Positions 1-64,000 of a stretch of DNA of 64,000 nt are shown piece by piece; the first letter of the stretch is position 1, and every line of letters starts with the position of its first letter. This DNA is from Escherichia coli (GTDB lineage Bacteria > Pseudomonadota > Gammaproteobacteria > Enterobacterales > Enterobacteriaceae): NCBI RefSeq assembly GCF_009931435.1, contig NZ_CP043414.1. One strand, given 5' to 3'. The position numbers and the translations under genes are program-made. The notes beneath the pieces were generated by a model, which had not been told where the DNA came from, did no database searches, and worked only from the letters and a program-made list of their open reading frames with translations.

Positions 1-1750
1 GCCCCTCCTTGCGTTGCCATTGCGCGACATTGAGTAACGGCGACGCGGGTAGCACCACTTCACAGGCTTCGCCACGGTTGATAGCCACCAGCACACGCTG
101 CTGATTCAGCACGCGGACAAATACCACTACGTGATCTTCCGCATATACCACCTGGCAGCCACCACGACGCAGCGCATGGCTTTTCTTACGTAGCGCAATC
201 ATTCGCTGGTACAGCGCGAATAATGCCGTATCCTGTTTATCCACCTGCCAGGGGAACGGTTTACGGCAAAACGGATCGTTTTTGCCATCCATCCCCACTT
301 CATCACCGTAATAAATACACGGTATGCCAGGCCAGGTAAGAAGCCAGACCACCGCCAGCGGCAGACGCGCGACATCCCGACCGAGCAGCGTTTTAAATCG
401 CGCAGTATCGTGGCTGTCGAGCTGATTAAACATGCGCAATTGCTGTTGATGAGAAAGCCCTGCGCGGTAATTATCCATCCAGGCCATACAGGTTTGGGCG
501 TCAATTTGCTGCGGATCATAAGAGATATCGGTGTTGGCAAGAAATCCCCACAACGGGAATGTGAAGCCGCGATAGTTCATGGCGGCATCTTCCACATCGG
601 CCTGTAACCATTGCCGTGCATCGCCAAAATGTTCGCCGACTATATACGCTTCCGGTTGGGTTTCTTTCGCGGCTTCGGTGATCCCAGCGACGTGCTGTAA
701 ATTATTGCGCGCCCCACCCGCTTCTCCCAGCATATGCACCACATCCAGCCGCCAGCCGTCCATATTCCATGGTGCTTTCAGCCAATGGCGGACAATGCTG
801 TCTTCCCCGCGATAAATTTCATTCACCAGACTTTCCGATTGATAATCCAGCTTCGGCAGGCTGGCATAGCCCAGCCAGTCGAGCGCCGTGCCATCATCGC
901 TAAATGAGTACCAGTCACGCCAGGGCGATTCGGGGTTGTGACAAGCGCCACCTGTCCCACGATTATGTCGGTCAAACCAGGCATGGGAATCGCCACTGTG
1001 GTTAAACACGCCGTCCAGCACTAGCCGCATTCCCATCTGCTGTGTATTGTTTCGTAAACGCAGCAACGCCCCATCGCCGCCAAACTGCGGATCGACATGG
1101 CGATAATCCTCGGTATCGTATTTGTGTACGCTGGGAGCTTTAAACACCGGATTAAGATACAACGCCGTCACGCCAAGTTTTTTCAGATACGGCAGTTTTT
1201 CGCTGATACCATCCAGATCACCGCCATAGAACGTTGATCCGCCCGCCTGCGCCGTGACCGGCTCATCCCAGTCACGCAAGATGATCTCTTGTCCGGCTGC
1301 GTGATGGTAATAGATATGATCCTGTTCAGCTTCGCGAGGAAGACTACGGGCGAAACGATCAGGAAAGATCTGATAAAAAATCTGATCCGCAGCCCATTGT
1401 GGGCCGATATCCGGGACATCGACGGCAAACTGCTCCAGTCGTGCTGGCGGCATTCGGCTGAAGCCCTGCGGTGTAAACCAACGCTGGCGATCGTGCCACA
1501 ATAATTTGAAGCTATAGCGCCGCCGGGGTTGCCCAATGGAAATATCGATGGCCGCCCGCCATGCCGTGACACCAGGCTGGGGCTGACTGCGCTGCTTATG
1601 CATCGGTACTGACGTTTCTTCGTTATCGTTTTCTGTACGTAGCATAATCCGCTGAGGTGGGTCTTCGCCTGTCAGCCACAGTGTAATGAGTAGTTGATCT
1701 TTGCTTTGTTTAACAAATGGGGGCACCGGCAGGTGCCATGCATTTAACAT
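1..1750 (-). CDS. malZ: Maltodextrin glucosidase MalZ, 3' end cut by window edge (about 583 codons present)
   Basis: Reverse-complement translation from ATG at 1750 reads [21 protein letters not shown]... and runs in frame to position 2 (...[20 protein letters not shown]), matching recalled MalZ. Absent from the ORF track because the stop lies outside the window. Confidence 0.9.
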
Positions 1751-1907
1751 CATAATTCCCCTGTGATGAAAATCTGATCACCTTGCCATAGCCTAATGCA
1801 GGATCACTCATCATCTGAAGGATATTTGGGGGAGGAGGACGGGGGCGGATAACTTTCGGAATAGCCGGATCAGGGCTTGCCTTGATCCGGCTTACAGAAC
1901 GCAGTGA

Positions 1908-3281
1908 TTAGTGATTTTCAGCCAGCTGACGATCGTGGCGGCGTTTAAACATCCAGCCAATCAACAGCAGAACAATCCACGCGAAACCAACGTACAGCGA
2001 GATACGTGTGTCCGGATGATAACCAATCAATCCGATAATAAAGAGCAGGAAAATCAAACCGCCGATGGTCGTTGCTACCCCACCTGGTACTTTAAATTTC
2101 AGTGCCTTCACTTCTTCTGGCGGCAAACGGCGACGGAAAGCAATTTGCGACAGCAGGATCATAATCCATACCCACACCGTGGCGAAGGTTGCCAGCGAAG
2201 CGATCACCAGGAAGACATTTTCCGGCATGATGTAGTTCAGATATACCGCAAACAATAGCGCGGTAGTCATCACCAGCACCGTGACCCACGGAATACCGCG
2301 ACGCGAGGTTTTGCTGAAAATTTTCGGCGCGCTACCCTGCTCTGCCATGCCGTGAAGCATACGACCTACGCCAAATACGTCACTGTTAATTGCTGACAGC
2401 GAAGCGGTCAGCACAACAAAGTTAAGAATGCTGGCGGCAAAGGTAATGCCCATATGCTGGAACGTCAGCACGAACGGGCTACCGGCAGTGCCAACCTGAT
2501 TCCACGGATAGATAGACATAATGACGAACAGCGTACCGACGTAGAACACCAGAATACGCATCGGCACGGAGTTAATCGCACGCGGAATCGATTTTTCCGG
2601 ATCTTTCGCTTCCCCGGCGGTAATACCGATAATTTCGATCCCGCCGTAAGCAAACATTACCATTTGCAGCGACATCACCATGCCAAGCCAGCCGTTGCTG
2701 AAGAAGCCGCCGTTGCTCCAAAGATTATGGATACCGGTCGGTTGCCCGCCGTTGCCAATCCCCCAGATGATGATGCCGAAACCGGCGACAATCATGATAA
2801 TGATGGTGGCGACTTTAAAGAACGAAAACCAGAACTCAAGCTCACCAAATACTTTCACGCTCATCAGGTTTACGGCGCAAATGATCAGCACCACGCTCAG
2901 TACCCAAATCCAGTGCGGCACCGTCGGGAACCAGACGCCCATATAGATACCGAAAGCGGTCACATCGGCGATGGCGACAATAAGGATTTCAAAGCAGTAG
3001 GTCCAGCCAGTGATATAACCTGCCAGTGGACCGAGGTTTTCCTGCGCATAGCGCGAGAAAGAGCTGGCTGCCGGGTTATGTACCGACATTTCCCCCAGCG
3101 CACGCATAATGATATACGCCGCGATACCACCGATAATATAGGCCAACAACACGCTCGGACCGGCCATTTTGATGGCGTCTGCCGAACCGTAAAACAACCC
3201 GGTGCCAATTGCTGAACCCAGTGCCATAAAGCGTATGTGTCGGGTACTTAGCCCACGCTTTAGCTTGTTCTTACTTTCCAT
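1908..3281 (-). CDS. proY: Proline-specific permease ProY (APC family)
   Basis: Track ORF 1908..3284 ([27 protein letters not shown]...); the first M is a TTG, the ATG at 3281 gives the 457-aa MESKNK... form. Position downstream of brnQ as in E. coli. Confidence 0.9.
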
Positions 3282-3356
3282 CAATTCCTAACCCATCAAC
3301 ACAATAAAAAACCACGGGGCATCGCAGCCCCGTGGTTAAAACAAATATTCAGTGAT

Positions 3357-4676
3357 TTAGTGAGCGCTGGAGGTCACCTGACGACCTGCCGCGCGATCCC
3401 AAATAATGGCCAGAACCACCATCACCACTGTTGGCATTAACCACGCAAGACCTTGTTCGGCCAGCGGTAAACGCTGCGCCCAGGACGGTAAGATATCGCT
3501 GAATGCAGATGCTTTGATCCCGTCGAGAATACCAAAAAGCAGGCTGATAAACATCGGCGGAGCAATCACGCGGGACGAATTATGCCACCATGAGCGTGTA
3601 AAACTTAATACAACCAGTGCGATACACGGCGGATAAATAGCGGTCAGCACCGGTACGGAGATCTGAATCAGCTGGCTCAAGCCGAGGTTAGACACCACCA
3701 TCGAGAAGCCGCCGAGGATAAACACCAGCGTACGATAGGAGAGCGGTACGTACTGAGCAAAGAATTCTGCACAAGCACAGGTCAGGCCAACCGCCGTGAC
3801 CAGGCAGGCGATAAAGATTAACGCCGCCAGCAGGAAGCTACCGCCGCCGCCAAAGGTGTGCTGAACGTAGGCATGCAGAATAGCCGCACCGTTTGCAGAC
3901 TGATCGACCAGCGACGCGCTGTCTGAACCCAGACGGAACAGCGCCAGGTACAGCAGAGTCAGACCGACACCCGCCATCAGGCCAGCCCAGACAGTATAAC
4001 GGGTCAGCAGACGCGCTTCGGTAACGCCGCGAGAACGCGCCGCATTAACAATAACGATACCAAACACCATCGCGCCCAGCGTATCCATGGTCAGATAGCC
4101 ATTAACGAAGCCGTTAGAAAACGCGGCGTTTTGATAAGCCTCAGTCGCCGTGCTGATAGAGCCCGCTGGCCAGACAATTGCCGCAACAGACAGGATGACC
4201 AGCGCGATAATTTTCAGCGGTGCCAGGAAGTTACCGACGGTATCCAGCAGTTTGCCCGGATAGAGCGAAACCAGAATAACGATAGCGAAATAGACCAGGC
4301 TGTAGATAAACAGCGGCAGCGCGGAGTCACCCGTCAGGGGCGCAATGCCCACTTCAAAGGAGACGGTGGCTGTACGCGGCGTGGCGAACAACGGCCCTAC
4401 AGCCAGGTAGCAAACCGTTGCCAGCAGTACGCCAGCGACTTTACCAATTGGCGTGCTGAGGCTGTCAACACCGCCGCCAACTTTCGCCAGCGCCACCACC
4501 GTTAATACCGGCAGGCCAACGGCAGTAATGAGGAAGCCGAATGCCGCAGTCCAGACGTGTTCGCCTGCCTGCAAGCCGACCATTGGAGGGAAAATGATGT
4601 TACCTGCGCCGACGAACAACGCAAATGTCATAAAGCCCAGAGCGATGATATCGCGCGATCTTAATTGATGGGTCAT
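3357..4676 (-). CDS. brnQ: Branched-chain amino acid transport carrier BrnQ
   Basis: 439-aa polytopic membrane protein [31 protein letters not shown]...; synteny phoR-brnQ-proY. Confidence 0.93.
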
Positions 4677-5024
4677 AAATCATACTGCCTGTGGATGTGG
4701 TGTTGTAACGTTAAATTTTTGTGCCAATCCCTGGGGATGATACAGCGGTATATTTAAACAATTTTAGCGGGAAATACTCCCAACCAGGCGCGGCGAAGAA
4801 TAGTTTTTCGATTTACCGCGTGAATGCAGTCAGTATGACAGCACCTGAAGCGCAATTTAAACGCTTATAACGTTTTAAAGCAAGAAGGGATCTAAAAACC
4901 AGAGGTATATAGCGATAAGAAATCACCAACCAGTATAAAACACTATTTCCGTGAAAAAGACATGGCTAATCATGCGAACAAAAAATCACCAACCGTTGTA
5001 AAATCTAACGCCCGTATTTTGACT

Positions 5025-5056
5025 GCAAAGAAAATAAGCCAGCATCAGCTGGCTTA
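5025..5056 (-). terminator. Rho-independent terminator downstream of phoR
   Basis: On the minus strand: hairpin AAGCCAGCTGATGCTGGCTT followed by ATTTTCTTTGC, located just 3' of the phoR stop. Confidence 0.65.
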
Positions 5057-5082
5057 TGGCAATAAAAGATGACAAAGGCGGA

Positions 5083-6378
5083 TTATTCGCTGTTTTTGGC
5101 AATTAAACGTTCCGGGATAACAAAACTGAAACGCGTACCTTTTCCCACCGCACTCTCAATATGCAGGCGACTTTCGTGATGATTCACCGCATGTTTCACG
5201 ATCGCTAACCCTAATCCGCTACCGCCAGTTTGTCGGGAACGTGCTTTATCAACGCGATAAAAACGCTCGGTCAGGCGCGGAATATGCTCCGGTGCGATGC
5301 CCGGTCCATTATCTTCAACGCTAAATTCGGCACCGTGCGGCACTCGCTGCCAGCGTACGGTGATATGCGTACCTTCCGGCGTATGATTCACGGCGTTATA
5401 AACCAGGTTCGAAATCGCGCTGCGAAGTTGGTCTTCGTTGCCAGACACCTTGAGGTCGTTATCTATTTCAAAGGTAAATGTCTGTTTCTGCTGGCTCAGA
5501 GTCTGGGCCTCACGCTCAACGACCCGCAGCATCATCGGCACATCAACCTTTTCATTAAGCAACTGCGTTGGCGCGGCTTCTATTTTTGACAGCGTCAGTA
5601 ACTGCTTCACCAGCCCTTCCATCCGCTGGGTCTGCTCGCGCATGGTGTGCAACGCTTTTTCACGTACCGCACCTTGCAGTGGTTGCTCATCCATCATCTC
5701 CAGGTAACCCTGTAACACTGTCAATGGCGTACGCAACTCATGGCTCACGTTGGCAAAAAAGTTACGCCGCGCCCCTTCCAGTTGATGCATTTGCGTGACA
5801 TCACGCGCCACCATCAGCAACTGTTTGTGGGTATAAGGCATGACGCGAATTTCCAGATGCCGCCCGGTATTGAGCACCAGATTGAGCGGGCGAGAAAAAT
5901 CACGCGTTTTCAGATATTGCGTAAACTCCGGATAACGAAGCAGATTAAGGATGTTCTGCCCGTTATCTTCCGGCCAGCGCAAACCAAGAATTTGTTGCGC
6001 CAGACCATTACACCAGAAAATACCGCCCTCTTCCGTGGTCAGCACCACCGCATCAGGCAGCGACTCCGCGCCGCTACGAAAGCGTTTAATCAGATTGCCC
6101 AGTTCGCGGCGACGTTTTTTATTACGCAGCTGCATCTGGTGTAAGCCGTATAGCAGCGGTTCCCAGCTACCACGCCCCGGAGGCGGGGTCATACTGCGAT
6201 CCACCCACAGCCACCATGAAAGGCGCAACAAATTCCAAAAATGCCAGATAAGCAGTCCTGTTACCGATGCCAGCAAAAACCAAGGCAGGTAACCAAAAAA
6301 TGCACCCAGGATGAAAGCCGGGAGGCAGCAAAGTAGCAGCTCCAGCACCAGCCTTTTCCACGACAGCCGTTCCAGCAC
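5083..6378 (-). CDS. phoR: Phosphate regulon sensor histidine kinase PhoR
   Basis: 431 aa, [18 protein letters not shown]...; H-box [11 protein letters not shown] and ATP-binding GLGLAIVK motifs; directly downstream of phoB. Confidence 0.95.
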
Positions 6379-6435
6379 GTAAGATACTCCAGTTAAGAAA
6401 TCATAAGCCCTGCTCTGCGTCCGATGAGCAAGGCG

Positions 6436-7125
6436 TTAAAAGCGGGTTGAAAAACGATATCCTGTACCGCGTACGGTCTGCACCATGCGGTCATGTCCGC
6501 CGGGCTCCAGTGCCTTACGCAGGCGACGAATGTGAACATCGACCGTGCGGTCTTCCACATATACGTTGGTTCCCCAGACGTGGTTTAACAGCTGCTCGCG
6601 GCTGTACACGCGCTCGGGATGCGTCATAAAAAAGTGCAGCAGTTTAAATTCTGTCGGCCCCATCTCCAGCGGTTCTTCGCCCGCCATCACCCGGTGAGAT
6701 GTCGGGTCGAGACTGAGCCCCTGCATCTCGATCACCTCTTCCACCGCCATTGGCGAAATACGGCGCATTACCGCTTTGATTCGCGCCACCAGTTCCTTCG
6801 GCGAAAACGGCTTGGTGATATAGTCATCCGCACCGGTTTCAAGGCCGCGCACGCGATCTTCTTCTTCCCCTCTGGCGGTCAGCATCACCACTGGAATATC
6901 TCGGGTCATCGATTCGCGCTTGAGGTGTTTGATGAACTGGATACCGGAGCCGCCAGGTAACATCCAGTCAAGGAGAATTAAATCCGGCCAGGGTTCATTC
7001 AGTTGATTCACAGCACTGTCATAATCTTCCGCTTCGACCGGCTGAAAGCCATTTTGTTCGAGCACGAAGCAGACCATTTCGCGAATTGGAGCTTCATCTT
7101 CTACGACCAGAATACGTCTCGCCAT
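6436..7125 (-). CDS. phoB: Phosphate regulon response regulator PhoB (OmpR family)
   Basis: 229 aa, [18 protein letters not shown]...; receiver domain plus winged-helix C-terminus; Pho box in its own promoter. Confidence 0.95.
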
Positions 7126-7178
7126 GATTTGCCCTGTTGTAATAAATAGGTTGCGATCATTAATGCGACGTCATTATG

Positions 7179-7206
7179 CGTCAGATTTATGACAGATTTA
7201 TGAAAA
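7179..7206 (-). promoter_or_regulatory. Pho box (PhoB binding site) in phoB promoter
   Basis: Reverse complement reads CTTTTCATAAATCTGTCATAAATCTGACG, containing tandem CTGTCAT 7-mers at 11-bp phasing, about 30-60 bp upstream of the phoB start. Confidence 0.8.
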
Positions 7207-7314
7207 GCACGTCGCACATATCTTCAGGTAGTTGATTTCCGTGGCGCAGAAAAAAGCAAATGGCACATCTGTTTGGGTATAATCGCGCCCATGCTTTTTC
7301 GCCAGGGAATCGTT

Positions 7315-8517
7315 ATGCGCATCCTTCACACCTCAGACTGGCATCTCGGCCAGAACTTCTACAGTAAAAGCCGCGAAGCTGAACACCAGGCCTTTCTTGA
7401 CTGGCTGCTGGAAACAGCGCAAACCCATCAGGTGGATGCGATTATTGTTGCCGGTGATGTTTTCGATACCGGATCACCACCCAGTTACGCCCGCACGTTA
7501 TACAACCGTTTTGTTGTCAATTTACAGCAAACGGGCTGTCATCTGGTGGTACTGGCAGGAAACCATGACTCGGTCGCCACGCTGAATGAATCGCGCGATA
7601 TCATGGCGTTCCTCAATACTACCGTGGTCGCCAGCGCCGGACATGCGCCACAAATCTTGCCTCGTCGCGACGGGACGCCAGGCGCAGTGCTGTGCCCCAT
7701 TCCTTTTTTACGCCCGCGTGACATTATTACCAGCCAGGCGGGGCTTAACGGTATTGAAAAACAACAACATTTGCTGGCGGCTATTACCGATTATTACCAA
7801 CAACATTATGCCGATGCCTGCAAACTGCGCGGCGATCAGCCTCTGCCCATCATCGCCACGGGGCATTTAACGACCGTTGGTGCCAGCAAAAGTGACGCCG
7901 TGCGTGACATTTATATTGGCACGCTGGACGCCTTCCCGGCACAAAACTTTCCGCCAGTCGACTACATCGCGCTCGGGCATATTCACCGCGCACAGATTAT
8001 TGGCGGCATGGAACATGTTCGCTATTGCGGTTCCCCCATTCCACTGAGTTTTGATGAATGCGGAAAAAGTAAATATGTCCATCTGGTGACATTTTCAAAC
8101 GGCAAATTAGAGAGCGTGGAAAACCTGAGCGTGCCGATAACGCAACCAATGGCGGTACTGAAAGGCGATCTGGCGTCGATTACCGAACAGCTGGAACAGT
8201 GGCGCGATGTATCACAGGAACCACCTGTCTGGCTGGATATCGAAATCACTACTGATGAGTATCTGCATGATATTCAGCGCAAAATCCAGGCATTAACTGA
8301 ATCACTGCCTGTCGAAGTATTGCTGGTACGCCGCAGCCGTGAACAGCGCGAGCGTGTGTTAGCCAGCCAACAGCGTGAAACCCTCAGCGAACTCAGCGTC
8401 GAAGAGGTGTTTAATCGTCGTCTCGCACTGGAAGAACTGGATGAATCACAGCAGCAACGTCTGCAACATCTTTTCACCACGACGCTGCAGACCCTCGCCG
8501 GAGAACACGAAGCATGA
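7315..8517 (+). CDS. sbcD: SbcCD nuclease subunit SbcD (Mre11-like phosphoesterase)
   Basis: ATG at 7315 gives [27 protein letters not shown]..., the calcineurin-like phosphoesterase motifs; stop overlaps the sbcC start (ATGA at 8514-8517). Confidence 0.93.
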
Positions 8518-11500
8518 AAATTCTCAGCCTGCGCCTGAAAAACCTGAACTCGTTAAAAGGCGAATGGAAGATTGATTTCACCCGCGAGCCGTTCGCCAGC
8601 AATGGGCTGTTTGCGATTACCGGCCCAACCGGCGCGGGGAAAACCACCCTGCTGGATGCCATTTGCCTGGCGCTGTATCACGAAACTCCGCGCCTTTCTA
8701 ACGTTTCACAATCGCAAAATGATCTAATGACCCGCGATACCGCCGAATGTCTGGCGGAAGTGGAGTTTGAAGTCAAAGGTGAAGCGTACCGTGCCTTCTG
8801 GAGCCAGAATCGGGCGCGTAACCAGCCAGACGGTAATTTGCAGGTGCCGCGCGTAGAGCTGGCGCGCTGTACCGATGGCAAAATTCTCGCTGACAAAGTG
8901 AAAGATAAGCTGGAACTGACGGCGACGTTAACCGGACTGGATTATGGGCGTTTCACCCGTTCGATGCTGCTTTCGCAGGGGCAATTTGCTGCCTTCCTGA
9001 ATGCCAAACCAAAAGAACGCGCGGAATTGCTCGAGGAATTAACCGGCACCGAAATCTACGGGCAAATCTCTGCGATGGTCTTTGAGCAGCACAAATCGGC
9101 CCGCACTGAGCTGGAGAAACTGCAAGCGCAGGCCAGCGGCGTTGCGTTATTAGCGCCAGAACAGCTGCAATCGCTGACAGAAAGTTTGCAGGTACTCACT
9201 GTCGAAGAGAAACAGTTACTCGCCGCGCAGCAGCAAGAACAACAATCGCTAAACTGGTTAACGCGTCTGGACGAATTGCAGCAAGAAGCCAGCCGACGTC
9301 AGCAGGCATTGCAACAGGCGTTAGCCGAAGAAGAAAAAGCGCAACCTCAACTGGCGGCGCTCAGCCTGGCACAACCGGCGCGAAATCTTCGTCCGCACTG
9401 GGAACGCATCGCAGAACACACTGCGGCACTGGCGCATACTCGCCAGCAGATTGAAGAAGTAAATACTCGCTTACAGCGCACAATGGCGCTTCGTGCGAGC
9501 ATTCGCCACCACGCGGCGAAGCAGTCTGCAGAATTACAGCAGCAGCAACAAAGCCTGAATGCCTGGTTACAGGAACACGACCGCTTCCGTCAGTGGAACA
9601 ACGAACTGGCGGGTTGGCGTGCGCAATTCTCTCAACAAACCAGCGAACGCGAGCATCTGCGGCAGTGGCAGCAACAGTTAACCCATGCAGAGCAAAAACT
9701 TAATTCACTTCCGGCGATCTCGTTGACGTTAAGCGCCGATGAAGTTGCTAGCGCCCAGGCGCAACATGCTGAGCAACGCACGCTGCGTCAGCGCCTGGTC
9801 GCGCTGCATGGACAGATTGTTCCCCAACAAAAACGCCTGGCGCAATTACAGATCGCTATCCAGAATGTCACGCAAGAACAGACGCAACGTAACGCCGCAC
9901 TTAACGAAATGCGCCAGCGTTATAAAGAAAAAACGCAACAACTTGCCGATGTGAAAACCATTTGCGAGCAGGAAGCTCGTATCAAAACGCTGGAAGTTCA
10001 ACGTGCGCAGTTACAGGCGGGTCAGCCTTGCCCACTTTGTGGTTCCACCAGCCACCCGGCGGTCGAGGCGTATCAGGCGCTGGAACCGGGCGTTAATCAG
10101 GCCCGGCTATTAACGCTGGAAAACGAAGTGAAAAAGCTCGGTGAAGAAGGTGCGCCGCTACGTGGGCAACTGGACGCCTTAACGAAGCAGCTTCAGCGTG
10201 ATGAAAACGAAGCGCAAAGCCTCCGACAAGATGAGCAAGCACTTACTCAACAATGGCAAGCTGTCACGGCCAGCCTCAATATCACCTTGCAGCCACAGGA
10301 CGATATTCAACCGTGGCTGGATGCACAAGATGAGCACGAGCGCCAGCTGCGGATACTCAGCCAACGGCATGAATTACAAGGGCAGATTGCTGCGCATAAT
10401 CAACAAATTATCCAGTATCAACAGCAAATTGAACAACGCCAGCAGCAACTCTCTGCGGCATTAGCGAGTTACGCGCTGGCATTGCCACAGGAAAATGAAG
10501 AAGAGAGCTGGTTAGCGACACGTCAGCAAGAAGCGCAGAGCTGGCAACTGCGTCAGAACGAATTAACTACGCTGCAAAACCGTATTCAGCAACTGACGCC
10601 GATTCTGGATACGTTACCGCAAGGTGATGAGTTATCGCACAGCGAAGAAACAGTGGCAATGGAAAACTGGCGGCAAATTCATGAACAATGTCTCGCGTTA
10701 CAAAGCCAGCAGCAGACGTTACAGCAACAGGATGTTCTGGCGGCGCAAAGTCTGCAAAAAGCCCAGGCGCAGTTTGACACCGCGCTACAGGCCAGTGTCT
10801 TTGACGATCAACAGGCGTTCCTTGCGGCGCTAATGGATGAACAAACACTAACCCAACTGGAACAGCTCAAGCAGAATCTGGAAAACCAGCGCCGTCAGGC
10901 GCAAACGCTGGTCACTCAGACAGCTGAAACGCTGGCACAGCATCAGCAACACCGACCTGACGGCCTGGATCTCAGTGTGACGGTGGAGCAGATTCAGCAA
11001 GAGTTAGCGCAAACTCACCAAAAGTTGCGTGAAAACACCACGAGTCAGGGCGAGATTCGTCAACAGCTGAAACAGGATGCGGAAAACCGTCAGCAACAAC
11101 AAACCTTAATGCAGCAAATTGCTCAAATGACGCAGCAGGTTGAGGACTGGGGATATCTTAATTCGCTAATAGGTTCCAAAGAGGGCGATAAATTCCGCAA
11201 GTTTGCCCAGGGGCTGACGCTGGATAATTTAGTCCATCTCGCTAATCAGCAACTTACCCGGTTACACGGGCGCTATCTGTTACAGCGCAAAGCCAGCGAG
11301 GCGCTGGAAGTCGAGGTTGTTGATACCTGGCAGGCAGATGCGGTACGCGATACCCGTACCCTTTCCGGTGGCGAGAGTTTCCTCGTCAGTCTGGCGCTGG
11401 CGCTGGCGCTTTCGGATCTGGTCAGCCATAAAACGCGTATTGACTCGCTGTTCCTTGATGAAGGTTTTGGCACGCTGGATAGCGAAACGCTGGATACCGC

Positions 11501-11657
11501 CCTTGATGCCCTGGATGCCCTGAACGCCAGCGGCAAAACCATCGGTGTGATTAGCCACGTTGAAGCGATGAAAGAGCGTATTCCGGTGCAGATCAAAGTG
11601 AAAAAGATCAACGGACTGGGATACAGCAAACTGGAAAGTGCGTTTGCAGTGAAATAA
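8514..11657 (+). CDS. sbcC: SbcCD nuclease ATPase subunit SbcC (Rad50-like SMC)
   Basis: 1047 aa; N-terminal Walker [10 protein letters not shown], long Q-rich coiled coil, CPLCG zinc hook, C-terminal signature/Walker B ([16 protein letters not shown]...[11 protein letters not shown]). Confidence 0.95.
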
Positions 11658-11782
11658 CTATTCAGCAGGATAATGAATACAGAGGGGCGAATTATCTCTT
11701 GGCCTCACTGGTCGTTATCCTGCAAGCTATCACTTTATTGGCTACGGTGATTGGTAGCCGTTCTGGTGGTTGTGATGGTGGT

Positions 11783-12967
11783 ATGAAAAAAGTTATTTTA
11801 TCTTTGGCTCTGGGCACGTTTGGTTTGGGAATGGCCGAATTTGGCATTATGGGCGTGCTTACGGAGCTGGCACATAACGTAGGTATTTCGATTCCTGCCG
11901 CCGGACATATGATCTCGTATTATGCGCTGGGGGTGGTGGTCGGTGCACCAATCATCGCACTCTTTTCCAGCCGCTACTCGCTCAAACATATCTTGTTGTT
12001 TCTGGTGGCGTTGTGCGTCATTGGCAACGCCATGTTCACGCTCTCTTCGTCTTACCTGATGCTCGCCATTGGTCGGCTGGTTTCCGGCTTTCCGCATGGC
12101 GCTTTTTTTGGCGTCGGGGCGATTGTGTTATCGAAAATTATCAAACCCGGCAAAGTCACCGCCGCCGTGGCGGGGATGGTTTCGGGGATGACAGTTGCCA
12201 ATTTGCTGGGCATTCCGCTGGGGACGTATTTAAGTCAGGAGTTTAGCTGGCGTTACACCTTTTTATTGATCTCTGTGTTTAATATCGCGGTGATGGCATC
12301 GGTCTATTTTTGGGTGCCGGATATTCGCGACGAGGCGAAAGGAAAGCTGCGCGAACAATTTCACTTTTTGCGCAGCCCGGCCCCGTGGTTAATTTTCGCT
12401 GCCACGATGTTTGGCAACGCGGGTGTATTTGCCTGGTTCAGCTACGTAAAGCCATACATGATGTTTATTTCCGGTTTTTCGGAAACGGCGATGACCTTTA
12501 TTATGATGTTAGTTGGGCTGGGGATGGTGTTGGGGAATGTGCTAAGTGGCCGGATTTCAGGACGTTATTCACCACTACGCATTGCGGCAGTGACTGATTT
12601 CATTATTGTGCTGGCATTGCTGATGCTCTTTTTCTTCGGCGGCATGAAAACAACGTCGCTTATTTTTGCTTTTATTTGTTGCGCGGGATTATTTGCCCTC
12701 TCTGCACCGCTGCAAATATTGTTACTGCAAAATGCCAAAGGTGGAGAATTATTAGGTGCCGCAGGTGGGCAAATAGCGTTTAACCTCGGTAGCGCCGTCG
12801 GCGCATATTGCGGAGGTATGATGCTGACGCTGGGGCTGACTTATAATTACGTGGCGCTGCCTGCCGCCCTGCTTTCGTTTGCTGCGATGTCGTCGTTGCT
12901 GCTGTATGGTCGCTATAAGCGCCAGCAAGCGGCGGATAGTCCGGTGCTGGCGAAACCAGTGGGGTAG
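11783..12967 (+). CDS. araJ: MFS transporter AraJ
   Basis: Track ORF 11699..12967; the internal ATG at 11783 gives MKKVILSLALGTFGLGMAEFGIMGVL..., a 12-TM MFS protein; position downstream of sbcC. Confidence 0.85.
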   Translation: MKKVILSLALGTFGLGMAEFGIMGVLTELAHNVGISIPAAGHMISYYALGVVVGAPIIALFSSRYSLKHILLFLVALCVIGNAMFTLSSSYLMLAIGRLVSGFPHGAFFGVGAIVLSKIIKPGKVTAAVAGMVSGMTVANLLGIPLGTYLSQEFSWRYTFLLISVFNIAVMASVYFWVPDIRDEAKGKLREQFHFLRSPAPWLIFAATMFGNAGVFAWFSYVKPYMMFISGFSETAMTFIMMLVGLGMVLGNVLSGRISGRYSPLRIAAVTDFIIVLALLMLFFFGGMKTTSLIFAFICCAGLFALSAPLQILLLQNAKGGELLGAAGGQIAFNLGSAVGAYCGGMMLTLGLTYNYVALPAALLSFAAMSSLLLYGRYKRQQAADSPVLAKPVG

Positions 12968-12984
12968 ATTGCAGCCACGGTGCA

Positions 12985-13095
12985 CGTTGCTTATTGCCGG
13001 ATGCGGCGTGAACACCTTATCCGGCCTACGGCTGCTCATTTTGTAGGCCTGATAAGACGCGGCAAGCGTCGCATCAGGCATGATGCACCAATTGC
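12985..13095. repeat. REP/BIME palindromic elements
   Basis: GCCGGATGCGGCGTGAACACCTTATCCGGCCTAC and GCCTGATAAGACGCGGCAAGCGTCGCATCAGGC type imperfect palindromes between araJ and mak. Confidence 0.8.
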
Positions 13096-13104
13096 CTGGT
13101 TTTT

Positions 13105-14013
13105 TTACTCTTGTGGCCATAACCACGCAGCGCCGCGTACGCCGCTGGAATCACCATGTTTCGCCTTACGCACCGGCGTTTCACATTCGCCGCCGAAGAC
13201 AAATTGTTTAATCAACTGCGGAACCGTTTGATATAAACGATCTACATTGCTCATCCCGCCCCCCAACACAATCACATCCGGATCGAGAATATTCACTACG
13301 TGTGCCAGCGATTTTGCCAGCCGCAGCTCGTAGCGACGCAATGCCAGTTCCGCTACCGGATCGCTTTCTTCTACCAAGCGGATAATTTCACTGCCTTTCA
13401 GCGCATGTCCGCTCAAACGATGATAATCCGTCGCGAATCCCGTGCCCGAAATAAAGGTTTCAATACAACCTTGTTTACCGCAATAACAAGGGACTTCCTC
13501 GCGATAACGCAGTTCATCTTCGTCCATCCACGGTAGCGGATTGTGTCCCCACTCGCCTGCCGTGCCATTGCCGCCGATATGCGCTCGACCATTGAACGCT
13601 ACGCCCGCGCCGCATCCCGTGCCGATAATCACGGCAAATACCGTCTGCGCTCCCGCTGCTGCGCCATCTACCGCTTCCGAGACCGCCAGACAGTTGGCGT
13701 CATTTGCCAACCGCACTTCCCGTTGCAACCGCGCGCTTAAATCTTTATCAAATGGCTGACCGTTAAGCCAGGTTGAATTGGCATTTTTCACCACGCCAGT
13801 GTAAGGCGAAATCGAGCCTGGAATGCCCATGCCTACCGTTCCGCGCTGCCCTGTCGCCTGCTCCGCCATATCAACCAACGTGGCGATCGTTTCGATGGTC
13901 TGATGGTAATCATCACGCGGTGTGGGCAGACGATGACGATACAACTGCTCCCCTGCATCGCCCAGTGCAATCACTTCAGTTTTAGTGCCGCCTAAATCGA
14001 TACCTATACGCAC
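13105..14013 (-). CDS. mak: Fructokinase / manno(fructo)kinase Mak (ROK family)
   Basis: GTG at 14013 gives [14 protein letters not shown]..., ROK sugar kinase with zinc motif [10 protein letters not shown]; the track ORF extends further upstream to 14151. Confidence 0.85.
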
Positions 14014-14137
14014 GGTACTCTCCTTATTTTTTTCAATATCAATAGCGTAGAGACGGACAACCGGATTGGCAATGCAAGGCCGCCGACAATTCGTTATCAT
14101 GCCCGCTAAATTTAACGACAAGGCCGTGGAAATTATC

Positions 14138-15049
14138 ATGCTGTGGTTCAAAAATTTAATGGTTTACCGTCTTAGCCGCGAGATTTCGCTGCGTGCAGAA
14201 GAGATGGAAAAACAGCTAGCCTCGATGGCATTTACCCCATGCGGCAGCCAGGACATGGCGAAGATGGGCTGGGTTCCTCCGATGGGATCGCACAGCGATG
14301 CGTTAACGCACGTTGCCAATGGTCAAATTGTTATCTGCGCGCGCAAAGAAGAAAAAATCCTCCCGTCTCCGGTGATTAAACAGGCGCTGGAAGCAAAAAT
14401 CGCCAAGCTGGAAGCGGAACAGGCGCGCAAGCTGAAGAAAACCGAAAAAGATTCGCTGAAAGATGAAGTGCTGCACTCTCTTCTGCCGCGCGCTTTCAGC
14501 CGTTTCAGCCAAACCATGATGTGGATCGATACGGTAAACGGTTTGATTATGGTGGACTGCGCCAGTGCCAAAAAAGCAGAAGATACGCTGGCATTACTGC
14601 GTAAAAGCCTGGGGTCGTTACCGGTTGTACCATTGAGCATGGAAAACCCGATTGAACTGACGCTGACCGAATGGGTACGCTCTGGTAGTGCGGCACAAGG
14701 CTTCCAGCTGCTTGATGAAGCCGAACTGAAATCGTTGCTGGAAGATGGCGGCGTGATCCGCGCGAAGAAACAAGATTTGACCAGCGAAGAAATCACCAAC
14801 CACATTGAAGCAGGAAAAGTGGTGACTAAACTGGCGCTCGACTGGCAGCAGCGCATTCAGTTTGTGATGTGCGACGATGGTTCACTCAAGCGTCTGAAGT
14901 TCTGCGACGAGCTGCGCGATCAAAACGAAGATATCGACCGTGAAGATTTTGCCCAACGTTTTGATGCCGATTTCATCCTGATGACCGGTGAACTGGCAGC
15001 ATTAATCCAAAACCTGATCGAAGGATTAGGTGGCGAAGCACAACGTTAA
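14138..15049 (+). CDS. rdgC: Recombination-associated protein RdgC
   Basis: ATG at 14138 gives [16 protein letters not shown]..., 303 aa; divergent from mak as in E. coli. Confidence 0.9.
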
Positions 15050-15074
15050 TTGCTGATTTGCCTTTAATGCCGGA

Positions 15075-15115
15075 TGCGACGCCTGCGGCGTCTTATCCGG
15101 CGTACGAATCCACAC
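15075..15115. repeat. REP element
   Basis: CCGGATGCGACGCCTGCGGCGTCTTATCCGG palindrome immediately 3' of rdgC. Confidence 0.7.
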
Positions 15116-15126
15116 CAGGCATATAA

Positions 15127-15582
15127 TCATTCGCTACGGCGGGCAATAATTTTTAGCGCAGCAATATTATGCGTTTTACGCCGTAACTGATCCAACCGTC
15201 TCATCCCTATTCGCCTGTCAGCGGCACGCAGAATATTCACTAACCCCCATTTATCGCTGGTACATTGTTTCGTTAACAGCTCCGCTTTTGGGGTATCAAT
15301 ATATTCACGCAATAAATCAGAAATTGAACAAATATCCGTCAGATAAGGATACCAGCAAGTTTCACCATGAAAATTACGCACTCCACCATTGCCTGCCATA
15401 AAGTCTTTTGGGTAATCCCAGATCACGTCTTTATCCAACGTGATCCAATAACGCGGTAAATCGGAGCTTCCACCATTTTGGCTGCGCATGGGATAACGGG
15501 TACAGTGAATTTGCAGGTTGATCGTTGGCGTCAGTAAGTCATAAATCTCCCTCTGTAACTTGCTCCAGGGGCGTTGTGTCAT
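15127..15582 (-). CDS. Hypothetical 151-aa cytoplasmic protein, second gene of an accessory two-gene operon
   Basis: ORF MTQRPWSKLQREIYDLLTPTINLQIHCTRYPMRSQNGG...; its ATG (15582) overlaps the upstream gene's TGA (ATGA, 15579-15582), implying translational coupling; local composition is AT-rich. No family recognised. Confidence 0.6.
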   Translation of the reverse strand: MTQRPWSKLQREIYDLLTPTINLQIHCTRYPMRSQNGGSSDLPRYWITLDKDVIWDYPKDFMAGNGGVRNFHGETCWYPYLTDICSISDLLREYIDTPKAELLTKQCTSDKWGLVNILRAADRRIGMRRLDQLRRKTHNIAALKIIARRSE

Positions 15583-17858
15583 TGTTTTTCCTCAAGCCGG
15601 TTACGCGCTTCACTGCGAATTTGCCGCGTTGCCCCGGTTTTCACTAAATGACGTAACTGCGAAAGATCGGGCTGATCAACAAATAAGATTAATGATGCAT
15701 CCTCCTTTAACCACGCCGTTTTCACATCGGCAGCCAACTGTGGATTATTAATAGCCAGCGCCCGATCCTGTGACTCAGTCAATGTCGTTAACAAAGAGGC
15801 TGGGGTATGTACATTGCGCAACGCCGTCTGCCGCAAATGATCATTGTGACTTTTCAGCAATCCGCACCACCATTCATCATCTGATTTATCTTTTATCGTA
15901 TCCAGCTCCGCAAAAATATCGCTTTCCTCATGATTCCAGCGGTGTAATCCCCTTTCACTTTGTCTACGGGTGCTATTTTTCATACTGACAACAGACAACG
16001 CCCAGTCGGAGTTAAAACGATACTGTTGATCGAGTTTGTTGATAATTCCGGAGGGTAAATCTTCATTATCAAATAGCTGGTTTCGCATCCGATAGCGGTA
16101 TTCAGCAGGTAAATAAACCAGTAAATCGATGGCATTATTAAACATCTCTTCGTCAATAATACCATTATCAATCAGCGCCAGCTGTACTTCGTAGGCTTGC
16201 TCTTGATCTTCTTGCCGTTTACTCATCATTAATTTTAAGGTGTGTTGCCATAATTGTTTCTTATACTCCAGAGGTAATAATTTATCGCGTGCCAGCTCAT
16301 ACCAGATGCTGGGAATGTCATGCTGATTCAGTAGATAACTAATCACTTCCTTCGAGGTCAGATAACGCATGCCGTCACGTAAGTTGTGCACATCTTCTTT
16401 TGCCAAAGTCAGTTGACGCGACTCCGGCAAAGCGACCAATAACGCCTTCACGATATTTTTATTTTCTTTATTATCCAGATACATTTGTTCTGCGATACGT
16501 TCAACATCCTCTGTCCTCAGGGTCGCTGACAGTTGGGTGATTTTTAGTTCAGTAAGCGTCCGGGCTAATGCTTGACGAACTTTCAGCGATTTATCTTTAC
16601 TCAACAACACCGCTTGTTGTGCGGTTAAATCGGTTCCGGTAATTCTTTCGCGTAACTCCGGAGCTTCGCTATTTATCAATTCATCGACCACTGCAGTTGG
16701 AACCAGCCAGGCGTAATCGTAATGGCTGATTAATGTCTTGCGCACACTGAGAAAAGGGCTTTGACTTAACGACACAACAATATCAGGAGAAAGATTATCC
16801 TGTCTGGCCTGCTCCAGCTGTACGCTCTCGACGGGTACAGACATTAATTTTTTATTCACTTCGGCGGATATATTGCTGTTTTTAACCAGTCCTCTGGCAA
16901 CAGCTTCATCTTTAATTATTTCGTCGGTAAGCAAATGCATCTGTTGAGCGGGCCAGGACTGCGCCATCGATTCACGCGTCTGGTCATCGGGGTGCTGTAA
17001 CAGTTGCAGCATAACGGCGGTTGACAAACGCTCTATATGAGTCAGAAAACGTGCCACCAGTGGATCTTCATGCTTTATTTTATCCGCAAGGAAATTATCG
17101 AGTTTCCCCGTTTCAATCCATTTTAATTTCTCATTAATTTCAGGAGCAGCTTTATCTCGAAAAAGAGGTAAACCCTGAACGATATTGTCTACGACGCTAT
17201 CATAGTCAGGATACGCATTGGAAATATTATCGGTTTCGATTTCACTATGATCATAAAGATTAGGCGTCACCAGTGAATAAACTTTTTGAATATTCTCGTC
17301 CCAGTTATATTCTTCACCGCTTTCATCTTCATTGATATAAAACTCAGCTTTAATGACCTCAAATTGCGTTGCTTTATCGGAAACAATAATGCCTCGCGCG
17401 CTAATTCCTTTCATCACTTCAAAGTTGTGATCATTATAATCAGCATAAACCAAACCTTTCGCTGTCATCTGCCCTTTGACATACGCGAAATCATGATTAA
17501 TAAAGTTGTCGACAATAACATTACCTAATACAATCAGATGACCATTACCTGACAGATAATCATCATAATCGCCGGAAATCGTTAAATTACCGTTCACCAC
17601 CAATTTATTTTGATTGCTGAAGTTAGCGGGTAATGATAGGTCACCATTATGATAATACCAACGGATATTATCTTTCAGCATATAAGCAGCTTCCATACTA
17701 TCGTTGGTTGCCGCTTTAACCACGTTGCGCTCATCTGCCGTCATAAGATGAAAGTCAGAGGTGATAAGGTCCTCGCTACTGATCCACTCTGTGGCACATG
17801 CATTGCCAGTCATAAAAAACACGACCATACAGATGACCAATATATTAATTCTATTCAT
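15579..17858 (-). CDS. Hypothetical large secreted protein (about 759 aa) with Sec signal peptide and helical-repeat C-terminal region
   Basis: Track ORF 15579..17867 starts at a GTG; the ATG at 17858 gives MNRINILVICMVVFFMTGNACA|TEW (hydrophobic core, AxA cleavage site). N-terminal region is beta-rich with Asn/Gly repeats, the C-terminal two thirds is helical with repeated L-x-x-[LA] units. Low GC (roughly 32-38% in sampled 60-bp stretches). Start choice uncertain by 3 codons. Confidence 0.65.
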   Translation of the reverse strand: MNRINILVICMVVFFMTGNACATEWISSEDLITSDFHLMTADERNVVKAATNDSMEAAYMLKDNIRWYYHNGDLSLPANFSNQNKLVVNGNLTISGDYDDYLSGNGHLIVLGNVIVDNFINHDFAYVKGQMTAKGLVYADYNDHNFEVMKGISARGIIVSDKATQFEVIKAEFYINEDESGEEYNWDENIQKVYSLVTPNLYDHSEIETDNISNAYPDYDSVVDNIVQGLPLFRDKAAPEINEKLKWIETGKLDNFLADKIKHEDPLVARFLTHIERLSTAVMLQLLQHPDDQTRESMAQSWPAQQMHLLTDEIIKDEAVARGLVKNSNISAEVNKKLMSVPVESVQLEQARQDNLSPDIVVSLSQSPFLSVRKTLISHYDYAWLVPTAVVDELINSEAPELRERITGTDLTAQQAVLLSKDKSLKVRQALARTLTELKITQLSATLRTEDVERIAEQMYLDNKENKNIVKALLVALPESRQLTLAKEDVHNLRDGMRYLTSKEVISYLLNQHDIPSIWYELARDKLLPLEYKKQLWQHTLKLMMSKRQEDQEQAYEVQLALIDNGIIDEEMFNNAIDLLVYLPAEYRYRMRNQLFDNEDLPSGIINKLDQQYRFNSDWALSVVSMKNSTRRQSERGLHRWNHEESDIFAELDTIKDKSDDEWWCGLLKSHNDHLRQTALRNVHTPASLLTTLTESQDRALAINNPQLAADVKTAWLKEDASLILFVDQPDLSQLRHLVKTGATRQIRSEARNRLEEKQ

Positions 17859-18001
17859 AATCTTCACTGATATTTATATCAACCTTGATGAATTATGAAT
17901 ATATCGGAAATCGAAAAAATCGCAGCAAAGGAAATATTATTATGGGTTAAAGAGAAGATATTTCAGAAAAATGCCCTCCCGTTCATGGGGAAGGCGAGGA
18001 A

Positions 18002-18286
18002 TTACAGATAGCGGCACAGATAAGAGGTGGGTTCGGCAACTTGCAGATGAAACTCGCTGTGACCGGGAACATTAAACACCGAACCGGCTTCATACACTTG
18101 CCAGTCGGTCGCGTCAGGCAGTAACACATTCAGCGCACCACTGATTACCGTCATCTCTTCAGGCTCAGCGGTGCTGAAGGTGTATTCGCCTTCAACCATA
18201 ACACCCACGCTGGCGCGACCAGTGCTGCTGCTGGAAAAGCCGATCGATTTCACTTTGCCGGAAAAGTACTCATTACTTTGAAGCAT
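18002..18286 (-). CDS. ppnP: Pyrimidine/purine nucleoside phosphorylase PpnP (YaiE)
   Basis: 94 aa, [37 protein letters not shown]...; synteny aroM-ppnP. Confidence 0.9.
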
Positions 18287-18357
18287 AAACTGGCCCTGTC
18301 TGGTAGTTGAACATCTACTTCACTATAGGGGCCAGAGGCGCTGGCTGTCACGCAAAA

Positions 18358-19035
18358 TTACACCAGTAATTCCGCAGCTAGCCTTGCAATCAATACGTTA
18401 GAGAGCAAGACAGGAACATCGAGCTGTTTTTGCAGTAAATCGCGATGACGCTGGTTAAATCCCAAACAATCCAGCATGATGACATCTGCGCCTTTTGCCA
18501 GTAATTCTTTCCCGGCATCAATGATTTTTTGTTCCGAATCATGAATGGGGTTACCCAATGAAAATACTGGCGGTTTCTGCAAAATTTGCCATTTTTGCGC
18601 CTGAACGGTCAGTAGCTCTTCAACCGGTACGATAACCCCCACCTGATGATCTTCAACAATAGATGAAACCAGCGGTGGCAATATTCGCGACGGCTCAAGA
18701 AAGATCGTATTACGCGCGGTCATACTCCTAATGTTTGCCGTACTCATTAATATAATGACGTCGTAACCCTGATTATCGAGCACTTCAACCACACCTTGCA
18801 GGTCTCGCTCCACTTTGCGACGCGAAACATGGGCCAGCTGGTTGTCATTTAATAATGTGAGAATTGTGTCTTCGCCTGCTTCTGGCGCGTACTCCGCCAT
18901 CACTTCTTCGCGGCTTAACTTCCCCAGCAGGCTATGATGGGAAATATTATCTTCGTCAATGTATTCTGTCAGGAGCGGCAAAACTTCCTGCATAGGTACA
19001 ATGCCGATGGTCAGGATCGCCAACGACGCACTCAT
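18358..19035 (-). CDS. aroM: AroM protein
   Basis: 225 aa, [26 protein letters not shown]...; downstream of aroL-yaiA. Confidence 0.9.
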
Positions 19036-19292
19036 TGTTCTTCCACCTTACTTTTATTTCGTCGTTAATTACCGGGCAAGCGCTAAGCACCACTGCCGAC
19101 ACTTACCTGTGCTACAAATGACAAAAAGCGTAGCAGCAGACCTGCACGGCATAATGTAAAGATTCCAAATGATTCCAGTAATGGATTGTTATTGTTTAAT
19201 ATTCTAATTATTTGAAAAACATGAATTGTGAAAAATGTGACGCAGATCCCTTGTGGTGGCACTCAGAATCCCTTCCGAGCAGTCTGATGCGG

Positions 19293-19493
<201 letters not shown>

Positions 19494-19533
19494 TTATTTC
19501 ACGGGATGAACGTTAAGTATAGGCGCTCGAAAA

Positions 19534-20058
19534 TCAACAATTGCTCGTCTGTGCCAGGGCGCTGCGAATTTCAGAAATCACCTGGCTGGGTTCGTTTGTT
19601 GCGTCGATGATAATATGCGCAACTTCGCGATATAGCGCATCGCGTTCTTCCAGCACTTCCTGAACTTCTTCGCTCAGCGGTTTCCCCGTTAAGGTTGGCC
19701 GTAAATCTTCTTCCGGTGCAGCTTGCAGTCGGTTAACCAGGACTGATACTGGCGCACACAAATAAACCACGATCCCGTTATTTTGCATAAAGTGACGATT
19801 AAATTCCGTCAGGATAATGCCGCCGCCCGTGGCGATAACGGTGGATGGCGCAGTTACCGCTTCCAACGCCGCCGTTTCTCTGGCGCGGAATCCCGCCCAC
19901 TCTTCCCTTTCGACGATCTCCGCGACCGTCATATTGAGCTGTGATTGCAACCACTGGTCGGTATCGACAAATCGACGGTTAAGCGAATCGGCAAGGGCCA
20001 TTCCGACCGTTGTTTTACCACAGCCCCGAGGCCCGATCAGAAAAAGAGGTTGTGTCAT
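19534..20058 (-). CDS. aroL: Shikimate kinase II AroL
   Basis: 174 aa, [26 protein letters not shown]... (P-loop). Confidence 0.95.
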
Positions 20059-20125
20059 CGTGGGTTTTCCCCAATAGGTCGCAATGCGGCGAAAGCCGGT
20101 GTCATGAGAATAGCGATCATACCAT

Positions 20126-20141
20126 CAAACTAGTACAATTT
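20126..20141. promoter_or_regulatory. Candidate TrpR operator in aroL promoter
   Basis: CAAACTAGTACAATTT contains the ACTAGT core typical of Trp repressor operators, about 70 bp upstream of the aroL start. Confidence 0.45.
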
Positions 20142-20221
20142 CGATTGTAAAGAAAAAATTCCACTTAAAGTGAAAATTTTAATACATCCCTTACTATACC
20201 AATAAATTTTCAAGAATGAAG

Positions 20222-20239
20222 TGTAAATAATAAATTACA
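20222..20239. promoter_or_regulatory. Candidate TyrR box in aroL upstream region
   Basis: TGTAAATAATAAATTACA fits the TGTAAA-N6-TTTACA consensus; a second weaker box TGTAAAGAAAAAATTCCA lies at about 20146-20163. aroL is a known TyrR/TrpR target. Confidence 0.55.
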
Positions 20240-20240
20240 T

Positions 20241-20699
20241 TCAGCCACGACTACGTTGCACTTCCAGCCACCACTTCTCCAGCTCCGCGGCAAAGGCCTG
20301 GCGGTCACGTTGTGAAAGGCTATCTGGTCCCCCGGTCTGGATCCCACTGGCGCGTAAGGTATCCATAAAATCGCGCATCGTCAGGCGCTCACGAATGGTC
20401 GCTGGTGTGTAACGTTCGCCGCGTGGATTAAGCGCCGCAGCGCCTTTCTCGATGACTTCAGCAGCCAAAGGAATATCTGCGGTGATCACCAAATCGCCAG
20501 CTTCACACTGCCGGACAATTTCGTTATCGGCAACGTCGAAACCTGCCGCGACGCGCAGCGTTCGAATAAATCGCGAAGGCGGTACGCGTAAACTCTGGTT
20601 TGCTACCAGTACCAGCGGCATCTGCATACGTTCAGCCGCGCGATACAAAATCTCTTTAATTACATTGGGACACGCGTCGGCATCCACCCAAATTGTCAT
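20241..20699 (-). CDS. yaiI: UPF0178 protein YaiI
   Basis: Internal ATG at 20699 gives [35 protein letters not shown]... (152 aa); the track ORF extends to 20819. Divergent from proC. Confidence 0.85.
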
Positions 20700-20818
20700 A
20701 AAGTCATCCTTTGTTGGGTAATTCTCTATTGTGTCGCGCTTTTGCCTTCCGGCATAGTTCTGTTTATGCTTCTGCCAGCGATTATCAAAACAATGAATTT
20801 CACGGCAGGAGTGAGGCA

Positions 20819-21628
20819 ATGGAAAAGAAAATCGGTTTTATTGGCTGCGGCAATATGGGAAAAGCCATTCTCGGCGGTCTGATTGCCAGCGGTCAGGTGC
20901 TTCCAGGGCAAATCTGGGTATATACCCCCTCCCCGGATAAAGTCGCCGCCCTGCATGACCAGTTCGGCATCAACGCCGCAGAATCGGCGCAAGAAGTGGC
21001 GCAAATCGCCGACATCATTTTCGCCGCCGTTAAACCAGGCATCATGATTAAAGTGCTTAGCGAAATCACCTCCAGCCTGAATAAAGACTCTCTGGTCGTT
21101 TCTATTGCTGCGGGTGTCACGCTCGACCAGCTTGCCCGCGCGCTGGGCCATGACCGGAAAATTATCCGCGCCATGCCGAACACTCCCGCACTGGTTAATG
21201 CCGGGATGACCTCCGTAACGCCAAACGCGCTGGTAACCCCAGAAGATACCGCTGATGTGCTGAATATTTTCCGCTGCTTTGGCGAAGCGGAAGTAATTGC
21301 CGAGCCGATGATCCACCCGGTGGTCGGTGTGAGCGGTTCTTCGCCAGCCTACGTCTTTATGTTTATCGAGGCGATGGCCGACGCCGCCGTGCTGGGCGGG
21401 ATGCCACGCGCCCAGGCGTATAAATTTGCCGCTCAGGCGGTAATGGGTTCCGCAAAAATGGTGCTGGAAACGGGAGAACATCCGGGGGCACTGAAAGATA
21501 TGGTCTGCTCACCGGGAGGCACCACCATTGAGGCGGTACGCGTACTGGAAGAGAAAGGCTTCCGTGCCGCAGTGATCGAAGCGATGACGAAGTGTATGGA
21601 AAAATCAGAAAAACTCAGCAAATCCTGA
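20819..21628 (+). CDS. proC: Pyrroline-5-carboxylate reductase ProC
   Basis: ATG at 20819 gives [25 protein letters not shown]... (269 aa), NAD(P)-binding GxGxxG. Confidence 0.95.
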
Positions 21629-21644
21629 TGACTTTCGCCGGACG

Positions 21645-22760
21645 TCAGGCCGCCACTTCGGTGCGGTTACGTCCGGCTTTCTTTGCTTTGTAGAGCGCCA
21701 AATCTGCCGATTTCAACCACTCCCGATAGTGACTCATTTGTGGATTCAGCGGCGCGACACCCACACTAATCCGTAACATCACCTGCGGTGTATTCGGCAA
21801 ACGTAACGTATTTAGCCCTTCATGTACCCGTAACATGGCGGTAATGGCGCTCTCAGCTGGCGTACCGGACATGATCACCGCAAACTCATCGCCACCAAAC
21901 CGACCAATCACATCGCTACCGCGCAGGGTAATTTGTAATTGTCGGGTAAGCGCCACAATCGCTTCATCGCCCACATCATGGCCCCAGGTATCGTTGATGC
22001 TCTTGAAATGGTCGATATCGATAATCAGTAACGTCGCATCGCGGTTATGCCGCCGACAGTTATCAAATTCATTGCGTAACATAGTTTCCCAATGACGTCG
22101 GTTATACACGCCCGTCATACCGTCGCGGGTACTCATGACCTGCAATCGGCGTTTATGTTCCGCCAGTTTAGTCGCCGTCTGGTAGCTGACCCAACCAAAC
22201 AGCAGAGGATAAATGACGATAATGGGAAGGGAGAGCCACCATTCCAGCGGCGCACTATTGAACGACACGGTGATACCCGTCAGTTCGAGGGTGACAAGGC
22301 AGGAAACCACCATCAACACCAGACCCGCGACAAACAGACGGGGGCCGCCTGCCCCCATCAAATTCAGACACATAATCATCAACATCGCGGTGGAAGGCAG
22401 CACGTTTACGCCCATTACGCCTACCCACATTCCCGCTAATACTGCATCGGTTTTTAAGTTATAAATTTCCCGGCTAAGCGGATCGACAGCCCTACTCGCA
22501 ATCTGCCAGGCTAAATGCGGCCAGACGAACGCCCAGCCGACCAACACCAGCCACCACCAGCCCGGCGGCGGGTGCGAAACCAGCGTTGAAGCAATCGGTA
22601 AGAACATGCCAGCCAGGCCAACCGCGCGGGGTAGTCTGACGCGACGGGCGAAGCGCAGCCCGGACCGCTGATGTTCGTTTTGAGGAGTTAAAGGAGGTTC
22701 CTCCCCATGCGCCGCCGCTTTTTTGAAAAAGTTTTCATCATTCATTATTTTTGGGAACAT
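21645..22760 (-). CDS. dgcC: Diguanylate cyclase DgcC (AdrA/YaiC), MASE2 membrane domain plus GGDEF
   Basis: 371 aa; N-terminal TM region, C-terminal GGDEF domain with RFGGDEF active site. Confidence 0.9.
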   Translation of the reverse strand: MFPKIMNDENFFKKAAAHGEEPPLTPQNEHQRSGLRFARRVRLPRAVGLAGMFLPIASTLVSHPPPGWWWLVLVGWAFVWPHLAWQIASRAVDPLSREIYNLKTDAVLAGMWVGVMGVNVLPSTAMLMIMCLNLMGAGGPRLFVAGLVLMVVSCLVTLELTGITVSFNSAPLEWWLSLPIIVIYPLLFGWVSYQTATKLAEHKRRLQVMSTRDGMTGVYNRRHWETMLRNEFDNCRRHNRDATLLIIDIDHFKSINDTWGHDVGDEAIVALTRQLQITLRGSDVIGRFGGDEFAVIMSGTPAESAITAMLRVHEGLNTLRLPNTPQVMLRISVGVAPLNPQMSHYREWLKSADLALYKAKKAGRNRTEVAA

Positions 22761-22861
22761 TCAGAAACAATTTTCCCAAATTATAGAGACGGGGCTAAAG
22801 GCAGAAGTATGAAATTTCGGGTGAGCCATTTTCGTAGCTCACCCGTTAGCACTATCAGGTA

Positions 22862-23182
22862 TCAGGCGGCTTTCTTGAGGCAGGCGCTCATAAACTTATT
22901 ACGATCATCACCTTTCAGAGATTGTTGCGTTGCTTGATTATTACATTCGCGCATCTTTTGCTGCTGTGGCGTCAAACTTTTTTCACCAGGCGCAGACTTG
23001 CTGTTCTTCAGGCAATCACTCATGTAGGTCTTACGAGCATCCCCTTTCAACGCCTGCGCCGTCGCCTGCTGATTACAGGAGGTCATACGCTGTTGTTGCG
23101 GGGTTAAGGTTCTCTCGGCAGCGCCGACGGTGGTTAAAAAAACCAGTCCGAAAAGCAAGGTAACCAGTAATGTTATTTTCAT
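22862..23182 (-). CDS. psiF: Phosphate starvation-inducible protein PsiF
   Basis: ATG at 23182 gives MKITLLVTLLFGLVFLTTVGA... with two repeated TPQQQ(R/K)M...C halves; immediately downstream of phoA. Confidence 0.85.
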   Translation of the reverse strand: MKITLLVTLLFGLVFLTTVGAAERTLTPQQQRMTSCNQQATAQALKGDARKTYMSDCLKNSKSAPGEKSLTPQQQKMRECNNQATQQSLKGDDRNKFMSACLKKAA

Positions 23183-23257
23183 AGCACCATCCCTCTTCAT
23201 GTTTTAACCATGAGCGTTTGCGCCCGTGATCTGCCATTAAGTCTGGTTGCTAACCGC

Positions 23258-23294
23258 AAAAAAACCACCCGGCAGCGAAATTTCACCGCCGGGC
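23258..23294 (-). terminator. Rho-independent terminator / attenuator between phoA and psiF
   Basis: Minus-strand reading: CCCGGCGGTGAAATTTCGCTGCCGGG hairpin followed by TGGTTTTTTT. Confidence 0.7.
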
Positions 23295-23300
23295 GAGGTT

Positions 23301-24716
23301 TTATTTCAGCCCCAGGGCGGCTTTCATGGTGTAGAAGAGATCGGTCTGGTCGGTCAGTCCAACGACATTGGCGGCATGTGGGCCATACGCCGCAATACGC
23401 AGCTGACTACCGGTATGTTCTTGTGAATCCTCTTCGGAGTTCCCGTAACTCATCACCATCACTGCGCCATCTTTGGTATTTAGCGCCTGGGTGAGGCCCG
23501 GCGCTTTGGTGTCCGGCGCGACAATCTGGCTGGCGTGGGCGTGATCAGCGGTGACTATGACCAGCGTGTTGCCATCCTTTTTAGCGAATTCCAGCGCCCG
23601 TTGTACGGCTTCGTCGAGATCGACCGTCTCGCCAATTTGCCCACAAGGATTCGCCGCGTGATCCTGTTTATCGATTGATGCACCTTCAACTTGCAGGAAA
23701 AAGCCTTTCTCATTTTTACTCAACAATTCAATGGCTTTATCAGTCATCTGCGCCAGGGTCGGTACGCTGTCATTACGTTGCGGATTAGGCGTACAGGTAA
23801 CTGCGGGCTTGTCGATATTGCCGTGGTACGTTGCTTTCGGTCCTTGCCAGCGCACTGGCATATTGCCGTCAGCAAACAGTCCTAGCAGGGGTTTTTGCTG
23901 GTTCGCTTCCGTCACCGCATTCAGTGAGGCAGCATCGCTCACCAACTGATAACCACGCGCCTGCGCCTGTTCACGCAGCGTTTTTCCCTGCCATTCACCG
24001 GCGGTTGCCGTTTCCGCAAAGGTTTTTGCGCCGCCGCCAAGCGTAACATCGGCACGGGCGTTAAGCAGCTGTTCGGTAATCGATCCTTTTCCGCCTTTTT
24101 CCAGCGCGTTACGCGGACATTTTTCACTGGTCGCGCTCGGACCGTAGCATTTGCGCGAAGTCACATGCGCCACCAACGCGGCGGGAGTGGCATCCTGCAA
24201 CTCTGCGGTAGAAACGTTACCGGTCGCCAGCCCTGCGGCTTTTGCCATTTCCAGAATCGTTGGGTGATCTTTTTCATGAATATCGACACCCAATGCGCCG
24301 TTATAGGTTTTGACACCGGTTGACCAGGCAGTTGCTGATGCAGCCGAGTCGGTAACGTAGTCCGGTTTGCCGGTTTTTTTATTCAGCGCATAGTGAGTGT
24401 ATTGCCCGGTAAGCGGTAAGGCATCAATACCTTTAAAAAAGCCGCCCGCACCTTCGGCATAATTACGTGCGGCAGTAATTTCCGAATCCCCCATCCCATC
24501 GCCAATCAGCAAAATAATATTTTTTGCAGGCTTATCGCTAAGAGAATCACGCAGAGCGGCGCTCTGATCACCCGTTAAGCGGCGAGCACCGCCGGGTGCA
24601 GTAATATCGCCCTGAGCAGCCCGGTTTTCCAGAATAGGCATTTCTGGTGTCCGGGCTTTTGTCACAGGGGTAAACAGTAACGGTAAGAGTGCCAGTGCAA
24701 TAGTGCTTTGTTTCAC
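23301..24716 (-). CDS. phoA: Alkaline phosphatase PhoA
   Basis: GTG start at 24716 preceded by GGAGAAAATAAA; [21 protein letters not shown] signal peptide; active-site region [12 protein letters not shown]. Confidence 0.95.
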
Positions 24717-24775
24717 TTTATTTTCTCCATGTACAAATACATTAAAAAATAAAAACAAAGCGACTATAAGTCTCA

Positions 24776-24796
24776 GCCGTGACAGCTTTATGACAG
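24776..24796 (-). promoter_or_regulatory. Pho box of phoA promoter
   Basis: Reverse complement CTGTCATAAAGCTGTCACGGC, tandem CTGTCA(T/C) repeats about 60-80 bp upstream of the phoA start. Confidence 0.8.
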
Positions 24797-24816
24797 CTGT
24801 TGAAAAGATTACCTTT

Positions 24817-25077
24817 TTACTGACGAGGATGCTTCAATAACTTCTTTACATAATCGCGCAGCAGCTCCGTATCGTCGTCAGGAATGCTGGCATCGGGCTT
24901 TACCTCGTAAAGTGCCCCCTCAACCTGATCAATCAACCGCTGTTGGTCATTTTGCGCCATATTACGAAGCATTGCAGTGACGATAATCTCCAGTGCTTCT
25001 ACCTGCGCGCACAGTTCTTTCGACTCTTCTTCTTTTTGGGCAAGCTTAAATAACAACTCAGCAATGAGATTTTTCAT
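24817..25077 (-). CDS. iraP: Anti-adaptor protein IraP (YaiB)
   Basis: 86 aa, [37 protein letters not shown]...; upstream of phoA. Confidence 0.85.
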
Positions 25078-25539
25078 GTCTGTATTTCCTTATCCAAAGT
25101 ATGGAGAAGTTAACATTATGCTTCACAACTTCATAGTGTCTGGAGGTAGTATTTTTATGACGAATGAAATACTTTGCGCAAATATTTTTTCCATATTTAT
25201 CAGCGAAACGTTTCTCTTATTTAAATAAGTAACCATACAAAGTATAGGTTTTTAATTATCAACCTTTATTATAAGTAAAAGTTATGAAATATATTCTCTT
25301 TGCTAACTTATAATTAAGAGAAAAAAACTCACTGCATGGCCATTTAAACCAGGAATAAATTAGCTTCCCGTTCATCATTTTTGTGATCTTGCGCACATCT
25401 TTGAGATAACGCACTTTCTTCACCAGTACGTTGCACACTTTGTCAGTAGAAGATTGCAACATTCTGTCAGAAGGCCGCGAATCCCCCGTTTTGTCGTGGT
25501 AATGTATGCACTTTGTGTTAGACGGGATAGGTTTTCAAG

Positions 25540-26634
25540 ATGGAAAAACTGCGGGTAGGAATCGTTTTTGGTGGTAAATCAGCGGAACATGAAGTGTCTT
25601 TGCAATCGGCAAAAAACATTGTCGATGCCATTGATAAAAGTCGCTTCGACGTTGTGCTGCTGGGCATTGATAAACAAGGGCAATGGCACGTCAGCGATGC
25701 CAACAATTATCTGCTAAATGCAGACGATCCTGCCCATATTGCGTTGCGCCCTTCGGCGACCAGTCTTGCGCAGGTGCCTGGTAAACATGAGCATCAGCTT
25801 ATCGACGCACAAAACGGTCAGCCATTGCCGACGGTGGATGTCATTTTCCCGATTGTTCACGGTACGCTAGGCGAAGATGGTTCCTTGCAGGGAATGCTGC
25901 GGGTCGCCAATTTACCGTTTGTGGGTTCTGATGTTTTGGCGTCAGCGGCCTGTATGGATAAAGATGTCACCAAACGTCTGCTACGCGATGCCGGGCTGAA
26001 CATTGCGCCATTTATTACCCTGACACGCACCAATCGTCAAAACATCAGTTTTGCCGAAGTGAAGTCAAAACTGGGGTTACCGCTGTTTGTAAAACCCGCT
26101 AACCAAGGCTCTTCTGTTGGTGTCAGCAAAGTAACCAGTGAAGAAGAGTACGCAATTGCCGTCGATCTGGCGTTCGAGTTCGATCATAAAGTGATCGTTG
26201 AGCAAGGGATCAAAGGTCGTGAGATCGAATGCGCGGTTCTGGGCAACGACAATCCGCAAGCCAGTACCTGTGGCGAGATCGTACTAACCAGCGATTTCTA
26301 TGCCTACGACACCAAGTACATTGACGAAGATGGCGCGAAAGTGGTGGTTCCGGCAGCCATTACGCCTGAAATTAACGATAAGATCCGGGCAATTGCCGTT
26401 CAGGCTTATCAAACGTTGGGTTGCGCAGGCATGGCGCGTGTAGACGTGTTTTTAACCCCAGAGAACGAAGTGGTAATCAACGAGATCAACACACTGCCAG
26501 GCTTCACCAACATCAGTATGTATCCGAAGCTGTGGCAAGCCAGCGGTTTGGGTTACACCGACCTGATCACACGTCTGATCGAGTTGGCGCTGGAGCGTCA
26601 CGCTGCGGATAACGCATTGAAAACCACAATGTAA
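25540..26634 (+). CDS. ddlA: D-alanine--D-alanine ligase A
   Basis: 364 aa, [31 protein letters not shown]...; ATP-grasp fold. Confidence 0.95.
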
Positions 26635-26641
26635 TTTTTAA

Positions 26642-26666
26642 ATGCCCAATAACTGTTATTGGGCAT
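26642..26666 (+). terminator. Palindromic hairpin 3' of ddlA (probable terminator)
   Basis: ATGCCCAATAACTGTTATTGGGCAT perfect hairpin 8 bp after the ddlA stop; the following T-tract is short, so terminator strength is uncertain. Confidence 0.45.
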
Positions 26667-26679
26667 TTAAGACTGTAAG

Positions 26680-26790
26680 ATTGCCTGATGCGCTTTGCTT
26701 ATCAGGCCTACAAGATAATTGCAATATACTGATTTTGTAGGCAGGATAAGGCGTTCGCGCCGCATCCGGCAAAAACAACGAGCACTTTGT
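26680..26790. repeat. REP/BIME palindromic elements
   Basis: GCCTGATGCGCTTTGCTTATCAGGCCTAC ... GTAGGCAGGATAAGGCGTTCGCGCCGCATCCGGC between ddlA and yaiZ. Confidence 0.75.
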
Positions 26791-26816
26791 CAGCCCCCAG
26801 AACGCCCAATCCTCTG

Positions 26817-27029
26817 TTATTGGGCGTTTTCAGTTTCTTCATCGCGACGACGAATAATCAGCCCCGCGAGCCAGAAACTAATCACCCACGTCACCAGACC
26901 AACGGCATAGGTCTGCCAACCTTTTGCTTCAAATCCCAGTAACCCCACCACGCCATTAAGAATGAATATCAGGCCAATGGCGAACGCATAGTAGTGCCAG
27001 TCACGGCGAATTTTTACAGGCAGACTCAT
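26817..27029 (-). CDS. yaiZ: Small inner-membrane protein YaiZ
   Basis: ATG at 27029 gives MSLPVKIRRDWHYYAFAIGLIFILNGVVGLLGF... (70 aa, two predicted TM helices); the track ORF extends to 27056. Confidence 0.7.
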   Translation of the reverse strand: MSLPVKIRRDWHYYAFAIGLIFILNGVVGLLGFEAKGWQTYAVGLVTWVISFWLAGLIIRRRDEETENAQ

Positions 27030-27288
27030 GGCAGCTCCGTTAACGAAAAATAACATCTTCGCATAATCGATAACTTACGTCTGTGGGGTAGACAGCATTT
27101 CCCGTATCGTTAAAAAATTTAACTTAAAGTTACCTTTTTGTGACTCGTGACAAATATTCCCGCTTCGGGAATATTCCCAACATCAATTTACCATGATTCT
27201 GATATTGACAATCTTAATGACCTGTCAGACTTGCCATAAGCCGCTGGTATGACACCAGAAGAGAAGCAGATGACTTCCGGAGGTTTTT

Positions 27289-27597
27289 ATGGCTGATTTC
27301 ACCCTGTCAAAATCGCTGTTTAGCGGAAAATATCGCAATGCCTCTTCTACGCCTGGCAACATTGCCTATGCGTTGTTTGTGCTGTTTTGCTTTTGGGCTG
27401 GGGCGCAATTGCTGAACCTGTTAGTGCATGCGCCCGGCGTCTATGAGCGTTTAATGCAGGCTCAGGAAACAGGCCGCCCACGGGTGGAAATTGGTTTAGG
27501 TGTCGGTACCATTTTCGGGCTGATCCCATTTTTAATTGGCTGCTTCATTTTTGCATTAGTGGCGCTATGGCTGCACTGGCGACATCGCCGCCAGTAA
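27289..27597 (+). CDS. yaiY: Inner-membrane protein YaiY
   Basis: 102 aa, [42 protein letters not shown]...; divergent from yaiZ. Confidence 0.75.
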
Positions 27598-27654
27598 GAG
27601 TAGGTTGTCAGATGCGGCCTAAAATGCCTTATCTGGCCTGGCGTTCCCTTTTGC

Positions 27655-28749
27655 TTACTGTTTCATACAACGCGCCCGCCGTTCGTCTACGCGCTTCGCA
27701 AACCAGGCCGTAGTCAGATTGCGGGTAATTTTCGGGCTTTCCAGTTGGATGCCGGGCAACATTTCGCGGGGTAGTGATCTACCCGTTTTCGCTTCGGCAA
27801 GTTGATAAACTTTCTTGTACAGCGCCGTCTCCTCAAAAGAGAAGCTGTCCCCTTTCTCTAACTGACGGCGAATTTCGCTGTCGCTCATCCCCAGTTTGCC
27901 TGCCAGTTTGCGCGTTGCCAGCTCTGTTTTCCCAGGTTCTTTACTGTCGTAACGAATTAAATCACCGTCCAGCGCCAGCTTCATGCCAGTGGCCTTACTG
28001 ACCGCGTTCTGAAAAGCGGCATTACGGCTGGCGTACCAGCCAGCGTTAAAATCGGCAAAACGGTATATCGGCGCGCTATAACTGGCGGGATAATTCAGTA
28101 AATGGTAAGTACCGAACCACAATCCGCCGCGGCGACTGAAGACTTCCTGACGGACTGTACCGTCCATTTTCCACGGATACCCTTTGGTATGCTGTTCGGC
28201 AAACGCAATGCTGACCTGCATCGGTCCACCGGTACGTACCGGATTAAGCGAACCAAACAGCGTCTGCCCCATTGGCACCATGCTGATCAAATCGTCAAAA
28301 ATCGCGCTTAATTGCTTTTCTGTACGCACAGAATCTAACCGCTCACTATAACTTTTGCCGTTTGGCGATTTGATTTTTAGCGCGGTATGAACCAGAAAAG
28401 CTGGGATGTACATCCGTTCGGCACGACGGTCAATCTCTTGCCAGGCGATCTTGCTTAAGCCTGGAACGGCCGGATCTGCCTGATAATTTGACTCCTGCTG
28501 CGCCACCGCCAGCACCGAGCAGACGTTTTCCAGCGTCGGTGCCAGCCCCTGACTTTCAAACGTGGTGGCAAGATCTTTCGCCCAGGCATCGCGGTCTTTC
28601 ACACTCGCGGGCATCTTCTGCCGCACGACGCTCGCCACATCTATCGCTTTTTCGCCCTTTTTCAACGGTTGCGGAGCCTGACTACTACACCCTGCTAAAA
28701 CCAGAACCGCCAATAACGAAAGCGAAGATAGATGATTGACGCGCGACAT
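27655..28749 (-). CDS. yaiW: Surface-exposed lipoprotein YaiW
   Basis: 364 aa, MSRVNHLSSLSLLAVLVLAGCSSQAPQ (lipobox LAGC); co-oriented immediately downstream of sbmA. Confidence 0.85.
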   Translation of the reverse strand: MSRVNHLSSLSLLAVLVLAGCSSQAPQPLKKGEKAIDVASVVRQKMPASVKDRDAWAKDLATTFESQGLAPTLENVCSVLAVAQQESNYQADPAVPGLSKIAWQEIDRRAERMYIPAFLVHTALKIKSPNGKSYSERLDSVRTEKQLSAIFDDLISMVPMGQTLFGSLNPVRTGGPMQVSIAFAEQHTKGYPWKMDGTVRQEVFSRRGGLWFGTYHLLNYPASYSAPIYRFADFNAGWYASRNAAFQNAVSKATGMKLALDGDLIRYDSKEPGKTELATRKLAGKLGMSDSEIRRQLEKGDSFSFEETALYKKVYQLAEAKTGRSLPREMLPGIQLESPKITRNLTTAWFAKRVDERRARCMKQ

Positions 28750-28761
28750 TACTTCTCCTTT

Positions 28762-29982
28762 TTAACTCAAGGTATGGGTTACTTCCTGAATTTTGTCACC
28801 ATCCAGCTCATGTTCAAAGCTGCGCAGACGTTTGTAGATAGACATCAACTCAACCAGCGTGGTCCATGAGTTAATCAGGTACTGAAAAGCACCGCGAACC
28901 TGACCAAAAACGTTGGTAATCTGCGTCATCAGGCCGAGCGTAATCGTACCGGCAACAATCGACGGAAACAGCAAGAACAAACCGAAAACGTTATCGACCT
29001 GCAAATAGAGAATGCGGGCGATGTTGAAATACATATAGTGAAAATAGAGGCGGAAATAGTTTTTCCGCACGGCGCTAAACAGCTCGCGTACCGTAGGCGG
29101 CGTCGCGCGCGATGCATCGTCTTCACCATAAACCAACTCTTTACGGTAGGCAGCCTCTACACGCTGATTTTTAAACTCCAGTCCCGGCAGTTTGATCCCT
29201 ACCACTGCCAGCAATCCGGTCCCCATCAACGACCATACGATAGCAGCAATCACCAGACCATACGGAATATGCCCGACAATCGGCAGCTCCGGCACATGCG
29301 CAGAGAGCGTTACCAGTACCGGCAGGAAGGCGATCAACGTCATGATAGCGTTGATAAAACTGACGCCCATATTCTCAAGCGTTGAAGCAAAACGCATGGT
29401 GTCTTCCTGCACACGCTGGGCGGCACCTTCGATATGACGCAGTTGTTGCCAGTTCGCCATGTAATATTCGTTCATCGCCGTACGCCAGCGGAACACGTAG
29501 TGACTGACAAAGAAGTTGTTCAGCACACTGATCACCACCGCGATCAGCGCAATCCCCAGAAAGACGCCCACTTCGCGGTAAAATTGTTCGATAGTGACTT
29601 TATGCGGCGAACTTAGCGCAGTTTGAATCAGATCATAAAACGGCGCATACCAGGCGTTGACGGCAACTCCAACTTCTACCAAAAACCAGGTGACGAAGAT
29701 AATCAACGCAGTACCGAGTATTGACCAGTATTGCCAACGATGCGGGCTATAAATAAACCAGAACAGTGCAAAAAGCCCTACGCAAACAATGTAGTAAGCG
29801 TAAAAAATCAGGAAATCTAACGACCAGAAACGCGCGGCGCTAATTGGGATCTGCCCGGAAGCTCCGGTGATGCGCGCCACCCAGTCCCCCCCACCGGCTT
29901 GCCAGAAGATAACGGCAATCAATGCCCAAACAAAGGCCGAGAGAAAAAACGTTCCCGGCTTTGGGAAAAAAGACTTAAACAT
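28762..29982 (-). CDS. sbmA: Peptide antibiotic/microcin transporter SbmA
   Basis: ATG at 29982 gives [34 protein letters not shown]... (406 aa, polytopic membrane protein). Confidence 0.9.
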
Positions 29983-30333
29983 ATGCACTCCTGCTAACTT
30001 CTTATCGTTTTAACAACTGCTGTGTATTAACCGCATGACCGCTACAAAGAATCAGCCAAATGAAACCGCCCATTGTGACCCATAGCAAGGCGCATAGTTC
30101 GCCAGCCTGACCATAAGAATTGTTTCGACGGATTTCACAAACCAAAGATTGTTTACATTAGCGGATTAACACGCGCAGGATCACAAATGCAGGCATTGGT
30201 GAGCAGGAAAAAGATCGTGTTTTCGCGCCGTTACGTTTTTAACACTATTATTGCACTAATTCGCCCTTTGCAATCCATCAATGAGTAGTATAAATACGCT
30301 CAGTTACCTTCATTCAATCTATGGACACCACCG

Positions 30334-31491
30334 TTGAAACGTAGTCTGCTTTTTTCTGCCGTGCTTTGTGCGGCGTTATTGACCCCCGTCCATGCGGCGC
30401 AGCCGATCACTGAACCGGAGTTCGCCTCTGATATTGTCGATCGTTATGCCGATCATATTTTTTATGGCAGTGGTGCCACGGGGATGGCGCTGGTTGTTAT
30501 CGACGGTAACCAGCGCGTCTTTCGCAGTTATGGCGAAACGCGCCCGGGTAATAACGTTCGCCCGCAGCTGGATTCGGTCGTGCGTATTGCTTCGCTCACC
30601 AAGCTAATGACCAGTGAGTTGCTGGTGAAATTGCTCGACCAGGGGACCGTGAAGTTAAACGATCCGCTAAGTAAATATGCTCCACCAGGCGCACGTGTGC
30701 CGACTTACAATGGCACGCCTATTACCCTGGTGAATCTGGCAACCCATACCAGTGCCCTGCCCCGTGAACAGCCGGGAGGTGCGGCACATCGTCCAGTGTT
30801 TGTCTGGCCAACGCGCGAGCAACGCTGGAAATACCTTTCTACGGCGAAGCTGAAAGCCGCGCCAGGCAGTCAGGCGGCATACTCTAACCTTGCGTTCGAC
30901 CTGCTGGCAGATGCACTGGCGAATGCTTCTGGCAAGCCTTATACCCAGTTGTTTGAAGAGCAGATTACCCGTCCGTTGGGGATGAAAGACACGACCTATA
31001 CTCCATCGCCGGATCAGTGCCGACGTTTAATGGTTGCTGAGCGCGGTGCCAGTCCATGCAATAACACGCTGGCGGCAATTGGCAGTGGCGGCGTCTATTC
31101 CACGCCTGGCGATATGATGCGCTGGATGCAGCAGTATTTGTCATCTGATTTTTATCAGCGCAGTAATCAGGCGGATCGTATGCAGACGTTGATTTATCAG
31201 CGCGCGCAGTTTACGAAAGTGATTGGCATGGATGTCCCCGGCAAAGCGGATGCACTTGGTTTAGGCTGGGTATATATGGCCCCGAAAGAGGGTCGTCCGG
31301 GGATTATTCAGAAGACAGGTGGTGGTGGCGGTTTCATTACCTATATGGCGATGATCCCGCAGAAGAATATTGGCGCATTTGTGGTGGTCACTCGTTCGCC
31401 ATTGACGCGCTTTAAAAATATGAGCGATGGCATCAATGACCTGGTGACAGAACTGAGCGGGAATAAACCGTTGGTCATCCCCGCGTCCTGA
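30334..31491 (+). CDS. ampH: Penicillin-binding protein AmpH (class C beta-lactamase fold)
   Basis: 385 aa with signal peptide MKRSLLFSAVLCAALLTPVHA; SxxK motif in RIASLTKLMT. Confidence 0.9.
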   Translation: MKRSLLFSAVLCAALLTPVHAAQPITEPEFASDIVDRYADHIFYGSGATGMALVVIDGNQRVFRSYGETRPGNNVRPQLDSVVRIASLTKLMTSELLVKLLDQGTVKLNDPLSKYAPPGARVPTYNGTPITLVNLATHTSALPREQPGGAAHRPVFVWPTREQRWKYLSTAKLKAAPGSQAAYSNLAFDLLADALANASGKPYTQLFEEQITRPLGMKDTTYTPSPDQCRRLMVAERGASPCNNTLAAIGSGGVYSTPGDMMRWMQQYLSSDFYQRSNQADRMQTLIYQRAQFTKVIGMDVPGKADALGLGWVYMAPKEGRPGIIQKTGGGGGFITYMAMIPQKNIGAFVVVTRSPLTRFKNMSDGINDLVTELSGNKPLVIPAS

Positions 31492-32178
<687 letters not shown>

Positions 32179-32179
32179 T

Positions 32180-35110
<2,931 letters not shown>

Positions 35111-35635
35111 TTGTCATCCCTCCTCAGGGACGTAATAAGTTGATCCATCAATTATCAATGCATAGAAAACATATTATGTTTCGCGTTTACGATTATGCGG
35201 CGTTATAGAGGAATGGTTCAATTATTCTTTCCCCTAAGTCCGATTGCGGACATATATAAAGCACGTGAACACACATAAAGAAATAAATAACAAAAATACA
35301 TTATTTCAATAGGTTAATGAAAGCGCCAATTTTAAAACATAGACCATAAAAATATAAAACAACCAAACCAGACAAATAATGTATCAATAAGCAATGAACT
35401 TTACGCCATTCACTTTTTGAAAACGTCACCAAATCCCCAAAAACAATAATCTATAGCTATAAATAAAAATTAAAAATATTTTCAATGAATATAAATTTAT
35501 TGCTATTTCTATTACAAAGATGTCCTGACCTCTCATTCATTCTCTTCTTGTCAACATCGCGACAACTTTCGTAAAACATCCCCACCCTGCTTCAGGTATA
35601 CTATGCCCCTCGATTCCACAAACATCAGGCAGACC

Positions 35636-36610
35636 ATGACAGACCTAATCCAACGCCCTCGTCGCCTGCGCAAATCTCCTGCGCTGCGCGCTATGTTTGA
35701 AGAGACAACACTTAGCCTTAACGACCTGGTGTTGCCGATCTTTGTTGAAGAAGAAATTGACGACTACAAAGCCGTTGAAGCCATGCCAGGCGTGATGCGC
35801 ATTCCAGAGAAACATCTGGCACGCGAAATTGAACGCATCGCCAACGCCGGTATTCGTTCCGTGATGACTTTCGGCATCTCTCACCATACCGATGAAACCG
35901 GCAGCGATGCCTGGCGGGAAGATGGACTGGTGGCGCGTATGTCGCGCATCTGCAAGCAGACCGTGCCAGAAATGATCGTCATGTCAGACACTTGTTTCTG
36001 TGAATACACATCTCACGGTCACTGCGGTGTGCTGTGCGAGCATGGCGTCGACAACGACGCGACTCTGGAAAATTTAGGCAAGCAAGCCGTGGTTGCAGCT
36101 GCTGCAGGCGCAGACTTCATCGCCCCTTCCGCCGCGATGGATGGCCAGGTACAAGCAATTCGCCAGGCGCTGGACGCTGCGGGCTTTAAAGATACGGCGA
36201 TTATGTCGTATTCGACCAAGTTCGCCTCCTCCTTTTATGGCCCGTTCCGTGAAGCGGCCGGAAGCGCATTAAAAGGCGACCGCAAAAGTTATCAGATGAA
36301 CCCAATGAACCGTCGCGAGGCGATTCGTGAGTCACTGCTGGATGAAGCCCAGGGCGCAGACTGCCTGATGGTTAAACCAGCCGGAGCTTACCTCGACATC
36401 GTGCGTGAGCTGCGTGAGCGTACTGAATTGCCGATTGGTGCGTATCAGGTGAGCGGTGAGTACGCGATGATTAAGTTCGCCGCGCTGGCGGGTGCTATAG
36501 ATGAAGAGAAAGTCGTGCTCGAAAGCTTAGGTTCGATTAAGCGTGCGGGTGCGGATCTGATTTTCAGCTACTTTGCGCTGGATTTGGCTGAGAAGAAGAT
36601 TCTGCGTTAA
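35636..36610 (+). CDS. hemB: Porphobilinogen synthase (delta-aminolevulinate dehydratase) HemB
   Basis: ATG at 35636 gives [28 protein letters not shown]... (324 aa); the track ORF starts 11 codons earlier at 35603. Confidence 0.95.
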
Positions 36611-36620
36611 TGATCATTAT

Positions 36621-36647
36621 GCCGGGTTATCCAACCCGGCATTTCCC
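36621..36647 (+). terminator. Hairpin between convergent hemB and tauD (probable bidirectional terminator)
   Basis: GCCGGGTTATCCAACCCGGC stem-loop followed by ATTTCCCCC; sits in the 39-bp gap between the two stops. Confidence 0.5.
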
Positions 36648-36649
36648 CC

Positions 36650-37501
36650 TTACCCCGCCCGATAAAACGGAATATCCCCAAGAATCGTCGCCCGATGCAT
36701 AATCCGCCGCTGTGGCAGGTAATCCGCATTGGCATAGTGCTGAGTCACGCGGTTATCCCAAATCGCAATATCATTCGGTTGCCAGCGCCAGCGCACCTGA
36801 AACTCCGGTTTAGTGATATGGGCAAACAAAAAACCTAACAAGGCTTCGCTCTCTTTATCGCTGACATCAACAATTCGTGTGGTAAAACCTTCGTTCACAA
36901 ACAGCGCCTGTTTACCGGTCACCGGATGCGTTCGCACAACCGGATGGAGCAACGGTGGATTTTTCGCGACCGCCTCGCGCCAGCGTTGATGCTCATCCTC
37001 GGTTTTGCGGTACTTGTATTCCGGGAACGATTTACGGAAATCATGCTCCGCACGTAGCCCGCTCAATAGTTGACGGAAGGGAGCTGAGAGCGCCTCATAG
37101 GCCGCAATACCGCTGCTCCAGAGCGTATCGCCGCCAGTCGAGGGTAACTCTTTCGCCGCCAGAATCGCCCCTGCGGGTGGCGTTTCAATAAATGTCACAT
37201 CGGTGTGCCAGTTATCGTTATCCGGCGGATTATCGTTATGAGTATCCAGTACGATGATCTCCTCAACCCCTTCGGCATGAGGGTAAACAGGATGAATATG
37301 CAGTTCGCCAAAACGCTGGGCCAGCGCGCGTTGCTGCTGCGGTGTAATGGCTTGATCGCGCAGAAACACCACCTGATGGCGCAGTACCGCATGGTAAAGC
37401 TGTTCAAACTGATTATCGCTTAACGGACGCGTCAGGTCGGCACCTGAAATTTGTGCACCGATATACGGCCCCAGCGGGGTAATGCTCAGACGTTCACTCA
37501 T
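36650..37501 (-). CDS. tauD: Taurine dioxygenase TauD (alpha-ketoglutarate dependent)
   Basis: 283 aa, [27 protein letters not shown]...; HxD...H iron ligands. Confidence 0.95.
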
Positions 37502-38325
37502 TGTACTTCTCCATGCCAGGGCGTCAGGCGGCGCTGTAACGCGCGCAGACCCAGTTCTAAAAGAAAGGCGATAATCGCAATCACCGCGATCCCCGCCAGC
37601 ACCACGTCAGTCGCGAGAAATTCACCCGCTGACTGAACCATAAATCCTAAACCGCGCGTTGCGGCAATCAGCTCCGCCGCCACCAGCGTTGACCAGCCCA
37701 CACCCAGACCAATGCGTAATCCGGTGAGGATTTCCGGCAGCGCGCCGGGCAAAATAACAAACCACAGCACCTGCGCACGGCTGGCCCCCAGCGACTGAGC
37801 GGCACGAATGCGAACCTGCTGCGCGCTTTTCACCCCCGCCAGCGCCGACATCGCCACCGGTGCAAAAATCGCTAAATAGATCAGTAAGATCTTCGAGGTT
37901 TCGCCAATACCAAACCAGATCACCATCAGCGGCAAATAAGCCAGCGGCGGCACCGGACGATAAAGCTCGATTATCGGATCCAGAATGCCGCGCACCGTCG
38001 GGCTTAGTCCCATGGCGATCCCAACCGGAATGCCGATCAACACCGCCGCAAGTAGCGCCAGCACAATGCGCGTCAGGCTGGCTGCCAGATGTTGCCACAG
38101 GGTGGCGTCCATAAATCCTTGAGGTCCGGCAATAGTGAGCAGTTTTGCCATTACCTGTTGCGGCGGCGGCAGAAACAGCGGGCTAATCAGTTGCAGCGCC
38201 GCCACCGCCCACCATACCGTGAGTAAAACCGCTAACGTGCCAATGCTTAAGGTCACCTGACGCGAGAGCGGCCAGCGCCATTTCAGCCGATGCGAATGCA
38301 GTTTTTCATTAATGAGCACACTCAT
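37498..38325 (-). CDS. tauC: Taurine ABC transporter permease TauC
   Basis: 275 aa membrane protein; 4-bp overlaps with tauD and tauB. Confidence 0.93.
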
Positions 38326-39089
38326 GAGAACGCCTCCCGTTGCTCAAATACGCGGCTTAAAACATATTCGCGCATGGCGATGAATTGTGGATCGGACTTG
38401 ATGCTGCGGCTCGGTTCCCCGGCAACAAAGCGGCGGGCGAAGTTGAGCGGCAGGCGTTCCAGCACGCGGCCTGGGCCGGGTGAAAGCAGAACCAGTTCAG
38501 TCGCCATAAACACCGCTTCTTCTATATCGTGGGTAATCAACAGCACCTGCTTGCCCGTCTCCTGCCAGAGTTTCAGCAGCAGGGTTTGCATCTGGTCGCG
38601 GGTGAAGGCGTCCAGCGCGCCAAACGGTTCGTCGAGTAATAACAGCTGGGGATTTGCCGCCAGCGCGCGGGCAATCCCTACCCGCTGACGTTGACCGCCG
38701 GAAAGCTGCCAGATATAGCGTTTTTCTGCGCCTTCCAGCCCCACTTTTTTCAGCATCTGGTGCGCGATTTCCAGGCGCTGTACTTTCTCTACACCTGCCA
38801 GTTGCAGGCCGAATGCCACGTTGTCTACCACATTACGCCACGGCAACAGCCCTTCATTCTGAAAAACCACGCCCCGCTCTGCGCCCGGTCCCTCAATGCA
38901 CTTACCCGCCAGTTGAATGCTGCCATGCTGATAAGGCACAAAACCGGCAATCAGATTCAGCAAGGTGGTTTTGCCGCAGCCAGACGGTCCCAGAACCACC
39001 AGAAGCTCGCCGCTTTCCAGCGTCAGGTTGATATCTTCCAACGCCGGTTTGCCGCCATAATCGGCGTAAAGATGAGAGATTTGCAGCAT
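38322..39089 (-). CDS. tauB: Taurine ABC transporter ATP-binding protein TauB
   Basis: 255 aa; Walker [10 protein letters not shown], signature [15 protein letters not shown], Walker B LLLLDEP. Confidence 0.95.
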
Positions 39090-39101
39090 CTGCGCCTCCT
39101 T

Positions 39102-40064
39102 TTATTGCACGAAGCGCGAGGTCACGTACTGGCTGTAATCATTCGCCACGGCAGGGACTTTGCCCTGATCTTTCAAAAACTGCGCGGTATCAATGATCGC
39201 TTTATTCACCGGTCCGGTCAGTTCTGCCGTTTGTTGCTGCGGCGTCAGATAGGTATTCCCCTTCACCAGCCCCGGAACGTCACCTTCCGGCACGGCGCTT
39301 AAACGCGCCAGCTTGCTGATGTTTTCCGGCTGTTTCAGCCACGCGTCTGGGTTAGCAATGTACGGTTGCTGAGCATCGATGGCGCTTTTAGCGAACGCTT
39401 TCACGACTTCAGGATGTTTCTCGGCAAAATCTTTGCGCACGACCCAGACGTCCAGTGTCGGCGCGCCCCACTGCCCGACCTGTTCAGAATCGGTCAGCAC
39501 CTTGCCATCTTTTTCCAGGGCGTTAACCGCCGGTGCCCAGACATAAGCACCATCAATATCTCCCCGCTGCCATGCGGCGATAATCGCGGGCGGCTGCAGG
39601 TTCACAATCTCAACTTGCCCAGGTTTAATACCCCAGTGTTTCAGCGCCGCCAGCAGGCTGTAGTGGGTGGTGGAGATAAACGGTACGGCGATGCGTTTAC
39701 CAATGAGATCTTCGGGTTTGCTGATGGTTTTCTTCACCACCAGCGCTTCGGAGTTACCCAGTTTTGACGCCAGCAAGAAGACTTCAATCGGCACCTGTTG
39801 GCTGGCTGCAACCGCTAATGGGCTGGAACCGAGGTTGCCGATTTGCACGTCGCCAGAAGCCAGTGCTCGCACGATGCTGGCTCCGCTGTCAAACTTGCGC
39901 CAGTCCACCGTCGCCCCGCTCTCTTTAGCAAAGGTGTTATCAGCCTGAGCCACTTTCGCCGGTTCAGCGGAGGTTTGATAGGCCACGGTGACGTTCACCG
40001 CCTGTGCCTGAAAAGCGATGAATGCCAGTGCGGCAAGAAGTGTGTTACGCGATGAAATTGCCAT
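39102..40064 (-). CDS. tauA: Taurine ABC transporter periplasmic binding protein TauA
   Basis: 320 aa with signal peptide MAISSRNTLLAALAFIAFQAQA. Confidence 0.93.
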   Translation of the reverse strand: MAISSRNTLLAALAFIAFQAQAVNVTVAYQTSAEPAKVAQADNTFAKESGATVDWRKFDSGASIVRALASGDVQIGNLGSSPLAVAASQQVPIEVFLLASKLGNSEALVVKKTISKPEDLIGKRIAVPFISTTHYSLLAALKHWGIKPGQVEIVNLQPPAIIAAWQRGDIDGAYVWAPAVNALEKDGKVLTDSEQVGQWGAPTLDVWVVRKDFAEKHPEVVKAFAKSAIDAQQPYIANPDAWLKQPENISKLARLSAVPEGDVPGLVKGNTYLTPQQQTAELTGPVNKAIIDTAQFLKDQGKVPAVANDYSQYVTSRFVQ

Positions 40065-40294
40065 GATTGTCTGCTCCCCTGTCTTGTTATGGGAGCAGTA
40101 TTTCGTTGCGGGTCAGTTTGATAAAGGAATTAAAACGTCTTGTTAAGAACAAAGCGTTTTTAGAAAAAAACTGGCAATGGTTAGCGAATATGCGCATTTT
40201 GCTATTTTTAACAAACATCGCCTGGTGCAGCGCTCACGCCTCTTATCATGCATACAAATACTGGGGCCGGATAAATTTTATGCTCCAATGCTAT

Positions 40295-40343
40295 ATACTA
40301 TAGGGGGGTATGCATTGACATATATCATACCCCCCTATAGTAT
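40295..40343. promoter_or_regulatory. frmRAB promoter with FrmR-type operator (G6/C6-tract inverted repeat)
   Basis: Perfect 17-bp inverted repeat ATACTATAGGGGGGTAT (40295-40311) / ATACCCCCCTATAGTAT (40327-40343) bracketing a TTGACA -35 hexamer (40315-40320), with TATAGT at 40336-40341; 27 bp upstream of frmR. G/C-tract plus AT-rich arms is the site architecture of the RcnR/FrmR (CsoR) family. Confidence 0.75.
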
Positions 40344-40369
40344 ATTGCGTGCAGATGATGAGGTGCGAA

Positions 40370-40645
40370 ATGCCCAGTACTCCGGAAGAGAAGAAAAAGG
40401 TCCTTACTCGAGTTCGTCGTATTCGGGGGCAAATTGATGCTCTGGAACGGTCGCTGGAGGGTGATGCCGAATGCCGTGCCATACTCCAACAGATCGCTGC
40501 CGTTCGGGGCGCGGCTAACGGGCTGATGGCAGAAGTGCTTGAAAGCCATATCCGGGAAACGTTTGACCGAAATGACTGCTACAGCCGCGAAGTCAGCCAA
40601 TCCGTTGACGACACTATTGAACTGGTTCGTGCCTATCTTAAATAG
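40370..40645 (+). CDS. frmR: Formaldehyde-responsive repressor FrmR (CsoR/RcnR family)
   Basis: ATG at 40370 (RBS GAGG) gives [48 protein letters not shown]... (91 aa). Confidence 0.9.
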
Positions 40646-40649
40646 CTGA

Positions 40650-41789
<1,140 letters not shown>

Positions 41790-41881
41790 TTTCCCGCTGA
41801 TTTCGCCCCGTCCAGTTCAGACGGGGTTCTCAATACCGTCCCCGGGCAGCCGTCCGGGGATTAACCATGAGATAATGACTG

Positions 41882-42715
41882 ATGGAACTCATTGAAAAAC
41901 ATGCCAGCTTTGGCGGCTGGCAAAATGTGTATCGGCATTATTCCCAATCACTGAAATGTGAAATGAATGTCGGTGTCTATCTCCCGCCAAAAGCCGGGAA
42001 TGAAAAATTGCCGGTACTGTACTGGCTTTCGGGCCTGACCTGTAACGAGCAGAATTTCATTACTAAATCGGGGATGCAACGTTACGCGGCTGAGCACAAC
42101 ATTATTGTTGTTGCGCCAGACACCAGTCCGCGAGGCAGTCATGTCGCAGATGCCGACCGTTACGATCTCGGACAAGGTGCCGGGTTTTACCTGAACGCAA
42201 CGCAAGCGCCGTGGAATGAACATTACAAAATGTATGATTATATCCACAACGAGCTGCCGGATTTAGTGATGCAACATTTTCCGGCAACGACCAGAAAGTC
42301 TATCTCAGGTCATTCTATGGGCGGGCTGGGCGCGCTGGTGCTGGCGTTACGTAACCCAGATGAATATGTCAGCGTCTCGGCGTTTTCGCCCATTGTCTCC
42401 CCATCGCAAGTACCGTGGGGACAGCAAGCCTTTGCCGCGTATCTTGGTGAAAATAAAGATGCCTGGTTGGATTACGATCCGGTGAGCCTTATTTCACAAG
42501 GTCAACGCGTTGCGGAAATCATGGTTGATCAGGGATTGAGTGATGATTTTTACGCAGAACAGCTGCGGACTCCAAATCTTGAAAAGATCTGCCAGCAGAT
42601 GAATATCAAAACGTTAATCCGTTATCACGAGGGTTATGATCACAGCTATTATTTTGTCTCCAGTTTTATTGGCGAGCATATTGCCTACCACGCCAATAAA
42701 CTGAATATGCGTTGA
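41882..42715 (+). CDS. frmB: S-formylglutathione hydrolase FrmB (esterase D family)
   Basis: 277 aa, MELIEKHASFGGWQNVYRHYSQSLKCEMNVGVYLPP...; GHSMGG serine nucleophile motif. Confidence 0.93.
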   Translation: MELIEKHASFGGWQNVYRHYSQSLKCEMNVGVYLPPKAGNEKLPVLYWLSGLTCNEQNFITKSGMQRYAAEHNIIVVAPDTSPRGSHVADADRYDLGQGAGFYLNATQAPWNEHYKMYDYIHNELPDLVMQHFPATTRKSISGHSMGGLGALVLALRNPDEYVSVSAFSPIVSPSQVPWGQQAFAAYLGENKDAWLDYDPVSLISQGQRVAEIMVDQGLSDDFYAEQLRTPNLEKICQQMNIKTLIRYHEGYDHSYYFVSSFIGEHIAYHANKLNMR

Positions 42716-43030
42716 GCATCCGCGCACGCCAGCCGGATGCGGCGTGAACGCCTTATCCGCCTACATTTCGCCCATAAACCGTAGGCATGATAAGACGCGC
42801 ATAGCGTCGCATCAGGCATCTGCGCACAACTGCCGGATGCGGCGTGAACGCCTTATCCGGCCTACATTTCGCCCATGAGCCGTAGGCATGATAAGACGCG
42901 CATAGCGTCGCATCAGGCATCTGCGCACAACTGCCGGATGCGGCGTGAACGCCTTATCCGGCCTACATTTCGCCCATGAGCCGTAGGTATGATAAGACGC
43001 GTCAGCGTCGCATCAGGCATCTGCGCACGA
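42716..43030. repeat. Tandem BIME/REP array, about 3 copies of a ~100-bp unit
   Basis: The unit ...GCCGGATGCGGCGTGAACGCCTTATCCGGCCTACATTTCGCCCATGAGCCGTAGGCATGATAAGACGCGCATAGCGTCGCATCAGGCATCTGCGCACAACT... recurs at about 42731, 42831 and 42931. Confidence 0.85.
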
Positions 43031-43041
43031 CTTATCTATGT

Positions 43042-43581
43042 TTACCACATCAAATCATCAGGCACTTTAAAGTCGGCATACGGATCGTCTTCATCCTGCT
43101 CTTCGGCGCTGAGCGCGCTGTGCAACACAATACTGCTGGCATCACGCTGAGCAATTTTATCGGCAACGCTGGCGGGAATAATGGCGTATTCACCTTCGCT
43201 ATTGTTATCGACCAACAAGCGGGCAATCGCCAGACGACCATTAATCAACTGCGTTTGTGTGAGCTTATCGACAAAAATCTTCTTAATCAGATTGCCATCG
43301 GTAAAGTTAAAACCGATATCGCCATTGGCAATGGTGATCCGGTTCATTTCAATAAGCTGCTTCACCTGAGCTTTATATTCTTTCGCCAGTGCCGCTTGTT
43401 TTTGCTGCTCGCTAAGCTGTTTATCACGCTCAAGCTGTGCCTTTTTATTTTCTTCTACCGCCGCCCGAGCTTCACGCGCCTGAACGCGCGATTTTTTCGC
43501 CGTTCTCTCGACCTTCGCCGCTTTTTTGCTGGTGACTAATCCTGCTTTGAGCAACTGCTCTTGTAAGGTAAGTTTTGCCAT
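43042..43581 (-). CDS. yaiL: DUF2058-type nucleoprotein/polynucleotide-associated protein YaiL
   Basis: ATG at 43581 gives MAKLTLQEQLLKAGLVTSKKAAKVERTAKKSRVQAREARAAVEENKK... (179 aa, Lys/Glu-rich N-terminus). Confidence 0.8.
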   Translation of the reverse strand: MAKLTLQEQLLKAGLVTSKKAAKVERTAKKSRVQAREARAAVEENKKAQLERDKQLSEQQKQAALAKEYKAQVKQLIEMNRITIANGDIGFNFTDGNLIKKIFVDKLTQTQLINGRLAIARLLVDNNSEGEYAIIPASVADKIAQRDASSIVLHSALSAEEQDEDDPYADFKVPDDLMW

Positions 43582-43683
43582 CTTTGTTTCCAAACCCGCT
43601 GAATAATTTTTAGCGAGTATACCTGTAAACGCCGTGGGTGTATTGGGGGGCAAGTCCCTTTCGCCCCGGCTTAATAAGGCGCG

Positions 43684-44895
43684 TCAGGCATCAGCGCACG
43701 GCTGCATTCGGGATTTTCGACTCATCAAAATAAACACCGCTAATCCAGCAACAAGAATACCCGGCGCAGATGCGGCCATTACGCCAACCGTGCCAGTGCC
43801 TAATGCCAGCATTTTCCCTGCCAGCAACGGGCCGCTCATGGCACCCAGACGCCCAATCGCCACGGCGGTTCCCACGCCGGTTGCGCGGATCTGCGAACTG
43901 TAAAACAACGGAGCCAATGCATACAAAACGCTTTGCCCACCTGTTGCAAACAACCCTGCGACGAATCCCGCCAGCAACATACCGTTAAATGATGACACCG
44001 TTCCCAGCGCTAACAGCGAAGCTAACATACCGCTATAAATCAGTAGCGACATGGTCATTGGACGCAGTTTATCCATCAAGGCGCCCAATATTAACGTCCC
44101 GCTTGCCGCCCCCATTTGTAGTGCAAACATCACCCCTGCCGCCTGCGATGGCTGGAATCCTTGTTCCACTAAAAGCAGCGGTAGCCAGTTGATCAACATG
44201 TAGACCACCAGCAAAGTGAAGAAATAACACAACCACAGCAGCAGCGTTGCGGTTGCCGTTTCTGGCGCAAATAACGCACGCAGTGGAGGCGCGGCCTGTT
44301 TTTCGCCAGCGAACACCGCCGACTCCGGCAGCCAGTGCATTAATAGCGGCACCAGAATCAGCGGCACTACACCACCGACCCAAAACACCGTTTGCCAGGC
44401 TAAGTTTGCCCCTGCAAAACCCAGTGTCGCCGCCAGCGCCGCGCCAATGGGAACCCCGCAATACATCAGGCTCACCGCCGTTCCACGAAAACGTGGCCCC
44501 GCCGCTTCAGACGTCAGGGCGATAAGATTCGGCAACGCCGCCCCCAGCCCGACACCGGTCATCAGCCGCGCAAAGACCAGTGAGGGGAAATCCCAGGCAA
44601 TAGCCGTTGCCAGCGAGAACAAACCAAACAGCGCAACTGAACCAATCAAAATGCGTTTACGACCATAACGGTCCGCCAGCATTCCGCCAACCAGCGCGCC
44701 GGGTAGCAAACCGAGTATTCCGGCACTGAATATCCAGCCCATTTGCATTTTATCGAGTGCAAAAGCCTGGGCGATGCCACCCGCCGCAATGCCAGCCGCC
44801 TGAAGATCCAGTCCTTCCATCAGAGCGACTAAAAAACAAAGCCCGATGGTCAGCATCAGGCGGGATGAAGATGATGAAGGGGTACGAGTCGACAT
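43684..44895 (-). CDS. mhpT: 3-(3-hydroxyphenyl)propionate transporter MhpT (MFS)
   Basis: ATG at 44895 gives MSTRTPSSSSSRLMLTIGLCFLVALMEGLDLQAAG... (403 aa). Confidence 0.85.
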   Translation of the reverse strand: MSTRTPSSSSSRLMLTIGLCFLVALMEGLDLQAAGIAAGGIAQAFALDKMQMGWIFSAGILGLLPGALVGGMLADRYGRKRILIGSVALFGLFSLATAIAWDFPSLVFARLMTGVGLGAALPNLIALTSEAAGPRFRGTAVSLMYCGVPIGAALAATLGFAGANLAWQTVFWVGGVVPLILVPLLMHWLPESAVFAGEKQAAPPLRALFAPETATATLLLWLCYFFTLLVVYMLINWLPLLLVEQGFQPSQAAGVMFALQMGAASGTLILGALMDKLRPMTMSLLIYSGMLASLLALGTVSSFNGMLLAGFVAGLFATGGQSVLYALAPLFYSSQIRATGVGTAVAIGRLGAMSGPLLAGKMLALGTGTVGVMAASAPGILVAGLAVFILMSRKSRMQPCADA

Positions 44896-44959
44896 AAGAT
44901 GAACCTCGTTGCGAATGCAGGTGAATCGCGGCTGATACATTGCCAGCCGCGTAATCAAA

Positions 44960-45295
<336 letters not shown>

Positions 45296-45303
45296 GTCAG
45301 CAG

Positions 45304-46319
45304 TCAACATGATTTGTTGTTGCACAGATCCAGCGCCACGTCGACGATCATATCCTCCTGGCCGCCGACCATCCGGCGTTTACCCAGCTCAACGAGAATA
45401 TCCACCGCGCTTAAACCATAACGCGCCGCCGCCGTTTCACAGTGACGCAAAAAGCTTGAGTAAACACCAGCGTATCCCAGCGCCAGCGTTTCGCGGTCGA
45501 CACGTACCGGACGATCCTGCAACGGACGCACCAGGTCGTCAGCAGCATCCATTAACGCATAGAGATCGGTCCCATGCTGCCAGCCCAGTTTATCCGCGGC
45601 GGCAATAAACACTTCCAGCGGTGCGTTACCTGCACCCGCGCCCATCCCCGCGAGGCTAGCGTCGATGCGGTCACAGCCCTCTTCCACCGCCGCGATAGAG
45701 TTCGCCACGCCAAGACTCAGGTTATGGTGAGCATGCATGCCAGTTTGCGTTTCCGGTTTCAGCACCGCTTTCAGGGCGCGGAAACGGTCGCGGATATCGC
45801 TCATGTTCATCGCACCGCCAGAATCCACCACATAAATACAGGTCGCACCGTAGCCTTCCATCAGCTTTGCCTGCTTTGCGAGATTCTCCGGCGTGGTCAT
45901 GTGGCTCATCATCAGAAAGCCAACGGTATCCATTCCGAGTTCGCGGGCATACTGAATATGCTGAGCGGAAACATCAGCTTCGGTGCAGTGCGTAGCCACA
46001 CGAACCACCCGCGCGCCAGCCTGCCAGGCATTTTTCAAATCGTGAATAGTGCCGATTCCTGGCAGCAACAACGTCGCGATTTTGGCGTGCTTCACCACAT
46101 CCGCCGCCGCTTCAATCCATTCAAGGTCGCTATGTGCGCCGAAACCATAGTTAAAGCTGGAACCCTGCAAACCATCGCCATGGGCCACTTCAATCGAATC
46201 CACGCGGGCATCATCCAGTGCTTTGGCAATCTGGCGGACATTTTCAAGTGAATACTGATGACGAATGGCGTGCATACCGTCACGCAACGTGACGTCTGAA
46301 ATATAAAGTTTTTTACCGT

Positions 46320-46323
<4 letters not shown>
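45304..46323 (-). CDS. mhpE: 4-hydroxy-2-oxovalerate aldolase MhpE
   Basis: 339-aa [40 protein letters not shown]... Confidence 0.95.
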
Positions 46324-48085
<1,762 letters not shown>

Positions 48086-48952
48086 TTAAGGACGTGCGAG
48101 GAAATTCAGCACCAGTTGATTGAAAGCGTCGGCATGTTCCCACTGCGCCCAGTGACCACAGTCGCGGAAGATATGCAGCTCAGAACCGGCGATGCCAGAA
48201 AGCAGACGCAGCCCTGCGTCCATCGGCACAAAACGGTCATTACGCCCCCAGACAATCAGAGTTTGCGCTTTGATTTCCGCCAGACGTGGGCCAAAATCCG
48301 GGAACTGTTTCGGATTGGCTTCCAGGCTCTTAACGAAGTTTTCCAGGTGATCGCGGCGCGACAGCATATTATTCAGGCGCGCTTCAAACAGGGCGTCGGT
48401 CAAATCGCTGGTATCGAAAACGAAGATATCCATCATCAGCTTCAGATTTTCGATAGTCGGCTGGCGATAAAGCTGATTCAGTCGCTTAATGCCTTCAGTT
48501 GGCATCGGCGTAAACAAACTCATGCCACCTGTACCGCCGCCCATCAGCACCAGTTTGCCGACGCGCTCCGGCCAGTTAAGGGTGAACGCCACAGAACTGT
48601 GACCGCCCATCGAGTTGCCCAGCAGGTGGATTTTGGCGATATCCAGTTGATCCACCACGCTTTTCAGGATGCGCGCATTGAGATCCGATCGCGAACCACT
48701 GTTAACGATCGAATCGCTCTTTCCCCAACCAGGACAATCCAGCAGGATCACCCGATAGCCAGCTTCTACCAGCGGATCGATATTGCGGCTGAAGTTCGCC
48801 CAGCCCGTAGCCCCCGGGCCGGAGCCGTGCAGCAGGACAACGGTTTCGTCGCCTTGACCGCAGTCATTAAAATGGATGCGCAGCGTTTTACCCGCTTCTT
48901 CTACATTCAGAAAACGGCTGGTGGCGGCTTCGGTTTGTGGCTGATAACTCAT
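48086..48952 (-). CDS. mhpC: 2-hydroxy-6-ketonona-2,4-dienedioate hydrolase MhpC (alpha/beta hydrolase)
   Basis: [28 protein letters not shown]...; GNSMGG nucleophile elbow. Start ambiguous: alternative in-frame starts at 48955, 48967 and 49015. Confidence 0.88.
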
Positions 48953-48969
48953 CATCTTCTCCTGCATAT

Positions 48970-49914
48970 TCAGTTCTCTGTTCTGGCGCTTAACGAGCCA
49001 AATCCGGCAATCCACTCCGGGATCGGGCGGTAATAACGCCCTTCGCTACGCCAGTTGCCAAACGCAGAAATAGCGGCAAAAGCAGCGACCCAGGTTTTGA
49101 TTTCATGTGTCGACTTTCCTGCAATGGCGGAAAGCTCTTCGTTACTGACGGCATCCAGTTCCTGTATGCGTCCCTGCTCCAGCAAAGACATGAACTGGTT
49201 ATCCCAAATCGGGTTGAGCGGATGCAGAGTTCTCTGATCCTCAACAAACCTCTCAGCGGCGCTAATCACCCGTTGCTGGCGCATTTCGCGCTCATTGGCG
49301 GGCAAATCTTTCCCGCTACCCAACAGACGATCGCGCATATGGGCATCCGCTTTCGCCAGTTCTGGCACTGGCGGCTGATGGGAAAGCCCACCGGAACCCA
49401 GGAACAGCACGCGCTTATTCAGCGTGCTGGTGAAACGTCCAATGGCTTCACCCAACATGCGGGTACGCTGAAAACCAGGTAGCGGCGTGGCGACACCGTT
49501 GATGAATACAGGCAGGACCGGCACCTTATCCAGCCCACCGAGCAAGAACTCCAGCGGCTGGGCGAACCCATGATCCACCTGCATACAGTAAGAAACGGCA
49601 AGATCAATCCCGCTCTTCATGACGGCATGCGCACAAGCCTCCGCCAACTCCACAGGCACGGGCAGCTCTCCTGCCGCACTGCCGAAATCACCAATTGCCG
49701 TCGCTCCAACGCCTAAACAGAACGGTGGCATCACGTCATAGAAAAAGCCGTTGTAATGATCTGGCGCAAACAGCACCACCAGTTCAGGGGAGAAGGCCGC
49801 AATACGCTCGCGGGCACTGGCAATCACGCCATTGACCTCATCAAGTATCTCTTGCGCCGGGTCGACATACCCTACCAGCGGCGAGTGGGAAAGACAGTGA
49901 AGATAAGCGTGCAT
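48970..49914 (-). CDS. mhpB: 3-(2,3-dihydroxyphenyl)propionate 1,2-dioxygenase MhpB (extradiol)
   Basis: 314 aa, [30 protein letters not shown]... Confidence 0.93.
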
Positions 49915-49915
49915 A

Positions 49916-51580
49916 TCAGGCTACCTTTTCGACAGAAACGTCGACATCAGGGCGGTTGAGTGTCATCACGGACGCCAGTTTATTCAGCGTATTACCCAGA
50001 GTTTGCGGAATGGCGATGGCGGCAACAAAGCGATCCGGGCGCATCACCACTAGCGAAGCATTATGTTGTGCGAACCAGCTACGCAGGCGACCTTGCGTAT
50101 CGCCCACGCGCAGCACGCCGTCGTGGTTATCCTGCGCGGTATGAATTTGCACATCCGGCACCACCTGAATGAAGCAAGTACCCAGCGCGCGCCATTGCTG
50201 GATTTGCTCATCGCTCATCCCCCACAGTGGATTGCATCCCCAGCCAATTACCGCGAAGTTCGCGCCGATCGCGTTATCGAGCAACGTCACGTCGCCGTTT
50301 TCCAGCGTAACTTTCGGCTGAATAAACATCTTGCCGACCGGAGAGTGTTTCGCTTCGCCTTCACGCACCAGCGCACCGGCGTAATATTGCGGCATCGGCT
50401 TGAAGCGCATTTCGAGAAAGTAGCGTTTTACTGGCGGCAGATAATTCAGCAGCCAGGAAACACCGTCACGTAACGTACCCTGCCAGCGTTTCGGCGGAGC
50501 CAGTACGTTGCCCGCCGTCACCGACAGATCAATCATCGCTTTGGCGTGATCGCGACGTTCTTGTTGATAGGTATCGAGCAGCGCATCGCGAGCTTTCCCC
50601 TGGATAACCAACGCCAGTTTCCAGGCGAGGTTAAAGGCGTCGCGCATACCACTGTTATAGCCCTGCCCCTGCCACACCGGCATGATATGTGCGGCATCGC
50701 CCGCCAGCAGTACGCGGTCAATACGAAAACGTTGTGCCAGTCGCGCGTTGTGGGTGTAGACACGCTGACGAATCAACTCGACGTTGTCCGGATTAGGCAG
50801 CACTTTGCTTAACAGTTTGCGCATATTTTGCGGCTCGCGGAGCTGTTCTTCGGTTTCGCCCGGCATCACCATAAATTCAAAGCGACGTACCGCATGAGGC
50901 AGAGCTGCAGAAACATACGGGCGCACCGGATCGCAACACAAATAGATATGCGGCGTACTTAACGGATCGTTGGCGATATCCACCACAATCCACTGATTTG
51001 GTGCGGTTTTACCTTCAAACGGCACATTCAGGGTGCGCCGGACAAAACTTGCTCCACCGTCACAGGCTACCAGCCACTGGGCTTTGACCGTTTCCCGCTG
51101 CCCTTCTGCCGTTTTCAGATACAAGGTCACTTCGTCATCTTGCTGGCTGAAGGCCTCCAGCTCGCGGGAAAACAGGCAGCGCACATTCGGAAACCGCGAC
51201 AACCCTTCCAGCATCACCGCATCGACCTGCGGCTGAATAAAGGCGTTACGACGCGGCCAGCCAAATTCATCGGTCATTGGCTGAATATCAGCAAAACAGC
51301 GGCCTTTTGGGGTAAGAAAACGCATCGCATGCCACGGCGTAGTGTGCGGCAGAACATTATCGACAAGGCCAACCGACTGCATGGTGCGCAGCGCCTCGTC
51401 ATCAATTCCAATCGCGCGTGGATAGTCGATCAACTTATCGAGTTTCTCCACCACCAGCACGTCAATGCCCATCTGGCCGAGATAGTTCGCCATCATCAGC
51501 CCGACCGGACCGGCACCAGCGATCGCCACCTGAACGCAATGGTTAACAGCAGGCTGGATGTCAGGGTGTTGTATTGCCAT
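49916..51580 (-). CDS. mhpA: 3-(3-hydroxyphenyl)propionate hydroxylase MhpA (FAD monooxygenase)
   Basis: 554 aa, [39 protein letters not shown]... (FAD-binding GxGxxG). Confidence 0.93.
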
Positions 51581-51770
51581 TTCAGTACCTCACGACTCGG
51601 ACAAAATGCCGTTGCGCGCACAGTTCTACGCAACTTATTTTGTTAAAAACATGTAAATGATTTTTTATTGTGCGCTCAGTATAGGAAGGGTGTTTTCGGC
51701 TACAATCAAAACATGCCTGAGTGTGCACCAAGTGCACAACGTTGTTTTAACTATAGAAATGTCAATTAAT
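51581..51770. promoter_or_regulatory. Divergent mhpR / mhpA promoter-operator region
   Basis: 190-bp spacer between divergent mhpA (-) and mhpR (+) starts; individual MhpR/CRP sites not resolved by eye. Confidence 0.5.
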
Positions 51771-52604
51771 ATGCAGAAAGATGAGCAGACGGAATACAAA
51801 ACCGTGCGCGGCTTAACCCGCGGTCTAATGTTATTAAATATGTTAAATAAACTCGATGGCGGTGCCAGCGTCGGGCTGCTGGCGGAGCTCAGCGGCCTGC
51901 ATCGCACCACTGTGCGGCGACTGCTGGAAACGCTGCAGGAAGAGGGATATGTCCGGCGCAGTACCTCCGATGACAGTTTTCGTCTGACCATCAAAGTGCG
52001 GCAATTAAGCGAAGGATTTCGTGACGAACAATGGATTTCTGCACTGGCAGCCCCGCTGCTGGGCGATCTGTTGCGCGAAGTGGTATGGCCGACAGATGTG
52101 TCCACGCTGGATGTTGATGCAATGGTGGTACGCGAAACCACCCACCGTTTCAGCCGTTTATCTTTTCACCGGGCAATGGTCGGACGGCGTTTACCGCTCC
52201 TGAAAACCGCCTCGGGCCTGACCTGGCTGGCCTTTTGCCCGGAACAAGAACGCAAGGAGTTAATCGAAATGTTAGCCGCCCGTCCCGGTGATGACTATCA
52301 GCTGGCACGGGAGCCGTTAAAGCTGGAAGCCATTCTGGCGCGCGCACGCAAAGAGGGTTACGGACAGAACTACCGTGGCTGGGATCAGGAAGAGAAGATC
52401 GCCTCCATTGCCGTGCCCCTACGCAGTGAACAACGGGTGATTGGCTGTCTGAATCTGGTGTATATGGCAAGCGCAATGACCATCGAACAGGCAGCGGAAA
52501 AGCATCTTCCGGCGCTACAACGGGTAGCAAAACAGATCGAAGAAGGGGTTGAATCGCAGGCTATTCTGGTGGCCGGACGGCGAAGCGGCGTGCATTTACG
52601 CTAG
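51771..52604 (+). CDS. mhpR: IclR-family transcriptional activator MhpR
   Basis: ATG at 51771 gives MQKDEQTEYKTVRGLTRGLMLLNMLNKLDGGASVGLLAELSGLHRTTVRRLLETL... (277 aa); the track ORF starts at 51657. Confidence 0.9.
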   Translation: MQKDEQTEYKTVRGLTRGLMLLNMLNKLDGGASVGLLAELSGLHRTTVRRLLETLQEEGYVRRSTSDDSFRLTIKVRQLSEGFRDEQWISALAAPLLGDLLREVVWPTDVSTLDVDAMVVRETTHRFSRLSFHRAMVGRRLPLLKTASGLTWLAFCPEQERKELIEMLAARPGDDYQLAREPLKLEAILARARKEGYGQNYRGWDQEEKIASIAVPLRSEQRVIGCLNLVYMASAMTIEQAAEKHLPALQRVAKQIEEGVESQAILVAGRRSGVHLR

Positions 52605-52718
52605 TTGCGCCAATGTGTAATTTGGCCCATTCTCATCGTTATTCGCCCATTTGCCCACATGCACAGTACGGGCTGCACGCTACGCTAATGCCATCAATAC
52701 TGTGATGTGGAGCAAATC

Positions 52719-53495
52719 ATGAAAATTACTCAAATTCGTAATGCCACCCAAATTATCCAATACGCTGGCAAAACATTTCTTATTGACCCGTTACTCGCGC
52801 CTAAAGGAAGTTATCCGGGTTTTGCCGGAACGGCACGCGCAGAAATCCGCAATCCAACGGTAGAATTACCGTGCGATTTAACAACGTTACTCAACGTTGA
52901 CGCCCTAATAGTGACCCATTTGCATGAAGATCACTGGGACGAAACAGCCTCCCGCGTCGTCCCCAAAGATAAACGGATTTATGTGCAAAATGAGCAAGAT
53001 GCTGAATCACTGCATAAACAAGGATTTACGCATCTTACCGTACTTGCCGACGAGACTAAATTTGGCGATATTACTCTGCATAAAACGACAGGGCAGCACG
53101 GCTCCGATCACACCTATGCAGACCCGGCTATGGCGAAGCGTTTAGGCGCAGCCTGCGGCGTTGTTTTCCAGCACCCGACAGAGAAAACGCTCTATCTGGC
53201 TGGCGATACCCTCTGGCGTGATGACGTCGAGGCTACAATGCTAACTTTCCAACCAGAAGTGGTGGTGTTGAATGCCGGATTTGCGCATGTTCTGGGGCAT
53301 GGCGCGATAATTATGGGAGCTGAAGATATTCTCAAAACACATTTTACCCTGCCAGAAGCGCAAATTGTCGCGACACATATGGAGGCCGTAAACCACTGTT
53401 TGCTGACGCGTGATGCGCTCAAGGAATACGCCAGAGATAATCAAATTATCGAATTTGTGAACGTACCAGAAGATGGTGAAACGTTGACATTCTAA
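52719..53495 (+). CDS. Metallo-beta-lactamase-fold hydrolase, uncharacterised (258 aa)
   Basis: ATG at 52719 preceded by GGAG; MKITQIRNATQIIQYAGKTFLIDPLL... with the MBL metal-binding signature THLHEDHWDE (HxHxDH) and downstream His/Asp residues. Not part of the K-12 mhpR-lacI junction as I recall it. Confidence 0.7.
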   Translation: MKITQIRNATQIIQYAGKTFLIDPLLAPKGSYPGFAGTARAEIRNPTVELPCDLTTLLNVDALIVTHLHEDHWDETASRVVPKDKRIYVQNEQDAESLHKQGFTHLTVLADETKFGDITLHKTTGQHGSDHTYADPAMAKRLGAACGVVFQHPTEKTLYLAGDTLWRDDVEATMLTFQPEVVVLNAGFAHVLGHGAIIMGAEDILKTHFTLPEAQIVATHMEAVNHCLLTRDALKEYARDNQIIEFVNVPEDGETLTF

Positions 53496-53514
53496 TTCGG
53501 AGATAAAGAGTGTT

Positions 53515-54468
53515 ATGCGCCCGCTAACTGTTGCCATTATCGCCGTTGCCGGTTTTAGTCCTTTTCACCTTTCCGTACCGTTTATCGTGTTTAGCGAAAA
53601 AATGGCGGAGAAAAAACGCTTTCATGTAATTATCTGCGCTGAAAAGCCGGGAAACGTGGACTCTGCCGATGGGTTTTCCGTAACCGCCACCCATGACTAT
53701 ACGGCAGTCATCCAGGCGGATATTGTGATAATTCCTTACTGGGGAACAATTACACAAAAACCGCCACAAAAACTGCTGGAAGCCTTAACGACCGCACGAG
53801 ATAACGGGGCACAGATTGTCGGGCTTTGCCTGGGCACGTTTGTGCTCGGCTATGCAGGTTTACTGAACAATAAGCGTGCTGCCACGCACTGGGAGTTCGA
53901 GCGTGAATTTCAGGCACGTTTTCCACAAACACATCTGGATATTAACGCGTTGTATGTAGACGATGATGGCATTATTACCTCTGCCGGTACTGCCGCGGCG
54001 CTGGATTGCTGTTTGTATATTGTTCGGCAACATTTTGGCAGCGACTATGCTAACCATATTGCCCGACGGATGGTCGTACCGCCATATCGCACCGGCGGTC
54101 AGGCGCAGTTTATAGAGCAACCGGTGCCGAAAAATACCCATGATGAACGCATTAACCTCCTGCTGGATTACCTGCGGCAAAACATTGCGCAACAGCATGA
54201 TCTCGACTCGCTGGCTCAGCGAGTAATGATGAGTCGCCGCACACTAACCCGTCATTTTATGAAAGCGACCGGTTCGAGTATCGCCGAATGGCTCATCACT
54301 GAACGCTTACGCCGTAGCCAGGAACTGTTGGGATCCAGTCAGTTGCCCGTTGAGCGGATAGCGGCTGAGGTGGGTTTTCTCTCACCTGTGACCTGGCGTC
54401 AGCATTTTAAATCTCACTTCGGCGTCAGCCCCGCAGAATGGCGCAAAACCTTTCGTGGTATGGCATGA
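53515..54468 (+). CDS. GlxA/GbdR-type transcriptional regulator (DJ-1/PfpI-like domain plus AraC-type HTH)
   Basis: 317 aa; N-terminal DJ-1/PfpI-like region (IVGLCLGTFVLGYAGLL), C-terminal AraC-type HTH (LDSLAQRVMMSRRTLTRHF...IAAEVGFLSPVTWRQHFKSHFGVSPAEWRK). Starts 19 bp after the MBL gene, same strand. Confidence 0.75.
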   Translation: MRPLTVAIIAVAGFSPFHLSVPFIVFSEKMAEKKRFHVIICAEKPGNVDSADGFSVTATHDYTAVIQADIVIIPYWGTITQKPPQKLLEALTTARDNGAQIVGLCLGTFVLGYAGLLNNKRAATHWEFEREFQARFPQTHLDINALYVDDDGIITSAGTAAALDCCLYIVRQHFGSDYANHIARRMVVPPYRTGGQAQFIEQPVPKNTHDERINLLLDYLRQNIAQQHDLDSLAQRVMMSRRTLTRHFMKATGSSIAEWLITERLRRSQELLGSSQLPVERIAAEVGFLSPVTWRQHFKSHFGVSPAEWRKTFRGMA

Positions 54469-54504
54469 TAGCGCCCGGAAGAAAGTCAATTCAGGGTGGT
54501 GAAT

Positions 54505-55587
54505 GTGAAACCAGTAACGCTATACGATGTCGCGGAGTATGCCGGTGTCTCTTATCAGACCGTTTCCCGCGTGGTGAATCAGGCCAGCCACGTTTCAGCG
54601 AAAACGCGGGAAAAAGTGGAAGCGGCGATGGCGGAGCTAAATTACATTCCCAACCGCGTAGCACAACAGTTAGCGGGCAAACAGTCGTTGCTGATTGGCG
54701 TTGCCACCTCCAGTCTGGCCCTGCACGCACCGTCGCAAATTGTCGCGGCGATTAAATCTCGCGCCGATCAACTGGGTGCCAGCGTGGTGGTGTCGATGGT
54801 AGAAAGAAGCGGTGTCGAAGCCTGTAAAGCGGCAGTACACAATCTTCTCGCGCAACGCGTAAGTGGTCTGATCATCAACTATCCGCTGGATGACCAGGAT
54901 GCCATTGCTGTGGAGGCAGCCTGCGCTAATGTTCCGGCGCTATTTCTTGATGTCTCTGACCAGACTCCCATCAACAGTATTATTTTTTCCCATGAAGACG
55001 GTACACGGCTGGGCGTAGAGCATTTGGTCGCATTGGGTCACCAGCAAATCGCGCTGTTAGCGGGCCCATTAAGTTCTGTCTCGGCGCGTCTGCGTCTGGC
55101 GGGCTGGCATAAATATCTTAAACACAATCAAATTCAACCGATAGCGGAACGGGAAGGCGACTGGAGCGCCATGTCCGGTTTTCATCAAACCATGCAGATG
55201 CTGAATGAGGGCATCATTCCTACTGCGATGCTGGTTGCCAACGATCAGATGGCGCTGGGTGCAATGCGCGCCATTACCGAGTTCGGGCTGCGCGTCGGCG
55301 CGGATATCTCGGTAGTGGGATACGACGATACCGAAGACAGCTCGTGTTATATCCCGCCATTAACGACCATCAAACAGGATTTTCGCCTGCTTGGGCAAAC
55401 CAGCGTGGACCGCTTGCTGCAACTCTCTCAGGGCCAGGCAGTGAAGGGCAATCAGCTGTTGCCCGTCTCACTGGTGAAACGAAAAACCACCCTGCCACCC
55501 AATACGCAAACCGCTTCTCCCCAGGCGTTGGCTGATTCCTTAATGCAGCTGGCGCGACAAATTTCCCGACTGGAAAGCGAGCAGTGA
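54505..55587 (+). CDS. lacI: Lactose operon repressor LacI
   Basis: GTG start at 54505 gives VKPVTLYDVAEYAGVSYQTVSRVVNQASHVSAKTREKVEAAMAELNYIPNRVAQQLAGK...; 360 aa. Confidence 0.95.
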   Translation: MKPVTLYDVAEYAGVSYQTVSRVVNQASHVSAKTREKVEAAMAELNYIPNRVAQQLAGKQSLLIGVATSSLALHAPSQIVAAIKSRADQLGASVVVSMVERSGVEACKAAVHNLLAQRVSGLIINYPLDDQDAIAVEAACANVPALFLDVSDQTPINSIIFSHEDGTRLGVEHLVALGHQQIALLAGPLSSVSARLRLAGWHKYLKHNQIQPIAEREGDWSAMSGFHQTMQMLNEGIIPTAMLVANDQMALGAMRAITEFGLRVGADISVVGYDDTEDSSCYIPPLTTIKQDFRLLGQTSVDRLLQLSQGQAVKGNQLLPVSLVKRKTTLPPNTQTASPQALADSLMQLARQISRLESEQ

Positions 55588-55600
55588 GCGCAACGCAATT
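55580..55600. promoter_or_regulatory. lac operator O3
   Basis: GCAGTGAGCGCAACGCAATT overlapping the lacI 3' end. Confidence 0.8.
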
Positions 55601-55603
55601 AAT

Positions 55604-55619
55604 GTGAGTCAGCTCACTC
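55604..55619. promoter_or_regulatory. CRP (CAP) binding site of lac promoter
   Basis: TGTGAGTCAGCTCACT (TGTGA-N6-TCACT palindrome). Confidence 0.85.
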
Positions 55620-55635
55620 ATTAGGCACCCCAGGC

Positions 55636-55666
55636 TTTACACCTGATGTGTCCGACTCGTATGTTG
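55636..55666 (+). promoter_or_regulatory. lacZYA promoter (-35 TTTACA, -10 TATGTTG)
   Basis: TTTACA at 55636-55641 and TATGTTG at 55660-55666, 18-bp spacer; the spacer sequence differs from the K-12 version I recall. Confidence 0.8.
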
Positions 55667-55671
55667 TATGA

Positions 55672-58784
<3,113 letters not shown>

Positions 58785-58790
58785 TAATAA

Positions 58791-60089
<1,299 letters not shown>

Positions 60090-60094
60090 GTAAT

Positions 60095-60140
60095 CAATGT
60101 CGGATGCGGCGCGAGCGCCTTATCCGACCAACATATCAGG
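60095..60140. repeat. REP element in lacY-lacA spacer
   Basis: GTCGGATGCGGCGCGAGCGCCTTATCCGAC palindrome. Confidence 0.8.
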
Positions 60141-60154
60141 ACGGAATGATCGCA

Positions 60155-60784
60155 ATGAACATGCCAATGACAGAAAGAATAAAAGCAGGCAAGCTATTTA
60201 CCGATATGTGCGAAGGCTTACCGGAAAAAAGACTTCGTGGGAAAACGTTAATGTATGAGTTTAATCACTCGCATCCATCAGAAGTTGAAAAAAGGGAAAG
60301 CCTGCTTAAAGAAATGTTTGCCACGGTAGGGGAAAACGCCTGGGTAGAACCACCCGTCTATTTCTCTTACGGCTCCAACATCCATATAGGCCGCAATTTT
60401 TATGCAAATTTCAATTTAACCATTGTCGATGATTACACGGTAACGATCGGTGATAACGTACTGGTTGCCCCCAACGTTACCATTTCCGTTACGGGACACC
60501 CTGTACACCATGAATTGAGAAAAAACGGCGAGATGTACTCTTTTCCGATAACGATTGGCAATAACGTCTGGATCGGAAGTCATGTGGTTATTAATCCAGG
60601 CGTCACCATCGGGGATAATTCTGTTATTGGCGCGGGTAGTGTCGTCACAAAAGACATTCCACCAAACGTCGTGGCGGCTGGCATTCCTTGTCGGGTTATT
60701 CGCGAAATAAACGACCGGGATAAGCAATATTATTTCAAAGATTTTAAAGTTGAATCGCCAGTTTTAATAAGCAAAATTGCCTGA
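60155..60784 (+). CDS. lacA: Galactoside O-acetyltransferase LacA (hexapeptide repeat)
   Basis: ATG at 60155 gives MNMPMTERIKAGKLFTDMCEGLPEKRLRGKTLMYEFNHS...; the track ORF starts at 60104. Confidence 0.93.
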   Translation: MNMPMTERIKAGKLFTDMCEGLPEKRLRGKTLMYEFNHSHPSEVEKRESLLKEMFATVGENAWVEPPVYFSYGSNIHIGRNFYANFNLTIVDDYTVTIGDNVLVAPNVTISVTGHPVHHELRKNGEMYSFPITIGNNVWIGSHVVINPGVTIGDNSVIGAGSVVTKDIPPNVVAAGIPCRVIREINDRDKQYYFKDFKVESPVLISKIA

Positions 60785-60865
60785 TGCGCTCCGCTTATCA
60801 GGCCTATAAGTTCAGTGATCTACGTAGGCCGCATCCGGCGTAAACAAAGCGCAGGAACGAGCGTC
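60785..60865. repeat. REP elements between lacA and cynX
   Basis: CCTGATGCGCTCCGCTTATCAGGCCTA ... GTAGGCCGCATCCGGCG palindromes. Confidence 0.75.
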
Positions 60866-60868
60866 GCA

Positions 60869-62023
60869 TCATGCCTCTTTGACCCACAGCTGCGGAAAAC
60901 GTGCTGGTGCAAAACGCAGGGTTATGATCATCAGCCCAACGACGCACAGCGCATGAAACGCCCAGTCCATCAGGTAATTGCCACTGATACTACGCAGCAC
61001 ACCAGAAAACCACGGAGCAAGCCCGGCAATGATAAAACCGATCCCCTGCATAAACGCCACCAGTTTGCCAGCAATAGCGGGTTGCGCAGAGTGATCGAGC
61101 GCCAGCAGCAAACAGAGCGGAAATGCGCCCCCCAGACCTAACCCACACACCATTGCCCACAATACCGGCAATTGCAGCGGCAGCCAGATAAAGCCGCAGA
61201 AACCCACCAGTTGTAACGCCAGTGCCAGCATTAATAGTTTGCGCCGATCCTGATGGCGAGCCATAGCAGGCATCAGCAATGCCCCTGCGGCTTGACCAAG
61301 CGTCATCAACGCCAGCAAGGAACCGCTGTACTGCGTGCTGGCACCGATCTCAATATAGAAGGCGGGTAACCAGGCAATCAGACTGGCGTAACCGCCGTTA
61401 ATCAGACCGAAGTAAATACCCAGCGTCCAGGCGCGGGGAGTGAAGACTACGCGAACCGGAGTGGTTGTTGTCTTGTGGGAAGAGACGACCTCGCGGCAGC
61501 TTTGCCACCACCAGGCAAAGAGCGCAATAATGGCAGGCAGCGCCCACCAGGCGAGAGTCTGGAACCAAATCTCGCTGTGTTGAACTAACCAGGGCGTCAG
61601 GGCGGCACCAAGTCCACCGCCGCCCATCAGAGCCGCAGACCACAGCCCCATCACCAGTGGCGTGCGCTGCTGAAACCGCCGTTTAATCACCGAAGGCATC
61701 ACCGCCTGAATGATGCCGATCCCCACTCCACCGAGCAGTGCGCTGCTAAGCAGCAGCACACTTTGAGGGTAAAGCTCTCGCATCAATGCGCCGACGGCTA
61801 TCAGCAACAAACTGATGGCGACGCTGCGACGTTCGCTGACATGCTGATGAAGCCAGCTTCCGACCAGCGCCAGCCCGCCCATGGTGACCACCGGCAGAGC
61901 CGTCAACAGGGCAGCCACGCTAAAGCTCATTCCGCTCGCCTGGCGCAATTGCGGTAGCAGTGGCCCGACGGAGGTGAGCAGTGGTCGCATATTAAGACCA
62001 ATCAGCACCAGAACCAGCAGCAT
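60869..62023 (-). CDS. cynX: Cyanate transporter CynX (MFS)
   Basis: ATG at 62023 gives MLLVLVLIGLNMRPLLTSVGPLLPQLRQASGMS... (384 aa); the track ORF extends to 62050. Confidence 0.9.
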   Translation of the reverse strand: MLLVLVLIGLNMRPLLTSVGPLLPQLRQASGMSFSVAALLTALPVVTMGGLALVGSWLHQHVSERRSVAISLLLIAVGALMRELYPQSVLLLSSALLGGVGIGIIQAVMPSVIKRRFQQRTPLVMGLWSAALMGGGGLGAALTPWLVQHSEIWFQTLAWWALPAIIALFAWWWQSCREVVSSHKTTTTPVRVVFTPRAWTLGIYFGLINGGYASLIAWLPAFYIEIGASTQYSGSLLALMTLGQAAGALLMPAMARHQDRRKLLMLALALQLVGFCGFIWLPLQLPVLWAMVCGLGLGGAFPLCLLLALDHSAQPAIAGKLVAFMQGIGFIIAGLAPWFSGVLRSISGNYLMDWAFHALCVVGLMIITLRFAPARFPQLWVKEA

Positions 62024-62055
62024 CGTGAACGTCTTTTGATGGTCGCGCATGGCTG

Positions 62056-62544
<489 letters not shown>

Positions 62545-62556
62545 TTAAAAATAAGG

Positions 62557-63216
62557 TTACGCTGCGGTCGGCTGGCGTAGCGGTATGGCACAAACGCAAG
62601 GATTAGCTGCCAGTGGCACAAACTGGCGGGTTACGCCGTCAAAGGCTGCGATACTGCCGCTTTCAATGTCGTAGACCCAGCCGTGCAGGGCGATCCGCCC
62701 CTCTTCGAGCGCCAGGCGCACCGATGGATGAGTTTGCAAATTAGCCAACTGAGCAATGACGTTTTCACGTACCATCGCCGCAGCTTTTGACGCTAAATCG
62801 GAATGCGGGCGCGCCTCATTAACGACGCGAGCTGAATCGGCATAACGCAGCCAGTGGGAAACAGCAGGCATATGGTCCATGCACTGACAGCTGGCAATGG
62901 CAGTCATCGCGCCACAGTTGGAATGACCGCAAATCACAATGTCAGATACCCGAAGCGCAGCGACGGCATACTCCACCGAAGCAGAAACGCCACCAGGTTC
63001 CGGTCCGTAGGAAGGGACGATATTGCCTGCGTTGCGAATCACGAACAGATCGCCAGGTTCGCGTTGCGTCACCAGCTCAGGGACCAGACGGCTGTCGGAG
63101 CAGGAGATAAAAAGTGTGCGCGGGCTTTGCTTTGTCGCCAGCTGTTTAAACAAGGCTTCCCGCTCAGGAAATGCCTCGCGCTGGAATTTAAGGAATCCAT
63201 CAATAATCTCTTTCAC
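62557..63216 (-). CDS. cynT: Beta-class carbonic anhydrase CynT
   Basis: 219 aa, [49 protein letters not shown]... (CxDxR and HxxCG zinc-ligand motifs). Confidence 0.93.
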
Positions 63217-63325
63217 CGTTAACCTCTGTCTGTCTCTGGAATGAGAGGCAGACTACTCGCCGATTGCCATAAGGTAAAAGACTCATTTATGATGAGTTCT
63301 ATTGGATTTACTTATAGGTTGGCGA
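63217..63325. promoter_or_regulatory. Divergent cynR / cynTSX promoter region
   Basis: 109-bp spacer between divergent cynT (-) and cynR (+) starts, where a LysR-type activator site is expected; not resolved by eye. Confidence 0.45.
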
Positions 63326-64000
63326 ATGCTCTCTCGACATATCAATTACTTTCTTGCCGTGGCTGAACATGGCAGCTTCACCCGTGCCGCCAGTGCGTTG
63401 CATATCTCCCAACCTGCGCTTTCCCAGCAGATTCGCCAGTTAGAAGAGAGTTTGGGCGTACCGCTGTTTGACCGTAGCGGGCGAACGATTCGTCTCACCG
63501 ATGCGGGAGAAGTCTGGCGACAGTACGCCAGCCGTGCGTTACAGGAACTGGGGGCGGGTAAACGGGCGATTCATGATGTTGCCGATTTGACGCGAGGATC
63601 GCTGCGCATCGCCGTCACCCCCACCTTCACGAGCTACTTTATCGGCCCTTTAATGGCGGATTTCTATGCGCGTTATCCCGGCATCACGCTCCAGCTACAG
63701 GAAATGTCACAGGAGAAAATCGAAGATCTGCTTTGCCGCGACGAGCTGGATGTTGGGATTGCCTTCGCGCCGGTGCATTCGCCGGAACTGGAGGCAATAC
63801 CTTTACTGACAGAAAGTTTAGCGTTAGTCGTGGCGCAACATCATCCACTGGTAGCCCATGAACAGGTGGCGTTGAGTCGCTTGCATGATGAAAAACTGGT
63901 ACTGCTCAGCGCGGAATTTGCCACCAGAGAGCAAATTGACCACTACTGCGAGAAAGCGGGGCTACATCCACAGGTGGTGATAGAGGCGAACTCAATTAGC
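63326..64000 (+). CDS. cynR: LysR-family activator CynR, 3' end cut by window edge
   Basis: ATG at 63326 gives [71 protein letters not shown]...; runs to the window edge. Confidence 0.9.

What the first reader, a model, noticed from the sequence alone, without database searches (positions are those of the whole stretch)
55630..55670. Natural variant lac promoter spacer and divergent lacZ/lacI alleles (non-K-12 lineage)
The CAP site, O1, O2 and O3 are conserved, but the -35/-10 spacer reads TTTACACCTGATGTGTCCGACTCGTATGTTGTATG, whereas the K-12 sequence I recall is TTTACACTTTATGCTTCCGGCTCGTATGTTGTGTGG. LacZ and LacI also carry scattered amino-acid substitutions relative to recalled K-12 proteins. 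This rules out a K-12 cloning-vector origin and may alter basal lac promoter strength.
Basis: partly seen in the sequence, partly recalled or inferred. Interest (0 to 1): 0.25.

Follow-up and report, generated by a model that had tools for sequence, protein, structure and literature searches.

The report
Clade I Escherichia lac promoter allele
This is the ordinary chromosomal lac operon control region of a deep-branching E. coli relative (cryptic clade I): every protein-binding element matches K-12 and only the unconstrained bases between them have drifted, so it is real but unremarkable.

Summary

Against K-12, the 122-bp lacI-lacZ intergenic region has 9 substitutions:
- 5 in the 18-bp -35/-10 spacer
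- 2 between -10 and +1
- 1 at the centre of the CRP site
- 1 after the Shine-Dalgarno

None falls in the -35, the -10, the CRP half-sites, O1 or O2. The geometry is canonical: 18-bp spacer, CRP at -61.5, O3 at -82, O2 at +412.

The divergence is not specific to lac. The alignable window (from position 21464) is about 95-96% identical to K-12. It is 98.3-99.6% identical to the same 18 of 5,426 complete "E. coli" genomes, among them the published cryptic clade I strain 2013C-4282. All 18 carry this intergenic region unchanged.

Only 3-4 of the 9 differences are clade I-specific. At the others K-12 (phylogroups A/B1) is the odd one out.

A published RNA polymerase energy matrix predicts a change of +0.27 kT (about 0.76x) for P1, well within model error.

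Natural lac promoter polymorphism at low-impact positions has already been described. The verdict is a known system showing neutral lineage divergence, of low interest. One weak hypothesis remains: a predicted overlapping promoter register 7 bp downstream.

The parts
54505..55587 (+). lacI (GTG start, 360 aa), intact. It has 10 amino-acid differences from K-12, none in the N-terminal DNA-binding domain.
   Evidence: dS 0.20, dN/dS 0.07
55580..55600 (+). Auxiliary operator O3 (AGCAGTGAGCGCAACGCAATT), centred at -82. It has one change from K-12 at the outermost base (55580 G>A, which is also LacI G359E).
55600..55621 (+). CRP (CAP) site TAATGTGAGTCAGCTCACTCAT, centred at -61.5. The half-sites TGTGA/TCACT are intact. 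The central base is C where K-12 has T; C is shared by all sampled non-A/B1 Escherichia alleles.
55636..55641 (+). lacP1 -35 hexamer TTTACA, unchanged
55642..55659 (+). 18-bp -35/-10 spacer CCTGATGTGTCCGACTCG, with 5 substitutions versus K-12 and unchanged length. Nine of its 18 columns vary among Escherichia alleles.
55660..55665 (+). lacP1 -10 hexamer TATGTT, unchanged
55666..55671 (+). Discriminator GTATGA (K-12: GTGTGG). 55668 G>A is clade I-specific. 55671 A is shared by all natural alleles sampled except K-12 and E2348/69.
55672..55692 (+). Primary operator O1 AATTGTGAGCGGATAACAATT, exact. Its first base is the K-12 transcription start (+1), assigned here by homology.
55699..55702 (+). 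lacZ Shine-Dalgarno AGGA, unchanged. The next base, 55703, is T (K-12 has A).
55710..58784 (+). lacZ, intact, 1024 aa, with 47 amino-acid differences from K-12
   Evidence: the exact protein is on record in 32 blocks of the public assembly collection
56073..56093 (+). Auxiliary operator O2 inside lacZ, exact, centred at +412
58836..60089 (+). lacY, intact, 98.2% identical to K-12
60155..60784 (+). lacA. The K-12 stop position (60764-60766) reads TTA, so the protein is 6 residues longer.

Best explanation
This is the native lac operon control region of an Escherichia cryptic clade I strain, a sister lineage of E. coli proper that is still named E. coli in databases.

It should work as the textbook K-12 region does. 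The sigma-70 promoter P1 (TTTACA, 18 bp, TATGTT) is activated by cAMP-CRP bound at -61.5. It is repressed by LacI at O1, helped by looping to O3 (-82) and O2 (+412).

The differences from K-12 are ordinary lineage divergence. Substitutions have accumulated at roughly the neutral rate at bases that no protein reads (spacer, discriminator, centre of the CRP site), while purifying selection kept every contact element and all spacings. About half of the differences are changes on the K-12 (A/B1) side rather than in this lineage.

Shown here: sequence conservation, geometry, lineage, and population distribution. Inferred: that transcription start, strength and regulation equal those of K-12.
For: (a) Architecture. 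O1 and O2 are exact, the -35 and -10 are exact, the spacer is 18 bp, and CRP, O3 and O2 are centred at -61.5, -82 and +412.

(b) Divergence across the window. The window is 93-98.5% identical to K-12 per kb from 21 to 64 kb. The lacI/lacZ stretch (93.0-94.4%) lies at the low end but within that range, and E. whittamii is more distant everywhere.

(c) Lineage. The same 18 of 5,426 complete genomes are nearest relatives at lac (98.2-99.2%) and at window 1-20000 (98.3-99.6%), followed by a gap to 95.5% or less. One of them, 2013C-4282, is a published clade I genome, and the published ANI values match.

(d) Allele frequency. The 122-bp intergenic region is 100% identical in all 18 clade I genomes and in 4 further assemblies or metagenome contigs.

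(e) Neutral pattern. 0 of 60 element positions differ from K-12, against 9 of 62 other positions (JC distance about 0.16). Synonymous divergence is 0.20 in lacI and 0.25 in lacZ.

(f) Spacer freedom. In Citrobacter sedlakii, Kluyvera and Tatumella the spacer sequence is entirely different. TTTACA, the 18-bp spacing, the -10 (TATGTT; TATTTT in Kluyvera) and O1 are retained.

(g) Predicted strength. The energy matrix reproduces the published WT and UV5 values. It gives P1 -5.08 kT here against -5.35 kT in K-12. All natural alleles, including other genera, fall within -5.04 to -5.41 kT.

(h) Literature. Natural lac promoter SNPs fall at low-impact positions, under 1 kT. Natural variants with up to 15 polymorphisms differ about three-fold in transcription.
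Against: No expression data exist for this exact allele. The energy matrix is additive and was trained on near-K-12 sequences, so five simultaneous spacer changes are an extrapolation.

The spacer sequence can matter in some promoters, for example position -18 sensed by sigma-70 R451. That base is unchanged here, however.

The intergenic region has 0 of 122 segregating sites within clade I, while the surrounding 5.8 kb has 183. That is about 3.8 expected, P about 0.02 if uniform. This hints at constraint beyond the annotated elements, or at a local sweep.
Confidence: 0.9

Rival explanations
1. Lineage-specific regulatory re-tuning. The clade I-specific substitutions reshape the set of overlapping RNA polymerase registers. 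They weaken the upstream P2-like register and create a new one 7 bp downstream: -35-like CTGATG at 55643-55648, an 18-bp spacer, -10-like TATGAA at 55667-55672, and a start near 55679 inside O1. That register would be LacI-repressible but out of phase with CRP, which would alter catabolite control or basal expression.
For: Sliding the RNAP energy matrix gives -6.26 kT for the +7 register here. Every other allele sampled scores -4.56 or weaker there (other Escherichia -2.7 to -4.4; C. sedlakii -4.56; Kluyvera +0.24). The score is better than P1 itself (-5.08). The gain comes from clade I-specific 55645 T>G (-0.95) and 55668 G>A (-1.46), plus the shared 55671 A (-0.79). The -22 (P2) register falls from -2.65 to -1.05, and the -15 register from -2.09 to +1.25. 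The haplotype is fixed in all clade I genomes examined.
Against: The matrix is unspecific. The 64-kb window holds 49 sites at or below -6.26 kT and 503 at or below P1's score, mostly inside genes.

TATGAA lacks the T at -7, the most conserved base of sigma-70 promoters (established knowledge), and the sort-seq matrix probably under-penalises this.

The clade I-specific change 55643 works against the register (+1.0 kT), so the changes are not coherently directional.

The substitution density matches the synonymous rate. Published measurements show natural variants stay within about three-fold.
Confidence: 0.07
2. The lac segment was acquired by horizontal transfer or introgression from another species into an otherwise typical E. 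coli.
For: lacI and lacZ are somewhat more diverged from K-12 (dS 0.20-0.25) than lacY and lacA (dS 0.07), so divergence along the operon is mosaic. Transfers of the lac locus between phylogroups have been reported.
Against: The flanks are equally diverged, at 95-96% from 21 to 64 kb. The first 20 kb picks out the same 18 nearest genomes. The locus sits at the canonical mhp-lac-cyn position. The next outgroup, E. whittamii, is more distant than E. coli proper in every kb.
Confidence: 0.02
3. Sequencing or assembly error, or an engineered construct.
For: None.
Against: An identical 122-bp sequence occurs in 18 independent complete genomes and 4 other assemblies or metagenome contigs. lacZYA is full length in its chromosomal context. 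Vector-derived copies found in unrelated genomes carry the exact K-12 allele plus a polylinker.
Confidence: 0.005

Closest known systems
E. coli K-12 lac promoter-operator region (lacP1, CRP site, O1/O2/O3)
   Same: Same elements, order and spacings. The -35, -10, CRP half-sites, O1 and O2 are identical. It sits in the same flanking genes, lacI and lacZYA, at the same chromosomal locus.
   Different: There are 9 substitutions in the 122 intergenic bp (5 in the spacer, 2 in the discriminator, 1 at the CRP centre, 1 after the SD), plus 1 at the outer base of O3. lacI and lacZ differ by 5.5% and 6.5% in nucleotide sequence.
Natural lac promoter haplotypes of E. coli phylogroups B2/D/E/F and of E. 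whittamii (surveyed by Razo-Mejia et al. 2014 and Vlkova & Silander 2022)
   Same: Shares with them C at the CRP centre, A at -1 (all sampled except K-12 and E2348/69) and T at 7 bp before the ATG; TG at 55649-55650 it shares only with PE164 and one B2 strain. The pattern of variation is the same, confined to low-impact positions. At ATG -7/+6 the window has the 'TC' genotype that the 2022 preprint found mostly in E. marmotae.
   Different: It carries three to four further substitutions not seen in those alleles: 55645 G, 55655 A and 55668 A, plus 55643 C, which is shared only with one other divergent strain.
lac promoters of Citrobacter sedlakii, Kluyvera spp. and Tatumella morbirosei
   Same: TTTACA, an 18-bp spacer, TATGTT (TATTTT in Kluyvera) and an exact O1. 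The predicted P1 energy is the same within 0.4 kT (computed for C. sedlakii and Kluyvera; not for Tatumella).
   Different: Their spacers and flanks are unrelated in sequence. This shows how free the spacer is, and the window allele is far closer to E. coli.

Membership tests
lac operon regulatory region (lacP1 / CRP class I / LacI O1-O2-O3) | Sigma-70 -35 TTTACA and -10 TATGTT separated by 18 bp | tested here: met
   55636-55641 and 55660-55665, with an 18-bp spacer
lac operon regulatory region (lacP1 / CRP class I / LacI O1-O2-O3) | CRP site with TGTGA-N6-TCACT centred at -61.5 | tested here: met
   55603-55607 and 55614-55618; the centre at 55610/55611 is 61.5 bp from 55672. Only a central N6 base differs.
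lac operon regulatory region (lacP1 / CRP class I / LacI O1-O2-O3) | O1 at +11, O2 401 bp downstream and O3 92 bp upstream (centre to centre) | tested here: met
   O1 at 55672-55692 is exact. O2 at 56073-56093 is exact. O3 at 55580-55600 matches at 20 of 21 bases.
lac operon regulatory region (lacP1 / CRP class I / LacI O1-O2-O3) | Flanked by intact lacI upstream and lacZYA downstream | tested here: met
lac operon regulatory region (lacP1 / CRP class I / LacI O1-O2-O3) | Transcription starts at the A of AATTGTGAGC and is IPTG-inducible and cAMP-dependent | not testable with these tools
   Inferred from identity of all contact elements. It needs primer extension and a reporter assay.
Escherichia cryptic clade I (C-I) | More than about 98.3% identity to C-I genomes and about 96% to E. 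coli sensu stricto (published whole-genome ANI) | tested here: met
   Over this window only: 98.3-99.6% to 18 genomes including the C-I strain 2013C-4282, and 95.5% or less to the other ~5,400 genomes. Whole-genome ANI was not possible.
Escherichia cryptic clade I (C-I) | C-I-specific marker gene used for PCR typing (PMC10100065) | not tested
   The marker lies in a genomic island that was not looked for in the window.
K-12-derived cloning vector / lacZ-alpha cassette | Exact K-12 promoter allele followed by truncated lacZ-alpha and a polylinker | tested here: not met
   There are 9 intergenic differences, and full-length lacZYA in chromosomal synteny. True vector copies in other assemblies are exact K-12.

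The most novel reading that the evidence does not exclude
Three clade I-specific or enriched substitutions (55645 T>G, 55668 G>A, 55671 A) create a second RNA polymerase register 7 bp downstream of P1: CTGATG, 18 bp, TATGAA. A published energy matrix scores it stronger than P1 (-6.26 versus -5.08 kT), while the upstream P2-like register is weakened. If that register fires, clade I strains would have a LacI-repressible but CRP-independent component of lac transcription. That would mean a lineage-wide shift in catabolite control of the best-studied bacterial promoter.
Probability: 0.07. Interest if true: 0.3.

Novelty: already known. Interest (0 to 1): 0.08.

Why it matters
It matters little beyond bookkeeping. 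It identifies the window as chromosomal DNA of Escherichia cryptic clade I rather than K-12 or a vector.

It also gives a clean natural footprint of the lac control region. Every experimentally defined contact element is invariant across clade I, E. coli proper and E. whittamii, and the -35, the 18-bp spacing, O1 and the -10 (one base different in Kluyvera) hold in Citrobacter, Kluyvera and Tatumella. The spacer between -35 and -10 drifts at about the synonymous rate.

It is a reminder that K-12 carries the less widespread state at several textbook positions: the CRP-site centre, -1, and the base after the SD.

The only point worth an experiment is the predicted +7 register.

Tried and rejected
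(1) lac-specific horizontal transfer. I compared per-kb identity to K-12, a B2 strain, a clade I genome, E. whittamii and Escherichia sp. E1V33, and ran a separate search of window 1-20000. Divergence extends across the window and the nearest relatives are the same, so this was rejected.

(2) A change in P1 strength. I computed it with the Brewster/Kinney matrix after reproducing the published control values. The result is +0.27 kT, which is negligible.

(3) Loss of the overlapping P2 promoter as a functional change. The matrix shows weakening at the -22 and -15 registers. However, the matrix was inferred without CRP and gives no gain for P1 from those substitutions, and my library search for lac P1/P2 returned nothing. 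This is left as part of the minor rival.

(4) The simple consensus promoter scan finds only P1, plus a chance site overlapping the lacZ start that is also present in K-12. It found no terminators.

(5) An Rfam scan found nothing in the lac region.

(6) The genome-collection scan with the O1 19-mer returned no hit for E. marmotae, E. ruysiae, E. fergusonii or E. albertii representatives. Polarity of the changes therefore rests on E. whittamii and more distant genera only.

(7) The CRP energy matrix was not available to me, so the effect of the central T>C rests on the published statement of less than 1 kT. I infer, but could not verify, that this statement refers to the same site.

Full report
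**What is there**

Window 55558-55740 (+ strand) is the lac operon control region. In order it contains:

| Feature | Coordinates | Note |
|---|---|---|
| lacI 3' end | stop at 55585-55587 | |
| O3 | 55580-55600 | |
| CRP site | 55600-55621 | TGTGA at 55603-07, TCACT at 55614-18; centre 61.5 bp before 55672 |
| -35 | 55636-55641 | TTTACA |
| Spacer | 55642-55659 | 18 bp |
| -10 | 55660-55665 | TATGTT |
| O1 | 55672-55692 | |
| Shine-Dalgarno | 55699-55702 | AGGA |
| lacZ ATG | 55710 | |
| O2 | 56073-56093 | inside lacZ |

O1 and O2 are exact matches to K-12. The centre-to-centre distances are the canonical 92 bp (O3-O1) and 401 bp (O1-O2). The consensus scan recovers P1 with its 18-bp spacer.

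**Check of the observation**

I fetched MG1655 (NC_000913.3 355000-404999) and aligned it.

- Nine substitutions lie in the 122-bp intergenic region: 55610, 55643, 55645, 55649, 55650, 55655, 55668, 55671 and 55703.
- One more (55580) changes the outermost base of O3 and also LacI G359E.
- lacI differs at 59 of 1083 nt (10 aa) and lacZ at 201 of 3075 nt (47 aa).
- Both genes are intact and under purifying selection, with dN/dS of 0.07 and 0.09.
- None of the 9 intergenic differences hits the 60 positions of the -35, -10, CRP half-sites, O1, the O3 remainder or the SD (P=0.0017).
- Among 12 Escherichia alleles, 1 of 18 variable columns lies in an element (P=3e-5), and nine of the 18 lie in the spacer.

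**Which lineage**

The divergence is not a lac peculiarity.

- Across positions 21464-64000 the window is 93-98.5% identical to K-12 per kb. The lacI/lacZ stretch, at 93.0-94.4%, is at the low end but within range.
- A search of 5,426 complete E. coli genomes with the lac operon finds 18 genomes at 98.2-99.2%, then a gap to 95.4%.
- A search with window 1-20000 (the sbcC, malZ, proY and brnQ region) finds the same 18 at 98.3-99.6%, then 95.5%.
- One of the 18, strain 2013C-4282, is listed as a complete-genome cryptic clade I strain in PMC10100065. That paper reports ANI above 98.3% within clade I and above 95.9% to E. coli proper, which matches these figures.
- E. whittamii (clade II) is more distant in every kb, as the species tree predicts.

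The window is therefore chromosomal DNA of a clade I strain. Horizontal acquisition of lac is not supported.

**How common is the allele, and which changes are its own**

- The 122-bp region is 100% identical in all 18 clade I genomes and in four further contigs that encode the identical LacZ.
- About 2,066 other genomes are 95-99% identical to it, and 3,280 (the K-12 type) are 90-95% identical.
- I aligned representatives of phylogroups A, B1, B2, E and F, plus E. whittamii, Escherichia sp. E1V33 and a further divergent strain.
- C at the CRP centre, A at -1 and T at 55703 are shared by most or all of the non-K-12 alleles sampled, so there K-12 (with its A/B1 relatives at the CRP centre) carries the less widespread state. 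TG at 55649-50 is shared only with PE164 and one B2 strain.
- Peculiar to clade I are 55645 G, 55655 A, 55668 A and 55580 A. 55643 C is shared only with strain SCPM-O-B-8794.
- Within seven clade I lac loci there are 183 segregating sites in 5.8 kb, but none between 55548 and 55791.

**Is the spacer constrained**

A scan of one genome per GTDB species with the O1 19-mer recovered natural lac promoters in Citrobacter sedlakii, three Kluyvera species and Tatumella.

- All keep TTTACA, an 18-bp gap, TATGTT (TATTTT in Kluyvera) and O1, while their spacers are unrelated in sequence.
- In the window, the non-element intergenic positions differ from K-12 at 9 of 62 (JC about 0.16). Synonymous divergence is 0.20 in lacI and 0.25 in lacZ.
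- The spacer therefore drifts at about the neutral rate, while its length is fixed.

**Predicted effect on strength**

I took the RNA polymerase energy matrix for lac (-41 to -1) from Brewster et al. 2012, Text S2. It reproduces their published values for wild type (-5.347 kT) and lacUV5 (-6.992 kT).

- The window's P1 scores -5.08 kT, a change of +0.27 kT (about 0.76-fold). This is far inside the model's error of about 1 kT.
- Every natural allele examined, including Citrobacter and Kluyvera, scores between -5.04 and -5.41 kT.
- Position -18, which sigma-70 R451 senses in some promoters, is unchanged.
- Razo-Mejia et al. surveyed 91 E. coli lac promoters. They found the natural SNPs at low-impact positions, with binding-energy changes under 1 kT except at O3.
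- Vlkova and Silander measured 18 natural variants with up to 15 polymorphisms and found about three-fold variation in transcription.
- At the two sites they link to expression noise (7 bp before and 6 bp after the ATG), the window has T and C. This is their rare 'TC' class, which they consider possibly ancestral.

**A residual hypothesis**

Sliding the same matrix along the region gives -6.26 kT for a register 7 bp downstream of P1: CTGATG at 55643-48, 18 bp, TATGAA at 55667-72. Every other allele sampled scores -4.56 or weaker there (other Escherichia -2.7 to -4.4). The P2-like register at -22 weakens from -2.65 to -1.05 kT.

I give this little weight, for three reasons:
- The matrix finds 49 sites at least as good in this 64-kb window, and 503 as good as the real P1, mostly inside genes.
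- The -10-like hexamer lacks the nearly invariant T at -7.
- One clade-specific change (55643) works against the register.

It can be tested by mapping 5' ends.

**Verdict**

The feature is the known lac promoter-operator in a known sister lineage of E. coli. Its differences from K-12 are neutral lineage divergence at unconstrained bases, with no predicted functional consequence. Interest is low.

Noticed in passing
window 52601-54435: About 1.8 kb is present here but absent from K-12, between mhpR and lacI. It holds an MBL-fold hydrolase (52707-53495) and a GlxA-family regulator that some genomes annotate as OvrA of O-island 19 (53515-54468). The K-12 match resumes 69 bp before the lacI GTG, so the lacI promoter region is retained with two substitutions.
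   Followed up: partly
window 60764-60784: lacA stop-loss. The K-12 stop position reads TTA, so the reading frame runs 6 codons further (LISKIA). Another clade I genome (L001), K-12 and a B2 strain keep the stop.
   Followed up: partly
window 58836-60766: lacY and lacA are much less diverged from K-12 (dS 0.07) than lacI and lacZ (dS 0.20-0.25). In lacY, identity to E. coli proper (98.0%) nearly equals identity to another clade I genome (98.6%). This may reflect gene flow across the clade boundary.
   Followed up: no
window 42784-42963 (-) and 44991-45269 (+): There are two tandem arrays (2 and 3 copies) of the ~100-bp naRNA4 / REP325 element (Rfam RF02564), flanking the mhpT-yaiL segment. K-12 has arrays at the same places.
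   Followed up: no
window 40102-40267: The tauA-frmR junction lacks the 5.2-kb yaiS-yaiP-yaiX-yaiO block of K-12. The clade I genome closest at the lac operon (L001, 2017-02-2CC) carries a different island there (uhpC and an ABC transporter). This is a variable hotspot.
   Followed up: no
window 32201-35110 (-): An intact 969-aa autotransporter ORF (ehaB/yaiT) is only 80-91% identical to K-12, where the gene is split by IS3. It is the most divergent stretch of the window.
   Followed up: no
loci L009, L016, L019, L028, L035, L044, L046: The O1 scan of species-representative genomes picked up exact K-12 lacP with lacZ-alpha and a polylinker, or synthetic lacO/T7-lacO cassettes. They occur in assemblies of Caldipriscus (MAG), Lamprocystis, Photorhabdus, Xenorhabdus, an Alicyclobacillus plasmid, Psychromonas and Herbaspirillum. 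These look like vector contamination or engineered strains.
   Followed up: no
locus L018 (E. coli SCPM-O-B-8794) and L061 (RMDEC465): SCPM-O-B-8794 carries yet another divergent lac promoter allele, with 10 of 122 differences from the window including two between the CRP site and the -35. The clade I strain RMDEC465 has a frameshifted lacZ.
   Followed up: no
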